Part shown: positions 1 through 56,910 of the stretch, one piece after another
Layout of the letters: each line of letters starts with the position of its first letter
Numbering within the stretch: the first letter of the stretch is position 1
Source: a virus
IMG/VR virus record: IMGVR_UViG_3300027898_000003
Span: 1 to 56,910 of that record
Direction: 5' to 3' (one strand)
Length of the DNA: 56,910 nucleotides
The notes under the pieces: generated by a model
Told to the model about the DNA's origin: nothing
The model's input: only the letters and a program-made list of their open reading frames with translations
Database searches by the model: none
Made by a program: the position numbers and the translations under genes

Positions 1-90
1 CCGACATACTTGGAAACATCAAAGTAACCGCCCTTTCCATCTTGCAGATAGACCTGTCCCGCACCATTCCGCACCACTTGCGCCACAGGC
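1..90. repeat. Terminal redundancy: bases 1-90 are identical to 56821-56910 (circular-assembly overlap or short direct terminal repeat)
   Basis: Direct comparison of the first and last 90 nt (ccgacatacttggaaacatc...cgccacaggc) shows identity. Confidence 0.95.
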
Positions 91-389
91 TCACTCACTG
101 CGGCAGCGGGTGGGGTGGCAAGCATTGAAATCACAAAATCCAATGCGGCCTGTTCATTTGGGCCAAGCAGTTTTTCCTCGCGCTTAAATCGCTCCATGAA
201 ATACTGTGCGCGGTGTGCAGTCATGGTGCTTTGCGCTACAGGCTCATTCACTGCGCTCTTTGCGCCAGCGTCAAAGGCATACAACATCGCAGTAAAAATC
301 TTGTCGGTGGTAATCGGCGGCGCTTTGCCCTGCGGAATGTTGTTGGCGGCGTTGTACCACTCGGTCAACTGCTCTTTAGTGATGATCAT
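1..389 (-). CDS. 5' (N-terminal) part of a gene that crosses the window ends; joins to 56424..56820 to give a 261-aa hypothetical protein
   Basis: ATG at 389 overlaps (ATGA) the stop of 386..694. The frame stays open to base 1 and is in frame with ORF 56424..56906 through the duplicated end. Translation starts MIITKEQLTEWYNAANNIPQGK... Confidence 0.7.
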   Translation of the reverse strand, partial: MIITKEQLTEWYNAANNIPQGKAPPITTDKIFTAMLYAFDAGAKSAVNEPVAQSTMTAHRAQYFMERFKREEKLLGPNEQAALDFVISMLATPPAAAVSEPVAQVVRNGAGQVYLQDGKGGYFDVSKYV

Positions 390-694
390 TTCTTCGCTCC
401 AATCACTGCAAGCGCGATGGCCTTCTGCGGGGTTTCGTAATACTCCCATTCGTTTCGAGTAGTCCATGTCCCATTGAACATATAAGGAAAAGCGTTGTAC
501 TTCTCCGCAATTGGCCCAATGACGTTCCAGTCGCGGTAGTCGAAGATGTGCCATTCTTCTGGAAAATGCCCATCAGGTGTAACGCAAATGGTCACTTTTC
601 TTTCGCCGTCATAGGTAACTGTGGTGTAGATTTGCTTCCACCCAATCGCCAGCGCGAGGGCTTTGGAGATTTCGAGGTCGGATAGCGTCGTCAT
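386..694 (-). CDS. DUF2591 / phage ABA-sandwich-like protein (tentative family)
   Basis: 102-aa ORF. LSDLEISKALALAIGW and DWNVIGPIAEKYNAF resemble this family from memory. ATGA overlaps on both sides. Confidence 0.6.
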   Translation of the reverse strand: MTTLSDLEISKALALAIGWKQIYTTVTYDGERKVTICVTPDGHFPEEWHIFDYRDWNVIGPIAEKYNAFPYMFNGTWTTRNEWEYYETPQKAIALAVIGAKK

Positions 695-1185
695 TTGCCG
701 CGCCCTTCGTAATGAGTGTGCAGCTTGGCCGCAACTACTTCATAAAAATCAGATGCAGATTCGGCTGTCTTAAAAGAACCAAGACGGATTTGCCGTCCGT
801 TAAATCTGATAGTTGCTACAAATTTGTTACCGGCCTTAGTTACGCCGCGATATCCCGTTTGGTTGTCTGCACGCAACCCAGTGTTTTGGACGTTCTGAGA
901 TTTATCCGCTTCGCGCAAATTGGTTATGCGGTTGTCTGTTTTGACGCGGTTGATGTGATCAATGTAGTTGGGCGGTACATCACCATAAAAGTGCTGCCAA
1001 GCAAGACGGTGAGCAGAATAGTTTTTTCCGTCAAGCCCAATGCAAATATACCCATTACCCATTGGAGCGCCAGCAGGTGTGCCGGGTTTAATGGTTCCCC
1101 AGCGACCAGCAGGGCTGCGCCAAGTAAACAAGCCGGTGTCGCTGTCATAGTCAAGCATATGTCGCAATCGTTCAGTGGTCAGCAT
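691..1185 (-). CDS. HNH homing endonuclease with AP2-like DNA-binding domain
   Basis: IDHINRVKTDNRITNLREA is an HNH_3-type motif. It is followed by GYRGVTKAGNKFVATIRFNGRQIRLGSF (AP2-like). Confidence 0.85.
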   Translation of the reverse strand: MLTTERLRHMLDYDSDTGLFTWRSPAGRWGTIKPGTPAGAPMGNGYICIGLDGKNYSAHRLAWQHFYGDVPPNYIDHINRVKTDNRITNLREADKSQNVQNTGLRADNQTGYRGVTKAGNKFVATIRFNGRQIRLGSFKTAESASDFYEVVAAKLHTHYEGRGK

Positions 1186-1237
1186 GTTTCTTTCCTTTCA
1201 ATCCGCGCACCACGGGCTGCGGCAAAAAGTAGGCGGT

Positions 1238-1411
1238 TCATGGTGCAACCCTCCACAACCAGACAGTAATGTCGATAACAAACATACACAAAGCCGCCAA
1301 CGTCAAATTCTCAGCTACGGAAGTAATAAACTTGTTGCGCTCTGATAGCTGGTCGTTGATGGTTCGGGCAATAAACGACATGCCAAAAAGCCAAAATCCA
1401 ATCGCAGTCAT
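1238..1411 (-). CDS. small membrane protein (57 aa)
   Basis: Internal ATG of track ORF 1238..1456, chosen because it forms an ATGA overlap with the upstream mini-ORF. MTAIGFWLFGMSFIA... and LTLAALCMFVIDITVWLW are hydrophobic. Confidence 0.55.
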   Translation of the reverse strand: MTAIGFWLFGMSFIARTINDQLSERNKFITSVAENLTLAALCMFVIDITVWLWRVAP

Positions 1412-1506
1412 GGCATACCTTTCCAAATGAGAACAACAAAAAATATGACGATGCAAATGGGCATGACGATGTACAGCCCAATGGCTTGGATAACTTCGAC
1501 GGTCAT
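1408..1506 (-). CDS. tiny hydrophobic peptide (32 aa), not in ORF track
   Basis: Hand translation: MTVEVIQAIGLYIVMPICIVIFFVVLIWKGMP. ATGA overlaps at both ends. Confidence 0.45.
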   Translation of the reverse strand: MTVEVIQAIGLYIVMPICIVIFFVVLIWKGMP

Positions 1507-1574
1507 GGTGCGGGCCTTTGAAAAATTATGATGAGGATTAGAACCAAAATAAACCAGTCTCGGATGTCGCTCAT
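1503..1574 (-). CDS. tiny hydrophobic peptide (23 aa), not in ORF track
   Basis: Hand translation: MSDIRDWFILVLILIIIFQRPAP. ATGA overlap with the stop of 1571..1789 and with the next start. Confidence 0.4.
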   Translation of the reverse strand: MSDIRDWFILVLILIIIFQRPAP

Positions 1575-1789
1575 GCTAATTCCTCTGGTACTTCAAAGTA
1601 TTCGCCGCATGCAGTGCAAAACAAACGAACAGCATCATCGGCGGTCGATGGTTCATCGTGAGAATAGCTTGCAACGAGCTTGCCGTCTTGCACGGTAACC
1701 GGCGAATAAGAAACTGTGTCTTTGGCCAGCAGCAAGTCAGCGCCGCCACACGCTGAACATTTGTTGTCGATAAGCTTAGATAGCTTCAT
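1571..1789 (-). CDS. zinc-ribbon protein (72 aa)
   Basis: ATG 1789 has GGAG 6 nt upstream. Two CxxC pairs (CSACGG ... CTACGE). Confidence 0.6.
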   Translation of the reverse strand: MKLSKLIDNKCSACGGADLLLAKDTVSYSPVTVQDGKLVASYSHDEPSTADDAVRLFCTACGEYFEVPEELA

Positions 1790-1790
1790 A

Positions 1791-2237
1791 TCAAGCTCCA
1801 AAGTATTGTTGAAGATGTTTGTACACAGCATGCATCTGTTGCAGCGTCAGCCCGCGCAAAGCATCGTCTGGGGAGAACGCTTCGGGCTTAGGCATAGTGG
1901 CAGCGGCTTGCGGTGCAGGGTTCACTACGCTTGGGTGCGTAGGGGTTTTCTTCTGGGGCTTCTTAGGCCCGATGTACCCTTCAGGAAACGTAGCGACAGC
2001 AACGCTGTAGCGTTTCACTTTCTGGTTGGTGTGCCGGTTAATGTCGCTGGTGTATTTGATAACGCCAGCATGTTCCATGTCGCTGATGGCTTGTGCAGGG
2101 TCATAAGGGAACTGCAAGCCTTTCATGATGTCGGCTCTTGTTTTTTCCGGGTGGTCCTTGAGCCAGTTGAATATGCGTTGCTTAACCGTAGGCAATTTAA
2201 CGCCAGCAGCCACCAAGGCGGTAGTGATTTGATTCAT
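1791..2237 (-). CDS. hypothetical protein (148 aa)
   Basis: Track ORF 1791..2261. Start moved to ATG 2237 (MNQITTALV), which overlaps (ATGA) the stop of the hidden lipoprotein gene. Confidence 0.6.
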   Translation of the reverse strand: MNQITTALVAAGVKLPTVKQRIFNWLKDHPEKTRADIMKGLQFPYDPAQAISDMEHAGVIKYTSDINRHTNQKVKRYSVAVATFPEGYIGPKKPQKKTPTHPSVVNPAPQAAATMPKPEAFSPDDALRGLTLQQMHAVYKHLQQYFGA

Positions 2238-2386
2238 CGCGTCCATCTCCATAATTCCCACAATGCACCCAATTCAACGAGGCTGGCCCCAGCCTGCTCA
2301 ACCACCGGTGCATCGGGTGGCAGTTGACGTTGTAAAGTCCCGCAGCCGCTAAGCGTTATGACCAGTGCTGCAATTACGTATTTCAT
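2234..2386 (-). CDS. small lipoprotein (50 aa), not in ORF track
   Basis: GGAGG 4 nt upstream of ATG 2386. Hand translation MKYVIAALVITLSGCGTLQRQLPPDAPVVEQAGASLVELGALWELWRWTR has a signal peptide and LSGC lipobox. ATGA overlaps on both sides. Confidence 0.6.
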   Translation of the reverse strand: MKYVIAALVITLSGCGTLQRQLPPDAPVVEQAGASLVELGALWELWRWTR

Positions 2387-3111
2387 GTAACCTCCACAAA
2401 AGATTTATCCCAGCTGCGAACGTCGCCAAGTGGATACACCTGATTGACAACCCACGCAACACCTTTGCCTTTGATGCATTCGACCAAATCCGTTGGGTCG
2501 ATCAACTCTCCAGCTTCGTACGATCGCTTGACAAACAGCGAATCAAACCATGTCGATGCTCGTGTCTCCATCATTGCCATCGCAATAAAAGGTTTCAACC
2601 ACTTCTTGAACGCAATACGGGCTTTCTTGCGCGCGTCCGAAGTAGTGGGCTCTTTCTCGTTGGGCGCGTCGACACTACTAGCAACGTCGAGCATACCGTT
2701 TTTGTACGTTAAGCGTATAGGGAAATCCCCAGTTGCATGTTTGTTAAAACCGACTATGACTTCGCGACCAGTCGTTGCAAACTGCTTGCTGTATGCCCCT
2801 ACGCCCAGCACACGGTACATAAAATATGTGCTGGTTTGTCGTTCATCGACGTTGTACTGCACTTCGCGGCGCTCGCAGCCATTGATCAATTCTGGCTTGT
2901 AGAATCGCGCCATAGACGTGCTGTACAAGACCACATCGTAGTAACCATCGTGCTTTTCAACACGAAAATGGGGTTTGCTAATGCCGTCCAATGGACGCTG
3001 GTTTTCTTTCCACTTTTTACTTCGCGTCTTGAGTGGTGTCTTGAACAAATAATCTGCTGCTTCGTAGTTTTGAATGCGTTCGCAATTACGAACGTTTGCG
3101 CCCCATGCCAT
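2383..3111 (-). CDS. hypothetical protein (242 aa)
   Basis: Track ORF 2383..3126. ATG 3111 (MAWGAN) is preceded by AAGGAA. Confidence 0.65.
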   Translation of the reverse strand: MAWGANVRNCERIQNYEAADYLFKTPLKTRSKKWKENQRPLDGISKPHFRVEKHDGYYDVVLYSTSMARFYKPELINGCERREVQYNVDERQTSTYFMYRVLGVGAYSKQFATTGREVIVGFNKHATGDFPIRLTYKNGMLDVASSVDAPNEKEPTTSDARKKARIAFKKWLKPFIAMAMMETRASTWFDSLFVKRSYEAGELIDPTDLVECIKGKGVAWVVNQVYPLGDVRSWDKSFVEVT

Positions 3112-3269
3112 AGCTATTCCTTTCAAGTGTTAAGGGTGGTGGGTTGGGCCTTACTCGCCCACCGCGAGCTATTTGAATCTGAACCGGCTGTTCATCGTCA
3201 TCGGGGGGCCGATTCAGAAACCGAAGGTCATAGAGGACCCCATCGCTTCGGCCAGTATGCACACCCCCG

Positions 3270-4469
3270 TTATTCTTCCATCTCGAAGTGTATCGTGATA
3301 CCCCACGGCGCCACAATGTCAGAGCTGATTAACCAGATGACAGGATAACCCGGGTCTTCGCCGAACGGCGTGTAGCCATCGGTCAGGCAGATAAATACAT
3401 CGGGCTCGATGCCATGCTCCTGTACCCAGTCAAAGCCTACCGGCATGTTTGTGCCGCCGCCGCGCATGAATTCCAATACAACCGGTTCTTCAGCCTCAAA
3501 TTCGACGTGCTTCTGGACATGCGTGTCGGTGTAGATGACGTGCACTTTCTCAGGCGCGCACTGCTCGAAGATGCGGGCAACGTGGCCGTTGTAGTACGCC
3601 ATCTCACGCTCGGATACGGAACCAGACACATCGACTTGCTCGACAATGGTACCCATGGTTTGTTTGCGACCAGTGCTGGGGAAGTACGTTACCCGGCTGT
3701 CGTACCGGCGGTTAGGCCGAGCCCATGTGCTGTTACTCTGAATGAAGCCAGTCATGTAACGCTCAAGGATGTCATACCACGGCGTCTTGACTGCGAGCAA
3801 GCTTGTGACCAACTGTTCCAGAATACCAGTGAGCTTGCCTGCCATCTTGGCGGCTTGCGCTGCTTGGGCAACCTCACGGAAAATACGTGCCTGCGCATCA
3901 GAAGCTTCCTGCTCGGTGCATGGGTCGGAGTCGTCTATGTCGTTGCCGATACCACCGCCTTCATCCGTTGACTCGGGCAGCTCGTTGTACACACGGTCGG
4001 TCGTCTTCTGATGCGAGCCGGGCATGTCAACCGTGTTGGGGATAGGCACACCGATCTTGCACTGGGCCAAGAAGTCGTTGATGACTGCATCGCCGGCATA
4101 GTTCCAGCGCGCATGGTTGCGGCTACCGCGACGGTACAGGTGGTCGAACATCTCATGGCCTACCTCATGGCACAGCGCCCACATAAGCTGGTCAACGGTC
4201 CACTGTGAACACCACTTGGGGTTGAGTTTGATCTGGCTGCGCCGGTTGATCGACAGCGTGGGTATGTCGTACGAAAAGATAAGCTCGCGGCGCAACACCA
4301 TGACTGCCCAGAAACAGTGATGCAGGACAAGTTGAGTCTTGGCTTTGGAGAGCTTGAACTCAAACGCTTTAAGGCCTGCTGGTGACAGATGCTCCGTAGA
4401 ACTTGTTGATGAGCGCTGGGCTCCAGAGTGTTGAGCTGCTGCCGAACTTGTTGAGGTTGCTTGGGTCAT
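3270..4469 (-). CDS. metallopeptidase-VWA fusion protein (DUF2201-like architecture), partner of MoxR-type ATPase
   Basis: HEVGHEMFDH (HExxH) lies in the N-terminal half. The C-terminal VWA has MIDAS residues DVSGSV ... GGGT ... TDG. The 5' end is uncertain because of a 101-nt overlap with 4369..4686. Confidence 0.8.
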   Translation of the reverse strand: MTQATSTSSAAAQHSGAQRSSTSSTEHLSPAGLKAFEFKLSKAKTQLVLHHCFWAVMVLRRELIFSYDIPTLSINRRSQIKLNPKWCSQWTVDQLMWALCHEVGHEMFDHLYRRGSRNHARWNYAGDAVINDFLAQCKIGVPIPNTVDMPGSHQKTTDRVYNELPESTDEGGGIGNDIDDSDPCTEQEASDAQARIFREVAQAAQAAKMAGKLTGILEQLVTSLLAVKTPWYDILERYMTGFIQSNSTWARPNRRYDSRVTYFPSTGRKQTMGTIVEQVDVSGSVSEREMAYYNGHVARIFEQCAPEKVHVIYTDTHVQKHVEFEAEEPVVLEFMRGGGTNMPVGFDWVQEHGIEPDVFICLTDGYTPFGEDPGYPVIWLISSDIVAPWGITIHFEMEE

Positions 4470-4686
4470 ACCATCCTTTGGGTTGAGTTAAATAAGTTTT
4501 GCCGTTTTCGAGGGCGTAAATATTCGCTTGAATAATTTGTTTCCAGTTGTGGCTAAACGGTGGAATGTGGTCTTTGTGTCCTCCTTCAAGAAGAAAGGTA
4601 ACCATCAACGCTTTGTATTCCTTGCGTCGTTGGCGACGAGTTAAATTGCGATTAGAACGCTTCTTTTTTTCTTTGTTCGTGGTCAT
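4369..4686 (-). CDS. hypothetical basic protein (105 aa)
   Basis: ORF with ATGA overlap to the upstream gene. Lys/Arg-rich N-terminus. Confidence 0.55.
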   Translation of the reverse strand: MTTNKEKKKRSNRNLTRRQRRKEYKALMVTFLLEGGHKDHIPPFSHNWKQIIQANIYALENGKTYLTQPKGWYDPSNLNKFGSSSTLWSPALINKFYGASVTSRP

Positions 4687-4898
4687 TCGTCAAGCTTCTG
4701 ATTGGCAATCATGACCGACACATAGTCCTTGTTCAGAATCGTACCGGTAATCGTGGGTTGGTGTTTGTGCAGTTCATAAATATAACCCGGGCCAGACTCG
4801 TAACGATTGGTAACGTCCACCAGTTCACCAAGCAAATCACTGCAGCGCAACGGGACCATAAACGTGCCTTGGATAACAATGTGTGCTTCGTTTTTCAT
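4683..4898 (-). CDS. hypothetical protein (71 aa)
   Basis: ORF in an ATGA-coupled chain. Confidence 0.55.
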   Translation of the reverse strand: MKNEAHIVIQGTFMVPLRCSDLLGELVDVTNRYESGPGYIYELHKHQPTITGTILNKDYVSVMIANQKLDE

Positions 4899-5125
4899 TC
4901 AAGTAACCTCGATATGTAATGAGCAATGCATTGCTCGATTGCGTCTTCCTGCTTACAAACAGGACCCTGAAAGTCTGACCACGCCGGAAATTTTCTTGCA
5001 CGCACGCAAGAACGGTATGACCAACCGTGAGAATGCTTTTGAACGACACCCACAATAAGATGGTTTGCATCATACAAATACTGACTGTTGTACATAACTT
5101 CATAGTCGCTGGCTTGGATACTCAT
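4895..5125 (-). CDS. hypothetical protein (76 aa)
   Basis: ORF in an ATGA-coupled chain. Confidence 0.55.
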   Translation of the reverse strand: MSIQASDYEVMYNSQYLYDANHLIVGVVQKHSHGWSYRSCVRARKFPAWSDFQGPVCKQEDAIEQCIAHYISRLLE

Positions 5126-5415
5126 GAGTGCTCCATTATGAACATAGCCATCCGAGCACGCTCAGCCTTGATGTCGTGTATCCATGTGCCTGAATAACAA
5201 TTAAAAGAACCAGAAAGTGATTTTGGTGCAAGAACACTAAGGTGGTTGTGCAACGTCATGTCATCGTCAGTGGTTAGCACAGAATAAGCGTGCTTGTTAC
5301 TACAACACACGCATTGCCGGCACCGGTGCAATGTTTGATCGGCGGTCAAACCGTTGCTAAATATGGGCGCTTCAACATAACGATAGCGCTTGCGTTTAAA
5401 GGTGGTGGTAATCAT
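5122..5415 (-). CDS. hypothetical Cys-rich protein (97 aa)
   Basis: Internal ATG (MITTTFKRKRY) of track ORF 5122..5535 gives an ATGA overlap with 5412..5645. Contains CRQCVCC. Confidence 0.5.
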   Translation of the reverse strand: MITTTFKRKRYRYVEAPIFSNGLTADQTLHRCRQCVCCSNKHAYSVLTTDDDMTLHNHLSVLAPKSLSGSFNCYSGTWIHDIKAERARMAMFIMEHS

Positions 5416-5645
5416 GCATCCTCCAGTTTGGTTGTGACCAACGAGTAAATCAACATGGTCGTTGCTTCTTGCTGGGTAGCGCATGGCCTGCTGACAAGGT
5501 ACGGTTGATCGCTGGTAAAGTCGTTCCAGTACCAAGCTTTCTGGTCTTGCTTACCAGTCACCATGTCTTCGTACACACGCCCTAGTTGACGCCCATCGTC
5601 GTGATACAAGAACATGTAGCAGGGGAGAACGTCATCCCATCTCAC
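5412..5645 (-). CDS. hypothetical protein (77 aa)
   Basis: ORF in an ATGA-coupled chain. Confidence 0.5.
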   Translation of the reverse strand: MRWDDVLPCYMFLYHDDGRQLGRVYEDMVTGKQDQKAWYWNDFTSDQPYLVSRPCATQQEATTMLIYSLVTTKLEDA

Positions 5646-6532
5646 GCGAAGTAAGCAGCCAGCTTGTCGGCGGCAGCTTCCAAGTTAGCCTTGGCTGTGG
5701 AACGCGCAGTTTCGTCGGTCTTGATTGTCTCGATGCCGAACGTGTAACCTTGCACCAAGCGCTCGATGTCGGCAATTTCTGCCAACAACTGAGGCGTTGC
5801 GTCGATAGCCAGCTTGCGCGCCAGCTTGCAGCCTTCCAGCACGTTTTCCAGTACGCTCGCATGGAAGCGTTCGCCCTTCTCGCCTTTGTAGGTACCTAGC
5901 CGGTTGGTCAGATACTCCAGTGGTTTGAGCATGCGTTCGATCGTTGCGTTGTTGGTGTCAGCCAGCATCTCGGCAAACTGCGAACGCACTGCCTGCTTGT
6001 CTTCCTCGTCCATGTCAAACAGCGGGTGCGACTCGTCGGGCAAGGGAATCATACGGAAATCAAAGCTGATGCGTGCAGCAAACTCGGATGCTGTTGGGTA
6101 GTCGCTCAGCGTTGCATGGCCGTTGGCTTTGCCGTAGTTGCGGTACGCGATGTCGTCGAGCACCAGCTGGTCATATATGGGCAATACGTTCTGCTTATGG
6201 CTGTCCACCACAGCGATCAAGTGCCGCAGCCCTTGGGTGTACTCGAAGATGTTGTCGCCGCGCACCAGCCGCTTATCGCCGCAACGCTCGGTGTTGTCGC
6301 AGTGATAGGCATAGACCTCGGATACAGCCCGCATAAGCTTCCACACAGGCGTGCTTTCCTTGCGAAACAGTTTGGTAAATGCCGTGGCTGATGCATCGGA
6401 CTGACGCAGCTGAGCCGTTGCCGTGTTGTCGCGTTTGACCAGTGTTGTTCGTCGAATAACCAGCTTGGCTTCGATGGCTTTCTCGGAAAGCTTTGCGACT
6501 TTGGGAACCATGGGGGTTTGAATGAGGTGCAT
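5642..6532 (-). CDS. conserved hypothetical protein, possibly DUF3150-like
   Basis: 296-aa ORF with AAGGA before ATG 6532. It lies between the AAA+ and VWA genes. The family name is from recollection only. Confidence 0.6.
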   Translation of the reverse strand: MHLIQTPMVPKVAKLSEKAIEAKLVIRRTTLVKRDNTATAQLRQSDASATAFTKLFRKESTPVWKLMRAVSEVYAYHCDNTERCGDKRLVRGDNIFEYTQGLRHLIAVVDSHKQNVLPIYDQLVLDDIAYRNYGKANGHATLSDYPTASEFAARISFDFRMIPLPDESHPLFDMDEEDKQAVRSQFAEMLADTNNATIERMLKPLEYLTNRLGTYKGEKGERFHASVLENVLEGCKLARKLAIDATPQLLAEIADIERLVQGYTFGIETIKTDETARSTAKANLEAAADKLAAYFA

Positions 6533-6542
6533 ACAATTTTCC

Positions 6543-6794
6543 TTAAGCGAGTTCTAACAATGCCATTGCGTGCTGGATGCGCGCTTCGGGTGTGTTGAGG
6601 ATGTACACGGTGTGAACGCAATAATAAAAATCGTCTTCGGGTGACAATCTACTAAGTGTTTTACATCCTTGGTTGTTGTACGAATTAAGTGCGCATCCTG
6701 TGCACGCATTCATTTCGTCGGGGTGAACTGGCCAGCGCACAAGCTGGTACTCTATACCTTCGTATGTGGTTGTATCTCCTATGTTAAGTTTCAC
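6543..6794 (-). CDS. Cys-rich miniprotein, paralog family member
   Basis: GTG start with GGAGG upstream and a GTGA overlap. CTGC...C...C, then an ...ALLELA tail. Confidence 0.6.
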   Translation of the reverse strand: MKLNIGDTTTYEGIEYQLVRWPVHPDEMNACTGCALNSYNNQGCKTLSRLSPEDDFYYCVHTVYILNTPEARIQHAMALLELA

Positions 6795-7027
6795 GCTGCC
6801 TCCAGTTTGAGTGCGATGTAGTCTCCCATTGCTTCTTTGTTATCTGGAACGTAAATAATGCTGCGACAATGACCATATTCTGTGTACACAACACGACAAC
6901 CCGGGCTTCTAATAATAAAATCTCTGTTGTCGAACGCGCAGCCTGTGCAGCTTTCAAACCCAGTTGTGCCGGGTTTTACTTCCGGCACTGTGCGGTAGTC
7001 AACGCCCCTATACAAGAACGTCGGCAT
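6791..7027 (-). CDS. Cys-rich miniprotein, paralog family member
   Basis: Internal ATG (MPTFLYRG) of track ORF 6791..7210. CTGC...C...C, then an ...LKLEAA tail. Confidence 0.55.
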   Translation of the reverse strand: MPTFLYRGVDYRTVPEVKPGTTGFESCTGCAFDNRDFIIRSPGCRVVYTEYGHCRSIIYVPDNKEAMGDYIALKLEAA

Positions 7028-8024
7028 TTGCTGCTGCCCAGTTGTAATACGCCTTGGTCTTCTTGATGGCCGGGTCTTTCTTGATGGCATCCTTGATGCA
7101 AGTAACCCGCAGCTCAGGCTCGAAGCGGTCGGTGTACGCGCACACGGCATCGAAGTTAGCCGCAGTCGACGCCCGGGCAACTGCACCCATGACAGCGTAC
7201 TTGATGTCAAGTCGCGACGGCAGTGCGATGGTCGTGGGGTTCTTGAGGATGTCAGGGATGTGCGGCAAGTCGTTCATGATCTGCTTGAACCCGATGTACT
7301 CAGCGGCACGGCCAGAACCCACAGAACCCGCGGCATTCTCTTGCTGCAGGCTGAGTGGCAGGGACTCTGGGATACGCGCTACATCTTCCCATGTGCGCGG
7401 CGTGGCGTTGGCATAACGCGATGCGTCGAAGTCGACCAGTGCTGCACCTTGCATGAAGCGGTGGTACTGCACAAGCGCAATGGGGAAGTTCATGGCGTTT
7501 GCATAGTCACACCATTCTTCAAGGTTCTCGGTGTAATCCAGACGACGCGTACGGCCAGCAAATTTGGTCGGCACACGCATGGCACCAGACTTGTCCTCGG
7601 GGCGATTGCCAGTAGCAATGATGTAGAGCTGGTCGGTCAACTCCCACTCGCCGGCAAAGCGGTCATAGATGATGCGGCATGCTGCGTTGAACATCTCGAC
7701 CCGGGCATCGCTGAATTCTTCGAGCAACAAGGCACACTTGCCAACGCCCTTGCGCATTTTGTAGAACATCTCGGGCGGTACCCAGCGAGTGAACTCGCCG
7801 TTGGTGTTGGGCATGCCCAGCAAATCCACAGGGTCACGAGAGCTCAGGTTGAGCTCGAACATATTGACTTGGGGTATGAAACCAAGCTCGCAGAATGAAT
7901 CACGAGCGCATGCCGACTTGCCTCCGCCGGGTGGGCCCATGATGGCGAACACGGTCTTGTTGGCGTCGGCGCGCTCCTGAGAGAACTGAGCGACGATAGA
8001 GTGCTTGATGTCAGAGTATTTCAT
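7008..8024 (-). CDS. MoxR/CobS-type AAA+ ATPase
   Basis: Walker A GPPGGGKS, Walker B LLLEEF. 338 aa. AGGA precedes the ATG. Confidence 0.85.
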   Translation of the reverse strand: MKYSDIKHSIVAQFSQERADANKTVFAIMGPPGGGKSACARDSFCELGFIPQVNMFELNLSSRDPVDLLGMPNTNGEFTRWVPPEMFYKMRKGVGKCALLLEEFSDARVEMFNAACRIIYDRFAGEWELTDQLYIIATGNRPEDKSGAMRVPTKFAGRTRRLDYTENLEEWCDYANAMNFPIALVQYHRFMQGAALVDFDASRYANATPRTWEDVARIPESLPLSLQQENAAGSVGSGRAAEYIGFKQIMNDLPHIPDILKNPTTIALPSRLDIKYAVMGAVARASTAANFDAVCAYTDRFEPELRVTCIKDAIKKDPAIKKTKAYYNWAAANADVLV

Positions 8025-8072
8025 AGTTGTCCTAGAGTTGATGTGCTGCTGTTACGGCCAGCAGCGAAGCCG

Positions 8073-8447
8073 TTATTTTTCTAACGCGTTCATGGCAAGC
8101 TGAACATTTAAATCCATGATGCCACCGTGAGCATCGAGGTATTCCACTATTGACATAAGTGGGACGTAAGCGTAGGGTTGTCTGTATTCTTCGTCACGCT
8201 TACCAAGACAATCGTGGTGCGGGCAATGCCACATTTCCATGCTGCGCGGAACTAGCTCATTGCCGTGGCAATAAAATGCGCGACTGTATTGCAGTGATGC
8301 AGTTGCACCATCGTTCATTCGTATGGGTACACGCACTGTTGCGTAGCTAGGCTTGTCTTTTTCCGGGTAAGGGATCTGACGCCGTTCATCTAAGTCAAAA
8401 CGTTTGTCACTCAACCACGCCAGTAGCGTGCGCAATGTCTCGGTCAT
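8073..8447 (-). CDS. hypothetical protein (124 aa)
   Basis: ORF. His/Cys cluster WHCPHHDC. Confidence 0.55.
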   Translation of the reverse strand: MTETLRTLLAWLSDKRFDLDERRQIPYPEKDKPSYATVRVPIRMNDGATASLQYSRAFYCHGNELVPRSMEMWHCPHHDCLGKRDEEYRQPYAYVPLMSIVEYLDAHGGIMDLNVQLAMNALEK

Positions 8448-8670
8448 AGGGTATTCCTTCTAGTGCGGTAGTAATTGCTGCCATTTTTTCGGCCCATACG
8501 AAATTAGGCAATTCACTATTTTGGTTGAACTTGCAATCCCATTCGCCTTCTGTACATTGTGGGTTAAACAAACCTGACATATCGTTAAAGCGTACGCATT
8601 GCGTGCATGTGGGTTTGACGAGACGGCTGACGGGAATAAGCACGTACTCTTTACTGTTAATTGAGGGCAT
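8407..8670 (-). CDS. Cys-rich miniprotein, paralog family member
   Basis: GGAGAAATCAAATG start context. CTQC...C...C pattern. Confidence 0.55.
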   Translation of the reverse strand: MPSINSKEYVLIPVSRLVKPTCTQCVRFNDMSGLFNPQCTEGEWDCKFNQNSELPNFVWAEKMAAITTALEGIPYDRDIAHATGVVE

Positions 8671-8905
8671 TTGATTTCTCCAGTACTATCGTTACAGCGT
8701 CGACGACAGGCACCCATATGGTTGAACTTGGGCACGTTATGCATTCCTGTGAATTTATTGCTTTTTCATTGTTTATTGTTTTTTCGTACGCAGGGCAACG
8801 CAAGCACACCGGGCCTTCTTCGTTGAGTAAACCTTCTTCGTTGAGTAAATTAACGATTGGTATAGCTGCGCATTCAACGCCGCGTATGATGGCGCGGAGT
8901 GTCAT
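8657..8905 (-). CDS. Cys-rich miniprotein, paralog family member
   Basis: ATGA overlap upstream. CLRC...CITC pattern. Contains a tandem LLNEEG LLNEEG. Confidence 0.55.
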   Translation of the reverse strand: MTLRAIIRGVECAAIPIVNLLNEEGLLNEEGPVCLRCPAYEKTINNEKAINSQECITCPSSTIWVPVVDAVTIVLEKSNALN

Positions 8906-9099
8906 GGCGTCAATTGAAAGTCGTCGTCTGGGTGCGTGACTTGGATGGTAAAACCCAATGCGTGGATTTTGACCAGTGCTGCAGGCGTGAGCGTCTTGGT
9001 TCCAATGAGGTCTGCGAAATGGTGCGCCGTGTCACACACTGGGTAGTACACGTTGGTGCCGTAATTCTGTTTCTTGAGAACGATGATAGTCGTGATCAT
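8902..9099 (-). CDS. hypothetical protein (65 aa)
   Basis: ORF in an ATGA-coupled chain. Confidence 0.5.
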   Translation of the reverse strand: MITTIIVLKKQNYGTNVYYPVCDTAHHFADLIGTKTLTPAALVKIHALGFTIQVTHPDDDFQLTP

Positions 9100-9338
9100 G
9101 ATGTCTCCACTTTGAGTTGGGCCGCACGCACGAGCGTGACGTAGTGGCCGTCGGTGCAGTTGTTAAATACGCAGTGTTCTTCAGCGCCACCGTTATTGCG
9201 AAAGAAGCACTTTTTGCAGCCTAACCCGTTATGATGCTCTGGGTCGGTGTCATACGTAACAAACACAGCTTCGTTAGGGTGTGTATCGCTGCGTTGCCAT
9301 TGCTTTGCTGGTTTGCCGGTAGGTCTTGCTAAGCTCAT
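9096..9338 (-). CDS. Cys-rich miniprotein, paralog family member
   Basis: CKKC...C...C, then an AAQLKVETS tail. ATGA overlaps. Confidence 0.6.
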   Translation of the reverse strand: MSLARPTGKPAKQWQRSDTHPNEAVFVTYDTDPEHHNGLGCKKCFFRNNGGAEEHCVFNNCTDGHYVTLVRAAQLKVETS

Positions 9339-9574
9339 GCGTTTTCCAGTTTGTGCATTGCTGCTTCAATTAAAGTCATCCACACACCGTTACCGCACGC
9401 ATGATTCCTGCACATGATTTGTTGCTTATCGCTGTTGCCCCTGAACAGGCATTTGTCACAGCTATCTTCGCTGTCTTTCATGGGGACAAACACAGCGTCC
9501 GGTACTAATGTGCTTCGAGCAGATGGTTTAATGCATCCATTGCTATCGATGTCTTCATTTGCAACGCCGTTCAT
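9335..9574 (-). CDS. Cys-rich miniprotein, paralog family member
   Basis: CDKC...C...C, then an AAMHKLENA tail. Start set at ATG 9574 (ATGA overlap); alternatives are at 9583 and 9592. Confidence 0.55.
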   Translation of the reverse strand: MNGVANEDIDSNGCIKPSARSTLVPDAVFVPMKDSEDSCDKCLFRGNSDKQQIMCRNHACGNGVWMTLIEAAMHKLENA

Positions 9575-9711
9575 GGTCGCCATACGATGCAATCGAGCAA
9601 GATGATACCGGCCGCTGCTGCATACACAATGACCCAGTACAGGACCGTGCGCAGACCGTCGTTACGTTGCTTTATTTTGAGTGTAGGCAGTTTGGTGGGT
9701 TTCATGCGCAT
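9571..9711 (-). CDS. small membrane protein (46 aa)
   Basis: AGGAGC precedes ATG 9711. MRMKPTKLPTLKIKQRNDGLRTVLYWVIVYAAAAGIILLDCIVWRP has one TM segment. Confidence 0.55.
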   Translation of the reverse strand: MRMKPTKLPTLKIKQRNDGLRTVLYWVIVYAAAAGIILLDCIVWRP

Positions 9712-9803
9712 GCTCCTGAGTAGCAGATGTAGGGCTCCAACGGACTTGGCTCTGGCGTGTGCGTGGCGAACGCTGCCACTGCAATGATGATGGCGTAGAT
9801 CAT
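9702..9803 (-). CDS. tiny hydrophobic peptide (33 aa), not in ORF track
   Basis: Hand translation MIYAIIIAVAAFATHTPEPSPLEPYICYSGACA. ATGA overlaps at both ends. Confidence 0.35.
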   Translation of the reverse strand: MIYAIIIAVAAFATHTPEPSPLEPYICYSGACA

Positions 9804-10066
9804 AAATACTCCTTGTTGTTCCACGGCTCTGTAATACCCCAGCGTGGGTCTGGGAACTTGTCGCACAAGGTTGCTTTGACTTCCATGTGGCTTTTGTGCA
9901 TGGCGATGTAGCGGGCACGCGTGGTGGCGATCTGCTCGTCCGTTGAGTCCGGGTGTCGCATCAGCTTGAGAACATTATGTTCGAGTTGTTTTATGTTGGC
10001 TGCCATGCTTTTGTACAGTCTGCGCGCACGCTGACGCGGCGATTCAGTGGGTGCGGCGTCGCTCAT
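9800..10066 (-). CDS. hypothetical protein (88 aa)
   Basis: ORF with helical, charged composition. Confidence 0.6.
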   Translation of the reverse strand: MSDAAPTESPRQRARRLYKSMAANIKQLEHNVLKLMRHPDSTDEQIATTRARYIAMHKSHMEVKATLCDKFPDPRWGITEPWNNKEYL

Positions 10067-10202
10067 TTTGCGTCGGCTGCGTTTGACCAGTGTTGCATGC
10101 TGCCACTATTGCCAGAAAACGTGCAACTGGCAAACGTTCAAACTGTTGGGTCATGGCCCGCAAGCAATGATCAAGAAATGCAATTTCGATACGTGGGTCC
10201 AT
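10041..10202 (-). CDS. possible small ORF (53 aa), not in ORF track
   Basis: GGAG lies 6 nt upstream of ATG 10202, 3 nt after the stop of 10206..10634. MDPRIEIAFLDHCLRAMTQQFERLPVARFLAIVAACNTGQTQPTQNERRRTH. It overlaps the next gene by 26 nt. Confidence 0.3.
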
Positions 10203-10205
10203 ACG

Positions 10206-10634
10206 TTACTCCTTTAGTTGATACTTGCCGTCCACCAGAACGGCGCCATTGGCCAGTGCGAACTCACGGGCCCGTCGGGTTGTCTGCCCGTCTTCCTCAT
10301 GGTTGAGGAATGGGATTAGATACTTGACTGCTTCACTCAGTGGCGCAATCGGCGAACGGCTGCGCTTGGCGAAACCTTCCACTTTCTTTACTGAGTGAAC
10401 TGGCTTTGGCCAATGCGGTGCAATGTCTGGGTACTTCTTCAGTATCAACGACCGCACAATTCCACTTAGTGGCTGGCGATGCACCAGCGCTAGCTCGCGC
10501 ACCTTGGCTTCCGTCACGTTGACGGACTTTAAAAACTCTTTGGTCAACGATTCCACTGAGTGTGGTGGATGTGTTGGGACGTGTTCGCGCAGTGCCAGTT
10601 GCGCGGCTGTTGGGCATGAAATGGTCAAGGCCAT
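10206..10634 (-). CDS. hypothetical protein (142 aa) whose coding sequence carries four CACTNAGTG-type palindromes
   Basis: ORF. Palindromes at 10334, 10389, 10463 and 10554. Confidence 0.65.
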   Translation of the reverse strand: MALTISCPTAAQLALREHVPTHPPHSVESLTKEFLKSVNVTEAKVRELALVHRQPLSGIVRSLILKKYPDIAPHWPKPVHSVKKVEGFAKRSRSPIAPLSEAVKYLIPFLNHEEDGQTTRRAREFALANGAVLVDGKYQLKE

Positions 10635-10973
10635 AGGTTTGTTCTCGCAAGTTGAATCAAATGAAAACCTTTATTATATGGGGTTTGCGGGGGTATTGAG
10701 CAACGAGACGTCAATCCGTCGAAGCCGCCGTAATTCTTGGGGTCATGTGGCATATGTCCACTTAGTAAGATTTAGTGGGTTACGTTACTCAGTAGAGACA
10801 CGCCACATGACCCCATGTCAAAGCCCTCGCGTGGAAAATGAATATTTACTCTTACTTATTATATAGTTTACTCAATATGGCAAAAATCCGCATAAACACG
10901 TGGTTTTATTGAGTTACTTTTAGAGATGGTTGAAAAAAGCCACCTAGTGACTAAGTGGCTACCTTGAGTTTAC
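10635..10973. promoter_or_regulatory. 339-bp non-coding region with palindromes, TTTACTC repeats, an AT-rich stretch and a perfect TATAAT on the minus strand (10673-10678)
   Basis: No plausible ORF. Repeats read directly from the sequence. TATAAT lies about 40 nt upstream of ATG 10634. Confidence 0.6.
10738..10815. repeat. 14-bp perfect inverted repeat (TGGGGTCATGTGGC / GCCACATGACCCCA) with a 50-nt spacer
   Basis: Arms are at 10738-10751 and 10802-10815. The spacer contains CCACTTAGTAAGATTTAGTGG. Confidence 0.85.
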
Positions 10974-11189
10974 TCAGTGACTTACTAAGTGAGCTGTGCC
11001 GGCAACTGTAAACTTGGATATGTTGCGCGTAGCTACAATGACGCGCTCGCCGCGTGTCGACCCGGTAACCTTGGGATTGCCGCATCCATGCACACGAGCA
11101 TGGGCGTAAGTATCGACAGCTGTGAAGCTGCCTGCATTCACTAAGTGAACACGTTTAGGTGGTAACTTTGTACCGCGATTGATGTGCAT
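10974..11189 (-). CDS. hypothetical protein (71 aa)
   Basis: Track ORF 10974..11201. ATG 11189 has GGAG 7 nt upstream; a GTG at 11201 is the alternative. Confidence 0.55.
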   Translation of the reverse strand: MHINRGTKLPPKRVHLVNAGSFTAVDTYAHARVHGCGNPKVTGSTRGERVIVATRNISKFTVAGTAHLVSH

Positions 11190-11237
11190 GTAATGCTCCA
11201 CGTTTTGCGTCAGTCTGGGTTGACCAGTGCTGCGCGC

Positions 11238-11268
11238 AAAAAAAAAGAACGGGCCTCGCGGCCCGCCC
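11238..11268 (-). terminator. rho-independent terminator after gene 11272..11805
   Basis: Minus strand reads CGGGCC-GCGA-GGCCCG, followed by TTC and a run of nine T. Confidence 0.8.
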
Positions 11269-11271
11269 TCC

Positions 11272-11805
11272 TTACTCCTTGGCTTCCACCAAGTCGTACT
11301 TCTCGCTCAGGATTTCACGAGCATGGAACTCCGCAGCTGCTTTGACCATGTGGTCCAGCAAAGCTTTGCCATGCACGGGAATTCCCTCGCTGTTAGCGTC
11401 GTTCGCCTGCTTTGTCAGAGTATCCAAGAATTTGTCAAACTTCGCGGCAATCTCCAGCACGCTAACCGCTGGAGCTTCGGGCTTTGCTTCCTCCCATGGC
11501 TTCGCCATGAGACGTTCGCGCAGCTCAGGTGTATCAGCCTTGCCGAGCTTATGCATCTTGTCGTAGCTAAAGGTTTGCTTACCCTTAGCAATGAACATGC
11601 ATCCATTGAGCTCAAACCATGCACGCAGCGAAGCCTTGCGGCCTTGCTTGCCGATAGCGTCAACCAGCTGATCAGCAAGCGTTACATCACCATGCAACAC
11701 GGCATGGATGACGCATTCAACCGCACACGCTTGCACGTCACGGGTGATTTTGGCCGCTTGTTTGCCGATCGAACCGATGGCCTTGAGAATTTCAGTTTTT
11801 TGCAT
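11272..11805 (-). CDS. first leftward (early) gene, hypothetical protein (177 aa)
   Basis: ORF. No family recognised. Confidence 0.7.
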   Translation of the reverse strand: MQKTEILKAIGSIGKQAAKITRDVQACAVECVIHAVLHGDVTLADQLVDAIGKQGRKASLRAWFELNGCMFIAKGKQTFSYDKMHKLGKADTPELRERLMAKPWEEAKPEAPAVSVLEIAAKFDKFLDTLTKQANDANSEGIPVHGKALLDHMVKAAAEFHAREILSEKYDLVEAKE

Positions 11806-12370
11806 ATAACACTTTCAAAAATAAGGGAGATAAGAGGACCGGCTATTCGCGCCGCCGGGTAATGGCGCGTTGCATCTAAGGACGTGCAACTATCCGCCGA
11901 CCTGTCACGTCGGGCCTTTACACGGATAAGGTTTTGCCGTGCACTTCAGGGGATAGGACCGCGCCATTCAATCGCGCCGGATATACCCTTTGATTCCTAG
12001 AGCCGCCGCGGTGTAGGCACACTATGGGCGTGCCTATCCCCACATGCGGATAGCGTAGCGGCGCAGCAATCCTCGCGCCCTTTCGGGCCGGCGCACCTCG
12101 CAGAGAGTAATCTCGATCTGCTTAAGGCTGTCAAAACCGGACAACGGGGGGGCAGATGGCCAAGAGTTCCTTGAGCTTTAGCTCACCCCTTCAACACATA
12201 ACGTTCCCAAAAATAATAACCCTACAATTTAGTCAACTATTCCGAAGCCGTAATTTCGGCATCGACCTATTTTTCCAAGGTACCCCCCATCAAAACCGCC
12301 GCCAAAAAAATTTTCAGAAAATTCCGCACTCCAGTACACTCAGTGAACTTCGTAAGCAGAAAGGCTTAAC
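11806..12370. promoter_or_regulatory. divergent control region between the leftward and rightward gene blocks; GC-rich, densely self-complementary
   Basis: 565 bp without a convincing ORF. Contains multiple hairpins and GGATAG/CTATCC repeats. Confidence 0.75.
12106..12134 (-). promoter_or_regulatory. candidate sigma70-type leftward promoter
   Basis: Minus strand TTGACA (12134-12129), a 17-nt spacer, then ATTACT (12111-12106). Perfect -35, weak -10. Confidence 0.35.
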
Positions 12371-12955
12371 GTGAACCTTGACGACATCCCCGACAATTTC
12401 ACCATCGAGACCGGTTGGAAACCCAAATCGCAAGTGGACATCCCACCTGAAATGATTGTGGCCATCGCCCAAGGGCTCGAAGAACCCGACGAAATTGCTG
12501 CGCGTCATGGATTTACCGGCGACAAGTGGGAAAAACTCAAAGTCTGGAAGCCGTTTGTTACGGCAGTGGCCGAGCACCGGGCCGAACTGGAGCGTTCGGG
12601 CTACACGTTTCGGGTCAAAGCGCGGTTCATGGCCGAAGATTTGCTGGAAGAAACGTTCGTCAAAGCCAAAAACCCGGAAACATCACTGGCCCAAAAGCTC
12701 CAAGTGACCCAGTTTCTGACCCGAGTGGCAGGGTTGGAACCCAAGGAAGACAAATCCGGTTTGGTCGGCGAAGGTTTTAGCGTTACGATCAATATGAACG
12801 GCGCCAATACCACCATTTCAGGGGCATCAAATGGCGTTTCAAACAAAAATTTGTCCGAAATCGAAGATATAACCCCAAAAAACGGGGGTTACGTAATTGC
12901 GCCGTTGATCGACCCCACGCTTTTTGCAGAGATGGCGGCTAACCACGATGATTGA
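12371..12955 (+). CDS. putative small terminase subunit
   Basis: 194-aa ORF, first gene of the rightward block, upstream of terL. GTG start with AGAAAGG upstream. Assignment is by position only. Confidence 0.5.
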   Translation: MNLDDIPDNFTIETGWKPKSQVDIPPEMIVAIAQGLEEPDEIAARHGFTGDKWEKLKVWKPFVTAVAEHRAELERSGYTFRVKARFMAEDLLEETFVKAKNPETSLAQKLQVTQFLTRVAGLEPKEDKSGLVGEGFSVTINMNGANTTISGASNGVSNKNLSEIEDITPKNGGYVIAPLIDPTLFAEMAANHDD

Positions 12956-13169
12956 CCACACCGAACTGCCCCTATATTCCATCCAAGCCACCCACAAGTG
13001 CATTGTGTGCGGGGCAGAATGGCGGTTTAACCCGGAATGGGTAACCCCAAGTGGTCGAACGTTCGGACCGTCGTGGTCCGTCAAGAGTTTAAAGCACGGC
13101 GACTGCTGCGAAACCGGGGCTATGGACATGATCATGATTCCGCTGGACTCCGAAGTCTATGAAAGTTAA
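12948..13169 (+). CDS. small Cys-containing protein (73 aa) between terminase genes
   Basis: ATG 12948 overlaps the upstream stop. CIVC ... CC. Confidence 0.5.
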   Translation: MIDHTELPLYSIQATHKCIVCGAEWRFNPEWVTPSGRTFGPSWSVKSLKHGDCCETGAMDMIMIPLDSEVYES

Positions 13170-14583
13170 CTACGTCGCAGCCGCCATCAGTGCGGCGTTC
13201 ATGAAGTCCGATGCCAACGTACGGTTGTTGATGGGACCGGTGGGTTCGGGCAAGTCAGTGTCAAGCATCATGGAGATTTTTCGCCGGTGCAGCGAAATGC
13301 CGAAGTGCAAAGACGGCTTTAGGCGCTCTCGTTGGGCCATTATCCGTAACACCAGCCAGCAACTGCGCGACACCACGCTCAAAACATGGTTTAACTGGTT
13401 CCCTGACGGCATTGCAGGCACGTGGCGGGTGGGCGACAAAGTGTTCCTTATCAACATCGGGGACATCCGGGCTGAAATTCTGTTTTTGCCGTTGGATACC
13501 CCGGACGACCAGCGCAAACTGCTGTCTTTGGAGCTCACTGGTGTGTTCGTCAACGAAGCGCGTGAGGTGCACCCGGACCTGATCATTGCCGCACGGTCGC
13601 GCCTGACACGATACCCCAGTAAAAGCATGTTGGCCAAAGACCCGATCACCAAGAAAGTGCCGAAATACTGGTCCGGGTTGATCATGGATACCAACCCGCC
13701 GTCGGAAGACTCGTGGCTCTACGAGCAGTTCGAGGTCATTAAGCCCACCGGGTGGGAGTTGTACCGCCAGCCGTCGGGCCTGTCGCCGCAAGCAGAGAAC
13801 CGGGAAAACCTCGGTGACACGTACTACGAAGACATGATGGCCGGCGCCACGGAGGATTTCATCAGGGTCCACGTGCACGGGGAATACGGCCGGTCGCTTG
13901 TCGGGCGGGCGGTTTATGAGAAATCATTTGTCAAGGAATACCACGTTGCGCTTGTACCACTTCGGGCTATCGAGTACGACCTGTACCCCATCATCATTGG
14001 AATGGACTTCGGACGCACCCCGGCAGCAGTGCTTTTGCAAAGGGATGCTCGGGGGCGGATATTGGTGCTGGACGCCCTCTATGTGGAAAACATTGGACTC
14101 AAAGGCTTCTTGCAGTACCACCTCAAACCCCTGCTGTCCGAAAAGTTCTCGGCCAACCGGTACCTCATAAGCGGCGACCCGGCAGGCTGGGCCAAAAGTC
14201 AGTTAAATGAACAGAACGTTGAGGACGTTATCAAGGAAGAAGGACTGCGCTGCGTGCGCGCGCCGACCAACGACCCGACCAAACGCATCGCATCCGTGGA
14301 AAAAGCACTCAGTGGACAGGTCAACGGTGGAGCTTTGCTGTTGTTCAGCTCGTCAGACACCTCTGCCGGCATGAAGCACCTCAACCAAGCCATGTACGGC
14401 GGGTACAAATACAAGCGCAAAAAAGACGGGTCGTACGAGTCCGAGCCGGCCAAAGACGAGTTTAGCCACGTCAGCGACGCGTTGCAGTACGGAGTCCTGT
14501 GCATCGACAACGGCGGCTCGGCCGCGGCCTTTGGAACCACGCGTCGACAGGTAAAGGTTGCGCCCAGCATAGGATGGACATAG
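13159..14583 (+). CDS. terL: terminase large subunit
   Basis: Walker A GPVGSGKS. Walker B-like LTGVFVNEA. 474 aa. Position is before the portal gene. Confidence 0.9.
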   Translation: MKVNYVAAAISAAFMKSDANVRLLMGPVGSGKSVSSIMEIFRRCSEMPKCKDGFRRSRWAIIRNTSQQLRDTTLKTWFNWFPDGIAGTWRVGDKVFLINIGDIRAEILFLPLDTPDDQRKLLSLELTGVFVNEAREVHPDLIIAARSRLTRYPSKSMLAKDPITKKVPKYWSGLIMDTNPPSEDSWLYEQFEVIKPTGWELYRQPSGLSPQAENRENLGDTYYEDMMAGATEDFIRVHVHGEYGRSLVGRAVYEKSFVKEYHVALVPLRAIEYDLYPIIIGMDFGRTPAAVLLQRDARGRILVLDALYVENIGLKGFLQYHLKPLLSEKFSANRYLISGDPAGWAKSQLNEQNVEDVIKEEGLRCVRAPTNDPTKRIASVEKALSGQVNGGALLLFSSSDTSAGMKHLNQAMYGGYKYKRKKDGSYESEPAKDEFSHVSDALQYGVLCIDNGGSAAAFGTTRRQVKVAPSIGWT

Positions 14584-14698
14584 AATGCGCGAATGTACCC
14601 CCACCTTATCGTGCTTCCTGCCATGTTCGGTTACGAGCTGGGGTACCTTGGCGCGGGCACGCTGGTGTCTTTGATCTTCATTGCCAAAGGGATTTACG

Positions 14699-15241
14699 AT
14701 GACTGCATCCGAGATACTGCAAAAAGGTAACAACCCCACTACGCCGGTAACCATGGAAGGCACCATGGATTTTTACCGCAAGGCGCTCACAGGCGGCAAA
14801 AGCGCAGGGGCCACAACTCCCGGCGACATGCGCGTTGAGCAGCGACTCAAAGAAGCTGGCGTTTCCACACTTCCTGACGCCCCGGCCCCTGCGCCAAACC
14901 CCAACGCTTCCAATTACGTTGACCCCGCCACCAATATCCGCTTTGCAAACGGCGGACCCATCAAAGGAAAACCCATGATCAAGCACCCTAATATTCACCA
15001 AGACGCTCACACTGCGCCACCTCCCCACGCCCAGTCCGCAGCAGCTGCGCCGTCTGCGTTAATGATGCCAGCTTCGGCTACCGGCGCCTCCATTGGCCCT
15101 CCACCCGCAAGTGCGCAACAAGCCAACCCCGGCGGTGGTTTTGCAGATGGCGGACCTATCCGTGGAGGACGTCAAGCTCCTAAAAAGCCAAACCCATCGT
15201 TCCAGCCGTTTGGCACAAAACCCGGCGCAACACCGGCATAA
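14699..15241 (+). CDS. low-complexity Pro/Ala/Gly-rich virion-module protein
   Basis: ATG 14699 after AAAGGGA. Motifs FANGGPIKG and FADGGPIRG. Confidence 0.55.
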   Translation: MTASEILQKGNNPTTPVTMEGTMDFYRKALTGGKSAGATTPGDMRVEQRLKEAGVSTLPDAPAPAPNPNASNYVDPATNIRFANGGPIKGKPMIKHPNIHQDAHTAPPPHAQSAAAAPSALMMPASATGASIGPPPASAQQANPGGGFADGGPIRGGRQAPKKPNPSFQPFGTKPGATPA

Positions 15242-15278
15242 TGTTGTACATTACCCACCAGTAACTTCGGAGAATCCC

Positions 15279-15725
15279 ATGAAGGCAACCAATTCAGACC
15301 AGTTCGTCAACCTAGGCCCCGTTGGCGGCATGGGCGGCTCCGCTACCCCCGGCGGCTACAACCAAGGCAACATGATTGCCGGTGTGCGCGGCCCGAAGGG
15401 TGATTCAAGCCCAAAAATGGCCGGCAGTCCCGGTGCTGGCAAATTCGGCAACATTCTGGTGAACTCTGAGTTTCCCGGTGCTGGTTCCGAGACCGCCGCA
15501 CCCAAAGGCATGTTTGCCCAAGGCGACATGGTTACTGCCAAGTATGGTCCCGGCTTTCCGGCGGCTCCCGGTGACGGTGACGGCGCCAAAGGGGGTGTCA
15601 AGACTGGCGGCAACATCTTGGGTACTGCATTGGACGACCAAGGCAACCCCCGCGGCGCACCGGCTGATTCCGGCTACGCCCAAGGCGATGAGTTTGCCGC
15701 CATCAGCAAAAAGAAAAACAAGTAA
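15279..15725 (+). CDS. low-complexity Gly/Pro-rich virion-module protein (148 aa)
   Basis: ATG 15279 after GGAGAATCCC. Internal start of track ORF 15093..15725. Confidence 0.55.
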   Translation: MKATNSDQFVNLGPVGGMGGSATPGGYNQGNMIAGVRGPKGDSSPKMAGSPGAGKFGNILVNSEFPGAGSETAAPKGMFAQGDMVTAKYGPGFPAAPGDGDGAKGGVKTGGNILGTALDDQGNPRGAPADSGYAQGDEFAAISKKKNK

Positions 15726-17822
15726 ATGGCTGGTCTACTGCGCGTCGAGAACAACGCGCAGCTTGACGCACGGCAGGCCGCCGAGCAGGCTGCGCAGGAC
15801 ACCCAGAACCAACCGGTCATTCTGGGCCTAGCCGCGCACCTTAAGAAATTGTGGGAACCGGCCAAGCGTGCCAAACTCCCCATTGAGACAAAAATGTTCT
15901 CGGCTTTGCGTCAGCGCAACGGCCAATACGAACAGACAGTGGCCAACGCCATTGCCCAGCAGGGCGGCTCTAGCGTGTACATGATGATCACGGAAACTAA
16001 ATGCCGTGGGGCAGAAAGCTGGCTGCGCGATATTTTGTTGGAAGATGGCAAGCTGCCTTTTCAAGTAAGCCCCCCGCCGGACCCGCAACTTGAGCCTGAC
16101 GATATGGAGCGCGTGCAAACTGAATTTGCACAAGCCATCATGCAAAAAGTTCAGCAAGGGCAACCGTTGGACCCTTCATCGCAGCAAGACCTCAAAGAGA
16201 TTGCCGAGCAATCCATACGCGCTGAAATCATGGAAGAAGCGCAAGAAACCGCTGACGCCATGCAAACCAAGATTGAGGACCAATTCGCCAAAGGCGGCCT
16301 GATCGAAGGCTTCAACGCGTTCATTAGTGACTTGGCAACGTACCCCAACGCATTCCTCAAAGGCCCCGTTGTGCGCAGAAAACGCACTATGGCGTGGGCC
16401 AAAGACGCTACCGGCAAATGGGCGCCGCAGGTGCAAGACACTTTGATGCCCACGTACACCCGCGTGGACCCATATAGGTTCTACCCCGAGCCGGGCGTCA
16501 CCGACATCAACGAAGGCTATGTGTTTGAGCACCATCGCTTGAGCCGCCCGGAATTGGCGGCGCTCAAAGGCGTGCCGGGGTATGACGACGCCGCAATCGA
16601 CTACGTGCTTGCGCACATGCCCGGCAGCAGCACGGGCACATGGCTCAACCCTAACTACCAGCTGCAGGCTACGCTGGAGCAAAAGTTCAACATCTGGGAC
16701 CGCCCGACCGCCGTGGTCGATGCGCTGGAGTTTCATGGCAAAGTAGCCGGCAGCATGTTGCTGGAGTGGGGAATGGACCCAAGCGACGTGCCGGACCCAT
16801 CCATGGAGTACGACGTCAGCGCATGGCTGATCGACAACTGGGTCATCAAGGCCACGCTCAACTACGACCCGCTGGGCCGTAACCCTTACTACACGTCGTC
16901 ATTTGTCAAGCGTCCGGGCGCTTTTTGGGGCTCGTCCATCCCCGAGCTGATTGAAGACATTCAAAACATGTGCAACGCCGCGGCGCGTGCGTTGGTCAAC
17001 AACATGGGCTTGGCGTCGGGCCCCATGGTTGAGGTCAATGTGGACCGTCTGCCGGCTGACGAGGAAATCACCACGCTTACTCCGTGGCGCATCTTTCAAG
17101 TCACCAACGACCCGTTGGGCTCTGGCCAACCTGCCATTCGGTTCAACCAGCCCCAGAGTAACGCACAAGAGCTGATGGAGGTGTACACGCACTTCACAAA
17201 GCTGGCAGACGACCAATCCGGCATTCCGGCCTACGTGTACGGCGACATGAACGTGCAGGGCGCTGGCCGCACGGCATCTGGCTTGTCAATGCTCATGGGC
17301 TCGGCCGGTAAAGGCATCCGGCAAGTCATCATGCATCTCGACATGGACGTGATTGGCAAATTGGTCAAAGCCCAGTACGACTGGAACATGCGATACGTGG
17401 ACGACGACAGCATCAAGGGCGACTGCACCACCGAACCAAAAGGCGCGATTCAGTTGGCCACCAAAGAGCAGCTCGACGTGCGCCGCGTGGAATTTTTGCA
17501 GGCCACAGCCAATCCTATGGATTCTCAGATCGTGGGCATCCCCGGGCGCGCGGCTATCCTGCGCGAAGTTGCCAAAGGGCTCAGCATGCCGGTGGACGAC
17601 ATTATCCCCAGCAAAGAAAAGCTAGAGCAAATGCAAAAAGAGCAAGAAGCTCAACAGGCGCAAGCACAGGCCCAGCAAGCGCAACAGGGCAAGCCCGGCG
17701 GCCCACCCGCTACCGGGCAGGGGCAGCAACAGCCGGCGCAAGGTGCTCCGGTCAACCCCGGCGGGGCGCCCATGGGTGGGCAAGACGCAAACACTGTCAC
17801 CAATCAAAACACTGGACACTAG
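15726..17822 (+). CDS. portal protein
   Basis: 698 aa, the first large gene after terL. Gln-rich C-terminal tail. Assignment is by size and position. Confidence 0.75.
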   Translation: MAGLLRVENNAQLDARQAAEQAAQDTQNQPVILGLAAHLKKLWEPAKRAKLPIETKMFSALRQRNGQYEQTVANAIAQQGGSSVYMMITETKCRGAESWLRDILLEDGKLPFQVSPPPDPQLEPDDMERVQTEFAQAIMQKVQQGQPLDPSSQQDLKEIAEQSIRAEIMEEAQETADAMQTKIEDQFAKGGLIEGFNAFISDLATYPNAFLKGPVVRRKRTMAWAKDATGKWAPQVQDTLMPTYTRVDPYRFYPEPGVTDINEGYVFEHHRLSRPELAALKGVPGYDDAAIDYVLAHMPGSSTGTWLNPNYQLQATLEQKFNIWDRPTAVVDALEFHGKVAGSMLLEWGMDPSDVPDPSMEYDVSAWLIDNWVIKATLNYDPLGRNPYYTSSFVKRPGAFWGSSIPELIEDIQNMCNAAARALVNNMGLASGPMVEVNVDRLPADEEITTLTPWRIFQVTNDPLGSGQPAIRFNQPQSNAQELMEVYTHFTKLADDQSGIPAYVYGDMNVQGAGRTASGLSMLMGSAGKGIRQVIMHLDMDVIGKLVKAQYDWNMRYVDDDSIKGDCTTEPKGAIQLATKEQLDVRRVEFLQATANPMDSQIVGIPGRAAILREVAKGLSMPVDDIIPSKEKLEQMQKEQEAQQAQAQAQQAQQGKPGGPPATGQGQQQPAQGAPVNPGGAPMGGQDANTVTNQNTGH

Positions 17823-17831
17823 GAGCCCACC

Positions 17832-18020
17832 ATGACCGACGAAGTTTTAGCCGACCCGACCGCCGCTGCCGACACCGCCGTGGCTGTCCCATCAGCACCG
17901 GACTTTATTAACGACCCACTTTACGCACAAATGCAGGCCCGGTTTCAAACCGTGCAAAATGGTGCGTACGGGCGGCTGGAGCAAATTCTTGCCGAAGTGC
18001 GGTACTTGATCAACCTGTAA
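17832..18020 (+). CDS. hypothetical protein (62 aa)
   Basis: ORF in the structural operon. Confidence 0.5.
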   Translation: MTDEVLADPTAAADTAVAVPSAPDFINDPLYAQMQARFQTVQNGAYGRLEQILAEVRYLINL

Positions 18021-18028
18021 GGACCACC

Positions 18029-18376
18029 ATGGCTGCCTTTACCCCACAAACCACCAGCACGTACCAGTTCACCGTCGGTACGACGGCCATGAATATAATT
18101 TTGCCTGCGCGCCCGGGCACCATCCGTATTTTGAACGCTACGGCGGCCAACATTCTGTACGTGGAGATTGGCGGGGCTACAGCAGTCGCCCCTGTCGCTG
18201 CTACGGGCACGGGCAACGTGGCGCTCGCAGCCGCTGGGTCTATGCCTTTGGCTGGTGGCGCTGGCTCCATCCCACTGCTTTTGGAAAAGGGCGGCTCCCA
18301 GATGTTGAGCATGGTCGCCTCCGCAGCAAGTACCCAAGTATTTATTACGTTGGGGCTTGGTGACACGGTTGGCTAA
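18029..18376 (+). CDS. hypothetical virion-module protein (115 aa)
   Basis: ORF in the structural operon. Confidence 0.55.
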   Translation: MAAFTPQTTSTYQFTVGTTAMNIILPARPGTIRILNATAANILYVEIGGATAVAPVAATGTGNVALAAAGSMPLAGGAGSIPLLLEKGGSQMLSMVASAASTQVFITLGLGDTVG

Positions 18377-18448
18377 GTGTGATATAACCCGCAACAACGG
18401 CGTATTCTGGTAGCAATTCGCAAGCCGGTCACCGTCAAGGAGTAAAAC

Positions 18449-18805
18449 ATGCGTTACGAAGATTTTGCAACAAACTTAATGCGTATTGGCGAAGGTCGCG
18501 GCATCCCGGCTGCTGGACGTTTTGCTACGACTGAACGCGCGGTCAGCTCGGTGGTCACCGTCACGCTTACTCCCGTATCTGTTGCGACTATTACTGTCGC
18601 CGCCCAAACGTTTACCGGTATCCCGGGCGTCGAACTTAACGACATTGTTATTCCTGTGCGCACTCCCAACATTACGGCGACTGCGATCACTTCTGTGCAG
18701 CCGACCGCACAGAACACCATTTCTGTAAGCTTCATCAATCCAACCGCTGGTGCGCTTACCCCCACTTCCGGCGCTTACACGTTCTTGATTATCAAGACGC
18801 AGTAA
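18449..18805 (+). CDS. hypothetical virion-module protein (118 aa)
   Basis: ORF with AAGGAG upstream. Confidence 0.55.
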   Translation: MRYEDFATNLMRIGEGRGIPAAGRFATTERAVSSVVTVTLTPVSVATITVAAQTFTGIPGVELNDIVIPVRTPNITATAITSVQPTAQNTISVSFINPTAGALTPTSGAYTFLIIKTQ

Positions 18806-18806
18806 C

Positions 18807-19013
18807 ATGAAACTTAACGCAGAACAAATTAAACTCTTTGGGAATCTGGCCCGCCAGTTTCCCGAGTTTGGAGATTTTTTGTCTGCGTGGAGACAGAAAG
18901 AATTGGAGCAGTTGCCGTACGCGGCCGCTGCAAATTTGGACGTTACCCGTGGCCGCGTCCAAAGCCTTACTGAGCTTCAGAAGGCCCTTTATGGTCACCG
19001 TGATACTCCTTAG
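18807..19013 (+). CDS. hypothetical protein (68 aa)
   Basis: ORF in the structural operon. Confidence 0.5.
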   Translation: MKLNAEQIKLFGNLARQFPEFGDFLSAWRQKELEQLPYAAAANLDVTRGRVQSLTELQKALYGHRDTP

Positions 19014-19031
19014 CAATAGAAAGGCAAGGAA

Positions 19032-19982
19032 ATGGCAACCCTCCCAGCGCAGATTCAACGGCAAGTAGACGCCGCACAGGCACTTGTGGACGCGCAACGC
19101 GCACCAACAAACCCTCCTGAAGCAACGAAAACCGCAGCCCAAGAACCTGTAGCGACTGTCACGTCGCAGGAGCCTGCCCGTGTTGAAGATGAAAATAGCC
19201 AGACCTACGCTCAGCGTTGGCGCTCGCTGCAAGGAATTCACAATTCCACTAAGCAACGCCTTGACGCTTTGGAAGCGCAAAACCAACAGCTGCAACAACT
19301 AGTGTCCTCGATGCAAACCGCACCGGTGACCAGCATGGCAAACAAGCGATTCTTGACTGAACAGGACACGTCCGAATATGGTCAAGACATGGTGGATGTT
19401 ATGCGACGCGCTGCCCGCGAAGAACTCGTAGACTTTGCAGGCGCCGTGGGGTCACTGAAAGCTGATATTGACGGGCTTCGGCAAGTCGTACCAACCGTGC
19501 AACAGTTGTCCCGGGAAACACAAGTAAGTGCGCAGGAACGCTTTTTTAGCGCCCTTGCGTCGGCAGTGCCGGATTACGAAGCTATCAACGCTTCGCAACA
19601 ATTCCGGCAATGGTTGCTGTCCGCTGACCCAATGACTGGCATTTTGCGCCAGACTTATTTGGCAGACGCGCAACGTTCTGGTGACGTAGTTCGGGTGGCA
19701 AGCATCTTTAATACGTGGAAATCTCTCGCTGGAACTCAAGGTCAGACGACTACTCGGCGCACCCCGCAACAAGAACTGGAGCGCCAACAAGCGCCCGGCC
19801 GCAACCTAACTGCAGCCCCGGTGGAAAACCAAGGCCGTATTTGGGACCCACGCGAAATTTCTGCTTTTTACGATCAACGTCGTAAAGGTGAATGGGCGGG
19901 GCGGGAAGCTGAGTATAAGGCGCTTGAGCAAGACATTTTCAAAGCGCAGGCCGAAGGACGAATCGTCCGTAAAGCCGCATGA
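19032..19982 (+). CDS. putative scaffolding protein
   Basis: 316 aa, helical and Gln/Glu/Arg-rich, immediately upstream of the capsid gene. Confidence 0.55.
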   Translation: MATLPAQIQRQVDAAQALVDAQRAPTNPPEATKTAAQEPVATVTSQEPARVEDENSQTYAQRWRSLQGIHNSTKQRLDALEAQNQQLQQLVSSMQTAPVTSMANKRFLTEQDTSEYGQDMVDVMRRAAREELVDFAGAVGSLKADIDGLRQVVPTVQQLSRETQVSAQERFFSALASAVPDYEAINASQQFRQWLLSADPMTGILRQTYLADAQRSGDVVRVASIFNTWKSLAGTQGQTTTRRTPQQELERQQAPGRNLTAAPVENQGRIWDPREISAFYDQRRKGEWAGREAEYKALEQDIFKAQAEGRIVRKAA

Positions 19983-20008
19983 TTTTCTATTTTTAAGGAG
20001 TATTTCAA

Positions 20009-20929
20009 ATGCCATTTCCCGTAACTGGCGGTAGTGCAAATTACACCGGTAACTTTATTCCAGAAATCTGGTCGTCGAAGTTGATCGCCAATTTCTATGA
20101 CGCCACAGTTCTGGCCGCGATCGCCAACACCGATTACAGTGGTGAAATCACTGGTTTTGGTGACAAGGTGAACATCCGTACAACCCCTGAGTTGACCATC
20201 CGTGACTACCAGAAGGGCATGCAACTGCAAGTTGAGCGCCCTGACAAACCAAAGATCGTTCTGAACATCGACCAAGGCGATTACTTCGCTGCCGTCGAAG
20301 ACGACGTGGACCGCATTCAGGCCGACATCAACTTGATGGACGCTTGGACCCGTGACGCTTCGGAAAAAATGAAAATCAAGATCGACGCCAAAGTCTTGAC
20401 CAACATTTTGCCGAGCGTCTCCGCGTTGAACCAAGGTACTGCCGCTGGCCGTATCTCTGGCAACATCAACTTGGGCGTGACCGGCGCACCTGTTCAGCTG
20501 ACCAAAACCAACGTGGTTGACTACATTGTTGACTGCGGCGCGGTGCTGGACGAAGCCAACGCCCCTGAGACCGACCGCTGGATTATTATTCCAGCGTGGG
20601 TTGCAGCCATGATCAAGAAATCCGACATCAAGGACGCTTCTTTGTCTGGCGACAGCCAAACCCCGTTGCGCAACGGCCGTCTCGGCACGCTGGACCGCTT
20701 CACCGTGTACGTCAGCCACAACTTGAACCGCGTGATTGATTCGTCTGGCCCACAGTCGTTCTCCATCATGGCTGGTCACAAGATGGGCCTGACTTTTGCT
20801 ACCCAGATGACCAACATGGAATCCATTCGTGCTGAGTCTACTTTCGGCAGCATCGTGCGCGGCTTGCAGGTTTACGGGTATCAGGTTGTCAAGCCTGAAG
20901 CTCTGGCCCGCCTGTACGTCCGGCAGTAA
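20009..20929 (+). CDS. major capsid protein
   Basis: 306 aa. N-terminus NFIPEIWSSKLIANFYDATVLAAIANTDYSGEITGFGDKVNI is typical of podovirus HK97-fold coat proteins. AAGGAG upstream. Confidence 0.8.
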   Translation: MPFPVTGGSANYTGNFIPEIWSSKLIANFYDATVLAAIANTDYSGEITGFGDKVNIRTTPELTIRDYQKGMQLQVERPDKPKIVLNIDQGDYFAAVEDDVDRIQADINLMDAWTRDASEKMKIKIDAKVLTNILPSVSALNQGTAAGRISGNINLGVTGAPVQLTKTNVVDYIVDCGAVLDEANAPETDRWIIIPAWVAAMIKKSDIKDASLSGDSQTPLRNGRLGTLDRFTVYVSHNLNRVIDSSGPQSFSIMAGHKMGLTFATQMTNMESIRAESTFGSIVRGLQVYGYQVVKPEALARLYVRQ

Positions 20930-20958
20930 AACTAACACCGAAAAAGGAGTAATCTGAA

Positions 20959-21642
20959 ATGGCTGCAAACTATGTAACCGACCAACTGGGTCGTGTCCTG
21001 ACCACGGTGTTCACCGACTACCGTGGCGATGCGTCTATCGGCGGACCAGAAATTCTGGAAACCACGATTGACTTGTCCATCATCGGCTCCAACACCACGT
21101 TCTCCAACGTGAGTAGCCGTACCACTCTGCCCAACGGCGGTTTGGGATTGGCCGCTGGTGACTCGATTGACGTAGCGGTTTTGCCCTACAACTTTCAAGT
21201 CCAAGCGGTCCAGTTCATCGCCGACACCAACGCCCCAACGCCCGACATCATTCCAACTGGTGTGCAGGCTACTGGCGCGGCTGGTACGTTGACAGCGTTG
21301 ACTTACAGCTTGGGCCGCTACTTGGTGTCCACGGCTGACCGCGCCACGGCTATTACCGTGGGTGCTGGTGTGCAGGGCGGTGCTTTCACTGGCTCCGCTA
21401 CCACCTACGCCAGCGCGGCCAACTTGATCACCGCTTCTGCGATGAACGCCTCTGCGTTGGTCTATACGGCTGGTACCGACTACCTGCCATGGATTAACAC
21501 CGGCACTGGCTCCATCGTGACCGGCACTCAGGCTGGCGTGTATGTGCTGCGCTTAACGGTCGGTGCCTTCACCGGTACTGCTACCAACTTGAAGACCGGC
21601 AAATTCCGCTTCCGCATTGCTGGTATCGCTTACAACATCTAA
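20959..21642 (+). CDS. capsid-associated protein (possible decoration/cement protein)
   Basis: 227 aa, Ala/Gly/Thr-rich, directly after the capsid gene and before a terminator. Confidence 0.4.
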   Translation: MAANYVTDQLGRVLTTVFTDYRGDASIGGPEILETTIDLSIIGSNTTFSNVSSRTTLPNGGLGLAAGDSIDVAVLPYNFQVQAVQFIADTNAPTPDIIPTGVQATGAAGTLTALTYSLGRYLVSTADRATAITVGAGVQGGAFTGSATTYASAANLITASAMNASALVYTAGTDYLPWINTGTGSIVTGTQAGVYVLRLTVGAFTGTATNLKTGKFRFRIAGIAYNI

Positions 21643-21660
21643 ACAATGTTGTGACTTGAA

Positions 21661-21686
21661 AAAGCCCCCTCACGGGGGCTTTTTTC
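21661..21686 (+). terminator. rho-independent terminator after the capsid genes
   Basis: AGCCCCC-TCAC-GGGGGCT followed by TTTTT. Confidence 0.85.
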
Positions 21687-21720
21687 TGCTATATTCCCCA
21701 AAGATTTCAGGAGTTACCGC

Positions 21721-21975
21721 ATGACGCACCGCTTCCTAAAACACGTTGAGTCCGGCGTAATCTACATGTACGTTGAACCGTGGATTGGCCGTGAAGGGTT
21801 TATTGAAGTCGCCAACGCCGCCGGTGACCCACTTCCTGAGCCAAAAGGCGAGGCCGTGGTAAACCTTGGCAGCCGCCGCAAACCAAAAGTTACCGCAGAG
21901 CCTGCGCAGGAAATGCCCACTGAGTACGAGTTGGCGCAAGCCGGCTTGTCCGCTGACGCTTCGCGGGGCTTGTAG
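21721..21975 (+). CDS. hypothetical protein (84 aa)
   Basis: ORF with AGGAG upstream. Confidence 0.55.
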   Translation: MTHRFLKHVESGVIYMYVEPWIGREGFIEVANAAGDPLPEPKGEAVVNLGSRRKPKVTAEPAQEMPTEYELAQAGLSADASRGL

Positions 21976-22649
21976 TGGCAACTTTCCTGATGTCCCAGTT
22001 GGTCGCGGACGCGCGCATTGCCGTGCAAGACTTGGGCGTCTTGGCCACTCCCCGGTTTGCCGACGCGCAGATATTGTCGTTGGCCAACCAGACACTCAAA
22101 GCCATGGCGGTGCTGCGGCCTGACTTGTTCGCGCTTGTAACCACCATGACCACGGTGCAAGGGGCGTACCAAACGGCGCCGGCCGACAGCATTCGGTTCA
22201 TGGAAGCACTGCTTGTGGTGGGGGCTAACAACCTCAACGAAATCAATCGTGAAGCGCTGGACCTGATGAGCAACAACTGGCAGACGCTCACCCCAACTAC
22301 GCCGACCAACTGGATGCGCCACCCGCGCAACGCCAACGCTTTTTTCACGTACCCACCTGCTGCCGCCGGCATTACCCTCCAGATCGAGTACGCCCAGTCC
22401 CCGCCGTTCTACGCGTTGACACAGGCCCCGGCCATCATGCCGGATGCGTACTATTCGACGCTCCTTGATGGCACTGTGGCCCGTCTGGAAATGACCGACA
22501 ACGAGGCTTCCAACTCCGGCCGCGCAAAACTGATGAACGACATGTTTGTGAGCCAGTTGCAGACTAGCCTGCAGGCGCGCAATACGCTGGACAATGAAAG
22601 CGGTGGCGGCACCGACGACATTGCTTCACCACCGGGAGCTGTAACGTAA
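21975..22649 (+). CDS. virion structural protein (possible head-tail adaptor)
   Basis: 224-aa ORF. Assignment is by position only. Confidence 0.4.
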   Translation: MATFLMSQLVADARIAVQDLGVLATPRFADAQILSLANQTLKAMAVLRPDLFALVTTMTTVQGAYQTAPADSIRFMEALLVVGANNLNEINREALDLMSNNWQTLTPTTPTNWMRHPRNANAFFTYPPAAAGITLQIEYAQSPPFYALTQAPAIMPDAYYSTLLDGTVARLEMTDNEASNSGRAKLMNDMFVSQLQTSLQARNTLDNESGGGTDDIASPPGAVT

Positions 22650-23446
22650 TGCAAAAATTCACAGACATCGTTTTGGCTGCCAGCGGCGGCGGCACTGCGT
22701 CTCCACTTGGCAACGCCACTGTTACGGTAACGCAAGCGATCGGTGGCGCAACCGCCGCGATTTATTCAGACAACGGCGTCACCCCACTGGCCAACCCATT
22801 CACAGCAGACAACACTGGTCGCGTGTCGTTTTACGCTGCCGACGGACGATACACCATCACTGTGGCCAAGACCGGGTTTACCACGGTAACCATCGCCGAC
22901 ATCATCCTTGAAGATTCTCAGGACACTCTGACGTTCACGGACACCGGCACGCTTGGCGCATGGCAAAGCACGACCAACAGCTACAACCAGCTGATGATTC
23001 AAAACAAGAGCAACGGCAGCACAGCCAGCGCTAGTTACGTGTTTAACAACGATGTAGCAACTACTTCGACCAACTACGGTGAGGTGGGCATCAACAGCTC
23101 TGGGTACAGCGGCACAGGGCCTTTTAACCAGCCCGGGTATTGCTACGTAGCGTCGGCCACAACGCCCCTTGCGATCGGCACTTACAGCAACCAGCCGATT
23201 TACTTTGTCGTCAACAGCGGGGCTACGGCGGCAGCAACAATCGACACTAGCAACAGGCTGCTTGTTCCAAACGGTACCGTAGTCGCTCCTGTTGCGTTTG
23301 CTTCTTTGCCAGCGTCCCCCATTGCGGGGCAACGCGCAATGATCAACAACAGCGTTGCTGCACCTGCGTTTTTGTCAACCGCAGCGGGGGGTGGTTCTAC
23401 AACCGTGCCAGTGTTTTACAACGGCACCGCATGGCTGGTGGGCTAA
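22649..23446 (+). CDS. tail-fibre/tail-associated structural protein
   Basis: The N-terminal segment VTVTQAIGGATAAIYSDNGVTPLANPFTADNTGRVSFYAADGRYTITV looks like a beta-sandwich. The C-terminus is GGGSTTVPVFYNGTAWLVG. Confidence 0.5.
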   Translation: MQKFTDIVLAASGGGTASPLGNATVTVTQAIGGATAAIYSDNGVTPLANPFTADNTGRVSFYAADGRYTITVAKTGFTTVTIADIILEDSQDTLTFTDTGTLGAWQSTTNSYNQLMIQNKSNGSTASASYVFNNDVATTSTNYGEVGINSSGYSGTGPFNQPGYCYVASATTPLAIGTYSNQPIYFVVNSGATAAATIDTSNRLLVPNGTVVAPVAFASLPASPIAGQRAMINNSVAAPAFLSTAAGGGSTTVPVFYNGTAWLVG

Positions 23447-23447
23447 C

Positions 23448-24179
23448 ATGACCATCCTTTTATCCCCGTCGGTCGGCGGTACGCTAATCACGTACAGCTC
23501 GGTCTTTGGCGACATCATGGCCAACTTGTCCGGTGTGCCCGACGTGGTGTTGAACTTTTACATGAACAAGGTCGCCATTGACTTGTGTGAGCGCGCGAAA
23601 GTTTGGAGGGTCAATTACGGGGCGCTGCCGCTTACCCAAGGCACCTACGTCAACGGAGTGCAGACGGTCATAGCACCCACCACTTATTACGTCACGTCCC
23701 CTGTGGCCAACACAGAGTTGTCGGCTATTTTGCTGGCCAAGAACTACTTGACCACGGCTAACGATTGGCAACCGCTGGATATAGTGACCACTGAGCAGGT
23801 TTTTGAAGTGGCGCCGGATTGGCCCAGCATCAATGGCAGTGGGCAGCCCGTTGCAGTCACTCGGCTGGACGAGGCTTCAATTGCTGTAGTTCCGGCCCCA
23901 GATAACAACGACACGTACACCATTTACCTGTACTGCGCCATTCGGCCCACGCTTACCGCAACCACCATCGACAGCACCATCTACGCCACCTACCGCCGGG
24001 CCATTTACCACGGGGTATTGCATGAGCTGTTTATGATGCCTAAAAAGCCGTGGACCGACACCGATCGCGCCAAATACCACGGCGCTCAGTGGGAGTTCAT
24101 GGTAAATTCCGCCCGGGCCCGGGCCAATAAGAGTTTCGGACGCGCTAACCTGACGGTTGTGCCGCAACCTTGGGCATAA
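23448..24179 (+). CDS. virion structural protein (243 aa)
   Basis: ATG 23448, 1 nt after the upstream stop. Internal start of track ORF 23355..24179. Confidence 0.45.
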   Translation: MTILLSPSVGGTLITYSSVFGDIMANLSGVPDVVLNFYMNKVAIDLCERAKVWRVNYGALPLTQGTYVNGVQTVIAPTTYYVTSPVANTELSAILLAKNYLTTANDWQPLDIVTTEQVFEVAPDWPSINGSGQPVAVTRLDEASIAVVPAPDNNDTYTIYLYCAIRPTLTATTIDSTIYATYRRAIYHGVLHELFMMPKKPWTDTDRAKYHGAQWEFMVNSARARANKSFGRANLTVVPQPWA

Positions 24180-24188
24180 AGGAAATAC

Positions 24189-24938
24189 ATGGCACAAGTT
24201 CTTTTAGCCAACAACGCGTACACAACACTGGCAATAGGTTGCGCATCCACTGACACGTCCATCACGGTCACGTCCAGCAGCTTGTTTCCGTCGGTGACGA
24301 CAGCTTCGGGCAACTGGTTCTACGCCTGTTTCCAAGACACGCTGGCCAACTTGGAAATTATGAAGGTCACCAACGTGTCCGGCGCGGTGTGGACTGTTAC
24401 GCGGGCTATCGGCGGCACAACCGCCCGGGCGTTCACGGCTGGTGCAGTTATCGAGCTGCGGGTTACCGCGGAAACGCTCAACGACGTGACGAACTACAAC
24501 GTCGGCACCGTCGTGCAAAACTCGACGCAGATGTACCTGACCGCGGTGGCGGGCACCAACACCATCACTGCAACGCTGCCGGCGCCGTTTAGCGCGTACG
24601 CTGCGGGTCAAAAGTTCCATTTCATTGCTGCCGCGGCCAACACCGGGGCGGTGACCATCAACATCAACTCGGTCGGCGCCAAGTCAATTACGAAGAACGG
24701 CACAACCCCGCTGGCCACCGGAGACATCACGGCTGGTGCAGCGTACATCGTCATGTACGACGGTACAGAGTTTCAGTTGCTCGGCGGCGTAGGCGCCAAC
24801 GGCGGGGTCAACCAGCTGACACAGGCCAACGGGTACACCGTCGCGGCAGGCACCGGCCAAGTGTTTGTGGGCCCAATCACGATACCGACCGGGCAGCAAG
24901 GCATTGTTCAAACAGGCGGAAGGTTGGTGATACTGTGA
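24189..24938 (+). CDS. tail fibre protein (proximal)
   Basis: NTGAVTININSVGAKSITKNGTTPLATGDITAGAAYIVMYDGTEFQLLG is a recurrent phage tail-fibre motif. Confidence 0.7.
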   Translation: MAQVLLANNAYTTLAIGCASTDTSITVTSSSLFPSVTTASGNWFYACFQDTLANLEIMKVTNVSGAVWTVTRAIGGTTARAFTAGAVIELRVTAETLNDVTNYNVGTVVQNSTQMYLTAVAGTNTITATLPAPFSAYAAGQKFHFIAAAANTGAVTININSVGAKSITKNGTTPLATGDITAGAAYIVMYDGTEFQLLGGVGANGGVNQLTQANGYTVAAGTGQVFVGPITIPTGQQGIVQTGGRLVIL

Positions 24939-25426
24939 CCATTACGATTGACGGCACCGCCGGTGTAACTTTTCCTGACACCTCAGTTCAACCAAAGTCG
25001 AGTTATGGGCCAGCGTTCAGTGCGTATCAGAGTACGTTGCAATCTGTACCCAATGCAACCCCAACCAAAATTCAATTTCAAACTAAAGAGTTTGACACCA
25101 ATACGGCTTACGACAACGTAACGAACTACCGCTTTCAGCCAACAGTTGCAGGATATTACCAAATGTCAGGAAGCGTTGGGGTTGCAACGTCAACTGCAAA
25201 TTTTGTTAATTCAATTTACAAGAATGGTGCAAGGTTTAAGGACAGTACTTTGGCGGGAAATGCAGCAAATGCCACATATAGCGTTCAAGTTTCTGCTTTG
25301 GTTTATTTGAACGGTTCAACAGATTACGTCGAGTTGTGGACTTCTCAAAGTTCTGGTGGTGCTTTGAATACCACAGCAACAAATTACCAGACCTACTTCC
25401 AAGGTATATTCATCCGAGGCGCATAA
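24935..25426 (+). CDS. tail fibre protein with C1q/TNF-like globular domain
   Basis: GTGA overlap start. FSAY...IQFQTKEFDTNTAYDNVTNYRFQPTVAGYYQMSGSV...YKNG...VYLNGSTDYVELW...YFQGIFI. Confidence 0.55.
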   Translation: MTITIDGTAGVTFPDTSVQPKSSYGPAFSAYQSTLQSVPNATPTKIQFQTKEFDTNTAYDNVTNYRFQPTVAGYYQMSGSVGVATSTANFVNSIYKNGARFKDSTLAGNAANATYSVQVSALVYLNGSTDYVELWTSQSSGGALNTTATNYQTYFQGIFIRGA

Positions 25427-25429
25427 CAC

Positions 25430-26032
25430 ATGACCACAACAACAATCCAAGCCCCCGGCGCTGGTGGTGACGGTTTCTCCACTACAGCAGGCAATGATGG
25501 AACCCTGACCATCGCAGTCGGGCCAACTGGCGCGAAGGTGAATGCAATGGTATTGGACGCAGCGGGTAATCCTACGTTGCTGAAAGCGCCTATCAATAAC
25601 GCTGCTCCTTGTTTTAGTGCTAGTTATGCAGGAACAACAACTTCTACTTCTGGTGCAACTACAAAAGTTCCATACTCTATAAAAGATTTTGATCTTACAA
25701 ATGCTTATGACAACACAACTAATTTTAGGTTTCAACCATTAGTTGCAGGTTATTATCAAATTATAGCTTCTTGTGCTTTTGGCGGGGCTGGTGCAAGTGC
25801 GGGTATTTCTCGTTTATATCTTAATAAAAATGGAGCCCAATATAAATATCAAGACATGTATTTTCCCACTACTTCAGTTCCTGTAAACAATTTGTCAGAT
25901 ATAGTGTTTTTAAATGGATCCACTGATTATATTGAAGTAACTGCATTTCAAAATACAGGATCAACTCTTTCAGTGGGCGGTAGTGCGTTATTAAACAAAT
26001 TTCAAGGTGTTCTTCTTGTAAGGACTGCATAA
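25430..26032 (+). CDS. tail fibre protein with C1q/TNF-like globular domain (paralog of 24935..25426)
   Basis: FSASY...YSIKDFDLTNAYDNTTNFRFQPLVAGYYQIIASC...LNKNG...VFLNGSTDYIEVT...KFQGVLLV. Confidence 0.55.
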   Translation: MTTTTIQAPGAGGDGFSTTAGNDGTLTIAVGPTGAKVNAMVLDAAGNPTLLKAPINNAAPCFSASYAGTTTSTSGATTKVPYSIKDFDLTNAYDNTTNFRFQPLVAGYYQIIASCAFGGAGASAGISRLYLNKNGAQYKYQDMYFPTTSVPVNNLSDIVFLNGSTDYIEVTAFQNTGSTLSVGGSALLNKFQGVLLVRTA

Positions 26033-26033
26033 C

Positions 26034-26864
26034 ATGGCTGTCGATATTGTTTTCAACAACGGTGGCGCTCAGTTTGCGGATGGAACTGTTCTTCCTTCGG
26101 GCGGCACACTTCAACAGCAATCCATCGGCGCATCAGTTGCATCCAATGCGCTGACTGTCAACTACAACGGTGGGCCTCTAGCCTTCCGCAACGCTACGCT
26201 GACCACCGGAACCCCTGTCAACATCCAAGTGGGTGCGCTATCCCTTGTCGTGCCATCTACGGCGACTCTGGGAACTGTTGCCACTATCCAAGCACAGTTG
26301 GCATTGCTTGTTGCTTACAACTCTGGTTCTCCGGTTTTGTGCGTTGTAAACATGGCAGGCGGCGTTAACCTTGATGAAACCACGCTAATCAGCCCAACCA
26401 CAATAAGCACGGGCGCTACGTCTGCAAGCGTAATTTACTCCTCAAGTTCTGTAGGTGCTAATTCACCGTTCCGAGTGGTTGGTTACATCAACATCACAGA
26501 AGCCACGGCGGGTACTTGGCTAACTGCTCCGACATTGGTGCAGGGTTATGGCGGTCAAGCAATGGCTGCGATGCAGTCGCTTGGGTTTGGGCAGACTTGG
26601 CAAAACTTAACAGGAGGTCGTGCGGTAGGAACAACTTATTACAACACCACCAATAGACCAATAACTGTGGCGGCGGCTTTTACAAACTCATCTGCAAACA
26701 CTTATTTCGGTTTAACAATTAACGGTGTTAGTGTTTATGCAGGTGCAAACAATAATGCTGGACAAGTTGGCGCATTTTCTATAGTTGTTCCTCCTAACGC
26801 TTCATATGTAACTATTACAAACACAGGAACATTGAATTTGATTAATTGGGATGAATTGAGGTAA
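26034..26864 (+). CDS. tail fibre protein (distal)
   Basis: C-terminus GQTWQNLTGGRAVGTTYYNTTNRPITV...INGVSVYAG...VVPPNASYVTI...INWDELR matches a widespread fibre-tip module. Confidence 0.65.
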   Translation: MAVDIVFNNGGAQFADGTVLPSGGTLQQQSIGASVASNALTVNYNGGPLAFRNATLTTGTPVNIQVGALSLVVPSTATLGTVATIQAQLALLVAYNSGSPVLCVVNMAGGVNLDETTLISPTTISTGATSASVIYSSSSVGANSPFRVVGYINITEATAGTWLTAPTLVQGYGGQAMAAMQSLGFGQTWQNLTGGRAVGTTYYNTTNRPITVAAAFTNSSANTYFGLTINGVSVYAGANNNAGQVGAFSIVVPPNASYVTITNTGTLNLINWDELR

Positions 26865-26866
26865 TT

Positions 26867-27211
26867 ATGACTATCTGGATTGACTCAAACAACGTACTGC
26901 ACGATGACATGGATGGTCAGGCACTGTCGCTACCTTCATGGCCGCAAGGCATGACTCAAGCAACGCAAGAGCAGATTACCGCCATCACGACTCCACCGAC
27001 TTTAACTGCACAGCAACAAGCACTTGCCCAGATCGTTGCGATTGAACAGGCGAACCCTTTCACGCACCGTCATTTTCGAGATGCGTTTGACACGATTACG
27101 CAAGTGATCGTAGCGGTAAATCCGACTTACGACATGAGCAAGATTCCCGGTTTTGCGGCAGTTGCGTCGGTGGAGGCGCAAATAGCGGCGCTCAGGAGCA
27201 ACTTGAAATGA
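26867..27211 (+). CDS. hypothetical protein (possible fibre assembly factor)
   Basis: 114-aa ORF directly after the fibre genes. Confidence 0.4.
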   Translation: MTIWIDSNNVLHDDMDGQALSLPSWPQGMTQATQEQITAITTPPTLTAQQQALAQIVAIEQANPFTHRHFRDAFDTITQVIVAVNPTYDMSKIPGFAAVASVEAQIAALRSNLK

Positions 27212-27579
27212 CCAACTTCCAATATTGGCTTTGCTTCCACTTTGCTTCATTGCCCGTGATGTGGGTGCTGTTTTACTTTTTGTATCACACGCTCAAGGGT
27301 GACACAACCAAGTACGCGCCTATTTGGATTATTGGTGTGGTGGTGGACGTCTATGTAGACGTCTTCTGGGGGAGCCTGATTTTCTTGCAATGGCCTTCGC
27401 TTGAGCGTTTGTTTTTCTCTGCTCGACTTGATGACCTGATTCGCAATGGCACGGGCTGGCGCAAGGCTCTTGCCATTCAGATCGTCGGCAGGTTCTTGGA
27501 ACCATATGACCTGTCAATTCCTAAACAACATACCACATACGGCTTGTACCCCGTTAACATTCACTTCTCTGGAGTTTGA
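27208..27579 (+). CDS. membrane protein (123 aa)
   Basis: Hydrophobic segments LCFHFASLPVMWVLFYFLY and IWIIGVVVDVYVDVFWGSLIFL. Confidence 0.55.
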   Translation: MTNFQYWLCFHFASLPVMWVLFYFLYHTLKGDTTKYAPIWIIGVVVDVYVDVFWGSLIFLQWPSLERLFFSARLDDLIRNGTGWRKALAIQIVGRFLEPYDLSIPKQHTTYGLYPVNIHFSGV

Positions 27580-27582
27580 CCT

Positions 27583-27750
27583 GTGAACCCGCAAGAAACA
27601 CACGATGCGTTTATCAAAGTAGCGATCGCTTGGACCGCCATGGCGCTAGGTGCATTTACACTTTCGCAAGCCGTGCTTTGCGCTACGTTGATATATACCG
27701 TTTTGCAGATTTTTATACTGCTGTACCGAGTCTTTAGGGGAAAAATATGA
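27583..27750 (+). CDS. holin-like protein (55 aa), not in ORF track
   Basis: GTG start 8 nt after GGAG. Hand translation VNPQETHDAFIKVAIAWTAMALGAFTLSQAVLCATLIYTVLQIFILLYRVFRGKI shows two TM segments and a basic tail. ATGA overlap with the peptidase gene. Confidence 0.55.
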   Translation: MNPQETHDAFIKVAIAWTAMALGAFTLSQAVLCATLIYTVLQIFILLYRVFRGKI

Positions 27751-28133
27751 CGTGGACTTACGAACAAGCTACGGGTAATTTACTAGACCCCAATGGGGTA
27801 CTGGTAGCTACGGGGTACGCTGGAGGAAACTGCGGCAAAAACCCTGAAGGCAAGAACAACCCGGACATGCAAGACCAGCCCTGCATCGGTCCTTTGCCGC
27901 AAGGTGTGTATAGTTTTTCGGAAACTGAAGACTCCCCCACGCTTGGCCCCTTTGCCATTATCTTGGTGCCCAACGCCGCCAACGAGATGTTTGGCCGGTC
28001 CACGTTTCGCATGCACGGAGACAGCATTTCGCACCCCGGCGCTGCGTCTGAAGGTTGCATCATCATGCCGCGGTCCATACGCGAAAAAGTCTTTGGAAGC
28101 GATGACGACACGATCACAGTGGTGCGCGGATGA
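27747..28133 (+). CDS. YkuD-fold L,D-peptidase-like protein (DUF2778/Tlde1-like), candidate endolysin
   Basis: GPLPQGVYSF ... FRMHGDSISHPGAASEGCIIMP (His ... S-x-G-C catalytic pattern). Flanked by holin-like and spanin genes. Confidence 0.6.
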   Translation: MTWTYEQATGNLLDPNGVLVATGYAGGNCGKNPEGKNNPDMQDQPCIGPLPQGVYSFSETEDSPTLGPFAIILVPNAANEMFGRSTFRMHGDSISHPGAASEGCIIMPRSIREKVFGSDDDTITVVRG

Positions 28134-28411
28134 AACTTCTGGCCTTTCTCGACTACCCGGGGCGCAAATGGTGCCTCATGGACATGGTTACAAACCATCA
28201 AACGGGCAAGTTGCGGGAGACTGCTTTTTTCTCTGTATTGGGCAAATTTTCGGTGCTGTGGGCGTACATTAAATACGTTACCGCACAGAACTATGAGACG
28301 ATGACTGCTGTGATGGCCGGCATTTTGATTGTGCATGAGGTCGTCAAGGCGTACCAAAATCAGCAACAGCAAAAACTGGACAAGACCAATGCCACTCAGC
28401 CTACTTCTTAA
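28130..28411 (+). CDS. membrane protein, second holin/antiholin candidate (93 aa)
   Basis: Two hydrophobic segments (AFFSVLGKFSVLWAYIKYV, TMTAVMAGILIVHEVV) and a polar C-terminus. Confidence 0.5.
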   Translation: MKLLAFLDYPGRKWCLMDMVTNHQTGKLRETAFFSVLGKFSVLWAYIKYVTAQNYETMTAVMAGILIVHEVVKAYQNQQQQKLDKTNATQPTS

Positions 28412-28868
28412 TCCGCGCGTCTGGATGGCAATAATTTTGGTCGTGCTGGAAGCCATGGGCGGCTGGAAGCTGTACCGGATGGGTACCCGTGCCGGCGACG
28501 AAAAACTCGCTGCGTACAAGGCTGAGCAGACCCAACTGCAGCTTGATGCCGAAGTCAAAGCGCGCGCCAAAGAGACTGAATTGATCAACACCAATCAGAA
28601 AGTGACGGAGAACTATGAATCGCTTAAAACTGCTACCGCTACCGCTGTTGGCGCTCTTGACGCTGAGCGCGTGCGGCTCATGTCCCGCCTTGCCGCCGCC
28701 AGTGGAGCCCCCAAAGATTCCGGCACCGGACTCGTCCTTAATGCACCCCCCCAAGACCGGATTCGTGATCAATGCCTCGGACGATATGAAGAAGTGGCAG
28801 GAGATGCTCAAGCCCTGAGCGATCAGGTCGTTGCGTTGCAAAGTTACATCCAAAAAGAATGTAAATAA
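28389..28868 (+). CDS. i-spanin (Rz-like)
   Basis: ATG 28389. N-terminal TM RVWMAIILVVLEAMGGW, then a coiled-coil-like periplasmic domain. An embedded lipoprotein gene lies in the +1 frame. Confidence 0.75.
   Translation: MPLSLLLNPRVWMAIILVVLEAMGGWKLYRMGTRAGDEKLAAYKAEQTQLQLDAEVKARAKETELINTNQKVTENYESLKTATATAVGALDAERVRLMSRLAAASGAPKDSGTGLVLNAPPQDRIRDQCLGRYEEVAGDAQALSDQVVALQSYIQKECK
28615..28818 (+). CDS. o-spanin (Rz1-like lipoprotein), fully embedded in the i-spanin gene
   Basis: MNRLKLLPLPLLALLTLSACGSC has a signal peptide and LSAC lipobox. Pro-rich mature part. +1 frame inside 28389..28868. Confidence 0.8.
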   Translation: MNRLKLLPLPLLALLTLSACGSCPALPPPVEPPKIPAPDSSLMHPPKTGFVINASDDMKKWQEMLKP

Positions 28869-30991
28869 TGGGCGCAATATCCATAATGAAATTTCTGGGG
28901 GAAGCGCCCAAGCTCGACCCTGAATTGCTGCCCAACTCCGCGGCGCAAATAGCCACCAACGTCAAGTTGTTTTCAGGCGATTTGACGCCGTACAACCAGT
29001 CGTCGTTGGTGCAAGCGCTGCCAAAAACCGGCCCCATCACGTCGGTGTACCCTATCGACAACGGTACCGGCGGTTTTTACTGGTTGCACTGGAACACAGA
29101 CGTGGACGCCATACGCGCGCCGGTTCCCAACAACTCGGTCGGGCTGGCCAATGACCAGCGCACGTACTACACCGGCGACGCCACTGGCAACGGAGAGCCC
29201 AAGGCAACAACGGCAACTCTGGCGATCACCGGGGCTGGTACTGCGTACCCGTACACGTATTACACATTGGGTTTGCCGGCACCGCTTACCGGGCCCACTA
29301 TATCGGCGACTTCGTTTGCCCCCATAACCTTGTCCACGTTGCCCACCCGCGCGGTGTCCGGGGCGGCCTTGGTGACTGTTACGACTCCTTCTGCGCACGG
29401 GCTCAACACCGGCGCATACGTCACCATTTCCGGCGCTACGGGCGACACATCGTTCAACGTCACCAACGCTCAGATCACGGTCACTGGCACCACCACGTTT
29501 ACATACTACGCCGCCGGCGCAAACACCACCGCCGCGGGCACGATTGTGGTCAACCTTGGTGGTCTATCCACCGCGCGCACTTACGTCTATACGTGGATTA
29601 CCAAGTGGGGTGAGGAATCCGCGCCGTCACCGGTGTCGAACACGCAGTTTGTTTACGAAGGCCAGACGGTTACGGTAAGCGGGCTGCCAACCACATTTCC
29701 TACGACTGGTGTGTACGCCGGCGGCGTGTACCAAACCACGGGCATGACGCTCAACATCTACCGCACCGTAGCGTCCACCACTGGCACCACATACTATTTG
29801 TCGGGTAACGTAACGCTTGGCACCACAACATTTACCGACAATTTACCGCTGACAAGTTTGGTGACTTATTTGCCCTCGACGACGTGGTACCCACCGCCTG
29901 CCGGGCTCAAAGGCATACGGGCCATTCACAATGGCATTTTGGTGGGTTTCTTTGGCACCACCGTGTGCTTTTCGCAGCCCGGGCAACCGCATAGTTGGCC
30001 CACCGCGTACTACCAAGAAATTGGGCGCACTGTTGTCGCCGTAGGCAACGTGGGAACCACTGTGGTTGTGCTGACCGACGCCAACCCGTGGATTATTCAG
30101 GGCTCGACGCCGGCCGTGATGCAAAAGGTGCGCCTCGACACCAACATGCCTTGCGTCTCCAAACGCTCCATGGTCAGCATGGATTGGGGGCTGTGCTACG
30201 CCACGCGCGGCGGTATCGCTGTGTTTTCGTTGTACCAAGGCGCATCGCTGCCAACAAGCTACGTGTATGACTGGGACAACTTTCGCACCATCGTTGACCC
30301 AACAACGATCACGGCCATCCGGTACAACAACAAGTACATGGCGCAGCATTCGCAGGGCATGTTTATATTCGAGAAAGACGACCATACCGGCGGCTTCCTG
30401 ACCGAAACAAACCAAGGCACGACTGCGCTTTACTACAACACCAACACTGCGCAGGTATTTTTTGCGCAGGGCACGCCATCTTCGTTGTTCTTGTGGGATG
30501 ACCCAACACAGCCGTACAACACCTTCCAATGGAAATCCAAGGTGTTTCGCACCAAAGACTTCCTGAATATCGGCGCGGCGCGCGTGATTGCCAACTTCGC
30601 CGGCGGCACGTCGGTGACCAACGCAAACGCGGCCATATTGGCCAACAACATCTCGTACATCAACAATCACATAACGGCCGGGCCATTGGCCGGCAGCGGG
30701 ACCCGGTTTACCACCAGCCCGACAGGCACCAACGTGGACATCGGCGGCTCGCTTGGGCAGATTAAGGTTGCCGGCAGCCGCATAGCCCCGCAGCTCAGCA
30801 CCACGTCGGCGCTAACGATGTATTTCTACGTCAACGGCACGCTTGCTTCGACGGCAACGGTTGTCAATGACACGCCGTTTAGGCTACCTACCGGATACCG
30901 CGTGGATAAATTCGAGGTGCAGCTTATCGGCAATGCGCCGGTGCGCCAAGTGCAGCTTGGTGAAACCCCAATGAGTTTGAAGGCTGTGTAA
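28868..30991 (+). CDS. large virion structural protein (candidate tail/nozzle component)
   Basis: 707-aa ORF. Function is inferred from size and position only. Confidence 0.5.
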   Translation: MGAISIMKFLGEAPKLDPELLPNSAAQIATNVKLFSGDLTPYNQSSLVQALPKTGPITSVYPIDNGTGGFYWLHWNTDVDAIRAPVPNNSVGLANDQRTYYTGDATGNGEPKATTATLAITGAGTAYPYTYYTLGLPAPLTGPTISATSFAPITLSTLPTRAVSGAALVTVTTPSAHGLNTGAYVTISGATGDTSFNVTNAQITVTGTTTFTYYAAGANTTAAGTIVVNLGGLSTARTYVYTWITKWGEESAPSPVSNTQFVYEGQTVTVSGLPTTFPTTGVYAGGVYQTTGMTLNIYRTVASTTGTTYYLSGNVTLGTTTFTDNLPLTSLVTYLPSTTWYPPPAGLKGIRAIHNGILVGFFGTTVCFSQPGQPHSWPTAYYQEIGRTVVAVGNVGTTVVVLTDANPWIIQGSTPAVMQKVRLDTNMPCVSKRSMVSMDWGLCYATRGGIAVFSLYQGASLPTSYVYDWDNFRTIVDPTTITAIRYNNKYMAQHSQGMFIFEKDDHTGGFLTETNQGTTALYYNTNTAQVFFAQGTPSSLFLWDDPTQPYNTFQWKSKVFRTKDFLNIGAARVIANFAGGTSVTNANAAILANNISYINNHITAGPLAGSGTRFTTSPTGTNVDIGGSLGQIKVAGSRIAPQLSTTSALTMYFYVNGTLASTATVVNDTPFRLPTGYRVDKFEVQLIGNAPVRQVQLGETPMSLKAV

Positions 30992-31368
30992 TGGCGTCAT
31001 TTGCACCAATCCCTGACGTGCCCTTGGAGGGCTTAAACGCGGCTGAAGCAAACTTGTTTCGCGCGATGAAAGAGAACATTGAAATTTTGTGCGGGCAAAA
31101 CGCGCAGGCCAGCTACCACGCCATCACAAACGACGAAATTACCGTCGCCGCGCAAGCTAACCCGCAAATTGTTCCAATGACTTCCCTTGGGCTTGTCGCC
31201 GGCACCACGTACACCAACGGCGCCAACTTGGCAGCGCAAACCGGGGCCATCACAATCGTCAACGCACAGAGTTACCTAGCACTGCTTAACGACGTGCAGC
31301 AGTTACAAAATGCTGTCACATACCTCACAAGTGTTGTAAACTTGCTGATAACCCAGCTACGGAGCTAA
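30991..31368 (+). CDS. hypothetical virion-module protein (125 aa)
   Basis: ORF with overlapping stop/start. Confidence 0.5.
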   Translation: MASFAPIPDVPLEGLNAAEANLFRAMKENIEILCGQNAQASYHAITNDEITVAAQANPQIVPMTSLGLVAGTTYTNGANLAAQTGAITIVNAQSYLALLNDVQQLQNAVTYLTSVVNLLITQLRS

Positions 31369-31369
31369 T

Positions 31370-32881
31370 ATGGCTGCAAAACCGCAAAATAGATATGCTG
31401 ACGGCGGCCAGATGCCCGGCCCGACCATGGGGATTCAATACGCTGACGGCGGCACGATCGCTACGTCGAGCGACCCAAACAGCCCTGCCAATCTGGATAC
31501 ACCGACCGCAGGGCAAAACTTTGGTGACTACCTGCGACAGCAGTCCGCGGGGGGCCAAGGCGTCGGGCTTCAGTACGCGCCCGTAACTGAAGCACCGCCC
31601 ACTACGCCAGCTTACGCAAACACTAAAGGGGGTAACTCGACCCCCGGTGGCAATACTGCTGCTCCAGCGTCAGATGGAACCGGGGTTGCCGACGGTACTT
31701 CCGGCAAAATAGCCAGCACAGTTGGTACTTTGGCATTTGGCCCTGTAATCGGTGGATTGATGGGGTTTGGTACAAATGTGGCTGACGGGTATAGCACTGG
31801 TACTACGTCTGGCAACAGCCCAGCTTCAGCGACGTTTGGCGCAAATTTGTCGCAGTTTGGCCCTATAACGGCAGGAATGAACGCGTTATTTGGAACGCCT
31901 CTAGCAGACGCGCCCGCGGCTAATCCCGTAGCTGCAGACCCGGCGACAATGCAAGGGGCCACTATTTCTACGAACACGGACCCTGCGTTTGCGACCGCCA
32001 CAAACACCTTTGCCGCTAACCCGACGCAAGCCGACCCAGCAACTCAGCAAGGCCAAGCGCCTACTGGTGGCGCACCTGCGGGCATTGGTCCTAATGGTAT
32101 GACGGGCATGGATGGTAACCCGGGCAAATCTGCGGACGACGGCGGAGGCAATGGTAATGGCGGCGGAGGGGGCGGAGGGGGCAACGCAGGCCCCCATGGC
32201 GGTGAAGGGTCTGGAACGGGTGGTGCAGGGTACGCAGACGGCGGCCTTACGGGTGCGCAACAGCCTCAACAGCCAATGCCTGTGCAACAAGGTGCTAATC
32301 CGACAATGGCTACTGCTGGTCTGCAAATGGCCCCGGCCGGTGCTTCTGCGGGTAGCCCGCCCCCAGACATGCACCCGGCGATTGCCGCATTGCACGTTCA
32401 AAACAAACTGGCTAATCCGCAAGTTATGCAGGCCATTCAGACTGACATGTCTCAAGCTATTCAGTCAGGCCAAGTAAACCCGCAACAATTGCAGATGCTC
32501 GGTCAGCTTGCGCAATCAGCTATGCAAAACCCTGAACTTTGGCCAAAGTTGCGCCAATTCGCCATTCAAGCTGGGCTGCCAGACGCACCTCAGCTGCCCC
32601 AGCAGTTCAACCAGCAGTTATGCATGGCGTTGATGGCCGTATCTCAAGCAGCGCAACATGGTGACCGCCAAGGTGCGTTCAAGAACGGCGGCATGTTACA
32701 TGGGCCGGGCACCGGCACCAGCGACTCCATCCAAGCGCACAACACAGATTCTGGTCAAGCAGTAAAACTCAGCAACGGCGAGTACATTATTCCTGCGGAC
32801 GTGGTAGCCACGAAGGGCAAAGAGTTCTTCGACAACATAGTACGCAAGTACCACACGCCTGCGGCGATGCAGCCGCGCTAA
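31370..32881 (+). CDS. low-complexity internal virion/ejection protein candidate
   Basis: 503 aa, Gly/Ala/Pro/Gln-rich. Repeated YADGG motifs, a poly-Gly run, and a structured C-terminus GPGTGTSDSIQAHNTDSGQAVKLSNGEYIIPADVV. Confidence 0.55.
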   Translation: MAAKPQNRYADGGQMPGPTMGIQYADGGTIATSSDPNSPANLDTPTAGQNFGDYLRQQSAGGQGVGLQYAPVTEAPPTTPAYANTKGGNSTPGGNTAAPASDGTGVADGTSGKIASTVGTLAFGPVIGGLMGFGTNVADGYSTGTTSGNSPASATFGANLSQFGPITAGMNALFGTPLADAPAANPVAADPATMQGATISTNTDPAFATATNTFAANPTQADPATQQGQAPTGGAPAGIGPNGMTGMDGNPGKSADDGGGNGNGGGGGGGGNAGPHGGEGSGTGGAGYADGGLTGAQQPQQPMPVQQGANPTMATAGLQMAPAGASAGSPPPDMHPAIAALHVQNKLANPQVMQAIQTDMSQAIQSGQVNPQQLQMLGQLAQSAMQNPELWPKLRQFAIQAGLPDAPQLPQQFNQQLCMALMAVSQAAQHGDRQGAFKNGGMLHGPGTGTSDSIQAHNTDSGQAVKLSNGEYIIPADVVATKGKEFFDNIVRKYHTPAAMQPR

Positions 32882-32890
32882 GGAGTTTTT

Positions 32891-33898
32891 ATGTCAATTT
32901 GGGATACTGCGTTAAGTTTTTTTACCGGTGGCGACGGAACAGACACATCGTCTTTACCGGACCTTGGCGGTGGAGTGCCTACAGACGCAGCTTCTGGGAC
33001 TTTGCCAGCGTTTAGCGGAGCACCACTGGACGCGCCTTCTGCCGCAGCTGGAACAGACCTTGGTAATTTGGCGCAAACGGCGGCCACCACGTACGGCGGC
33101 CCCGGCGGGTTGGGGTATTCCGGCGCTGCTACGCCCGGCCTCGATCTGTCGGGAAGCGGCGTGAGCTCTGGCGTAGCAAATAGTTCGCCGGGCACCAACC
33201 TTGGACCCATAGGCTCTGGGGGCGGTGCGTACACTCCGCCCATTGACACCCCCGGCCCAGCCTCAACTGGTACAGACATGACCGGTGGCTTGGACAATGT
33301 CGGCAAATACCTGAAACAAAACCCTCAGTTGGTGAATGCGGGGTTGAACTTGGCCAACTCGTTGACGGCCAACCACAGCGTCCCTCAAGGGTACCAAACC
33401 GCGGCCGACGTGCAAGCGCAAGGTAACGCGTCAAATCAAGCCACCGCTGCTGGCAAAACCGCCGTGGGCAACTCGTTGATTGGGCAAGCGCCGTATCTGG
33501 CAAACAATGCATTAGCTGGCTCCATGAACTCGAATGCCGCCACGGGTTCGGCTTTGCAGACCCAGCTTAATCGTGAGGGTTACCATGCAGGTGACCCGCA
33601 ATACGACAGCGCCATGGCTCAGCACGCTACCACCGCTTCCCAAAACAACGGAACGGCGTGGGCGCAAGGGCAGTCTGCAATGGGCGCGCAAGAAACGCAA
33701 GGTGCAGGATTACTCACCGCATACACTCCGCAAGTGGGCGCTGACACATCTCTGGGCGCGGCGCAGCAAACTTCGCAGAACGGCACAAACAGCACCAATA
33801 CCGCTGTCGCGGCAAACCTTGGAAATGCCTACAACATTTACGCTGGCAACAGCAAAGACGGCTCAATCAAAAACGCCACTGATTCCACCGGCACTTAA
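32891..33898 (+). CDS. low-complexity internal virion/ejection protein candidate
   Basis: 335 aa, Gly/Ser/Thr/Ala/Asn/Gln-rich. Confidence 0.5.
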   Translation: MSIWDTALSFFTGGDGTDTSSLPDLGGGVPTDAASGTLPAFSGAPLDAPSAAAGTDLGNLAQTAATTYGGPGGLGYSGAATPGLDLSGSGVSSGVANSSPGTNLGPIGSGGGAYTPPIDTPGPASTGTDMTGGLDNVGKYLKQNPQLVNAGLNLANSLTANHSVPQGYQTAADVQAQGNASNQATAAGKTAVGNSLIGQAPYLANNALAGSMNSNAATGSALQTQLNREGYHAGDPQYDSAMAQHATTASQNNGTAWAQGQSAMGAQETQGAGLLTAYTPQVGADTSLGAAQQTSQNGTNSTNTAVAANLGNAYNIYAGNSKDGSIKNATDSTGT

Positions 33899-33907
33899 GG
33901 GGACACC

Positions 33908-35563
33908 ATGAGCCTCTATGGCAACGACAATGACTCGAACCAGCAGTACGCTGCGTCCCTGAAAGCGCTGCAAAGCTCTGACCAAATGACCCGTGACGCG
34001 ATCACGGCTGGGCAGATGCGCCAACAAACTAATCAGTCTTTGGACCCTGCGGCCGCCAAAGGGCTGCCCACAGCAACGGGAGAGCAGCAGTTCCCTGATT
34101 CTGGGGCTACTAACGACGCGTCGGCTACCGCCCCCGGGGCTACTACTGTGCCTACCGGCACCGTTGGAACCAACCCTGTTAAGCCCACCGAGACGCCCGG
34201 GCAGATCAACTACGCCATAGCACCGGACTCGACAACCGCTGAACTTAACCGCCTAGCTAATTACAACAACCCGGGCAACGCCACCGCCATTGGGATGGGG
34301 CCAAACAACGTAAATTTAGGGCTTAACACCCCACAAGGGCAAGCGTTGCGGCTGCGTCAGCTCCAGATGCTTAACGGCTCTGATGGCAACATAATCGGTA
34401 CCAACCTCCCCGGGGCCATAATTAGCCCTGTCGATACCGGCATCCCCCCTGCGCCTACTACGCTGGCTGAATACAACGCTGGCCGGTCTAACAAGCCTCC
34501 GGCCGGTGGAACACAAGCTACGGGAACCAGCTTGCCCCCAACGACTAACTCGTCCGGCCAAAAGCTCAACGCGTCTGATGCAGCGATGGCCGCGCAAGTC
34601 AATGGCGACATAGGGCGAGACCCGGGCGCTATTGCCAGAAACATTGCGGCGCTGCAACAAGACTTGCAAAAAGTCCCCGACGAAGCATCCAAGCAAATGA
34701 TTCGGCAAGAGATTGCCGATCTTCAACGCCAAGCGCAAGGCCCACAAGGTACCTACACTGGGCCCAGCAAATCCATTGCTGCCGCAGCCCCCGGGTTACA
34801 AGGTTTGCCGCAAACCGCTTCGGCTGCGCCCGCCAATGACCCGTCCAAGCCCACGTTTGTTGGCCCCGGCGGGGCGTTCCAAATGCCCGGGACATATGAC
34901 GATCGCACGATCGCAAGCCTGCGCCAGCAAGCCATGATGAGCGCGCAGCAACTTAAATTAGCGCAAATGCGATACCAAGCGCACCCCGAAGACCCCACCA
35001 CCGGGCAAGCGTACATGCAAGCCCAGCAATCGCTTGGACAGGCGCAACAAGGATATTACGATTCGCAGATTTACATGACCACGCAGCAGGCGCAGGCTGG
35101 GGACATGAACGCGTTTAAGACTTTGTTCCAAGAATACACGTCGCGTGCAGGCACACCGATTCAGCTCGTACCCACAGGTAACGGGCAGTACGCTATGCGC
35201 GCGCAGAACGGCACGGTTATTACCACGGGAACGCCACACGACTTGGCGGGTACTATGGGCTTTGCTTTAAACCACAGCGCGCAACAAATGAGCGTTCAAG
35301 TTCAACAGGAAAAAGCAATGGCTATGGCCAAAGCTGCACCCGAGTTGGCCAAAGCGTACTACCAAGGCAACGTGGAATTGCTCAAACAAATGGGCGTCAA
35401 CAGCTCGCAAGAGTTCCAAAAAGCCATCGAGACTGGCGCTATCAAAACTGTGTCGTCCAACGACGGAACGGTGTACGTTATCAATCCGAAAACAAACCAA
35501 GCGACGCCGCTTGGTGGCCCGGCCACTGGCAAATTTCCCGGTGCTCCCGTTGCCATTTCGTAG
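33908..35563 (+). CDS. low-complexity internal virion/ejection protein candidate
   Basis: 551 aa, Gln/Ala/Pro/Thr-rich. Confidence 0.5.
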   Translation: MSLYGNDNDSNQQYAASLKALQSSDQMTRDAITAGQMRQQTNQSLDPAAAKGLPTATGEQQFPDSGATNDASATAPGATTVPTGTVGTNPVKPTETPGQINYAIAPDSTTAELNRLANYNNPGNATAIGMGPNNVNLGLNTPQGQALRLRQLQMLNGSDGNIIGTNLPGAIISPVDTGIPPAPTTLAEYNAGRSNKPPAGGTQATGTSLPPTTNSSGQKLNASDAAMAAQVNGDIGRDPGAIARNIAALQQDLQKVPDEASKQMIRQEIADLQRQAQGPQGTYTGPSKSIAAAAPGLQGLPQTASAAPANDPSKPTFVGPGGAFQMPGTYDDRTIASLRQQAMMSAQQLKLAQMRYQAHPEDPTTGQAYMQAQQSLGQAQQGYYDSQIYMTTQQAQAGDMNAFKTLFQEYTSRAGTPIQLVPTGNGQYAMRAQNGTVITTGTPHDLAGTMGFALNHSAQQMSVQVQQEKAMAMAKAAPELAKAYYQGNVELLKQMGVNSSQEFQKAIETGAIKTVSSNDGTVYVINPKTNQATPLGGPATGKFPGAPVAIS

Positions 35564-35600
35564 CCCCGGGCCTTAGAATAGGCCCAGTTAAGGAGTTGCA

Positions 35601-38600
35601 ATGGCAGTTACGCCCGCCGCGAAAAATCCGGATACCTTTGCGAGTTCAAATCTTGCGGGGGGCAATAGCGCAACGGGGGCCGTCATGGGCCTCCCTCAAA
35701 ATCAGCCGTTAGGTTCTGCCGGGCAACCCCCTGCGCAGTCCAGCATGCCGCAACTGCCGACAGGCCCGTCGGGGTTTGATAATTATTTCAATTCCCCTCA
35801 ACAAGCCGCACCGCAAAATAACGACACCGTTATTCAGCAAATGTATGCGCAACAAGCAGGCAACGCGCAAGCCAACACGCAAGCTTTGTTGCAACCCCAA
35901 GCGTCTCAGCCAAGTTACGCGGTATCTGCGGACGACAAAAGCATTCTGATCGGTGGCAAAAGCTACGATATTGATAGCAACCCGACGGCTGTGTGGAACG
36001 CGGTTAATTCACCCGACGGCCAACAATCCGCAACGACGGCACCTCCCGGTTACAAACTGGTTCCAGCCAAACTTGTATCGGGTTATCTGCAAAACATCAA
36101 CCACGGCACGCTTAGCAACGCGTATCAAGGCGTCAAAGAATTGGCGACACGCGCGCCCGGGGCGTTTTTAAATACTGCTGGCGATGCTGCTCAATGGGCT
36201 GGCGCAGACACTGTGGGTCAGGGGCTCAACAACGCAGGTGCTGCCGTCGACCGGTTTACCGGCGCTGATCAAGTTCCTGACACGTTAGGTCGCGGTCCTG
36301 TTGGTTCGTGGTTTGTTCAGACGATGGCCGATGCTGCGCCCATGCTGCCAATCATGGCGGCATCTCTTGCGTTGCCTGAAACCGCGTTACCCCGAGCGTT
36401 TCAAATTCTGGGCGACGTGGGGCTCAACATGGGCCTGTTTGGCGGACAGGCTGCTCAGCAGAAAAAAGAGTCGCTTTTGCAACAAGGTGTCGCGCCTGAT
36501 CAAGCTAACCAAGCTGGATGGGTAGATTTTTTTACGCAAGGTGGTGGCCTTATGGCCATGGGGCATCTTGGCAAAGTTGCCAGTTCTGGCACGTACGGCG
36601 CAGCTCAGCAAGTGGTAGCCAAGCTTCAACAAGCTGTCGGCAAAGGCGCCATGACCGCAGAGCAAGCCGCAGCGGCCGTAACAAACCCCGCGTACTTTGC
36701 GCGCATGCTGGCCAACGGAGCCGGCAATATTGGTGTTCAGGGCGGCGTCATGTCGGGTATGGCTGGCGCCAGCGCGGCGTCGAACAATGCTTACGGCGGT
36801 CAACAACAAGACGTTGGGGATGCAATGTTGCACGGTCTTGGCGCCGGGCTGTCGTTTGGCGCGGTGTTGTCTCCGTTGGCAGGCATTCATTCGGTGCAAG
36901 ATTCGACTCGACGCAGCGCGTTGGGCGATGCGTTAGCTACCCCGGACCAGCAAATCGATTTGCTGCAAGCCGTCAAAATGGACAAAGCAGCCAAGGATAT
37001 TCAACCCGAAGTCGGTGCATTGGCCGGCAAAAACGCGGCTGCGCAATACACGGCTGATACGCAAGCCCGGTCGACCAACGCCTACGCCGACAACATGATT
37101 GCGGCAGAACGCGCGGCGCGCGGTGAAACCCCGGGATTTGGCGGTCAGGCTCCAGCAGCTCAAGCACCTGCCCCCGATGCATCGCGTCAAGCCGACGTGG
37201 AAGCTGCATGGCCAGCACAACCCGAAGCACCTGTTGCCCTTACACCTAAAGGTAAAAAAGGCCAGCCGCCGGTCGACCCCAACGCACCGCCGCCTCCACC
37301 GGGAAATCCGCCGCCCGGCGCACCTCCGGGCGCTGAGCCTGCCGCACCAACTGCCGATCAAGAACGGGCTGAATTGGTGCGGGAAGACGCACTGAACGCT
37401 GTTGGCATCCCCAAAAAGAACAAACCAGCGCGCGACAAAGCCGCAGCCGCCATGGACGCGGGCATCAACCTTGAAAGTCCAGAAGCCGAAACGCTCGTCA
37501 AAGCGTTAAAGGCTGGCAAAATGGCGTTGGCAGACGAAGAAATTGCCAAACTGAAAGGCGCACAAAATGACGGCACATCTGGACCCGTTGCACCCGGAAC
37601 TGCAGGAGTGGGTCAACCTACAAGTGTTGAGCCTGCAAGAAGCGTGGGAACTGGAATTGCTAACGATAAACAGCCCACTGGAGACGTTCGTCCCAGCACC
37701 GAAGCATCTTCAGCCGGCGTGCTAACGCCTGTTTCTGGCGGAAATGCCCGTGTGGGTGCGTCTGCAGTAGAGAAACCTATGATCGTTGGCACCAACGAAG
37801 GTTGGGTTGCCACAAACGGCGATTATTACGGCAACGGTGCACGACCAACCGATAAACCTGTTGAACGCCCTGTCAAAACCGGACAAACCGGTTTGCCTAC
37901 TGGAAAAGTTCAGCGCGCGCCGGCTTTACCCAAATCAGTCGTTCCAGATTTCAGTGAAGCACCTACCGAAGTCAAACCAGCCACACCGGGCAGGCTTACT
38001 CTTAAAGCACCCAAAATCGAGAAAAAGCTGACGGCCGAACAAGCGTTTAACCGCCTCAAGACCGGCTTGCCCAAATACAGCGAGTTGACGCCCGAGCAGC
38101 GCGCGGTGATCGACGACACGCATGCCAAGGGTGAACTGACCCAAGAAAACTGGGATGCCACCGCAAAGACGGCCAAAGAGACGCAAGCTAAGCAAAACCG
38201 CAAACGCGTGGAAGCTGAAAGCGCTGCCGAAGACGCCAAGACGCCCGAACAACTGGCTGCGGACGCTGCAGAAAAGACGACCATACCGCCCGCTGATGTG
38301 TTTCACAAAGTATTCGGCAAAATTTTCGGTGAGCGCGTGTGGCAAATTGCCAACGGTAAAAAGTTTGGCGAAGTTGGTGCGGCCGAAAAGAAACCGGTGT
38401 CTGAAGACGGCGTGCGCAAGTCTGTCAACCGTTTGACAGCAGAGCGCATTGAAGCCGCTTTGAAGAAAGGTGACATTACACCAGCCGAAGCCATTGCGGT
38501 GAAAGACGCCCTTGACATCGCGCAAGAAAAAACTGCCAAGCGCAAAACACAAGCAGCCATTCAACAAGACGGTGGTGATTCCAGTCTGCTTACCAACGAC

Positions 38601-41600
38601 ATCAGCCCAGAGCAAACCAAAGATTTGATGATTGGCGACGGCATTCACGTGCAAGGCGCTGACAACATGGGCGTCAAATCCAAAGCCGAAAAAACGGCTG
38701 AAGTCGAACAACAAAAAGCCATTGAAGCGGAAAAGCCTGAAACGCCCATTGAAGAAACTCGGGGCAGCGGTTTAGCGACCAATGAAGAAGTGCTGGTTCA
38801 AAAAACCAAAGCGCTTGAAGAACAGCTCCAAGCAGCGCTCAAAGCCGGCGACAAAAAGAAGGCCTCAGAAATCCGCGACCAGCAAAAAGTGCTGTCCGAT
38901 TTGTACAAAAAAGGTTTAAAAAAACAAGAAGAAAAAGAAACAACGACGTTGGTTAAAACTGAAGACAAACCCATCGATGAACGCATCGACGAGCTCAACG
39001 ACAAAATTGCTGATGCGGAAGACGCAGGCGACCACAAGCTGGTTACCAAACTCGAAGACGAACGTCAGAAGCTGTACGACAAACGCGACGCTGAAATCGC
39101 CGGAGAAACTCAGCTTGCTGCGGACGAAAAAGGCGATACAACGGAAGACGGCCGTTGGAAAGACGAGTCGGATGACCCCACTGAATCAGCACATGTGGCA
39201 GATAACGCGTCGTCGGATGCCGATTTGCAGATGGACCACGATTTGCGCCAAATTGCCAAAGGGTCCGAGCCGTTTAAACAGGCTATCCAGTACGCGATTG
39301 CCAAAGAAACTAACAAGTTTCGCAAACAGATTTTGACCAACGTGCTTGCACGGTATGAGCAGCTTAAAAAACTAGGATTTGAGTTTTCGTTCGGAGTGAC
39401 CGAGCCGGGCCGTGCGCTGCGTGGCAATATGGTTGGCGTTAGCAGCCACACTCCCGGCGTTTTAGGAGAAGCCAGCAAAGTCGAAGTTAACCTCAACGGT
39501 GCGCACATGGGTGCCCGATCGGGTACCAACCAAGAAACTTTAGCGCATGAGCTCATTCACTCAGTGACCCAAGCTGCCATCAGTGCAAACCCTGAAGGTA
39601 CTGCAGCGCGCAAATTGCAAGAGTTTTATAACGAACTACGGCAAGACATTCTTAGTCGCAAAAATGCCAACAAGCTAAACGACTTTGAAAAAGCATTTTT
39701 CTCAGGCAAAAACAACTCGCTGGAAAACGCCCATGAGTTGCTATCGTGGGGGCTTACCAACCCCAAAATGCAGGAGTATTTGGCCAGCCGCATTGACCCG
39801 AAAGGGCGCACGTGGTTCCACCGCTTGCTCGACATTGTTGCCAACGCTTTAGGTTTGCACAAGGTTGACGAGCGTTCCGATCTTGCACGCTTGATTTCTG
39901 TCAGCGACGAACTGATGTCGGAAGACACGGGGGCATACGTTAAACACGCCAACGACCGCGGATTGTCTTTTGGTAAGCAAGAAAACAAATCAGGGTATTC
40001 CGGGTTTGCGTTGCTCAACAAAGGTCGTGGCGAAATTGTGTACGACAAAGACGGGCTTATATTGATTCGCAGTAAAAATCTGCGAGGTGACGAAATTTTC
40101 GTGCCGGGCAAAGCCGGCGTAGGTATCGCGCGCGTGGGCCTTGACCACTTCACAGGCGATTGGATTTCTCCGGCGGATATGGCCAAGTTGAAAGACGTGG
40201 CCAACAGTTTGAAGACTGAAGGTGCTGCCATGGTGTCGCGCAACATCGACAAGTTGCCTGACAGGTTGCAAGAGCCTGCGCGCACCATCACCGACCGGCT
40301 TAACCGCTGGACCAATTCTGGTCTGGACAAAGTAATATTTACCCGCGATCTGGTGAAGCGTGGAGTTGCCCGGGGCTTGCATGCGTTGGAGACGTTTGAC
40401 GAACACCGCGAATCGCGCGATGCGTTGGCTGGCCACTACCAAAAAGCCGCGTTAAACGCAGTGGAAGATGTGCGCACCTTTAGCACCCCCGAAAAACGCA
40501 CACTTAGTGAATTCTTGCAAGAATCCACGTTGTCAACGGCATGGGGGTATGGTCCCAAGCGGGCAGAGAACAGCCGCGCAGCCAAGCTGTACGATGCTTT
40601 GTCCCCTCGCGCCAAACGGGTTGCGGAAGCCGTGTTTGCCCATGGCGATACCATACTGAAAGCCAAAAAAGACGCGATTACGGAATTGGCTGACAGCATG
40701 TACAAACCCATGATTGCCGAAGCGACGGCAGCTGGACATCACAACGTAGCCCGGGACCTTGAGCGCGAACGTGAAGGGTTGCTGAAAAAGTACAACACGC
40801 TGTTGTCCATCGGTGAAGGTCAGCCTTACGTGTCCATGCAACGGCGTGGTGATTTTGTAGCGGTTGGTAAGTCCGACGAGTATTTAAAAGCCGAAGCGGC
40901 TGCAAATGCAGAAGACGCCACGCCAACACATCGCGCGCTGCTGGAAAAAATGCAGACGGACCCGAATCATTATTTGGTGTCTGAAGCCCAGAGCGAACAA
41001 GAAGCCAAAGCCTTGCGCGACAACATGCGTGCAGCCGGGTTCCCGTCGACGGGCGACCACACGTATTACAAACCCAAAGACCGTTGGACCCAAGAAGGCG
41101 GCGGCGTGCTGGCCGGTATGGCGCGACTGCGCAACAAGCTGGACATGATGGCTCAAGAGTCTACCAACCCAGCGGACAAAGCGCAAGCGGCGTCCATGCG
41201 CAACCTATTGACCCACATGTGGTTGGATGCATTGAGCCACCGCAGTTCTCGCAAAGCTGAGATGCGCCGGGTAGGTGTACACGGTACGATGGATGTGGTC
41301 GACTCATTTCGCCAATCGGCTGCGGCAGACGCGCACTTTATTTCGGGCATCAAGTACAACGACAAAATGCTCACCGCGCTCAAAAATGCGCGCAAACAGG
41401 CTGACCGGGGCGAAGGCGAAGAACGCACTACAAACTTGAATCTGCTGGATGAATTTTTGAAACGCCATGAGCAAAGCACCAACGCGGTGCCGACTCCATG
41501 GGCCAACAAAATCACCAAAGCCACGGCGTTGTGGCAAATCGCCACCAGCCCGGCGCATTACGTCGGTAACCTGATGCAGCCATGGACGATGACGCTGCCT

Positions 41601-43010
41601 TACTTGCAAGCGCAGCACGGGTACGCCAAAGGCATGAACGAGTTTTTTAAAGCGTACAAAGAAATCGGCGGGATTTTGGGTAAGACTGGGTTGCTGCGTT
41701 CCCTGCGCATCGAAGACATGCCAGCTGACGTGCGCGCGCCCATGCAACGTTTGCTGGAACTGGGACGGTTGGACATTGGCATGAACACCGAATACGGCTC
41801 CATGTCCATGCACCCTAAAAACATCGTGACGCGCGCGGCGCAGGCGGCAACCGACCGGGTAGCTGCAGCCTCGTTGAAGATGGAAGCATTGAACCGTTTG
41901 GCCAGCGCGGCGGCGGCATACCGGTTGGAGTTTGCCCGTACCGGCGATGCTGAAAAAGCATTGCACTACGCTGCGGACGTGGTAGCTGAAACCCACGGTG
42001 ACCATAGCCGGGCCAACGCACCGCGGGTGTTTAACAACGGGTTTGGCAAAGTGGCGTTGCAGTTTCGCAAGTTCCAGTTGGTGCAGCTGACTCAGATGGC
42101 CAAAATGATCGGCAACCTCAAAACGGCCGACCCAGAAGAACGTGCCATAGCCATACGCCATTTGGCGTACACGCTGGCCCATGTGGGCGTATTGGGAGGC
42201 GTTATCGGCATGCCCGGTTTCAGTACGTACAGCGCCGTGTCGCAAAACCTTACTAATATGTTAACAGGCATTGAAGGCGAAGACTGGGAAACAAAGATCG
42301 AAAAAGCAGTGGGAGATAAAAATGTCGCCCAGTTGCTGCTGCGGGGTATTCCCGGTGCACTGGGTGTAGATTTGACCAGCAAAGTCGGCTATGGCGACAT
42401 GCTGGGAATTGCGCCTTACACGAATGTAAACCCTGCCGATCGCAAAAGTGTGCAAGACGCCATTGGCCAAGTGACTGCGGGTCCGTTTGGTGGTCTTGTG
42501 GGCCGCGCTGCCGAATCGTTACATCACATTCTGGTAGGCAACTATTACAAAGGTATCGAAGGTATGATGCCTCAAGGTATTGCCAATGTCATGCGTGGTG
42601 CGCGCGAATTGACCAATGGCGTGACCAATACCAAAAACGACAAGCTGATGAATTTGAATGCGGGCGAAGCGTTTGCCGAAGCGCTTGGATTTCAGCCGTC
42701 CAGCAAATCGTTGATGCAATCGGAAACTGGCGCCATGATTCAGTCGACGGAACAGTTTAAAGACCGGTTGGAAATGCTTAAAGAGCGTTACAACAACACC
42801 GTCCAAAGTCACGGCGACCCCAGCAGCGACATTAAAAACCTCAACGAGCTCCGGGCAGAAATGCAGGCACGTGGGTTTAAACCAACACCGCTGGGAGACA
42901 TGTTGCGCGCGCCGACACAGCAGCTTATCCGTCAAATATTTACGACGCCAAGCGGTGTGCAGTACAAGCCGTCCGACACGGGCCGGGCAGCAGCTCAATT
43001 CCCGAAATAA
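35601..43010 (+). CDS. giant (2469 aa) virion-associated multidomain protein with zincin-like HExxH motif
   Basis: Single uninterrupted ORF. Disordered N-terminus, Gly/Ala-rich hydrophobic segments, a Lys/Glu-rich coil, HELIH at nt 39546-39560, and a large helical C-terminal half. Confidence 0.8.
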   Translation: MAVTPAAKNPDTFASSNLAGGNSATGAVMGLPQNQPLGSAGQPPAQSSMPQLPTGPSGFDNYFNSPQQAAPQNNDTVIQQMYAQQAGNAQANTQALLQPQASQPSYAVSADDKSILIGGKSYDIDSNPTAVWNAVNSPDGQQSATTAPPGYKLVPAKLVSGYLQNINHGTLSNAYQGVKELATRAPGAFLNTAGDAAQWAGADTVGQGLNNAGAAVDRFTGADQVPDTLGRGPVGSWFVQTMADAAPMLPIMAASLALPETALPRAFQILGDVGLNMGLFGGQAAQQKKESLLQQGVAPDQANQAGWVDFFTQGGGLMAMGHLGKVASSGTYGAAQQVVAKLQQAVGKGAMTAEQAAAAVTNPAYFARMLANGAGNIGVQGGVMSGMAGASAASNNAYGGQQQDVGDAMLHGLGAGLSFGAVLSPLAGIHSVQDSTRRSALGDALATPDQQIDLLQAVKMDKAAKDIQPEVGALAGKNAAAQYTADTQARSTNAYADNMIAAERAARGETPGFGGQAPAAQAPAPDASRQADVEAAWPAQPEAPVALTPKGKKGQPPVDPNAPPPPPGNPPPGAPPGAEPAAPTADQERAELVREDALNAVGIPKKNKPARDKAAAAMDAGINLESPEAETLVKALKAGKMALADEEIAKLKGAQNDGTSGPVAPGTAGVGQPTSVEPARSVGTGIANDKQPTGDVRPSTEASSAGVLTPVSGGNARVGASAVEKPMIVGTNEGWVATNGDYYGNGARPTDKPVERPVKTGQTGLPTGKVQRAPALPKSVVPDFSEAPTEVKPATPGRLTLKAPKIEKKLTAEQAFNRLKTGLPKYSELTPEQRAVIDDTHAKGELTQENWDATAKTAKETQAKQNRKRVEAESAAEDAKTPEQLAADAAEKTTIPPADVFHKVFGKIFGERVWQIANGKKFGEVGAAEKKPVSEDGVRKSVNRLTAERIEAALKKGDITPAEAIAVKDALDIAQEKTAKRKTQAAIQQDGGDSSLLTNDISPEQTKDLMIGDGIHVQGADNMGVKSKAEKTAEVEQQKAIEAEKPETPIEETRGSGLATNEEVLVQKTKALEEQLQAALKAGDKKKASEIRDQQKVLSDLYKKGLKKQEEKETTTLVKTEDKPIDERIDELNDKIADAEDAGDHKLVTKLEDERQKLYDKRDAEIAGETQLAADEKGDTTEDGRWKDESDDPTESAHVADNASSDADLQMDHDLRQIAKGSEPFKQAIQYAIAKETNKFRKQILTNVLARYEQLKKLGFEFSFGVTEPGRALRGNMVGVSSHTPGVLGEASKVEVNLNGAHMGARSGTNQETLAHELIHSVTQAAISANPEGTAARKLQEFYNELRQDILSRKNANKLNDFEKAFFSGKNNSLENAHELLSWGLTNPKMQEYLASRIDPKGRTWFHRLLDIVANALGLHKVDERSDLARLISVSDELMSEDTGAYVKHANDRGLSFGKQENKSGYSGFALLNKGRGEIVYDKDGLILIRSKNLRGDEIFVPGKAGVGIARVGLDHFTGDWISPADMAKLKDVANSLKTEGAAMVSRNIDKLPDRLQEPARTITDRLNRWTNSGLDKVIFTRDLVKRGVARGLHALETFDEHRESRDALAGHYQKAALNAVEDVRTFSTPEKRTLSEFLQESTLSTAWGYGPKRAENSRAAKLYDALSPRAKRVAEAVFAHGDTILKAKKDAITELADSMYKPMIAEATAAGHHNVARDLEREREGLLKKYNTLLSIGEGQPYVSMQRRGDFVAVGKSDEYLKAEAAANAEDATPTHRALLEKMQTDPNHYLVSEAQSEQEAKALRDNMRAAGFPSTGDHTYYKPKDRWTQEGGGVLAGMARLRNKLDMMAQESTNPADKAQAASMRNLLTHMWLDALSHRSSRKAEMRRVGVHGTMDVVDSFRQSAAADAHFISGIKYNDKMLTALKNARKQADRGEGEERTTNLNLLDEFLKRHEQSTNAVPTPWANKITKATALWQIATSPAHYVGNLMQPWTMTLPYLQAQHGYAKGMNEFFKAYKEIGGILGKTGLLRSLRIEDMPADVRAPMQRLLELGRLDIGMNTEYGSMSMHPKNIVTRAAQAATDRVAAASLKMEALNRLASAAAAYRLEFARTGDAEKALHYAADVVAETHGDHSRANAPRVFNNGFGKVALQFRKFQLVQLTQMAKMIGNLKTADPEERAIAIRHLAYTLAHVGVLGGVIGMPGFSTYSAVSQNLTNMLTGIEGEDWETKIEKAVGDKNVAQLLLRGIPGALGVDLTSKVGYGDMLGIAPYTNVNPADRKSVQDAIGQVTAGPFGGLVGRAAESLHHILVGNYYKGIEGMMPQGIANVMRGARELTNGVTNTKNDKLMNLNAGEAFAEALGFQPSSKSLMQSETGAMIQSTEQFKDRLEMLKERYNNTVQSHGDPSSDIKNLNELRAEMQARGFKPTPLGDMLRAPTQQLIRQIFTTPSGVQYKPSDTGRAAAQFPK

Positions 43011-43014
43011 AAAA

Positions 43015-43037
43015 GACCCCGGTTTGTAGCCGGGGTC
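43015..43037. terminator. hairpin terminator at the convergence of the two gene blocks
   Basis: GACCCCGG-TTTGTAG-CCGGGGTC. On the minus strand it is followed by TTTTTT; on the plus strand it has an A-run before it and no T-run after. Confidence 0.8.
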
Positions 43038-43077
43038 TAAAGCACTCAAGGAGACAGGAAGGGCCTGTCGGTGCGTA

Positions 43078-46047
43078 TTATGGACCAGTTTTGGAAACTG
43101 CCGAAACCACGTTGTCAACCACCAGTACAGGACCGCTGGCTTCCAGCTTGGGCAAGTCGATCACCACGCAACGCTGCTGCACCCGCGGCAAATCCGTTCC
43201 CCGCGTCAAAGTAGTGCGCTCGTCGTCCGTAACCAACGCCCCAACAGAACGCAAGTGGTCGATTACATTCCCAAAATCGGTGCGGTTTTTCATGCACCAT
43301 TCCCGCATGGACTTCTGGCACAAAAATAATCGGCCGGCGTTGGCTTTTTCGTTCTTGGACCCCAGCACGTAACGCCCCACAATCGGGCCTTTCAAAACGT
43401 TGCGTGGACTCTCTACGCCCAGCAAGCTGCGTGAGTCGCGGTACTCGGCAGTTACCACAATGCCCGGGGTCATGGCGGCAACCATGCGGTTAAACGCATC
43501 GTCGGAAGTTACGGTGTTGTTGACGGTAATGTCTTTGGCCAGCTTCTGCATCAGTTCAATGGAAAAGTTAGTCAGCTTGTCAGTATCGAATTCGCATACC
43601 CCCAAGGACACCGCAAGCTCGGCGGCGACAAGGGTGCAAGCTGCATGGCTGCGATAAAAACGGTATTTCGTGCCGGGGATGTGCTTCACCAGCATGGAAA
43701 TTTTGGCTTGAATACGCTCGTAAATTTCTTCCCTGTGTGTGACAGCGTACTGAATTAGCGCTGCGCCTGCTGTGCCCCGGTTCGCTTTCATCTGGGCCAA
43801 CGCGGTCTTGACCTCAGTTTCTTCCAATACGGGAATGTCGTAACTGTCCACGTGGATTTGAACCATGCGCACCGCCTCGGCCTGTGAGTTGGCTTGGGAT
43901 GCTGCCAGCACGCCGTGCAAATCCTTGTTGGCTGTACCGAACGGACTCATGCGCCACGTGGCTTGATTGGCAAACTTTACGCCCGACCCGGTAGCTTGTA
44001 AACGAGCCCGTTCCTCCCCAAGCGATAGTGTGTACGTAAAGTTCGAAAACCATTCCGCTTCCACCCCGGTGAGCTCGTCAAAAATGAGGGGGATGTTGTT
44101 GAACGCGCCCACTGTGGCCCAAAGCGCGTTGCGCGTGCCCGCATCATCCGATTTGAGCGCCATGGCATTGGAATCACCGAAGGCATAGACAGAAGCATAC
44201 GCGACAGTGGATTTGCCCTTACCCGAATCACCCCCCGTGACTGCAAGTAAAAGCCCGCAATATAGTTCTTCGCAGAAGGGATTGAGGATGGAGCCCCAGC
44301 CTGAGCAAATAGCGTACTGTAGGCTTTCCATACCGGGTCGGGCATAGACATAGTTAAGCGGCTTTGCATACCCAGCCAGTGTGCCTTGTGGTGCCGTAAG
44401 CGCAGCTTGTTTCTGGGCAGCATAGCCACCAAGGAGAACTCGCTTGACGGTGCCATCAGCGTGGTAATAACGGTCACCAATGAGGAAGCCGCGCATCTCA
44501 TCTTTCCAGCCAAAAGCCGTGAGAGTATTAGTTTCTTCAACGCGCCGTTTAAGCTGTTCCAGCGAGTCTCGAAGGTACGCAGTAAGGTGGTTGCCCGCGT
44601 TGGCGTTATTTGTTTGCATGAGTTCATATTTTGCTAGTGATTTAAGCATTTCGGACTGCGACGCCATGGCTTCAAACGGCATCTGAAAGTCACGAATCCG
44701 GTTGTTGTGTAGGTGCATGCGCATGCCTATCCGGTAGGCCCCATCTTCCCCCCGAATGCGCATCGTCGGGTAGAACTGATGGTTGGTAAACGGGTACACC
44801 TGATTGATGCCGTCTTTGTCTGGCAGCACCCTTGATAACACGTGGCCGTCCCACTGGTAACCGTTGGGGAACGCTGGCACCACCACCGTTTCCTTGACCT
44901 CGGGCTGCGCGGTTTCGACCTCAATTTCTTTTTCAACTGCGATCGGGATGATGCGCCCTAGCACCAGCGGTGTCTTTATCTTGTCCTTAAATTCACACCC
45001 TACACAAACCGCCGCGTTGTGCTTGTCAAAATGGGCGCAAGTGGTCGGGCCTGCGTCCCACGAATCGTATTTGTTGTCCCAATCTATTTGGTCGTGACCA
45101 GTGCTGGCGCGTTCGCTGCTCCAGTCCTGTGCCAGATTGCGGCCGTCTTGGCTGTGCTTTAACAGACCGACAACACCTCTCCAAACCTCGTACGAAACGT
45201 CGCCTGCAGTGTTACGCACCGCACGGACTTGAGCGCACTTATCGGCCATGATGTTAGCGTCCACAGGTGCGTCCGCGTAGGGCAGATGTGCAATTAAATC
45301 GCTGTTGAGTCCACTGTTCTGCAAGTAAGCCGGTACAACTTCCAGCGGTGTTGTAACGTTGTTGGCCTCGGCATACGCCTTGATCGCAGTAAACAACACC
45401 ACCGGGTCTAACGGAGTTATTTCCTTGAGCGTGCGCACCTTCTTGGGGTTCGTTGCGTCCTTGCGATTGGTCGTGCCCACTGGCCGCAAAATGGATGCAA
45501 AGTCTGCTGTGCGTGTGGGGTCTGCAACGAGCCCGGCCTGCACCGCGCTGGCCTTAAGAAGTTTGGCGCACTTTACCCAGCTGATGTGTTTGACTGCCTT
45601 GGTCAAAGGCCAGTACGCATGCACGCCGTTGCCTGAAGACACCATCATGGGTGTGGGCCAGCCGATCGCTTTGGCAAACTTGGCAACTGCGGTTGCGGCA
45701 TCGCGCTGGTTCTCGTAACCCTTGGGCGGCTCCATGGTGGAGTACCCTGTACCCACATCGAGGTCTAACCAAAAGCTTTTTGCGCTAGCCCAGTTGTTTT
45801 CCTTGCGGTACTGGCGCCGGGTCTTGCCGTCTTTCTCGACTTCAATGTACGGGTGCAAGTAGCTGGCGCATGCGTGGTACACGGCGCGGTACTGCGGGTC
45901 CCGGTTGAAACTTGCGATGGCGTTGGCCATAGCTTCAAGTTCAACGTACGGCTTGTGGATTTTGTATTCCTTGCCCACCGGGAAAAGCACCACGTACTTA
46001 ACCCCGTTCTCCGGCAAAATACTTTGGAGAAATGTCAGGGTATCCAT
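43078..46047 (-). CDS. primase-polymerase / SF3 helicase fusion protein
   Basis: N-terminal AEP-like LDLDVG ... SGNGVHAYW. Central Cys cluster CAHFDKHNAAVCVGCEF. C-terminal Walker A GGDSGKGKST. Confidence 0.8.
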   Translation of the reverse strand: MDTLTFLQSILPENGVKYVVLFPVGKEYKIHKPYVELEAMANAIASFNRDPQYRAVYHACASYLHPYIEVEKDGKTRRQYRKENNWASAKSFWLDLDVGTGYSTMEPPKGYENQRDAATAVAKFAKAIGWPTPMMVSSGNGVHAYWPLTKAVKHISWVKCAKLLKASAVQAGLVADPTRTADFASILRPVGTTNRKDATNPKKVRTLKEITPLDPVVLFTAIKAYAEANNVTTPLEVVPAYLQNSGLNSDLIAHLPYADAPVDANIMADKCAQVRAVRNTAGDVSYEVWRGVVGLLKHSQDGRNLAQDWSSERASTGHDQIDWDNKYDSWDAGPTTCAHFDKHNAAVCVGCEFKDKIKTPLVLGRIIPIAVEKEIEVETAQPEVKETVVVPAFPNGYQWDGHVLSRVLPDKDGINQVYPFTNHQFYPTMRIRGEDGAYRIGMRMHLHNNRIRDFQMPFEAMASQSEMLKSLAKYELMQTNNANAGNHLTAYLRDSLEQLKRRVEETNTLTAFGWKDEMRGFLIGDRYYHADGTVKRVLLGGYAAQKQAALTAPQGTLAGYAKPLNYVYARPGMESLQYAICSGWGSILNPFCEELYCGLLLAVTGGDSGKGKSTVAYASVYAFGDSNAMALKSDDAGTRNALWATVGAFNNIPLIFDELTGVEAEWFSNFTYTLSLGEERARLQATGSGVKFANQATWRMSPFGTANKDLHGVLAASQANSQAEAVRMVQIHVDSYDIPVLEETEVKTALAQMKANRGTAGAALIQYAVTHREEIYERIQAKISMLVKHIPGTKYRFYRSHAACTLVAAELAVSLGVCEFDTDKLTNFSIELMQKLAKDITVNNTVTSDDAFNRMVAAMTPGIVVTAEYRDSRSLLGVESPRNVLKGPIVGRYVLGSKNEKANAGRLFLCQKSMREWCMKNRTDFGNVIDHLRSVGALVTDDERTTLTRGTDLPRVQQRCVVIDLPKLEASGPVLVVDNVVSAVSKTGP

Positions 46048-46156
46048 GGATTACCCCACGACAAAAAATTCATAATGCCCCCCGGCAAAAATTTATTATG
46101 GAGAAAAATACCGGTTACGCTTCCGGCGCTGAGCTCTCAGCCGATTTCCGGGGGGT

Positions 46157-47116
46157 TTAGTCGTCGAAGTCGATACCGTCGATGTCGAGGTCCGGGTCTT
46201 CGTTTACAACAGGTACGGCCTTGGCTGCGGGAGCCGGGGCAGGTGCTGCTTCAACTGTTTCAAAACCCGTAGCTTTGGGCTTGGCAGCGCGCGGCTTGGG
46301 TGGTGCTTTAGGTGTCTCAACAGGGGCTTCAACTTTTACGGGCTCGGGCGCTGGTGCTTCTGGTTCAGGAGCTTCTGCACCGTCAAACAAGCTGGCAGCA
46401 CCGACGATGTTGGACACAATATCGGATTCCAATGTCTCCTTGACTTGTTCGTAATCGAGGGCAGACAGGAAACCCATGGGGCGAAACAACAGCTTGGGTG
46501 ACTCGGCTTCCTGATCGAAGCTGATCTTGGTCACAACCATGTTGTATGCGACGCCGCGCTTGGCCAACATCTGACCGTACTCACCCAGACCCGTGATGGA
46601 TGCCGGAGGCACACGAATCAACATGGGGTCATTGAGCGTGCCACCGGGCACCACAGCGATGCGCACGGAATCTTGGCAAGCTTTGCCCTTGGTGGCGACA
46701 CCCTTGTCATTGACCGCTGAGCCCCATGCGTTCCACTTGCACACAGCGCAGCTTTTGGCTTGCTTGTGTTCGGCATCGGCTGCAGGCACTGTGCCGTCCG
46801 TGGAGTAACAATCCGGCTTCTTGGCTTTGTCGCTGGAGTTGGGGTCGTACTTTTCCATGTAGTACACCTTGGACTTATCCTTGTTGGCCTTGACCAACAC
46901 CACGTCGATGCTGGTTGCGGGGCTCTCTGGGTCTTTGGGGTTTGGCAGTACGGTACGCTCGCCGTCACGCACGATGGCAAACACCTTGCCTTTAATAGAG
47001 ATGACAGGAAAGCCTGCACCTGCATGATTGGTCAGGTCAGCATTGAATGCTTTGACATCGAAGCCAGCCAAGTGAGCTGGCAAATTGGAAGATTCAAAAG
47101 GGATAAGTTGAGACAT
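46157..47116 (-). CDS. putative ssDNA-binding protein
   Basis: Four Cys (C..C..C..C region CYSTDG...CAVCKW...CQD), a Pro/Ala-rich linker and an acidic tail DPDLDIDGIDFDD. AAGGA before the ATG. Confidence 0.55.
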   Translation of the reverse strand: MSQLIPFESSNLPAHLAGFDVKAFNADLTNHAGAGFPVISIKGKVFAIVRDGERTVLPNPKDPESPATSIDVVLVKANKDKSKVYYMEKYDPNSSDKAKKPDCYSTDGTVPAADAEHKQAKSCAVCKWNAWGSAVNDKGVATKGKACQDSVRIAVVPGGTLNDPMLIRVPPASITGLGEYGQMLAKRGVAYNMVVTKISFDQEAESPKLLFRPMGFLSALDYEQVKETLESDIVSNIVGAASLFDGAEAPEPEAPAPEPVKVEAPVETPKAPPKPRAAKPKATGFETVEAAPAPAPAAKAVPVVNEDPDLDIDGIDFDD

Positions 47117-47132
47117 GAAAAAATCCTTGAGC

Positions 47133-47516
47133 TTAGGGTGTTCGACGAATTGCCACTGTGCGTTCGGTGCGATAGTTCACACCCGGTGGCACACCACCGT
47201 GTTCAGCAGCGTACGCATCCACACCGGTTTTGTTGACGCGAACATCCATGAGTTCAAAGGCTTGGTTGGCCTTGACGTAGTTCATAAATGCGTCTTTGTC
47301 ACCGACCGTTGCGCTGGTGCGCTGGCTGATGTATGCGGTTCCGGCAGCAGTGCGCATGCCTTCCCCTCCCAGCTTGTCGAGAGCGACCATAAGGTGCGCT
47401 TCGAGCTTGTCCATTTTTTGTTGGACCGCTGCTTCTTCCTCTTTTCGCAAGCGCGAAATTTCTGCTTTCTTGTCGCGGAGACTAATGTATAGCTCCACTG
47501 CTTCTGACATTTTCAT
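47133..47516 (-). CDS. coiled-coil protein (127 aa), possibly Gam/Gp157-like
   Basis: ATG 47516 after AAGGAAG. N-terminal coiled coil. The family guess is weak. Confidence 0.45.
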   Translation of the reverse strand: MKMSEAVELYISLRDKKAEISRLRKEEEAAVQQKMDKLEAHLMVALDKLGGEGMRTAAGTAYISQRTSATVGDKDAFMNYVKANQAFELMDVRVNKTGVDAYAAEHGGVPPGVNYRTERTVAIRRTP

Positions 47517-47532
47517 TTTTTGCTTCCTTGAG

Positions 47533-49167
47533 TTACGCTTCAACACCATTGTTCTCTTGAACCATATCAAGTAAAACGCCTTGCATGGACTGTTTTGCTG
47601 CCAGTCTCTTGTATATTGTCTGTTCCATTGGTGTGCCTGCAATATGCACAATCACGGTCTTTTTATTTTGCCCCGGGCGCCTTACCCGAGCACACGCTTG
47701 TTCGTAAATTTCATTGCTATGTACGGGAGCATACCAAACAATAGTGGTCGCTGCAGTTAGGGTTAACCCGTGGCTCATGGTCTGTGCGTTGGCCACCAGA
47801 ACACGCGGTTCGTCTTGTTGCTGGAACTCTTTAAACACTCGATCGCGTTGGGTTTTGCTGGTTCCACCATGCACCACAGCGACCATAGAGTTCAACCCTA
47901 TACCTCCTTCGAGTTTGTCAGTGACCGTTTCAACCAAGTGTTTTTCTGACCGAAACATTTTGGCGATTTCAACGGCTATCGATTCAAGGGCACCGGTCAA
48001 GGGCACAAATACTATCACTTTTCCTTCCGACGTTTCAATGATTTCTTTCACTGCGTCGACGCGTGGTTGTGACGGAATGACAATGTTTTCGCCATTTGTT
48101 CCATACGCTACCCCACAGGCGATCTGAATTAACTTATTTGCCTTGACAGCTTCGTTAACTGCGAGTATTTGGCCACCCGCGGCTTCAGTTGCCAGCTTGG
48201 TCAGCATGTCTTTGTACGCTTTGGCCTGCTCGGGTGTGAGTGATACTTCATGCGTTAACACTATTTGCTCGGGCAAGTCCACGCAATCGTCCAGTGCGTA
48301 CCGAATGGCTGGCTGCATGCACCGAAACACTGTCTCATTCGCCGTCGTACGTGGTGCCCACTTGAAGGGCGTCAACTGCCGCATCACTGAATCTTTGAAC
48401 CGGCCGAAGTACCGCGACACGTTCGGGTTGTCGGGGGTAATAAGGCGGCACTGAGCCCACGCGTCGGTAGGGGAGTTTGGCGTAGGTGAGCCAGTCATCC
48501 CCCACACTCTGCGAGGTGTTTGTTTGTTGCATATGTCGTTGAGAATTTTCCATCGGTCAGTTTGTGCGTTGCGTACCATTGCCAGTTCGTCGACCGTTAT
48601 GACGTTAATGTCCGGGCGTTTGGCAAGCTCTTTGGCTATGATGGATATTCCATCGATGTTGATGATGTACACGTCGGCTTCTTGACGTAGTAGTTTCAAT
48701 CGACGTTCACGTGAACCGTAAAGCACGACTGCATCCAGATGATGAAAAGTGCTGAACACTGCATCTCCCCACGTGCGTTCCATAGTGGACAGTGGGCACA
48801 CTACCAGCATGCGATTGGCTTGTTTAACTGAACGCAAATAGTCGAACGCCCACAACGCGCTGTTGGTCTTGCCGGTGCCCATGTCGTTAAGACAAAACGC
48901 CCGGCGGTGCATGGACAAGAACGTGGCCGTATCGCGCTGCACTGCAAACGGACTGTACCTGCCGTTGGCCAGCGGGTACTCGTAATGAATCGGCATAGGG
49001 TCCGGTACAGCAAACCCCATGTTGCGAAGCACTCTTGTCTCGTCCGGCCTGTGTGGAAGCGCCACCGTGTGATCGTTGACTAAACGAGCCGTTGGTATCA
49101 CGGACATAACCCTTGAGGGATGCCGCAGTTTCATGACCACGGCTTTTTTCTTCTTGTGGATGAACAT
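47533..49167 (-). CDS. SNF2-family helicase
   Basis: LNDMGTGKT (motif I), ITVDELA (DExx box), and the C-terminal helicase region SHGLTLTAATTIVWY...QACARVRRPGQ. Confidence 0.85.
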   Translation of the reverse strand: MFIHKKKKAVVMKLRHPSRVMSVIPTARLVNDHTVALPHRPDETRVLRNMGFAVPDPMPIHYEYPLANGRYSPFAVQRDTATFLSMHRRAFCLNDMGTGKTNSALWAFDYLRSVKQANRMLVVCPLSTMERTWGDAVFSTFHHLDAVVLYGSRERRLKLLRQEADVYIINIDGISIIAKELAKRPDINVITVDELAMVRNAQTDRWKILNDICNKQTPRRVWGMTGSPTPNSPTDAWAQCRLITPDNPNVSRYFGRFKDSVMRQLTPFKWAPRTTANETVFRCMQPAIRYALDDCVDLPEQIVLTHEVSLTPEQAKAYKDMLTKLATEAAGGQILAVNEAVKANKLIQIACGVAYGTNGENIVIPSQPRVDAVKEIIETSEGKVIVFVPLTGALESIAVEIAKMFRSEKHLVETVTDKLEGGIGLNSMVAVVHGGTSKTQRDRVFKEFQQQDEPRVLVANAQTMSHGLTLTAATTIVWYAPVHSNEIYEQACARVRRPGQNKKTVIVHIAGTPMEQTIYKRLAAKQSMQGVLLDMVQENNGVEA

Positions 49168-49445
49168 TATTTTTTCTTGTCCACCGGCACCTTGTAATTG
49201 CCTTCACCTGCGCGCCAGCCACGATTCTTCGCAGCAGCTTCCACTTTGAGGTTAGTCGGTACGGTCTTGCCACCGCGCGATGCCGGGACTACGTGAGCGA
49301 TGTCTTTGCCGTCGCCAATAGCCACCTTGCCGGCAGCAATCTCATGACGACGTTCGCGGCGTCGTTCGACACCCAACGCTTTTTGGTCAGGGCGCGCGTC
49401 GTACGCTTTTTGATATGCCAGTTTTTCTGCAGTTGATTTAGCCAT
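49167..49445 (-). CDS. small HNH-like protein (92 aa)
   Basis: ATG 49445 after GGAGAAAGCAA. DIAHVVPASRGGKTVPTNLKVEAAAKNRG resembles a degenerate HNH core. Confidence 0.45.
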   Translation of the reverse strand: MAKSTAEKLAYQKAYDARPDQKALGVERRRERRHEIAAGKVAIGDGKDIAHVVPASRGGKTVPTNLKVEAAAKNRGWRAGEGNYKVPVDKKK

Positions 49446-49746
49446 TTGCTTTCTCCAATACTTCGTGGGCTGATACAAAACGTTTAAACTCGCTGGGCAG
49501 CTGAGGGTGTGCAACTGAAATCCAATCTATAAATTGATGCAGTTTGGTCACTTGATCGCGCAAGTTAATAAGTTCTTGATCGTGCCGATTACTTTCGACA
49601 CACACCGTTGTTGTCCACGTTCTTAACGCGCTCATGTTTAACTGGTTCGGAATAGAAGTTGTCATGGCCGGGTGGTACGTACTCAAGCTAGACGAGGCGG
49701 TAATTGTTTGAACTAAAGTTTCTGCTAATGCGGGTGGAAATAGCAT
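49438..49746 (-). CDS. hypothetical protein (102 aa)
   Basis: ATG 49746 after GGAGTAAAT. Confidence 0.5.
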   Translation of the reverse strand: MLFPPALAETLVQTITASSSLSTYHPAMTTSIPNQLNMSALRTWTTTVCVESNRHDQELINLRDQVTKLHQFIDWISVAHPQLPSEFKRFVSAHEVLEKANG

Positions 49747-49748
49747 AT

Positions 49749-50042
49749 TTACTCCATAGCCTTTGTCGACAAATAAACTAACAGTTGTTCCGGGTCGTCA
49801 ACGACAATTTGCATGCCGCCATGCGCAGCTATTTCTGCGAGAACACGTTCTTGGTTAGGCGTAGTGTTACTGCGCTTGCCGGGGGCTTTGGTTTCAATAG
49901 CCAAAAAGCGTCCCTTCCAACACGCAATAATGTCTGGAATTCCTACCGTGCCCATACCATTTTGAACAGGCATATAGTACCAAATTCCATAAGTTTTGAG
50001 AAGCAATTTGCATTGTTCTTTGACTTTACCTTCGGGAGTCAT
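49749..50042 (-). CDS. VRR-NUC nuclease
   Basis: Start at the internal ATG (MTPEGKV) via ATGA overlap. GIPDIIACWKGRFLAIETKAPGK is the VRR-NUC D...ExK core. Confidence 0.75.
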   Translation of the reverse strand: MTPEGKVKEQCKLLLKTYGIWYYMPVQNGMGTVGIPDIIACWKGRFLAIETKAPGKRSNTTPNQERVLAEIAAHGGMQIVVDDPEQLLVYLSTKAME

Positions 50043-50164
50043 TCGCTGGCTTTCCACATCATGTTGTACAACGTTCGACCAGCGATAAAACTGTCCGCGT
50101 ACATCTGCCAGACAACACCTGCAACGATGGCAGGTGACGACAACAAAATAAAAACAAATTTCAT
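50039..50164 (-). CDS. tiny membrane peptide (41 aa), not in ORF track
   Basis: GGAG 5 nt upstream. MKFVFILLSSPAIVAGVVWQMYADSFIAGRTLYNMMWKASE. ATGA overlaps at both ends. Confidence 0.45.
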   Translation of the reverse strand: MKFVFILLSSPAIVAGVVWQMYADSFIAGRTLYNMMWKASE

Positions 50165-50322
50165 AATGACTCCAATTCACGTAAACGATAGTAACGACCA
50201 CCCAACAAAACACGCGTCAACCCAACACGCAACCACAAATTATTGACGGTCATGACGTGTTCTTCGGGTAAATCCATTTTGAGCAAAATGGTTACAAAGT
50301 CAAACTTGCTTTCTGTGTTCAC
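50161..50322 (-). CDS. small ORF (53 aa), not in ORF track
   Basis: GTG start 5 nt after AAGGAG. GTGA overlap with the stop of 50319..50975 and ATGA overlap downstream. Confidence 0.4.
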   Translation of the reverse strand: MNTESKFDFVTILLKMDLPEEHVMTVNNLWLRVGLTRVLLGGRYYRLRELESL

Positions 50323-50975
50323 TTTTTCTCCTTATAGTACGCACACGATTTCACTGGACACCAACCATTGCAGAGCCCAGATGGTTTTGCAGGCCATTTG
50401 TTTTCTTGATACGCACGCTCCATTCTACGTACGCGTGGCATAAATTCCTGCCAGATAATAGGGACGCCGGAGTCAGCGGCGATGGTGTTGTTGGTAAACT
50501 TTTTCTCACGCAACCACACAAACGATGTCTTGATCGTTTGTATGTCTGGCCAATATGCTTTGGCATACGCTGCGTACAAATCAAGCTGCTCAGTGGGCTT
50601 CTTTTTGCCGGTCTTCCAATCCACAATCAGCACCGTGGTTTTGTATTTGACAACCAAATCAGCAATGCCACGTGACCACGCTGTTTTCCACTCAGTAGGC
50701 TGCAAGCTGTGCGCCAATGCGAACTTGTGTTCTACAAACTTTTTTCCGGGCAACGCTGCAAACTTAGATGCCAGTCCTTGCCATTGCGTCATTCCTTCAG
50801 GCATCGGTGTACCGTGCAATAACAAAGCTTCAAATGCTGAGTGAACACGTTCGCCCCATAACGTAGCTTCAGTTGGCGGCTCAACATAATTCATGGCCAC
50901 CTTGGTTTCATAAAACTGTTTAGGGCATGTTTCAAACTTGTCGAGTCGGCTGTACGTCCATGCGGGGTTAGTCAT
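50319..50975 (-). CDS. PD-(D/E)XK nuclease, Cas4/DUF2800-like
   Basis: N-terminal Cys (FETCP), the core IADLVV...IVDWKTGKK, and the C-terminal Cys cluster CNGWCPVKSC. Confidence 0.75.
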   Translation of the reverse strand: MTNPAWTYSRLDKFETCPKQFYETKVAMNYVEPPTEATLWGERVHSAFEALLLHGTPMPEGMTQWQGLASKFAALPGKKFVEHKFALAHSLQPTEWKTAWSRGIADLVVKYKTTVLIVDWKTGKKKPTEQLDLYAAYAKAYWPDIQTIKTSFVWLREKKFTNNTIAADSGVPIIWQEFMPRVRRMERAYQENKWPAKPSGLCNGWCPVKSCAYYKEKK

Positions 50976-51144
50976 CGTCTTGCTCTTTTAATAAAACGTG
51001 TTTGGCCAATTCCAAAATTCCTAATGCTTCGACCACTTTTAACCGAGGTCGAACTTCGTACAAAAGGTTACGTACTTTGTCAACTAATTCTCCGTGATCT
51101 ATTTTTGAATTAGCTGTTGGTAACAATTTAATTTCACTCATCAT
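50968..51144 (-). CDS. hypothetical protein (58 aa)
   Basis: Internal ATG (MMSEIK) of track ORF 50968..51198. Confidence 0.45.
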   Translation of the reverse strand: MMSEIKLLPTANSKIDHGELVDKVRNLLYEVRPRLKVVEALGILELAKHVLLKEQDDD

Positions 51145-51229
51145 CTTGTCCAAAAATAATGTACAAAAAAGGCACAAGCGCCAACGCAAACACGCCAAGG
51201 TTTAGCAACATTTGCCAGTCGATGTTCAT
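51134..51229 (-). CDS. tiny membrane peptide (31 aa), not in ORF track
   Basis: Codon-by-codon hand translation gives MNIDWQMLLNLGVFALALVPFLYIIFGQDDE. ATGA overlap with the upstream stop. Confidence 0.45.
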   Translation of the reverse strand: MNIDWQMLLNLGVFALALVPFLYIIFGQDDE

Positions 51230-51474
51230 GCATGCTCCAGTGCGTAAGTAACAACAAGATACTGACACACTTCGTACGTCATTGTCATTGGCTGCCCCCA
51301 CATGTGCAAGTCTATTAGGTCACCGGGTTTACACTCTTTGAGTTTTACCGATAGCGCGGGCAACACAAACGAGAGTCTGTGCACAATGGACGACGGCACT
51401 TCACTAAGCTGGTTAATCTTAGCAATATGGTAGTGGTCGTGCAAAATGTGATGTCGGTCAATGAGCTTCGCCAT
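51226..51474 (-). CDS. hypothetical protein (82 aa)
   Basis: ATG 51474 after GGAGACACTT. Internal start of track ORF 51226..51498. Confidence 0.5.
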   Translation of the reverse strand: MAKLIDRHHILHDHYHIAKINQLSEVPSSIVHRLSFVLPALSVKLKECKPGDLIDLHMWGQPMTMTYEVCQYLVVTYALEHA

Positions 51475-53422
51475 AAGTGTCTCCAATTCCAGATTCACTC
51501 CAAGTCACCAAGTCGGGCCACCATACAGGCGGTGTGCGCATGGCATCGTCAAGCTTTTCACGGATTTCTTCTGCCCGAGCTTTCTCAATTACCAGCACAT
51601 ACTCGTCGTGTACCAGTAACGCAGGCTTGACATCGTACTGCTTGTACATGCGCCGCACAACAGACCTCAAGCAATCAGCAGCCAACGCTTGCACGATGTT
51701 CTCGTCGACCTTTCCAGCATAAATTCGGGCCCGGTTGCGGCCTTCGCCGTAAATCCATTCTTTTTTGCCATCTGTACCAACCTCACGATGCAGCCCGGGG
51801 TACCAAATTTTGCGGCCGCTGGGAAGCTGAATGTGATCTTTGCCTGTGGTACATAGCCCCCATGGGTCAATCGCGCTCTCACGCCCGTTTGCAATGTCTG
51901 TCAGGGCATCGTGGCAGGTACGCCAGCCTGCAGCAATCTCGCTGTATTCTTCGCGCCACGTTTCCACAACGGTCTTGGCTTCTTCCAGCTCCATATCCAC
52001 ACCGCCCATCATCTTAGCAATGCGTTGAAACGTGCCGGGCCCGGCGCCAAAACCCAACCCAAGGTGAGCGATCTTGCCGATCTGACGCTGCTGCTTAGTA
52101 ACGTCAGCCTTGTTGGGAACCGTGTACAAATTAGCGGCAAACTCACGATACAGGTCTGCTTTAGCTGGGTCAGCCTGAAACAAATTTATACTGGAGCGCA
52201 CTTGCCATAGAAAATGGTTGACGCGCAATTCAATCCCCGACAAGTCTGAAGTCACTACTTTGTATCCGTCTGGCGCGCGCAAGCTGTTGCGTAGTGCATC
52301 AGACATCTTGGGTTTGGTCGGGTCAATGCGTGGCAAATTCTGTGGGTTAAAAATTTCACCACTCCAGCGACCAGTGGTGGTTGCTCCGCAATAACGCAAC
52401 GGCATCGGCAGATAACCTTTGAGCCTGCCAGACGCTTGCAAAAATGCATTAATGCGGGTTTCCAGTAATGTGCTTTTGGCTTCTAACCGGGCCCGGGCAG
52501 CGCAGGCCACTACGGGGTCGTCATGCTCTTGCAAATCCAAAAACGTTTGGTCGGTTTTCGAGAGCGCCGGTATCATCTTGCTAGGGTCTGACGGCGACTG
52601 TTTCATGGGAACGTCCACGCTGCGATTAACAAGTATCTCACTGAACTTGGCAGCAGACATCAACTGCGTGCGTGTAAATTCTTCTAGCTTGCCACCTTCA
52701 AAAACGATGGTTGCTACCTCGTCTGGGTCCAGCAGCATTTGAGCGAGCTCTTTCAGTGAGCGCAACTTTTCTTCCTGCACTTTGACCAACGTGGTTTGCA
52801 GCAAACCCTTGTCAACAACAAACTGTGGCTCTGTCAGCATGCGCGTTGTCAAATCGATCTGCAGCAATTCCGCTGCCGGTGTTTCGCGGGCCAAAATTTT
52901 GAACAGACCGCAACACTGCTCTGTGTCCGTCTTGTTGTATATGCCCATCAAGCGGATTTCTTCGGGCGTAAAGTGCTTGAGATTTTTACCCTTGGTGTTG
53001 AGCAACGCCGAGTTGTCTTTGACTCCGCTGATGCCCATGGCTTGAAGTTGCGGTGCAAAGTGCGCAACCAGTTTACCAAGCGAGCCGCCAACGCTTGCGT
53101 TGTATTTGGAACGTGCCATAGCCAACGTGCATCCCCACATGGCCGGGTTGACACCAAAACGCCACGACAAAATCAACGCATCAAACCCTGACATATTGTG
53201 GCCGATCGCCATGGACTTCGACCAGTCAACCGTCTTGAGTATTCGACGAATTTCTGCGTCGCCAAAATACACCATCGTGGCTGCGTTGTGACCTACCTTC
53301 ATCGACAACGAAATAATTTCCGTGTCTGGATGCATGACGTACTCGATGTTGGTCATCTTGGAAAGTGTGTGCGTGGCCGACCAAAACGACTCAAAATCAA
53401 GGTAAACGGGAGTAAGTTTCAT
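51458..53422 (-). CDS. family A DNA polymerase with 3'-5' exonuclease domain
   Basis: Exo I YLDFESF. Motif A DLSGIELRV. Motif B RQIGKIAHLGLGFG. Motif C LLVHDEYV. Confidence 0.92.
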   Translation of the reverse strand: MKLTPVYLDFESFWSATHTLSKMTNIEYVMHPDTEIISLSMKVGHNAATMVYFGDAEIRRILKTVDWSKSMAIGHNMSGFDALILSWRFGVNPAMWGCTLAMARSKYNASVGGSLGKLVAHFAPQLQAMGISGVKDNSALLNTKGKNLKHFTPEEIRLMGIYNKTDTEQCCGLFKILARETPAAELLQIDLTTRMLTEPQFVVDKGLLQTTLVKVQEEKLRSLKELAQMLLDPDEVATIVFEGGKLEEFTRTQLMSAAKFSEILVNRSVDVPMKQSPSDPSKMIPALSKTDQTFLDLQEHDDPVVACAARARLEAKSTLLETRINAFLQASGRLKGYLPMPLRYCGATTTGRWSGEIFNPQNLPRIDPTKPKMSDALRNSLRAPDGYKVVTSDLSGIELRVNHFLWQVRSSINLFQADPAKADLYREFAANLYTVPNKADVTKQQRQIGKIAHLGLGFGAGPGTFQRIAKMMGGVDMELEEAKTVVETWREEYSEIAAGWRTCHDALTDIANGRESAIDPWGLCTTGKDHIQLPSGRKIWYPGLHREVGTDGKKEWIYGEGRNRARIYAGKVDENIVQALAADCLRSVVRRMYKQYDVKPALLVHDEYVLVIEKARAEEIREKLDDAMRTPPVWWPDLVTWSESGIGDTYGEAH

Positions 53423-53697
53423 GTTTCAAGTTCCTTGGTTACTAAGTACGCCAGTATCGCGCGCACACCTGATTCAACAGATTCAGCGCCAACGCACAGC
53501 ATGGGTAAATTTGAATGCCCGCGTTGGTTAGTTATTGACAAGATATACCCATTTTCAAGTTTGGCAATGTCAAGGCGAACAGATTGCGTCACAGGCAAAG
53601 TCAATGCTTGATACGATACGTTACTGTTGTTATTGAACGCCCATTCACCGGGCGCTGTGAAATAATCGCCTTCACGCATAGTTTTAGGCGCGCTCAT
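53419..53697 (-). CDS. small protein, member of a 3-copy paralog family
   Basis: LDIAKLENGYILSITNQRG...CVGAESVESGVRAILAYLV. Confidence 0.55.
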   Translation of the reverse strand: MSAPKTMREGDYFTAPGEWAFNNNSNVSYQALTLPVTQSVRLDIAKLENGYILSITNQRGHSNLPMLCVGAESVESGVRAILAYLVTKELET

Positions 53698-53975
53698 TTC
53701 AACCTCGCAGACACAATAGCGGTTGTCACAGTAGCCATCAAATCTTCGCCATCGGGCACGATATAAATTTCCATATCGTTTTTGTCAGGCCCGTTGAAAT
53801 TGGCGGTGTGCCGGTTGTACACCACGATCTTGCCGTTGACGGCTGTGATGATTTCAAAGTAATTGCGCGACAACATACCGGGAATAAGCTGGTTACCTCG
53901 GGTACTGGGCGCTGACGGCACCCCGTAATTTTCTTTAGGCGCAAGGCCAAGCCAGCGAAGAATCCATTGTTTCAT
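53694..53975 (-). CDS. small protein, member of a 3-copy paralog family
   Basis: FEIITAVNGKIVVYNRH...IYIVPDGEDLMATVTTAIVSARLK. Confidence 0.55.
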   Translation of the reverse strand: MKQWILRWLGLAPKENYGVPSAPSTRGNQLIPGMLSRNYFEIITAVNGKIVVYNRHTANFNGPDKNDMEIYIVPDGEDLMATVTTAIVSARLK

Positions 53976-54099
53976 GGTGTTTCCTTAAGTAATGGGCAGG
54001 GTGGCACTCTTTAGGTGTTTTGTTGGTGGGACACAATGCATCGTACAAACACGACCCTAGCGTAAAAACAATCAGTAAACCGGTGGCTAACCGAATCAC
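53935..54099 (-). CDS. possible small lipoprotein (54 aa)
   Basis: GTG start in a GTGA overlap with the DUF3310 stop. VIRLATGLLIVFTLGSCLYD has a lipobox-like LGSC. Weak RBS and a 41-nt overlap with the next gene. Confidence 0.3.
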   Translation of the reverse strand: MIRLATGLLIVFTLGSCLYDALCPTNKTPKECHPAHYLRKHHETMDSSLAWPCA

Positions 54100-54317
54100 G
54101 ATTTCAATACTTCCAGCAGCTTTTCCATGTAGTGCTGGGCTTTTTCCAAATCTTGGATACCGCCTTTGTCGTTGCAACGCATCGTGTACTTGATGACGTT
54201 GCCACGCAGGAAACCCACGAATTCTTCCTTGGACATGCACGATTCCATGGCTTCCCACGGTTGCACGCGTTTGCTGTTGTAGTGGTTACCACCCACTTGT
54301 TTTTCGTTGGCGCGCAT
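54096..54317 (-). CDS. DUF3310-family protein
   Basis: QVGGNHY ... QPWEAME ... GNVIKYTMRCNDKGG..DLEKAQHY matches the DUF3310 pattern. Confidence 0.75.
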   Translation of the reverse strand: MRANEKQVGGNHYNSKRVQPWEAMESCMSKEEFVGFLRGNVIKYTMRCNDKGGIQDLEKAQHYMEKLLEVLKS

Positions 54318-54320
54318 TGA

Positions 54321-54611
54321 TTACTCCAGTTTTAAATTGACTAGTGCTACCCGAATGACATCAATCAACGATTGATCAGGAGTAACAATGTAGTCCCGGT
54401 TGTTAACTGTGATGATGCGACCGTTCTCGACTTCACGGATTCGGATGATGACTTCATGGTTGGTCTCCATGCTCATCGTTTGTTGTGCCAGTATGCTTTT
54501 AATGGCTTGAGAATGCGTCTTCTGCATGGCAGAAGACATTGCTGTTGTGGTACTGTTGAGGTATTGGCCAACAGAAATGTTGTTAGCTAAGCTTGGTAAG
54601 TTCGGGTCCAT
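54321..54611 (-). CDS. small protein, member of a 3-copy paralog family
   Basis: EVIIRIREVENGRIITVNNRDYIVTPDQSLIDVIRVALVNLKLE. Confidence 0.55.
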   Translation of the reverse strand: MDPNLPSLANNISVGQYLNSTTTAMSSAMQKTHSQAIKSILAQQTMSMETNHEVIIRIREVENGRIITVNNRDYIVTPDQSLIDVIRVALVNLKLE

Positions 54612-54762
54612 GAGTGTCCTCAGTTAAAAAATCTTTGCTGATAAGTTGAATCTCTGTCATGACTTCTTCCAGACGCAAACCTAGCTCGCGTTCGAGTGGA
54701 GTGGTTACACCATCGCGGCATAGCCTCACAAGTTGCCAGTTGGTCATGGGTGAGTACGTCAT
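54586..54762 (-). CDS. possible small ORF (58 aa), not in ORF track
   Basis: Fills the gap 54612-54798. MTYSPMTNWQLVRLCRDGVTTPLERELGLRLEEVMTEIQLISKDF... Weak RBS. Confidence 0.3.
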
Positions 54763-54798
54763 GCCTGTGTTTGTACTGTAGCGGCGCGTAGTTGCCTA

Positions 54799-55002
54799 TC
54801 AGGGTTTACCCGATCTTTCTTTATCCATGTTGCGTTTTGGTAACGGTAGCCAGCCAATGCAAAATGACGGGTCCCACGGGCCGGTCGTGTGTATACCGCC
54901 CTTGGTAAGCAATTGCACTTTGGCGCCTTTGCGGGGCTCAGGGTCGCCTACGTGTGGGTACAAATATTCTCCACCTTCAATGCCTGCTTGATAGTCGGTC
55001 AT
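54799..55002 (-). CDS. hypothetical protein (67 aa)
   Basis: Internal ATG (MTDYQAG) of track ORF 54799..55104, with an ATGA overlap to 54999..55205. Confidence 0.5.
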   Translation of the reverse strand: MTDYQAGIEGGEYLYPHVGDPEPRKGAKVQLLTKGGIHTTGPWDPSFCIGWLPLPKRNMDKERSGKP

Positions 55003-55205
55003 CGACGTTCCTTGTCTGTGTAATTTTGCAACCGCGCATGTTTGGGTATTCCGCCGTCTATTGCAGTTTCTTTGGTGGTGTAAAGGTAACTGCAATCTTT
55101 GCATTTTCGAGTGCGATAGATTGCATCTTCAGCCGCCCGGGTTTCTTTCACGTAAATTTTTCCACCGCAGTTGCATCGGTAACGCATGCTGCTAATTACT
55201 GGCAT
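54999..55205 (-). CDS. zinc-ribbon protein, Ogr/Delta- or NrdR-N-terminal-like (candidate transcription factor)
   Basis: CNCGG ... (22 aa) ... CKDC, followed by YTTKE. Confidence 0.5.
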   Translation of the reverse strand: MPVISSMRYRCNCGGKIYVKETRAAEDAIYRTRKCKDCSYLYTTKETAIDGGIPKHARLQNYTDKERR

Positions 55206-55855
55206 TGTTCTTTCGCTCCTATGTTGTGATGCTTTTCAGCAAACTCAATTCCAACTTTAAAGGCCGCTGCTAAAGTCTGATAGCTTCCAATACCAAGACT
55301 CCTGCAACCTTCGGTAATTTGGACGGTAGTCAGCGGCTCCCGCAGCCTATCGCGCTCGGCCTCTGCTTTTTCCCGCAACAGATATTCAGACTTTGCGTAG
55401 TCCTGCGACTTTGCCAAATCAACGGCAAGCGCATCGCGCTCGGCTGTGAGTGCGGCCCTTACTTCATCGTCCTGCTGTGCCACTTTTAGATACTCATCTT
55501 CCATGCGTTGACGTATCTCGCGTTGCTTCGCCACAGCCGCTGCCACTGCTTCGCGGCATTGGTCGAGGGTGACGAATTTGACAACAGAAAAACCTATTTC
55601 TTTATCTTCTTCGTCAAGGACAAGCCTCCCGACTTTTGCCATTTGAAAATAACCGCGTTTGTCGCTGTGGATACACTCTGCCACTGGCTCTGGCATCTCC
55701 ACACCCGCTAGTTCTTCAAGGTGTGCGGCTTTGATGGCGGCGACTGCCCCAAGCAATTTAGTACGCTCATGGCTCGCTTGTTCGCTATCTGGATCGCCAG
55801 ATTTGTATGTTGCAACAGCGTACGCATCAGCCAGTTCAATAATTGATTTGGTCAT
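55196..55855 (-). CDS. hypothetical protein with HNIGAKE C-terminal module
   Basis: Start ATG 55855 after AGGAGAGTCGA (ATGA overlap with the Lar-like gene). C-terminus FKVGIEFAEKHHNIGAKEQCQ. Confidence 0.6.
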   Translation of the reverse strand: MTKSIIELADAYAVATYKSGDPDSEQASHERTKLLGAVAAIKAAHLEELAGVEMPEPVAECIHSDKRGYFQMAKVGRLVLDEEDKEIGFSVVKFVTLDQCREAVAAAVAKQREIRQRMEDEYLKVAQQDDEVRAALTAERDALAVDLAKSQDYAKSEYLLREKAEAERDRLREPLTTVQITEGCRSLGIGSYQTLAAAFKVGIEFAEKHHNIGAKEQCQ

Positions 55856-56067
55856 TCGACTCTCCTGTTCCATGCTTCAACCACTAAATCATTACGGTAA
55901 CGATTAGGCACACTTGCTCCACACCCTCTGCAATTAACTGCAAAGATTTCATCACCAGCGTGAAATGTGTTTGATGGGCCGGAATAGCTCGCCGATACGT
56001 TGCCAATATCATTGCTTCCGCAAAACGGGCATGGTTTCAATTCTTCCGGTTTGGCGCGTGTGTTCAT
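55852..56067 (-). CDS. Lar-family restriction alleviation protein
   Basis: LKPCPFCGS ... VNCRGCGA ... EAWNRR is the Lar family signature. Confidence 0.7.
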   Translation of the reverse strand: MNTRAKPEELKPCPFCGSNDIGNVSASYSGPSNTFHAGDEIFAVNCRGCGASVPNRYRNDLVVEAWNRRVE

Positions 56068-56345
56068 TGTTCTTTCGTTCCTATGTTGTGCTGCTTTTCA
56101 GCAAAGCGAACGCCATCCTTAAAACCATTCCGATACATGCTTACGTCACCGTTATCGCATTTACGCAAATAATTTCCAATTCTTGTTTGTGTCAGCGGCT
56201 CCCGCTTTGCCACGGACTCTATATGGGCTATCAACGCATCTAAATGCCGAGCGGAATCCAAGTCTCGTAAATTTCCTTCCGGACTTACGTAGATTTTCTT
56301 CAAGTACGCTGACATGCTCTTGGCTTTTTCAATAACGTCGGTCAT
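56064..56345 (-). CDS. hypothetical protein with HNIGTKE C-terminal module
   Basis: C-terminus FKDGVRFAEKQHNIGTKEQ. Confidence 0.6.
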   Translation of the reverse strand: MTDVIEKAKSMSAYLKKIYVSPEGNLRDLDSARHLDALIAHIESVAKREPLTQTRIGNYLRKCDNGDVSMYRNGFKDGVRFAEKQHNIGTKEQ

Positions 56346-56346
56346 A

Positions 56347-56427
56347 TTAATTCCTCATGTAATTCATAAAAACAATCAGCACAACAAGTACAACTATTAC
56401 AATAGTTCCAATAAACAATTCGGTCAT
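56347..56427 (-). CDS. tiny membrane peptide (26 aa), not in ORF track
   Basis: MTELFIGTIVIVVLVVLIVFMNYMRN. ATGA overlap with the upstream stop. Its stop is 1 nt before ATG 56345. Confidence 0.4.
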   Translation of the reverse strand: MTELFIGTIVIVVLVVLIVFMNYMRN

Positions 56428-56910
56428 TCTTTCGCTCCTATGTTGTGGATGGCATTCCAAGCATCCAAGTCAAACGTGCCTGCATCGTCCATGCGGCTTG
56501 CCAATGTCCGTGAAATACCGTACAGATTGCGTTGCATTTCTGTAATTGCCGTCAATGCATCACGGGCTTCCTGAAACAGTGGCATCACCATTTGTAATTT
56601 GGCAAGCATGTATTTAGGTGGAAGCCCCGCGTCCTCTTGCGGCTCCCGCTTTTCTGCGGGTGTGGTGGTGTAGAGAGGCTTCCAATCGCCCAAAGTGGTA
56701 TTTGGTTTTTGGGTATCCCATTCCAAATCGACAACATCACCATGCTCTTTTATGTACCACGCCACTGGCTCACTCACTGCACCCTTTGCTTCTGCGGGTG
56801 GGGTGGTGTAGAGCTTTTGTCCGACATACTTGGAAACATCAAAGTAACCGCCCTTTCCATCTTGCAGATAGACCTGTCCCGCACCATTCCGCACCACTTG
56901 CGCCACAGGC
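56424..56910 (-). CDS. 3' (C-terminal) part of the junction-spanning gene (see 1..389)
   Basis: The open frame runs to the window edge and continues in frame at base 91. C-terminus DAWNAIHNIGAKE. Confidence 0.7.
   Translation of the reverse strand, partial: PVAQVVRNGAGQVYLQDGKGGYFDVSKYVGQKLYTTPPAEAKGAVSEPVAWYIKEHGDVVDLEWDTQKPNTTLGDWKPLYTTTPAEKREPQEDAGLPPKYMLAKLQMVMPLFQEARDALTAITEMQRNLYGISRTLASRMDDAGTFDLDAWNAIHNIGAKE
56821..56910. repeat. second copy of the 90-bp terminal redundancy
   Basis: Identical to bases 1-90. Confidence 0.95.

Follow-up and report, generated by a model that had tools for sequence, protein, structure and literature searches.

A clade-specific DNA word repeated on one strand of a phage early arm may be a recognition site resembling localized-nick consensus sites

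Why should a phage genome repeat one short word along a single strand of its early arm? In a viral stretch of 56,910 nt (IMG/VR record IMGVR_UViG_3300027898_000003; the window), exact matches to CA[GA]CACTGGTC occur nine times, eight on the minus strand and one on the plus strand, and seven of the eight minus-strand copies lie within 2.3–11.3 kb (Table 1). In the window's clade the motif extends to CA[GA]CACTGGTC[A/G]. The original prediction had listed these nine matches, and every one was recovered at its position and strand, as were the 17-mer common to 6431–6447 and 10079–10095, the 14-mer common to the copies at 8971 and 11222, and the two reading frames, A-A-L-V/T-T-L-V and S/N-T-G-x. 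Measured from the divergent junction, the motif positions are 1.4, 3.4, 5.3, 8, 9.8, 14.6, 17, (29) and 42% of genome length.

Table 1. Coordinates of the motif copies and of neighbouring features in the window.
Feature	Position	Strand	Context
Motif copy 1 (CAGCACTGGTC)	11222..11232	-	Intergenic, ~0.8 kb from divergent junction; immediately past terminator of first early gene; 10 nt on, then GACGCAAAA
Motif copy 2 (CAACACTGGTC)	10085..10095	-	Within 52-aa gene, frame N-T-G-Q; 10 nt on, GACGCAAA, then ATG of next gene
Motif copy 3	8971..8981	-	Within 65-aa gene, P-A-A-L-V-K
Motif copy 4	7434..7444	-	Middle of MoxR-like ATPase gene, G-A-A-L-V-D
Motif copy 5	6437..6447	-	85 nt into 296-aa gene, R-R-T-T-L-V-K-R-D
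Motif copy 6	3668..3678	-	DUF2201 (metallopeptidase/VWA-like) gene, P-S-T-G-R; orthologous position in relatives
Motif copy 7	2360..2370	-	16 nt into 50-aa lipoprotein gene (signal peptide MKYVIAALVITLSGC)
Motif copy 8	45096..45106	-	Primase-helicase gene, ~24 kb from junction along same strand; similar copy in relative L297 at 14117
Near-exact tenth copy (CACCACTGGTC)	52369..52379	-	PolA gene; 8-nt core intact; conserved in relatives L218 (14078) and L297 (21993)
Plus-strand motif copy	22810..22820	+	Sense strand of structural-arm gene (265 aa), D-N-T-G-R
Intrinsic terminator	11238..11268	-	G+C-rich hairpin and T9, read from sequence; ends first early gene, just ahead of motif copy 1
First early gene, phrog_1448	11272..11805	-	177 aa, function unknown; sole early-arm gene upstream of first motif copy
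Non-coding junction	11806..12155		Separates divergently transcribed early and structural arms; no unusual structure as RNA (z = -0.16)
Primase-helicase	43078..46047	-	989 aa: AEP Prim-Pol domain, PriCT-2-type helical domain, SF3/DUF927 helicase; candidate motif reader

The repeated one-strand word is real and far above chance. Dinucleotide-preserving shuffles of the window gave a mean of 0.05 copies and a maximum of 1, against 8 observed on the minus strand, in line with the over-representation first claimed. Significance also survived gene-by-gene shuffling of synonymous codons that left the proteins unchanged: in 2000 shuffles the minus-strand mean was 1.2, which includes one unshuffled intergenic copy, and the maximum was 4. 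Taken by itself and given its protein sequence, the copy on the plus strand at 22810 lacks significance (P(≥1) = 0.175), so within the window alone the proposal that the word is always on the sense strand is not separable from its being always on one DNA strand; for the clade the proposal is supported by relatives that carry full-consensus sense-strand copies in the structural arm.

Selection maintains the word throughout a family of phages, most of them uncultured, in several versions that differ by clade but have the common core CACT. In relatives it is again a sense-strand word of this early arm: the window's clade has CACTGGTC, most of the family AGCACTCA, one subclade (L172/L179/L180) ACCACTCA and Rhizobium phage RHph_TM3_14A GCGCACTCA. 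Relatives with 63–92% ATPase identity have 3–8 copies of CACTGGTC per locus and none on the other strand. Across 37 dereplicated distant loci (445 kb), the sense strand has 82 copies of AGCACTCA and the opposite strand one, against 14 ± 3 under the codon-aware null; AGCACTCA and CAGCACTC (74:0) are the two most strand-skewed 8-mers there. The isolate RHph_TM3_14A has nine copies of GCGCACTCA on one strand and none on the other, at 2.4, 5, 8.2, 10.6, 14.1, 20.5, 27.7, 49 and 68% of genome length from the junction. Both the conservation and the strand skew that the original prediction had proposed to look for in relatives were found.

Within the family, conservation is highest at the copy in the 296-aa gene (6437..6447). 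Its orthologous codon block reads TTLV, AALT or APLT, matching the local motif version: TTLV accompanies CACTGGTC in 7 of 7 sequences, AALT, spelled GCA-GCA-CTC-AC, accompanies AGCACTCA in 19 of 23, and APLT accompanies ACCACTCA in 4 of 6. Because the codon block follows the local version of the word, selection acts on the nucleotides and not on the protein; the word is not a protein motif, as had been argued from its two frames. The copy in the MoxR-like ATPase gene keeps an orthologous position in relatives at 68–92% identity, and is lost in some relatives although the AALV peptide is retained.

The information in the site is limited to 10–12 contiguous positions forming a single G+C-balanced block, with no partner element, -10-like or other, at a fixed distance and no hairpin at the motif sites; the motif is not a two-box promoter. 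Along the early and replication arm the copies all point the same way; sites recur about every 1–2.5 kb in the early arm and thin out with distance from the divergent junction. The gaps between them (median 1.6 kb, 4% under 600 nt) are more even than random (combined P = 2e-4). Gene boundaries are not clearly preferred by the 177 unique copies, and many copies lie deep within long genes (those of the ATPase, DUF2201 and the primase). The ends of metagenome contigs show no significant excess at the sites (5 of 92 within 30 nt versus 2.9% expected), which counts against a nick.

RHph_TM3_14A carries two full-consensus copies antisense within structural genes, where the codon-aware expectation is 0.05 (P(≥2) = 0.001), which argues for a role at the level of DNA rather than of sense RNA. 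A target in early mRNA, bound by a protein or a small RNA or acted on by an endoribonuclease, close to the RNA processing or recognition site among the roles first suggested, would suit the sense orientation in the window and its clade, the short, unstructured form of the motif and the position of some copies beside ribosome-binding sites. Nevertheless, the antisense copies, the lack of any positional relation to genes and the absence of an Rfam family match make it highly improbable, and kilobase spacing with falling density from the junction has no obvious rationale for RNA.

A phage-specific transcription signal, read on the non-template strand and repeated along the long early operon, is possible but doubtful. 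Host RNA polymerase, modified by an early phage protein, could use it as a one-block promoter, as at T4 late promoters; alternatively, an elongation or antitermination factor could reload there, as RfaH does at ops. All window copies are co-oriented with transcription, and the window's relatives in the clade have full-consensus sense-strand copies in both arms: like the window at 22810, three other lineages (L312, L313 and L310/L297) each have one structural-arm copy, at different places, on the opposite DNA strand but sense there. The first copy always lies between the first early gene's terminator and the next genes; in the window it is intergenic and just after a terminator, as originally described, and its arrangement (T-run, gcgCAGCACTGGTCAACC, N, GACGCAA) is repeated in relatives L123, L126, L129 and L219. 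A second element, N10-GACGCAAA, stands near a start codon at two window copies and at the first copy in relatives. For the copies at 10085 and 11222, GACGCAAA(A) and a start codon had been predicted to follow after 8–9 nt; the element is present, the gap is 10 nt at both, and the start codon at 11222 comes another 17 nt downstream. In the ACCACTCA subclade, three of five copies precede a Shine-Dalgarno sequence and ATG by ~8 nt. The density of T7 class II promoters resembles the motif's ~1 per 1–1.5 kb. Set against these points are the single block without a partner, the lack of a clear preference for gene boundaries, with copies deep in long genes, the antisense copies of RHph_TM3_14A, and replication genes beyond ~10 kb that are nearly free of copies. 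Pfam, PHROGs, NCBIfam and motif scans found no RNA polymerase, sigma or NusG-like protein among the gene products, many early proteins being without detectable relatives.

A Chi-like signal, also among the original candidates, would protect the DNA that enters first or is first exposed, by attenuating a RecBCD/AddAB-type nuclease of the host that comes in from a DNA end at the junction. The copies have one orientation and are densest near the putative end; read on the complementary strand (GACCAGTG, TGAGTGCT, TGAGTGGTG), the word would be met from its 3′ side by an enzyme coming in there, and it appears G/T-rich, as known Chi sites are. Known Chi words rank with the most over-represented words of their hosts, whereas 50 kb of host DNA from one replicon, the R. 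etli chromid p42f, contains GCGCACTCA once, and the CACTCA core is under-represented there (4 versus 12 expected per strand). Moreover, the word is kept in phages of 42–63% GC; the AGCACTCA version by itself spans phages of 43–63% GC, presumably with different hosts. The motif block has 9–12 nt versus 5–8 nt for known Chi sites. The rarity in R. etli DNA and the wide GC range disfavour this role; a host Chi is unlikely, and we give the Chi-like explanation little credence.

The phage itself encodes a candidate reader. The N-terminus of its primase-helicase has the AEP motifs DxD, SGxGxHxYW and hD, the predicted fold (pLDDT 86) best matches cyanophage S-2L PrimPol and the RSF1010 RepB′ primase, homologues carry PriCT-2, and the C-terminus is like SaPI Rep helicases. 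The AEP motifs, the RepB′ and S-2L matches and PriCT-2 together suggest a primase of the sequence-specific class. RepB′ primes only at specific ssiA/ssiB sites, and pRN1 ORF904 needs GTG. The characterised Prim-Pol of NrS-1 uses the template words GTGA/GTGG and TTTGGTTA (PMC8718748). The AEP-PriCT-2-SF3 enzyme might thus recognise the word on one strand and start DNA synthesis there, the sites marking out a zone, downstream of an origin at the junction, in which initiation takes place at defined points. The complement of the family-invariant CACT is AGTG in every version, and the single orientation, roughly Okazaki-fragment spacing, thinning from the junction and clade-dependent word would all fit. 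However, a GTG core is too short for strong evidence, known primase words have 3–4 nt or are structured 40-nt ssi sites, and no hairpin occurs at the motif sites. We know of no phage that uses dispersed 9–12-nt priming words. Lagging-strand priming is needed genome-wide, yet one quarter of the genome contains nearly all of the sites, and no comparable motif was found in Pseudomonas phage Rollin, whose primase is homologous (31% identity). Site-specific priming is, with the transcription signal, one of the two main rival accounts of the motif, and like it possible but doubtful.

Tentatively, we favour a strand-specific site that is recognised by a DNA enzyme of the phage itself and has its closest likeness in the nick consensus of tf/LUZ24, phiKMV-like phages and T5. 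This precedent was absent from the original candidates. These had included a binding site for a phage regulator, which is compatible with the data in its general class, although we see in it a DNA site recognised by an enzyme and not a classical operator. Overall, the original interpretation is partly supported. The localized nicks of Pseudomonas phages tf and LUZ24 have the consensus TACT/RTGMC. In tf the sites share a 9-nt asymmetric consensus and number 14, with 8–9 in its relatives; all are on one strand, 11 of 14 lie in the early half, positions are conserved between relatives, and the consensus differs between tf and LUZ24 (PMC3517423). Like the present family, tf-type phages have two gene arms converging mid-genome (PMC3517423). 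The LUZ24 nicks lie at 4.2, 7.3, 11.7, 14.1, 24.5, 29.1, 45.5 and 65.4% of genome length. In phiKMV-like phages, Andromeda and LKA1 among them, homologues of the first early gene lie 1–2.5 kb from the left end, and the junction of the present family may correspond to physical DNA ends.

The likeness to localized nicks has its limits. The motif sequence is unlike every published nick consensus, and the promoter-like place of the first site counts against a nick. Whereas tf-type sites are all on one strand, the window's clade has rare structural-arm copies on the opposite DNA strand, in sense orientation, and these fit a transcription-linked or bidirectional process better than tf-type nicks. 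No nickase has been identified in the present phage, and likewise none for tf. Priming and nicking also overlap, as unsealed junctions at priming sites could themselves be 'nicks'. On the recognition-site reading, a compact word would be read on DNA, on one strand only, by an enzyme that probably comes from the phage itself, and the outcome at the sites may be a nick. The motif would then be the family's own version of the localized-nick consensus, its sites most likely marking positions where one strand of the mature phage DNA is cut or left unsealed.

The original prediction is confirmed and extended: the oriented 11-mer CA[GA]CACTGGTC represents a strand-specific DNA word under strong selection across a whole phage family, with versions that differ between clades. 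Nine exact copies occur in the window, eight of them on the minus strand and the ninth, at 22810, on the plus strand; dinucleotide-preserving shuffles produce 0.05 on average and never more than one. Tolerating one mismatch adds three more sites, among them a near-exact copy in the PolA gene. The codon-aware test proposed along with the prediction gave the same answer: when synonymous codons were permuted inside each gene, leaving the proteins unchanged, 2000 shuffles yielded on average 1.2 minus-strand copies (a mean that includes one intergenic, unshuffled copy) and at most 4, versus the eight seen. The lone plus-strand copy is consistent with chance given its own protein (P = 0.175, codon-aware). 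The word is read in two frames, AALV/TTLV and S/N-T-G-x, some copies have a 17-mer or a 14-mer in common, and the copy at 11222 is intergenic, behind a hairpin-plus-T9 terminator, all as originally described. The copies are alike over 11–17 nt only, which excludes a longer repeat or a mobile mini-element. An exact 14-mer scan of IMG/VR gave unrelated single matches; literature searches for the motif strings returned unrelated matches and no description of these words, and searches for Rhizobium phage names returned no results.

An exact 90-bp direct repeat at its termini marks the window as the circular assembly of a phage genome of ~56.8 kb (53% G+C). The contig break sits within a gene whose product has internal repeats, and L121 and L122, independent assemblies of the same phage, terminate within ~20 bp of the same place. 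Two gene arms diverge at ~12 kb from a non-coding junction and converge at ~43 kb. The minus-strand arm starts at ~11.9 kb, runs leftward past coordinate 1, and reaches 43.1 kb. Its products are ~28 small early proteins, a MoxR-like ATPase, a DUF2201 (VWA/metallopeptidase-like) protein, PolA, a PD-(D/E)XK exonuclease, a VRR-NUC nuclease, an SNF2 helicase, and a 989-aa primase-helicase. The plus-strand arm (12.1–43.0 kb) encodes a terminase, an SU10-type portal, capsid, and internal virion proteins. The junction region is not unusually structured, and megablast against isolated phages found no close DNA relative of the window. The window shares an HNH_3-type endonuclease gene with the near-identical contigs L121 and L122; none was called in the fetched stretch of a 92%-identity relative (L123/L124), and the gene is probably a mobile homing endonuclease. 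Cysteine-rich early proteins of 79–97 aa with CxxC...C...C spacing match no family and look like paralogous zinc-ribbon proteins. Protein P0193 of Limnohabitans sp. MORI2 (2.6-Mb contig) is 39% identical to the N-terminal domain of the primase, and the giant virion protein also matches a Limnohabitans phage; these homologues hint at a freshwater betaproteobacterial host.

Coordinates of features in the window and in related phage loci
Feature	Sequence	Coordinates	Strand	Remark
Terminal direct repeat, 90 bp	window	1-90 and 56821-56910		exact
HNH_3-type endonuclease gene	window	691-1185	minus	
Cysteine-rich small early proteins	window	9574-8407, 6794-6543, 5415-5122	minus	
GACGCAAA(A)	window	11203-11211 and 10067-10074	minus	
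ACTNAGT cluster	window	10335-11146	both	
A+T-rich gap with TTGACA/TATAAT-like boxes	window	10640-10960		
First early gene, 177 aa	window	11272-11805	minus	phrog_1448
Divergent junction	window	11806-12155		non-coding
Structural-arm copy	window	22810	plus	
Virion protein, 2469 aa	window	35601-43010	plus	
Primase-helicase gene	window	43078-46047	minus	989 aa
Primase-helicase gene	RHph_TM3_14A	42239-45322		
Primase N-terminal domain	window	44788-46047		
Near-exact copy CACCACTGGTC	window	52369-52379	minus	PolA gene; one-mismatch search
Structural-arm copy	L312	13697		
Structural-arm copy	L313	16695		
Structural-arm copy	L310	7434		same site as L297 1155
Antisense full-consensus copies	RHph_TM3_14A	47854 and 59233		within minus-strand structural genes
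Tandem 12-nt array	L176	8341-8581		

The ATPase of the window has hundreds of metagenomic homologues, and ~170 ATPase-centred loci were fetched for comparison. In clade A, the clade of the window (ATPase identity 63–92%), the core CACTGGTC occurs 3–8 times per locus; in early-arm loci it is on the early-gene strand every time, with zero copies on the other strand. Sites in the ATPase, 296-aa, and DUF2201 genes and the first site behind the terminator occupy orthologous positions. The remaining sites are lineage-specific; thus, sites turn over while their density is retained. In distant relatives (~50% identity, G+C 42–63%) the word is AGCACTCA, mostly CAGCACTCA, and one subclade uses CACCACTCA. 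Across 37 dereplicated loci (445 kb), the sense strand holds 82 copies of AGCACTCA and the opposite strand one; no 8-mers there are more strand-skewed than this word and CAGCACTC (74:0). Codon-aware shuffling predicts 14 ± 3 sense-strand and 2.7 opposite-strand copies of AGCACTCA, so that avoidance of the opposite strand is unsupported once coding constraints are counted. RHph_TM3_14A, an isolated Rhizobium phage of the same family, has the same gene order as the window and carries GCGCACTCA nine times on a single strand. The more distant Pseudomonas phage isolates KPP25 and Rollin contain no comparable motif, and Sinorhizobium phage PBC5 is an unrelated temperate phage. In L176 and L178 (63% G+C relative), tandem 12-nt units (GGGGCGCAGCCT and variants) lie within an early-arm gene and bear no relation to the word.

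The clearest evidence for selection on nucleotides is a block near the start of the orthologous 296-aa gene. It reads RR-TTLV-KRD with CACTGGTC in 7/7 sequences, RR-AALT-KRD with AGCACTCA in 19 of 23, and RR-APLT-KRD with ACCACTCA in four of six. This version switching at orthologous codons, together with the codon-aware shuffles, excludes a protein motif or chance.

A sequence logo built from unique contexts (264 for GCACTCA, 58 for CACTGGTC) carries information in 10–12 contiguous positions only, as the blocks (G)CAGCACTCA(Y) and CAGCACTGGTCA(A). These contexts contain no second element at any fixed distance, and the sites have no conserved flanking complementarity or ssi-type hairpin. Positions of the copies relative to gene ends are near random; 21% lie >300 nt past the nearest gene end versus 11.5% expected, and the first site is the only consistently intergenic one. 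Gaps between sites are more even than random (median 1.6 kb, 4% <600 nt); the combined P of 2e-4 is not an exact probability because the lineages are related. Density drops with distance from the divergent junction. Sites in the window are located 0.8, 1.9, 3.0, 4.6, 5.6, 8.3, and 9.6 kb from it, followed by the PolA near-copy at ~16 kb and a site in the primase gene at 24 kb; seven of the nine exact copies fall inside the 9 kb adjoining the junction. The corresponding distances in RHph_TM3_14A are 1.5, 3.0, 5.0, 6.4, 8.6, 12.5, 16.9, 29.9, and 41.2 kb. Replication arms of AGCACTCA-type phages hold 16 sense copies and one antisense copy in 260 kb, a weak excess over the ~4 expected per strand.

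Two other elements occur in the same early region. GACGCAAA(A) lies near start codons exactly 10 nt after the copies at 11222 and 10085, a spacer that corrects the 8–9 nt reported originally; relatives L123, L125, L126, and L129 retain it behind their first motif copy, and it may be a separate expression signal for the genes after these two copies. The palindrome ACTNAGT, often CACTNAGTG, is present in 18 copies versus 7 expected genome-wide, and 10 of the 18 are clustered in 800 bp that cover the second early gene, an A+T-rich gap with promoter-like boxes, and the start of a 142-aa gene. The arrangement resembles an array of operators or iterons; in distant relatives this place is occupied by different palindromes, TGTGTATACACA and TTGGATAATT.

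Whether the word follows the DNA strand or transcription is the most important question for the mechanism, and the lineages disagree. In RHph_TM3_14A it follows the DNA strand: two of the nine copies, both with the full consensus, are antisense to structural genes, where the codon-aware expectation is 0.05 (P(>=2) = 0.001). In the window, 8/9 copies are on one strand (9/10 counting the PolA copy). Clade A genomes have one copy each in the structural arm, on the sense strand of that arm and hence on the opposite DNA strand. All structural-arm copies listed in the table have the extended consensus CA-N-CACTGGTC-A/G, whereas the two antisense-strand core matches found in clade A lack it. Counts in the distal structural arm of AGCACTCA-type phages are at chance level (1 and 3 on the two strands in 155 kb), so the comparison between a strand rule and a transcription rule is confined to clade A and RHph_TM3_14A. 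The robust observation is that the early and replication arm carries its sites on the sense strand; the rare extras may be on either strand, depending on the lineage.

The sense orientation in both clade A arms would fit a one-block transcription signal, as would the constant position of the first site behind the terminator of the first gene, the N10-GACGCAAA extension at two sites of the window, and, in one subclade, the location of copies near ribosome-binding sites. The word resembles phage promoters and the ops element read by RfaH in being transcription-oriented in the window, at a density near that of T7 class II promoters, and, like the T4 late promoter TATAAATA or ops, it is a single short block. 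However, the block is G+C-balanced, the copies are mostly intragenic with no preference for intergenic stretches, gene ends, or places ahead of a gene, and RHph_TM3_14A has antisense copies. No partner box was found, which eliminates a two-box sigma-70 promoter. Searches for a cognate RNA polymerase, sigma factor, or activator detected none, most early proteins having no detectable relatives, and no open reading frame contains T7-like or double-psi-barrel polymerase motifs. The 2469-aa virion protein was considered as a hidden RNA polymerase and rejected: it matches only a lysozyme-like segment (aa 1296–1451, resembling the lysozyme domain of phiKMV gp37-type internal virion proteins) and, over its C-terminal ~600 aa, the DarB-like/SNF2 giants of Pseudomonas, Erwinia, Rhizobium, and Limnohabitans phages, with no matches to the N-terminal ~1290 aa. 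We consider a transcription signal unlikely.

A Chi-like signal, one of the roles suggested originally, is quite improbable. Chi (RecBCD/AddAB), KOPS/FtsK, and SRS/SpoIIIE are also short words in which orientation counts, and a role in protection or in guiding a translocating enzyme could be imagined here too. Yet Chi, KOPS, and SRS are host-encoded and host-abundant, whereas this word tracks phage clades, clusters in one genome quarter, and is rare in the host replicon examined. In 50 kb of the R. etli chromid p42f, the one replicon searched and with one version of the word, GCGCACTCA occurs once and not at all on the two strands, and CACTCA four times and not at all, versus 12 expected per strand; the over-representation expected of a host Chi is not seen. 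The same version of the word also spans phages of very different G+C, which argues against Chi. An RNA-level target has even less to recommend it and is the least probable reading; Rfam and tRNA searches found no known RNA or tRNA in the window.

The closest parallels are the localized single-strand nicks of other phages. Site-specific nicks have been known in T5 since the 1960s and were found later in phiKMV-like phages and in tf. In tf, 14 mapped nicks lie within 5'-TACT/RTGMC-3' on the top strand only, 11 of them in the left, early half; the two arms of the tf genome are transcribed convergently (PMC3517423). The 8–9 sites of LUZ24, PaP3, and phiMR299-2 are similarly placed, and their main word differs slightly, which the tf authors read as nickase–site co-evolution; the function of the localized nicks of tf, phiKMV-like phages, and T5 is still unknown according to the same work (PMC3517423). 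The LUZ24 sites, at 4.2, 7.3, 11.7, 14.1, 24.5, 29.1, 45.5, and 65.4% of the genome (PMC3517423), closely parallel those of RHph_TM3_14A at 2.4, 5, 8.2, 10.6, 14.1, 20.5, 27.7, 49, and 68%, as well as those of the window when measured from the junction. The likeness extends to a repeated short asymmetric consensus of 9 nt, far above chance and within the ~4–14 copies per genome typical of nick sites (8–14 per 45–60 kb podovirus-type genome), to two gene arms converging mid-genome, and to location on the early-arm sense strand, densest near the early end and then sparser, with the same fall-off in the window, RHph_TM3_14A, and tf/LUZ24. Positions are partly conserved, and the consensus varies between relatives.

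There are differences as well. The word is known here from sequence, whereas the tf nicks were mapped physically; the tf-type sites are all on one strand, unlike the rare structural-arm copies of clade A; and the phage families are unrelated, with no close DNA or protein similarity detected. The phiKMV-like nick consensus, 5'-CGACNNNNNCCTA/CTCCGG-3', and that of the major T5 nicks, 5'-R/GCGCRGG-3', are likewise strand-specific with few repeats per genome but are longer or different and have 4–5 major sites only; phiKMV nick sites are on the non-coding strand (PMC3517423). CA[GA]CACTGGTC and AGCACTCA match none of the published consensuses (TACTRTGMC, CGACN5CCTACTCCGG, RGCGCRGG), having only the trinucleotide ACT in common. 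The first early gene belongs to a family found in many phiKMV-like Autographiviridae 1–2.5 kb from the left genome end, including the nicked phage Andromeda; this is a conserved immediate-early function and a weak link to nicked phages. Ends of metagenome contigs, used as a proxy for nicks, fall near sites in 5/92 cases versus 2.9% expected, which is not significant.

Because of the resemblance to the tf/LUZ24, phiKMV-like, and T5 nick sites, we tentatively rank first a reading in which a phage DNA enzyme would recognise the word and leave a strand interruption. Nicked phages already offer examples of a one-strand consensus concentrated in the early half of podovirus-type genomes; the opposite-strand structural-arm copies of clade A depart from the tf pattern.

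The strand-interruption reading overlaps with another, in which the sites prime synthesis by the AEP-PriCT-2-SF3 primase-helicase of the phage, because site-specific priming could leave fixed discontinuities. The primase N-terminus is an AEP Prim-Pol with conserved DxD, SGxGxHxYW, and hD motifs, and its AlphaFold model (pLDDT 86) has S-2L PrimPol and the RSF1010 RepB' primase as best Foldseek matches. Homologues contain the helical PriCT-2 domain, and the helicase part is like SaPI Rep; the phage thus has its own AEP primase, complete with a helical domain for template binding. RepB' primes site-specifically, at ssiA/ssiB, but these sites are ~40-nt hairpins, one per strand, at a single origin. 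The pRN1 Prim-Pol requires GTG, and the family-invariant CACT reads AGTG on the complementary strand. To our knowledge, dispersed 9–12-nt priming words are without precedent; the sites are limited to one genome quarter, and phage Rollin has a homologous primase yet no such motif. Template words of the NrS-1 Prim-Pol contain GTG (GTGA/GTGG) and also include TTTGGTTA (PMC8718748). Such AEP Prim-Pol words differ in being 3–4 nt long and not over-represented as long words. Priming sites are about as doubtful as a transcription signal, and the sites would be an unusual one-block type for either. Less likely again is a broader scheme, a phage-encoded polar DNA code with clade-specific versions, in which the primase-helicase or another phage translocase loaded at the genome end would read scattered words for single-strand initiation, and synthesis from defined points would leave site-specific discontinuities.

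The comparative evidence indicates that one-strand words of a nick-like kind are strongly selected in a large, mostly uncultured freshwater phage family and in cultured Rhizobium phages: codons are rewritten for the word, the word differs by clade, and its density declines from one genomic point. Cultured RHph_TM3_14A makes the question directly testable, and candidate readers can be sought by pairing the versions of the word with the proteins of the phages that use them. If the polar code exists, replication would be the source of the localized nicks in T5-, phiKMV-, and LUZ24-type phages, and codon-level co-evolution would offer a way of matching reader to word.

Follow-up and report, generated by a model that had tools for sequence, protein, structure and literature searches.

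Three genes of the viral genome analysed here, encoding a MoxR-like AAA+ ATPase (AAA), a 296-aa protein (X) that appears to be related to DUF3150, and a protein in which a zincin-like peptidase domain is fused to a VWA domain, are a real conserved unit that is co-inherited in fixed order in phages and conjugative plasmids. With a probability of about 0.4, and by analogy with characterised machines, we favour the view that this triad would act as an ATP-driven remodelling and proteolysis module in the early establishment of the mobile element, possibly in counter-defence.

The window comprises the 56,910 nt of IMG/VR record IMGVR_UViG_3300027898_000003; the genome, of 57 kb, belongs to an uncultured phage and is podovirus-like. 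All open reading frames claimed in a preliminary description of positions 3270-8024 are present on the minus strand where it had placed them, but they number 10 rather than 11 (Table 1), eight of them separating AAA from the peptidase-VWA gene. The picture of one ATGA-coupled string fits six junctions, which are 4-nt ATGA or GTGA overlaps, but not the 20-nt overlap of AAA with cys1, the 10-nt gap preceding the 296-aa gene, or the 105-aa ORF, which overlaps the start of the VWA gene by 101 nt. The same strand also holds exonuclease, helicase, primase and DNA polymerase genes, with the structural operon on the opposite strand. The triad is probably expressed from the early/replication strand, although "early" and "lytic", whose only basis is gene order, had been overstated. 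The triad lies outside the structural module, and very large internal virion proteins are encoded by the same phage.

Table 1. Coordinates of the triad, its motifs and the interleaved small ORFs.
Feature	Position	Strand	Basis
AAA+ ATPase, MoxR/AAA_5-like, 338 aa	7008..8024	-	PHROG, Pfam, BLASTP, family profile
Walker A GPPGGGKS	7914..7937	-	P32, G33, G35, K36 invariant in 10 diverse homologues
Walker B LLLEEF	7713..7730	-	homologue alignment
cys1, four-Cys miniprotein, 78 aa	6791-7027	-	paralogue alignment
Second four-Cys miniprotein, 83 aa	6543-6794	-	paralogue alignment
X, 296 aa, probable divergent DUF3150-family protein	5642..6532	-	fold and profile links
Small ORF, 77 aa	5412-5645	-	
Small ORF, 97 aa, four-Cys paralogue	5122-5415	-	paralogue alignment
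Small ORF, 76 aa	4895-5125	-	
Small ORF, 71 aa	4683-4898	-	
Small ORF, 105 aa	4369-4686	-	
DUF2201_N zincin-like peptidase domain + DUF2201 VWA/MIDAS, 399 aa	3270..4469	-	Pfam, PHROG, BLASTP
HEVGHEMFDH (HExxHxxxxH), putative zinc site	4140..4169	-	homologue alignment
MIDAS DxSxS (DVSGS)	3618..3632	-	homologue alignment
MIDAS T340	3450-3452	-	homologue alignment
MIDAS D364	3378-3380	-	homologue alignment

Judged by its residues, AAA is complete for ATP binding and hydrolysis, with its motifs intact. Its relatives keep the sensor-1 Asn (ATGN) and a PRTW motif, while the acidic pair of Walker B is EE in the clade of this phage, DE in N4-like phages, CRP-7 and MinM2, and DD on plasmids. The protein matches PHROG 1297 "ATPase" (E 1.9e-60), and its match to Pfam AAA_5 (E 7e-4, 20 bits) falls below the cut-off of 22; the AAA family profile, searched against the PDB, has the Midasin AAA domains as its top match (E 2.5e-24). 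Homology to N4 gp24 (BLASTP E 3e-22) and to bas54_0063 of Bas54 (E 3e-12, 24% identity) was found, and tblastn matches extend to jumbo phages including K64-1 and GAP32.

The peptidase-VWA protein matches Pfam DUF2201_N, a "putative metallopeptidase" (E 6.8e-33), the "VWA-like" DUF2201 (E 4.3e-21) and PHROG 1314 (E 4.8e-79). The earlier assignment, a MoxR-type ATPase (AAA_5-like) with a peptidase-VWA protein as its partner, is supported; the coordinates of the GPPGGGKS, LLLEEF and HExxH motifs and of the intact MIDAS were likewise verified. H101, E102, H105 and H110 do not vary among 12 homologues (25-61% identity) that come, among others, from an N4-like phage, CRP-7, MinM2 and three plasmids, and neither do MIDAS residues D280, S282, S284, T340 and D364 among the homologues aligned. 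BLASTP relates the protein to N4 gp25 (E 2e-27) and bas54_0055 (E 2e-8). Its AF2 model (pLDDT 78.6) resembles VWA domains of the PDB such as Ro60, CLCA1, ANTXR and the MDN1 MIDAS, and a Foldseek search with the whole chain returned VWA matches only; the family profile gives weak matches to the minimal zincin MJ1213 (1.6e-3) and an M48 peptidase (9e-3). It is the conservation of the motif that suggests the DUF2201_N domain may be an active peptidase.

X is modelled (AF2, pLDDT 87.6) as a small alpha/beta N-terminal part followed by a long helical bundle. Its close homologues fall into 66 clusters, metagenomic without exception, and its family profile retrieves 4243 representative proteins, one of which (P0191) exceeds the Pfam DUF3150 cut-off (29.3 vs 24.9 bits). 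In BFVD the model resembles a DUF3150-annotated phage protein (Foldseek E 2.5e-12, TM 0.71), and X is similar to the DUF3150-annotated protein of MinM2 (BLASTP E 7e-11). The fold and these transitive profile links indirectly support a relationship to DUF3150, so that the earlier label "DUF3150-like" stands for a conserved partner which itself gave no direct match to Pfam DUF3150.

The co-occurrence of the triad in viral contigs, which the preliminary description had proposed to survey, was followed in the 80 IMG/VR loci nearest to the VWA protein, of which the 44 whose upstream flank reached 5 kb or more were counted. AAA is present in all 44 and X in 43, and the order AAA-X-VWA is kept in 42 of the 44 at 32-62% VWA identity, frequencies that are not valid for the whole family because the loci surveyed are those most closely related to this VWA protein. 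X often overlaps both flanking triad genes, and in many relatives (L015, for example) the three genes abut directly; the exceptions are L019, one of the 44, which is without X, and L091, in which X follows the VWA gene. Three divergent relatives have the same triad order among replication genes, as in this phage, and the three proteins have diverged in step (62/53/59%, 51/49/50% and 51/44/47% identity for AAA/X/VWA). Synechococcus phage MinM2 also has the triad, as do ~60 Burkholderiales plasmids, conjugative or mobilizable, with PRTRC, T4SS and methyltransferase genes as neighbours; X-like and VWA queries gave equal counts in the eight genera that comprise most plasmid matches. In the cyanophage and plasmids X remains associated with the pair at ~25-30% identity, where other synteny is gone.

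Compared across relatives, the seven small ORFs are variable cargo outside this conserved core. The suggestion that the miniproteins and small unknowns belong to the system did not hold, since relatives, many of them with an abutting triad, lack them or carry different ones. The two miniproteins described as Cys-rich do each have four Cys, but they have a third Cys-rich paralogue at 5122-5415, making three of the seven small ORFs, all from a seven-copy four-Cys paralogous family; four-Cys miniproteins were not found in the AAA-X interval of relatives. Among the five ORFs at 4369-5645, homologues were found for only those of 76, 71 and 105 aa, all in the closest relative (L007/L008); none of the five has counterparts in L003-L006 or matches in Pfam, PHROG and PADLOC searches.

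The AAA and peptidase-VWA pair is nothing unusual in phages and was found in 550-650 cultured phage genomes. In the Schitoviridae, N4 gp24 (AAA ATPase) and gp25 (vWFA) correspond to PHROG 1297 and PHROG 1314 (COG0714 and COG3864), and the pair belongs to the core set, of only 14 genes, that N4-like phages of very different hosts share (PMC4193335). N4 gp25 has the same DUF2201_N + DUF2201 architecture with HExxH and MIDAS motifs, and the pair is likewise placed before replication genes, but in N4-like phages the two genes are adjacent and identity is only 25-27%. A DUF3150-like gene was undetectable in N4 1-50 kb, in the SP-058 locus, and in CRP-7 and rV5-like phages; because N4-like, CRP-7 and rV5-like phages carry the pair alone, X is probably dispensable in some lineages. 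Group 2.2 jumbo phages encode a MoxR ATPase and a vWA protein whose N-terminal part is a metallopeptidase (Iyer et al. 2021, Viruses 13:63, PMC7824862), the same architecture as here, with no DUF3150-type third subunit described there. Bas54 (Escherichia phage MaxBurger, Vequintavirus) has homologues of AAA (bas54_0063) and of the VWA protein (bas54_0055, DUF2201-type) at 21-24% identity, eight genes apart on opposite strands, and no DUF3150-like gene was found in it. The three-part architecture recurs in MinM2 (with identical Planktothrix phage records), where annotation gives a MoxR family ATPase, a DUF3150 protein and a VWA-like protein with small ORFs interleaved among the three genes, as here, but at ~25-28% identity and in another host and phage group.

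Among cellular systems, Rea1/Midasin, NorQ-NorD, CbbQ-CbbO, RavA-ViaA and CobS-CobT also combine an AAA_5/MoxR-type AAA+ with a VWA protein that carries a MIDAS; unlike the triad they have neither a VWA-fused zincin nor a DUF3150 partner, and they are maturation factors with known clients. Sequence-level membership of the triad proteins in these characterised MoxR/VWA subfamilies was not found. The MoxR-vWA ternary conflict systems (Kaur et al. 2020, eLife) similarly join MoxR and vWA to a distinctive third component and sometimes hold a peptidase in the effector position, but their third components are VMAP, iSTAND, FtsH or beta-propeller proteins instead of a DUF3150-like one, and they serve multicellular bacteria as cellular defence systems, while the triad is borne by phages and plasmids. 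By analogy with Rea1/Midasin, NorQ-NorD and CbbQ-CbbO, the AAA+ ring would dock the VWA protein, the MIDAS would clamp an acidic residue of the target or of the DUF3150-like subunit, and the target would be remodelled by ATP-driven pulling and cut by the fused zincin domain, with the DUF3150-like helical protein serving as adaptor, specificity subunit or regulator. The target, a host protein or one of the element's own, would be processed or removed soon after cell entry, in establishment, host takeover or counter-defence rather than in virion building or cobalamin synthesis.

For counter-defence, proposed in the preliminary description, one piece of indirect support comes from Bas54, whose MoxR ATPase bas54_0063 emerged from a conditional-essentiality screen for genes needed on clinical isolates and not on K-12, and is reported to be required against the predicted defence system DS-28 (HIDEN-SEQ preprint 2025, 10.1101/2025.11.20.689424). 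Counting against this reading, the Bas54 homologue is distant and its VWA partner, the peptidase-VWA bas54_0055, is not among the reported DS-28-required genes (10.1101/2025.11.20.689424); PADLOC and anti-defence profile searches gave no match. The core-gene status of the N4-like pair fits housekeeping better than it fits a typical variable anti-defence gene, and there is some, if limited, chance that the triad remodels machinery which the element itself uses for DNA replication, partition or DNA entry, for example as a loader or unloader of a clamp or ParB-like complex, or by stripping protein from incoming DNA. Such a role would suit the position of the triad amid replication genes in this phage and its relatives, and a B. 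gladioli plasmid on which a dnaN-like gene separates AAA from the DUF3150-like gene and a PRTRC (ParB/ThiF-related) cassette lies upstream; there is also a weak Foldseek match of an X-like protein in a Cluster O mycobacteriophage, a group with genes for Ku and a beta clamp as well as for a ParB-like protein and an AAA ATPase (PMC4351075). Yet the dnaN association was seen in one of three plasmid loci inspected, no DNA-binding domain was detected in AAA, X or the VWA protein, and the Bas54 MoxR emerged as conditionally essential relative to K-12.

That the pair is instead a chaperone that folds or assembles structural proteins, which the metallopeptidase would trim, we consider rather unlikely. 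The preliminary description saw no obvious role in assembly, but one had already been proposed for the jumbo-phage pair by analogy with the MoxR/VWA of Acidianus two-tailed virus (Iyer et al. 2021, PMC7824862), AAA matches such phages, and the very large internal virion proteins might need handling. Against this, the same triad is found on plasmids, which make no virions; here it sits in the early/replication-strand block; N4 gp24/gp25 are middle, not late, genes (PMC4193335); and virions must still form on K-12, where the Bas54 MoxR is not needed. Improbable, too, is that only AAA and the VWA protein cooperate and the 296-aa gene is an unrelated syntenic neighbour in this phage lineage: the lineages with a lone pair, and the exceptions L019 and L091, would agree with it, but not the intermediate position of X in 42 of 44 loci or its persistence in cyanophage and plasmids. 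Viral CobS/CobT hijacking host CobN to boost cobalamin synthesis is very hard to credit. AAA+/VWA pairs of tailed viruses have been annotated as cobST, the viral "cobT" often being labelled a peptidase (PMC8651126; PMC11288001), but Pfam CobS_N, CobT and CobT_C gave no match at E <= 0.01 and NCBIfam none at E <= 0.1; the HExxHxxxxH of the DUF2201_N + DUF2201 protein is invariant rather than degenerate, the structures closest to the AAA profile are those of Midasin, the third partner is DUF3150-like rather than CobN, and the plasmid copies adjoin T4SS and PRTRC genes.

The two-gene core of AAA and peptidase-VWA is therefore not new, being known in N4-like, rV5-like and jumbo phages. The sole new element is the third subunit, apparently of DUF3150 type and previously undescribed.

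The first 90 bases of the window recur exactly as its last 90 (1-90 and 56821-56910), and because of this direct repeat the window is probably a circularly assembled, complete phage genome of about 56.8 kb. A near-identity DNA search of the triad region against cultured phages found no close cultured relative. The minus-strand block that carries the triad, namely the AAA+ protein (AAA), the 296-aa protein (X) and the peptidase-VWA protein (VWA), also encodes an HNH endonuclease, DNA polymerase A, an exonuclease, an SNF2-type helicase and a primase, and this gene content places the triad in an early-to-replication transcription block. Read from the same gene layout, expression would be early and the phage lytic.

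Features of the phage genome discussed in the text, with window coordinates
Feature	Position	Strand	Remarks
Minus-strand block	~11.8 kb through origin to 43 kb	-	small early-type ORFs, triad, replication genes
Structural block	12.4-43 kb	+	terminase, SU10-like portal, internal virion proteins, 2469-aa protein
2469-aa ORF	35601-43010	+	in structural block; C-terminal region DarB-like
AAA gene	8024-7008	-	338 aa
Walker A, GPPGGGKS	7914-7937	-	in AAA
Walker B, LLLEEF	7713-7730	-	in AAA
X gene	6532-5642	-	296 aa
Peptidase-VWA gene	4469-3270	-	399 aa; last of the string
HEVGHEMFDH	4140-4169	-	HExxH zincin motif; H101, E102, H105, H110
MIDAS DVSGS	3618-3632	-	D280, S282, S284, plus T340 and D364
Four-Cys miniproteins within triad region	5122-5415, 6543-6794, 6791-7027	-	three of seven copies
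Four-Cys miniproteins upstream	8407-8670, 8657-8905, 9096-9338, 9335-9592	-	four further copies

Ten ORFs, all on the minus strand, lie within 3270-8024. The preliminary description had counted 11, and was otherwise largely right about the anatomy; the AAA+ motifs, the HExxH and intact MIDAS and the intervening 296-aa gene were all located. Six junctions are 4-nt ATGA or GTGA overlaps; the other three are a 20-nt overlap between AAA and the small ORF cys1, a 10-nt gap ahead of the X gene, and the 101-nt overlap (4369-4469) of a 105-aa ORF with the VWA start, which has its own AAGGA ribosome-binding site. A comparable overlap of 59 nt joins the homologue of the 105-aa ORF to the VWA start in the closest relative, L007. 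A database gene call begins VWA at Met57 (343 aa), but the alignments with homologues already start near residue 35 or before it.

Several observations concern the genome outside the triad. A 59-nt direct repeat near the genome "end" (55203-55261 and 56065-56123, 862 nt apart, 85% identity) suggests two paralogous small genes. The C-terminal 500-600 residues of the 2469-aa ORF match PHROG 10089, "DarB-like antirestriction" (E 6e-33), so that its product may be an ejected anti-restriction protein. The terminase of L007 (426-2654) has 742 aa against 474 aa in the window, and gives a weak Pfam intein-splicing match. A scan of genome contigs returned only two MAG contigs, both resembling phage genomes, and host assignment was therefore impossible. 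These contigs, JBJOKE010000046.1 (118,807 bp) and a second of 60,447 bp, are related phage genomes binned in bacterial MAGs (Pseudomonadota, Phycisphaerales); the former, whose 118.8 kb is roughly double the length of the phage genome, may represent an artefactual concatemer instead of a prophage.

The AAA protein has the core of an AAA+ ATPase, with both Walker motifs, a sensor-1 Asn (ATGN) and a PRTW motif, and with R158 and R210 (PRxW) invariant among aligned homologues. The acidic pair of Walker B follows clade: the window clade has EE, other phages have DE, and the plasmid proteins have DD. Against Pfam AAA_5 the protein scores 20 bits, with a cut-off of 22, and its relatives 20-25 bits. 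The family profile matches the AAA domains of Midasin at 2.5e-24, against about 1e-7 for Clp and p97, with RavA, NorQ and CbbQ not among its top 60 matches; single-sequence PDB searches of AAA and of VWA gave no matches. As expected of the MoxR type, AAA is paired with a VWA/MIDAS protein, lying upstream of it in all 44 IMG/VR loci with enough flanking sequence, and the pairing is also present in N4, CRP-7, MinM2 (a Synechococcus phage), rV5-like phages and plasmids. Of the proposed MoxR/CobS-type assignment, the core motifs and the VWA pairing stand, but a CobS profile match is lacking and AAA_5 falls just below its cut-off.

The partner protein combines two Pfam domains, each above its gathering score, in the N-to-C order of COG3864 and N4 gp25-like proteins: PF13203 (DUF2201_N, "putative metallopeptidase domain") at residues 37-264 (114.9 bits, cut-off 23.2, E 6.8e-33) and PF09967 (DUF2201, "VWA-like domain") at residues 276-394 (75.7 bits, cut-off 26.4, E 4.3e-21). 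In an alignment of 12 homologues with 25-61% identity to the window protein, including an N4-like phage, CRP-7, MinM2 and three plasmids, H101, E102, H105, H110, R113, N123, D127, N131 and the five MIDAS residues are invariant. The family profile matches the minimal zincin MJ1213 (1.6e-3) and an M48 peptidase (9e-3) weakly, and also the Ro60 VWA domain. Motif conservation and these weak matches make the protein a putative metallopeptidase. Foldseek of the whole-chain model matched VWA domains in the C-terminal half and nothing for the peptidase domain.

Two further observations concern this protein family. The peptidase-to-VWA linker, residues 249-264 (WARPNRRYDSRVTYFP), is predicted to be disordered (pLDDT < 50), yet it keeps the motif W-x-x-P-N-R-R...Y-x-P. 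In phages and plasmids alike, W249, P252, R255, Y262 and P264 either do not vary or are conserved to 90% or more, and the linker is a possible docking or cleavage element. The name "HNH endonuclease" that PHROG 1314 and RefSeq give to N4 gp25-like proteins, among them N4 gp25 itself (L095:2165-3307) and SP-058_00180 (L001:6992-8128), was rejected; profile searches find just DUF2201_N and DUF2201, and judged by these profiles the label is a propagated mis-annotation.

X had no matches in Pfam, PHROG, PADLOC or NCBIfam. Its homologues form 66 clusters of 40-82% identity, all metagenomic and many in contigs of 55-62 kb, and when the X-family profile is run against 1.84 billion proteins, 4243 representative ones reach E <= 1e-3. 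One of these, P0191, matches the X-family profile at E 1e-29 and passes Pfam DUF3150 (PF11348; 29.3 bits against a gathering score of 24.9), while two others (P0206 and P0210) score below the threshold. The AlphaFold model of X (pLDDT 87.6) combines a small alpha/beta N-terminal part with long helices; Foldseek found nothing significant in the PDB (best E 0.19), and in BFVD it found uncultured-phage proteins, one of them annotated DUF3150 (E 2.5e-12, TM 0.71). BLASTP links X to the DUF3150-annotated protein of MinM2 (E 7e-11); tblastn of X against phages gave no matches. The transitive profile search and the predicted fold thus indicate homology to DUF3150. PF11348 itself does not match X or a set of 28 family members when hits up to E <= 1 are allowed, nor the MinM2 protein at E <= 0.01, and since X and the MinM2 protein both miss the Pfam model directly, we describe X as a divergent relative of DUF3150 and not a formal member. 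The DUF3150-like character first suggested for the 296-aa protein is therefore supported indirectly, by transitive profile, fold and BLASTP to MinM2, but not by a direct Pfam match; the Foldseek check proposed at that stage gave a DUF3150-annotated match for X and VWA domains for its partner, but no peptidase fold. An acidic loop of X, HPLFD, considered as the MIDAS ligand, was not adopted, the motif being just moderately conserved in the wider family.

The co-occurrence of the three genes was surveyed in IMG/VR with a diverse VWA alignment, keeping the 80 closest loci (32-62% identity), 44 of them with at least 5 kb upstream. All 44 have AAA, 43 have X, and in 42 the order AAA-X-VWA runs on one strand, so that the conserved third partner claimed in the preliminary description is well founded. 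Three divergent relatives keep this order with 0-1 and 1-4 small genes between, and MinM2 is arranged alike, its three genes separated by small ORFs; many flanked loci have no intervening gene, and one of these (L015) has overlapping frames for AAA and X and a VWA frame that begins 4 nt past X. Between relatives, the identities of AAA, X and VWA drop in parallel. A fourth conserved gene was sought, and the 247-aa gene downstream of VWA (2383-3126) is kept in the closest relatives only.

The triad extends to plasmids. On about 60, mainly from Burkholderia, Paraburkholderia and Cupriavidus and about half typed conjugative, the gene of a "VWA-like domain-containing protein" immediately follows an X-like gene, and in all three loci inspected an AAA "ATP-binding protein" gene lies upstream of these, with PRTRC, T4SS or methyltransferase genes as neighbours. 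The Burkholderia gladioli plasmid NZ_CP045575 (6077-10179) has a dnaN-like (DNA polymerase III beta) gene between its AAA and DUF3150-like genes, and its cluster lies 3' of a PRTRC (ParB/ThiF-related) cassette and 5' of T4SS genes. IncC-type "cobS/DUF3150/cobT" plasmid genes have been mentioned (bioRxiv 285403); tblastn with two X-family members reached just 60 mainly Burkholderiales-type plasmids and found no link to the IncC-type genes.

The small ORFs behave differently from the triad. Besides X, seven lie between AAA and VWA; those of 76, 71 and 105 aa have homologues in the nearest relative only, the others have none, and none of the seven occurs in the other relatives examined or matches Pfam, PHROG, PADLOC or NCBIfam. 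They are cargo, and the miniproteins fall outside the conserved unit. The preliminary description had the right number, seven, but took two to be Cys-rich where three are (5122-5415 as well), and its proposal that the interleaved miniproteins belong to the system did not survive comparison with the same interval of related phages, from which the copies are absent. The miniproteins form a seven-copy paralogous family of about 75-97 aa, none of whose members, the four upstream copies included, matches Pfam, PHROG or PADLOC. They have the pattern CxxC...C...C in common, as well as a C-terminal helix with LE at its end, and the family probably reflects an expansion of the early region specific to this lineage.

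The AAA + peptidase-VWA pair is already described and very common. Among cultured phage records 652 matched AAA and 550 VWA, all below 30% identity and mostly from N4-like phages, where the two genes are adjacent. An X-like gene was not detected in N4 (1-50 kb), the SP-058 locus or the whole genomes of CRP-7 and rV5_ev147, and because all four have AAA + VWA without a detectable X, a binary and a ternary form both exist. The ternary form, with its DUF3150-type subunit common to phages and plasmids, was absent from the literature searched and is what we regard as new: DUF3150 occurred there in one unrelated preprint, essentially nothing functional was found on DUF2201, COG3864 or DUF3150, and a paper on anti-defence genes in plasmid leading regions does not mention the triad genes.

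The HIDEN-SEQ preprint (10.1101/2025.11.20.689424) identified bas54_0063, a MoxR ATPase of the Vequintavirus Bas54, by gene essentiality in clinical isolates versus K-12, and reports from Bas54 plaque assays that the phage needs this ATPase to overcome DS-28, a predicted defence system. Bas54, which we checked to be phage MaxBurger, encodes in bas54_0063 a homologue of the window AAA (BLASTP E 3e-12, 24% identity over 264 aa) and in bas54_0055 a DUF2201-type "putative metallopeptidase" that matches the window VWA (E 2e-8); bas54_0055 is not reported as required against DS-28 (10.1101/2025.11.20.689424). Plasmid presence, position outside the structural operons, intact catalytic motifs and the Bas54 result together lead us to favour an ATP-driven remodelling and proteolysis module that acts while the element becomes established in a new cell and may serve counter-defence, a tentative reading to which we give a probability of about 0.4. 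By analogy with Rea1, NorQD and CbbQO, AAA would form a ring, the MIDAS would capture an acidic residue, and pulling and cleavage would follow.

Other readings must be weighed against this one. The window AAA and VWA are homologous to N4 gp24 and gp25 (E 3e-22 and 2e-27). In N4-like phages these two belong to a core set of 14 genes, and they are middle genes with no known function (PMC4193335; PMC2784036). Their core-gene status speaks for a replication- or partition-linked housekeeping remodeller, which we consider unlikely. For the jumbo-phage pair, a role in virion assembly and processing was proposed by Iyer et al.; a virion-assembly chaperone and protease is distinctly unlikely for the triad, which lies outside the structural operons. 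It is very unlikely that AAA and VWA work only as a pair, with X unrelated; the binary form speaks for this reading, but X is kept in 43 of the 44 flanked loci.

Viral AAA+/VWA pairs have been labelled cobST by others (PMC8651126), and the preliminary description held that a cobaltochelatase-like assignment with a degenerate peptidase motif would speak against its view. Neither was found: CobS_N/CobS and CobT/CobT_C gave no Pfam match at E <= 0.01 and NCBIfam none at E <= 0.1, and HExxH is invariant in the 12 homologues. Of the ORFs scanned, none of CobN size came forward as a candidate, those of 2469 and 989 aa matching other PHROGs, and a cobaltochelatase is scarcely credible. The MoxR-vWA conflict systems of Kaur et al. 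2020 differ in their third component, which is VMAP, iSTAND, FtsH or a beta-propeller, domains that X does not have; PADLOC gave no matches for any of the 10 proteins.

A bolder version of the establishment reading, which we hold to be rather unlikely, is that the triads are a widespread ATP-dependent targeted protease of mobile elements, phages and conjugative plasmids alike, that on entry destroys or dismantles a host immunity or restriction factor recognised by the DUF3150 subunit. If true, the triads would make up an anti-defence class with a mechanism of its own, and a new one; if the function is housekeeping, the finding is ordinary. Few phage gene pairs that lack a demonstrated function are as widely conserved as AAA + peptidase-VWA, core in N4-like phages and present also in rV5-like and jumbo phages. 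The presence of the ternary form on phages and Burkholderiales plasmids points to a shared need when a mobile element enters a cell, and the triad, together with the single Bas54 report, is a concrete candidate, open to testing, for an ATP-driven proteolytic machine that serves counter-defence or establishment.

Follow-up and report, generated by a model that had tools for sequence, protein, structure and literature searches.

Comparative evidence for a conserved multi-domain structured RNA ahead of the first early gene of an uncultured phage

The DNA analysed here (the window, 56,910 nt) is a complete phage genome of ~56.8 kb, in which the putative small-terminase gene (terS) and the first gene of the early arm diverge from a common control region. 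What does this control region encode, and does it act as RNA or as DNA? A sequence-only reading had described it as the only large gene-free region, and as a candidate structured leader or non-coding RNA read on the minus strand towards the first early gene. No longer stretch of the window is free of a same-strand open reading frame (ORF) of 50 aa or more, although it is not the sole one, since a second stretch of 323 nt lies at 10651-10973. A hidden protein-coding gene in the gap was rejected: the longest open stretch in the sense direction has 67 codons in the window versus 39, in other frames, in the closest relative, and the conserved blocks contain 1-nt indels. A 72-codon ORF on the plus strand (12156-12374) has a low-complexity product without a family match. 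Comparison with relatives shows that the minus strand of 12163-11839 specifies a conserved structured RNA of several domains, with a predicted length of roughly 330-400 nt and with many hairpins and a pseudoknot just ahead of the first early gene. The features are listed in Table 1.

Table 1. Positions of the RNA element, its parts and its neighbours in the window.
Feature	Coordinates	Strand	Basis or remark
Control region	11806-12370		Between putative small-terminase gene (+) and first early-arm gene (-)
Putative small terminase (neighbour outside the element)	12371..12955	+	194 aa, upstream of TerL; synteny with TerL
A+T-rich regulatory DNA between the RNA and terS	12164..12370	.	Alignments of relatives
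Conserved 5' block UUGGCCAUCUG-(C or G run)-GUUGUCCGGUUUUGACA	12129..12163	-	Includes the TTGACA of the sequence-only reading
RNA body with covariation-supported helices (5' domain, core H1-H4, H5, pseudoknot)	11839..12121	-	Pair counts with controls
Hairpin Ha, GCAGA-UC-GAG-AUUA-CUC-UCUGC	12100..12121	-	Covariation
Long irregular hairpin GGUGCGC/GCUGCGCC enclosing CGGCCC-GAAA-GGGCGCG, GNRA cap	12060..12097	-	Covariation
Composite stem CUA..UAG, CCGC/GCGG, UGUGGGG/CACCGCG and hairpin UAGGCACGC/GUGUGCCUA	11997..12053	-	Includes GGGGAUAGG
H1 (GGG-U-AUA / UAU-C-CCC) closing H2 (GCGC/GCGC in the window)	11949..11988	-	Covariation
H3 UGCACGG/CCGUGUA, conserved 11-nt loop CAAAACCUUAU	11919..11943	-	Covariation
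H4 (GG)CCGAC/GUCGG(CG), invariant 7-nt loop GUGACAG	11895..11916	-	Covariation
H5 GUUGCA/UGCAAC, 10-nt loop ending AGA	11869..11890	-	Covariation
H-type pseudoknot	11839..11868	-	S1 invariant, S2 covarying
Pseudoknot stem S1, GCGCC with GGCGC	11868-11864 with 11853-11849	-	
Pseudoknot stem S2, CCGGC with GCCGG	11858-11854 with 11843-11839	-	
Pseudoknot loops L1 AUUAC and L3 GAAUA		-	
U/C-rich linker UCCUCUUAUCUCCCUUAUUUUUGAAAGUGUUAU, apparently unstructured; weak Shine-Dalgarno and gene 1 AUG	11803..11838	-	Sequence
Gene 1, first early-arm gene	11272..11805	-	177-aa PHROG 1448 homologue (E = 3e-26), function unassigned
Gene 2	10974-11201	-	Upstream of the terminator-like hairpin
Strong terminator-like hairpin	10938..10960	-	10-bp stem then UUUUUU, 14 nt past the gene 2 stop

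Folding energy did not set the region apart. The minimum free energy was -126.3 kcal/mol for the minus strand and -123.4 kcal/mol for the plus strand, compared with shuffle means of -120.3 and -116.6 (z = -1.28 and -1.25, respectively), and on thermodynamics alone the extensive secondary structure proposed earlier is no more than expected by chance. The reality of the structure is established by comparison with relatives, and not by folding energy. The same element, 330-500 nt long, occurs upstream of the same gene in metagenomic relatives, comprising dozens of uncultured freshwater phages. In the core (H1-H4), 91.6% of 510 cells were paired versus 33-49% with the partners slid, 21 of 28 pairs had changed on both sides, and none of 500 shuffles reached the observed values. 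H5 and the pseudoknot were 97.9% paired versus 28-42% when slid. The 5' domain was 94.4% paired versus 32-56% when slid, and 18 of its 44 pairs had two-sided changes, in an alignment of only five sequences from which the tested structure was itself derived. A model of 13 sequences detected the element in held-out relatives (L082-L087) with E of 1e-8 or better. In a separate model scan, all 42 matches were on the strand of gene 1. The check for covariation in related phages, proposed by the sequence-only reading and made here with pair counts, revealed helices that keep pairing through two-sided changes, and its headline of a structured minus-strand leader or non-coding RNA is supported. Local blocks of the RNA were 88-93% identical where the protein was only 58% identical. 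A general claim that the RNA is more conserved than the gene holds for these blocks only and was dropped, as overall identity is comparable.

From 5' to 3', three composite stems make up the 5' domain of the RNA, and the four core hairpins (H1/H2, H3 and H4), H5 and the H-type pseudoknot follow. The conserved 5' block was 83-94% identical in BLAST segments to many relatives; UGUC/GACA within it may form a small hairpin, which is weakly supported. Ha, given earlier as GCAGAGAG-TAAT-CTC-GA-TCTGC with ends that were off by one, is a real hairpin with compensatory changes (92% of cells paired over 8 pairs, 3 of which had two-sided changes in the five-sequence alignment), and a wholly different sequence takes the same shape in relative L005. 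In the same number of sequences, the helices of the long irregular hairpin were 97% and 88.5% paired with 5 pairs changed on both sides, and its apical stem reads GCCC/GGGC, GACUC/GAGUC, GGC/GCC or ACCC/GGGU across relatives. The 23 pairs at 11997..12053 were 95-100% paired and 10 had changed on both sides (five sequences, self-derived structure); of its three G-U pairs, two are invariant and one is present in three of the five sequences.

In the core, H1 was 97.3% and H2 82.4% paired, with 8 of their 12 pairs changed on both sides, and a separate count found H1 paired in 76 of 78 cells. H3 was 96.2% paired with two-sided changes in 5 of 7 pairs, and its two conserved G-U pairs become G-C or U-A in some relatives. 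For H4, 89-96% of cells were paired and 8 of 9 pairs had changed on both sides, with stem variants that include CCGAC, CCGUA, CCUAA and CCGAA. H5 was 97% paired, with 4 of 6 pairs changed on both sides. Several short inverted repeats pointed out from sequence alone recur in this architecture: CGCGCC/GGCGCG (11848/11864) is pseudoknot stem S1, GTTGCA/TGCAAC (11869/11885) is H5 and CCGAC/GTCGG is H4, all present as described and in structures kept by compensatory changes. The sequence TATCCG/CGGATA (11891/11923) enclosing H4 is also there, but as a hairpin it clashes with the covarying H3 and is missing from most relatives. As a separate observation, whole peripheral domains swap between close relatives around the fixed core.

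Across relatives, the pseudoknot has the pattern GCGCC..S2..GGCGC-RAAUA-S2'. All five S2 pairs had changed on both sides, and 97% of cells were paired versus 33-55% when slid. Twelve different complementary S2 sequences were found among 20 variants, in a set gathered with a pattern that requires S2 complementarity. In the L-type version, S2 pairs at four of four positions with five different sequences, and the X-type relatives L005 and L061 have no recognisable pseudoknot. Even a clade with a protein only ~50% identical retains the pseudoknot, with 12 complementary S2 variants, at a distance of 30-110 nt ahead of the gene. In the window, a U-rich single strand separates its end from the AUG 33 nt further on; in most relatives, two additional hairpins at the position of the linker separate it from the Shine-Dalgarno sequence.

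The strand of the RNA can be read from its wobble pairs. The core has 44 G-U cells versus 6 A-C cells, which identifies the RNA as a minus-strand product with the same sense as the early gene. The 5' domain has three conserved G-U pairs, two of them invariant, and GNRA tetraloops occur on the minus strand only (GAAA here, GCAA in relatives). The element lies directly upstream of gene 1 in the same sense, without a terminator between them. Because no terminator-like site was called on the minus strand of 11806-12370 and a strong one follows gene 2, the element is best described as a leader and not as a separate gene; the hairpin after gene 2 is likely the end of a transcript comprising the leader, gene 1 and gene 2.

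A promoter of TTGACA (12134-12129), a 17-nt spacer and ATTACT (12111-12106) had been proposed inside this region. These sequences are as described, but the promoter failed a sigma-70 scan, which found no promoter-like site in 11000-13000. A -10 box of this type would have A as its second and T as its sixth base and be conserved in relatives; ATTACT has a T at position 2 and forms the loop of hairpin Ha, which is not conserved (AUUG or AUCC in relatives). TTGACA reads TTCACA, TTTACA or TTGCCA in other relatives, and conserved RNA-like sequence extends upstream of the proposed promoter. In the DNA between the RNA and terS (12164..12370), a TTGACT at 12236-12231 of the minus strand is conserved and overlaps a degenerate palindrome; a T-rich box, runs of G/C and the conserved GUUAUGUG are also present. 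No sigma-70-type site passed the scan there either; this stretch, which is distinct from the RNA element, may still carry promoters or an origin.

In the loci examined, the RNA always preceded gene 1 and was never found apart from it. We found 186 homologues of gene 1; those ~30% identical to it are the second gene from the left end in phiKMV-like Autographiviridae. Pfam, a PDB profile search, and Foldseek against PDB and BFVD were uninformative on its function, and its PHROG match was to PHROG 1448, a family without an assigned function. No RNA-binding fold was recognisable, and the AlphaFold2 model (pLDDT 71) had no significant match in PDB. The terminator sits ~850 nt downstream of the element, with ~24 kb of same-strand genes beyond it and a separate conserved promoter with a perfect TATAAT and operator-like boxes on both flanks. 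In relatives, the corresponding spacer has operator arrays instead of a clear terminator. No phage RNA polymerase was detected in the genome, and the 194-aa putative terS product matched neither Pfam nor PHROG.

Rfam 15 gave no match to the whole window at the gathering score. At E of 10 or below, only two noise matches appeared in 11700-12450, CRISPR-DR9 (15 bits versus 45 needed) and SNORD75, and among nine close and eight distant relatives no Rfam match fell within the element. ARAGORN called no tRNA or tmRNA, and a blastn search of 50,697 phage records with the region as query returned nothing useful. The Rfam scan that had been suggested for this region thus yielded no family for the element, which appears to belong to no catalogued RNA family and has more than ten helices backed by compensatory changes. 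Scans of IMG/VR with proteins and DNA patterns gave three to four contigs, with the element in L044 and L045 and the pseudoknot in L002. The DNA pattern and the protein profile had no match in the GTDB collection, and hence gave no prophage copy and no clue to the host. The cultured TerL relatives Rhizobium phage RHph_TM3_14A and Pseudomonas phage Rollin have another gene order and are without the element.

What might this RNA do? We tentatively favour, at slightly less than even odds, a 5' leader that acts in cis on a short immediate-early operon and in which the pseudoknot beside the ribosome-binding site would be the operator. The leader, gene 1, gene 2 and the terminator would form one immediate-early transcript, starting probably near 12200 from a promoter that may be tied to the conserved TTGACT. 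The leader would most likely act in cis after transcription initiation and set the output of genes 1 and 2. With its invariant stem S1 and A-rich L3, the pseudoknot could be a protein-bound operator that controls ribosome access or mRNA life. The simplest candidate binder is the gene 1 product, with which the pseudoknot has co-evolved, but the binder may also be a host protein, e.g. the protein S1, or the ribosome itself. The large domains further upstream might fold the leader, shield it (e.g. from Rho or RNases) or supply extra binding surfaces. Against an operator stands the extent of the conserved structure ahead of the pseudoknot, ~300 nt, which is far beyond the need of a translational operator. 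No helix that sequesters the Shine-Dalgarno sequence is evident, and the consensus folds leave this sequence unpaired.

The overall size (330-500 nt in relatives) fits better with a stable trans-acting RNA, cut from or accumulating out of the early transcript and acting early in infection, which we regard as unlikely. Such an RNA might act as a decoy or scaffold for a host protein, counter host defence or serve as the RNA subunit of a ribonucleoprotein. Its swappable peripheral domains and conserved loops (the invariant GUGACAG, CAAAACCCUAU and GAAUA) likewise recall ribonucleoprotein and ornate RNAs more than simple operators, its local blocks surpass the protein in identity, and it would be the first item transcribed from the early arm. 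However, there is no terminator or recognisable processing site before gene 1, the element accompanies this gene in all loci examined, and repeated protein-binding loop motifs as in CsrB or 6S are absent. To a similarly small degree, we also consider a new class of large modular phage RNA that would be the first product of infection and would itself have a biochemical function, perhaps as the core of a ribonucleoprotein with the co-transcribed early proteins or as a decoy for host factors or defence. The conserved pseudoknot and the invariant GUGACAG and CAAAACCCUAU loops would then be active or binding surfaces, and placement in the 5' UTR would mean early delivery and not cis-regulation.

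Processive antitermination of the HK022 put type, in which the nascent leader would bind the host RNA polymerase for read-through into the ~25-kb early/replication arm, seems improbable. The element does lie at the extreme 5' end of the early arm of a phage with no detected RNA polymerase, and a strong intrinsic terminator stands between it and most same-strand genes. However, the conserved TATAAT promoter follows this terminator, so that read-through is not needed, and the spacer of relatives has no clear terminator to overcome. The HK022 put RNAs are ~70 nt with two stem-loops, and the element resembles them in neither size nor architecture.

Still more doubtful is a riboswitch-like sensor, in which the junctions and the pseudoknot would bind a small molecule or ion while GGGGAUAGG or GGGUAUA compete for CCUAUCCCC. 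The sequence-only reading had proposed a comparable attenuator- or riboswitch-like switch, next to a long-range helix with a three-way junction. The segments concerned are where it had placed them (GGGGATAGGACCGCG at 11949-11963, CGCGGT at 12007-12012, CCTATCCCC at 12033-12041 and CGGATAG at 12047-12053), but instead of the long-range helix of GGGGATAGG with CCTATCCCC, CCUAUCCC pairs locally with GGGUAUA in H1. In five relatives (L005, L009, L061, L074 and L076) the centre of CCUAUCCC is altered and its H1 partner is altered to match, whereas GGGGAUAGG is unchanged and thereby mismatched or wobble-paired with the altered CCUAUCCC. In most relatives GGGGAUAGG could still pair with CCUAUCCCC (83% of cells), yet the covariation favours H1; GGGGAUAGG shows no covariation with this partner, and the pairing is never compensated. 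H-type pseudoknots in which L3 is A-rich are common ligand pockets, and the hexamer GGAUAG/CUAUCC is clustered here. Exactly four copies, and not the five counted earlier, lie in 11890-12053 (the fifth is GGATAA), but as the whole 56.9 kb has 13 copies, the clustering is still strong. An expression platform is missing, as there is neither a terminator between the structure and gene 1 nor a helix covering the Shine-Dalgarno sequence; moreover, no Rfam riboswitch matched even at E of 10 or below, and the regulated genes offer no clue to a ligand.

A DNA-level element (a TerS-bound pac site, a replication origin, or hairpin promoters from single-stranded DNA) is very unlikely: although the element adjoins the putative terS at the divergence point of two transcription arms, has an A+T-rich tract and G/C runs beside it, and consists of hairpins that in single-stranded DNA would also tolerate G-T wobble, the L061 and L069 clades keep it beside gene 1 with other genes in place of terS, direct-repeat or iteron arrays are absent (chance-level two-copy direct repeats only), and free stem variation with pairing kept, the pseudoknot, the GNRA tetraloops and the wobble strand bias are hallmarks of RNA folding. 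If the 2469-aa virion protein were an N4-like virion RNA polymerase, the hairpins would be DNA promoters; this idea gained no support, as the protein has no PDB or Pfam match and its PHROG matches, to giant virion proteins, are C-terminal only. Contig ends clustered in the element at G/C homopolymer runs, and one of them is an adaptor, which marks them as assembly artefacts and not genome termini. An RNA anti-CRISPR, suggested by a weak likeness of hairpin Hb plus GCGAGGAUUG to a CRISPR repeat, was also rejected (not significant at E = 3.2, with the flank paired in the consensus fold).

In our preferred reading as an early leader, an element absent from Rfam, with compensatory changes in more than ten helices, would be the first RNA made on infection. 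Its partner family PHROG 1448 also occurs in hundreds of phiKMV-like Autographiviridae, where its function is unassigned too. If the element is an operator, it would provide the first functional handle on this family and add to the known cases of control by pseudoknots in phages; if it instead works independently, it would represent a new kind of phage RNA for takeover or anti-defence. The exchange of peripheral domains around a fixed core provides a natural experiment in RNA modularity.

The nearest known parallel to an operator is that of T4 gene 32, where gp32 itself binds a 5' pseudoknot and the unstructured, A/U-rich tract behind it covers the ribosome-binding site (PMC10690425). In each case a phage gene has an H-type pseudoknot in its 5' leader, some tens of nucleotides before the start codon; in the window, the stretch behind it is U-rich and single-stranded and contains the ribosome-binding site. 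In both, RNA and gene travel together over long evolutionary distances. In contrast to T4, the pseudoknot is here the last module of a leader of >300 nt and is separated from the Shine-Dalgarno sequence by two hairpins in most relatives; the gene 1 protein is not an OB-fold single-strand-binding protein, its RNA binding is our proposal, and the two elements share no sequence similarity. The same paper catalogued 8,495 candidate structured RNAs of viruses and phages from IMG/VR, with a mean length of 67 nt (PMC10690425). Our element resembles these candidates as an intergenic, covariation-supported phage RNA, which are often upstream of a particular gene family. With the element or its pseudoknot on only three IMG/VR contigs, it is at the edge of the inclusion rule of that catalogue.

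HK022 put and lambda nut are cis-acting leader RNAs of 15-75 nt that modify RNA polymerase and have one or two stem-loops. Like these, the element is a structured RNA that opens a phage early operon read by the host polymerase, with a terminator downstream. Unlike these, it has more than ten helices, a separate promoter past the terminator, and no boxA/boxB-like pair conserved across its family. Large structured RNAs with good support are rare, and their functions have mostly been surprises. ROOL, GOLLD, HEARO and raiA are large ornate RNAs of bacteria and phages in Rfam, with unassigned functions. The element shares with them a large, multi-domain, covariation-supported and phage-associated character known mainly from metagenomes; in contrast, it is smaller, matches no Rfam model, and is neither free-standing nor near tRNAs but fixed in the 5' UTR of one protein gene.

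An exact 90-bp direct repeat at both ends of the window (1-90 and 56821-56910) marks it as a complete phage genome of ~56.8 kb (~56,820 bp), circularly assembled or terminally redundant. Its cut point is arbitrary and falls within a minus-strand ORF. Two arms diverge from the largest stretch outside same-strand ORFs of at least 50 aa. The minus-strand arm encodes small early genes, an AAA ATPase, a family A DNA polymerase, a DUF927 primase-helicase and an SNF2 helicase, and no phage RNA polymerase was recognised among the window genes. In the plus-strand arm, only the C-terminal quarter of the 2469-aa protein matches PHROGs (giant virion proteins, one labelled DarB-like antirestriction), and searches of Pfam and PDB gave no match to this protein.

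Coordinates of the main features of the window
Feature	Position	Strand	Remark
Plus-strand gene block	12371-43010	+	
Putative small terminase (terS)	from 12371	+	first gene of plus-strand block
TerL	13159-14583	+	
SU10-like portal	15726-17822	+	
Internal virion proteins	within 12371-43010	+	
2469-aa virion protein	35601-43010	+	end of structural arm
Minus-strand genes	11805 to 1; 56910 to 43078	-	
Largest ORF-free stretch	11806-12370		divergence point of the arms
Second ORF-free stretch	10651-10973		323 nt
Gene 1	11272-11805	-	177 aa, PHROG 1448
Gene 2	10974-11201		
Pseudoknot	11839-11868	-	stems S1 and S2, loop L3
Hairpin H5	11869-11890		
Hairpin Ha	12100-12121		
G/C homopolymer runs	12146-12152; 12276-12285		
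72-codon ORF	12156-12374		low complexity, apparently spurious
Degenerate palindrome	12220-12237		GACTAAATTGTAG
TTGACT	12236-12231		candidate leader promoter
Terminator-like hairpin	10960-10938		14 nt past gene 2
TATAAT-bearing patch	10878-10826		83-90% identical in relatives
Second conserved non-coding gap	10640-10995	-	after gene 2

Folded on its own, each strand of the divergent region has a minimum free energy only ~1.3 SD below dinucleotide shuffles, so a single sequence gives no structure beyond the G+C expectation. A scan of the region against Rfam gave no match, a tRNA/tmRNA search found none, and none of the 50,697 phage records compared held a similar sequence. Every inverted repeat and motif listed in an earlier sequence-only reading was present within one base of its reported position. 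The hexamer GGATAG/CTATCC is indeed clustered there (4 of the 13 window copies lie in 11890-12053), in four copies rather than the five reported.

The gene 1 protein has 186 metagenomic homologues, and the DNA around ~80 of these was retrieved from JGI, ENA and Logan assemblies. In all ~80 loci a gene-free stretch of 500-1250 nt lies upstream of the gene 1 homologue. The divergent neighbour in two clades (L061-L068 and L069-L072) is a ~600-aa gene instead of terS. Hence, the non-coding element belongs with the early gene and not with the terminase. Several loci (L001, L048, L053, L074, L084 and L086) have an extra small gene of 47-89 aa between terS and the leader region, which in L001 (41-223) encodes a 60-aa Pro/Lys-rich product; at the same place the window has only the 72-codon ORF.

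Two blocks of the element (11845-11990 and 12128-12164) are 78-90% identical to relatives in BLAST alignments, and over its whole length conservation is about that of coding sequence, not higher. The stems of the core hairpins H1-H4 vary in sequence yet stay complementary; for example, CCGAC/GUCGG becomes CCGUA/UACGG or CCUAA/UUAGG around an invariant loop GUGACAG. A covariance model of this core matched 42 loci, always on the gene 1 strand, and also detected the element in six later-fetched loci outside the training set (E 1e-8 to 1e-24). As a control, pairing partners were slid by 1-3 columns. Across 20 distinct core sequences 91.6% of the cells were paired, compared with 33-49% after sliding; 21 of the 28 pairs had changed on both sides, and none of 500 shuffles attained any observed measure. 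H5 plus the pseudoknot (six sequences) gave 97.9% versus 28-42%, with 7 of 16 pairs changed on both sides. The window-type 5' domain (five sequences), for which structure and pair counts come from one and the same alignment, gave 94.4% versus 32-56%, with 18 of 44.

Covariation confirms several helices already proposed from the sequence, namely CGCGCC/GGCGCG as pseudoknot stem S1, GTTGCA/TGCAAC as H5, CCGAC/GTCGG as H4, and Ha. The proposed long-range pairing of GGGGATAGG with CCTATCCCC, and with it the three-way junction, is rejected; CCUAUCCC pairs locally with GGGUAUA in H1. Across relatives the centre of CCUAUCCC becomes UGU, UGC, UCA or UGA, and the H1 partner answers with ACA, CA, UGA or UCA. 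GGGGAUAGG stays put, with no matching changes, and pairs locally in the window-type consensus (GGGG:CACC and UAGGCACGC:GUGUGCCUA). Long-range complementarity of CCUAUCCC and GGGGAUAGG nevertheless persists in the majority of relatives (83% pairable), so the two may still pair transiently as an alternative. The suggested hairpin TATCCG/CGGATA clashes with H3 and is missing from most relatives.

Wobble in the core comprises 44 G-U cells versus 6 A-C cells, several G-U pairs either persist or interchange with G-C or A-U, and two stems on the minus strand are capped by GNRA tetraloops. This bias and these tetraloops identify the folded strand as the minus strand, in gene 1 sense. Even the closest relative does not keep the open stretches, and conserved blocks contain 1-nt indels, so the element is not coding. 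Comparison among relatives demonstrates a conserved, folded RNA in the predicted 5' leader.

Judged from these alignments, the most widely conserved module is an H-type pseudoknot, GCGCC-N4-6-S2-GGCGC-(G/U/A)AAUA-S2', located 30-110 nt upstream of gene 1. It is also present in a clade with an only ~50% identical gene 1 protein, in which the core model found no match. Twenty variants from all clades, collected with a pattern demanding S2 complementarity, contain 12 different S2 sequences, each complementary; 97.0% of the cells were paired versus 33-55% after sliding, and all five S2 pairs had changed on both sides. Other relatives have a permuted L-type pseudoknot that keeps 4 of 4 S2 pairs in five different sequences.

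Whole peripheral RNA domains are exchanged among close relatives (leaders of L003-L087) and do not track the protein tree. The 5' domain occurs in two types and the 3' part in three: an S-type pseudoknot, an L-type pseudoknot with an extra hairpin AAUGGG, and an X-type without recognisable pseudoknot. Most relatives carry a GNRA hairpin AACCC-GCAA-GGGUU and GCAUGGG..CCCAUGC between pseudoknot and Shine-Dalgarno sequence; the window has neither. Sphaerotilus phage vB_SnaP-R1 (L088, MN844877.1; 1117-1135 and 1261-1291), a cultured member of the Autographiviridae, has two copies of the motif GGGCGCAATGTCG(A/G)G and, 67 nt upstream of its gene 1 homologue gp2, a weak pseudoknot-like copy, GCGUC..CCG-GGCGC-AAUGU-CGG. 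This copy may be remotely related to the pseudoknot.

In phiKMV-like Autographiviridae, homologues of gene 1 (~30% identical) come second from the left end, within the early region read by the host polymerase, which supports the label of early arm. Past the strong terminator-like hairpin, a conserved patch contains a perfect TATAAT with repeated palindromic ACTNAGT boxes on either side. Because this hairpin follows gene 2 and a new promoter comes next, the first transcript is likely short, with leader, gene 1 and gene 2. Palindromic ACTNAGT / CACTNAGTG boxes number at least six in the surrounding gap, and L069 (2900-3200) has the box (G)TTCACTCAGTGA(C) about eight times; the arrangement resembles an array of operators or iterons around a delayed-early promoter.

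The TTGACA-17-ATTACT promoter of the sequence-only reading fails a scan, its -10 is the Ha loop, and conserved, RNA-like sequence (UUGGCCAUCUG) continues upstream. Among conserved candidates the best is TTGACT with a T-rich [G/T/A]ATTTT box 15-17 nt on, which would give a leader of ~400 nt. In L003, L004, L005, L008 and L061 the conserved TTGACT upstream of the RNA is overlapped by a palindrome of 13 bp, GACTAA(T)TTAGTC, which may serve the early promoter as an operator; the window version is degenerate. G/C homopolymer runs, at the same sites in relatives, flank UUGGCCAUCUG; their polarity flips among close relatives (the window has a C-run, whereas L046, L005 and L069 have a G-run), and many metagenomic contigs end precisely there. 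In L073 (1-34) a Nextera transposase adaptor (…AGATGTGTATAAGAGACAG) is joined to the RNA sequence, so that this public record contains an artefact of assembly.

We favour a role in cis, in which the pseudoknot beside the ribosome-binding site would control the immediate-early genes. It is the sole module common to the whole family, it co-evolved with gene 1, its S1 and A-rich loop L3 are invariant, as a recognition surface would be, and in the window a U-rich single strand, start region included, follows it. The main weakness of this operator reading is ~300 nt of extra conserved structure for which it does not account. That structure speaks for the main rival, a stable early RNA that would act in its own right, which we nevertheless consider rather unlikely. 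Put-like antitermination is less likely, given the separate promoter beyond the terminator-like hairpin. A riboswitch is also less likely: the stretch from the structure to gene 1 has no terminator, which also removes the proposed attenuator. A DNA-level site is less likely because the pseudoknot, the free drift of stem sequences and the strand-biased wobble point to RNA rather than a duplex-DNA binding site.

The element belongs to no family in Rfam 15, and a 2023 catalogue holds 8,495 candidate phage RNAs (PMC10690425). We file it as a new RNA family, set against Rfam 15, in the known role of structured 5' leader, and give only a small chance to something more unusual. Its size and modularity recall the 'ornate' RNAs. 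In its way of working, the closest likeness would be to phage translational-operator leaders: the T4 gene 32 operator, like the window leader, has a pseudoknot followed by a single strand over the start region.
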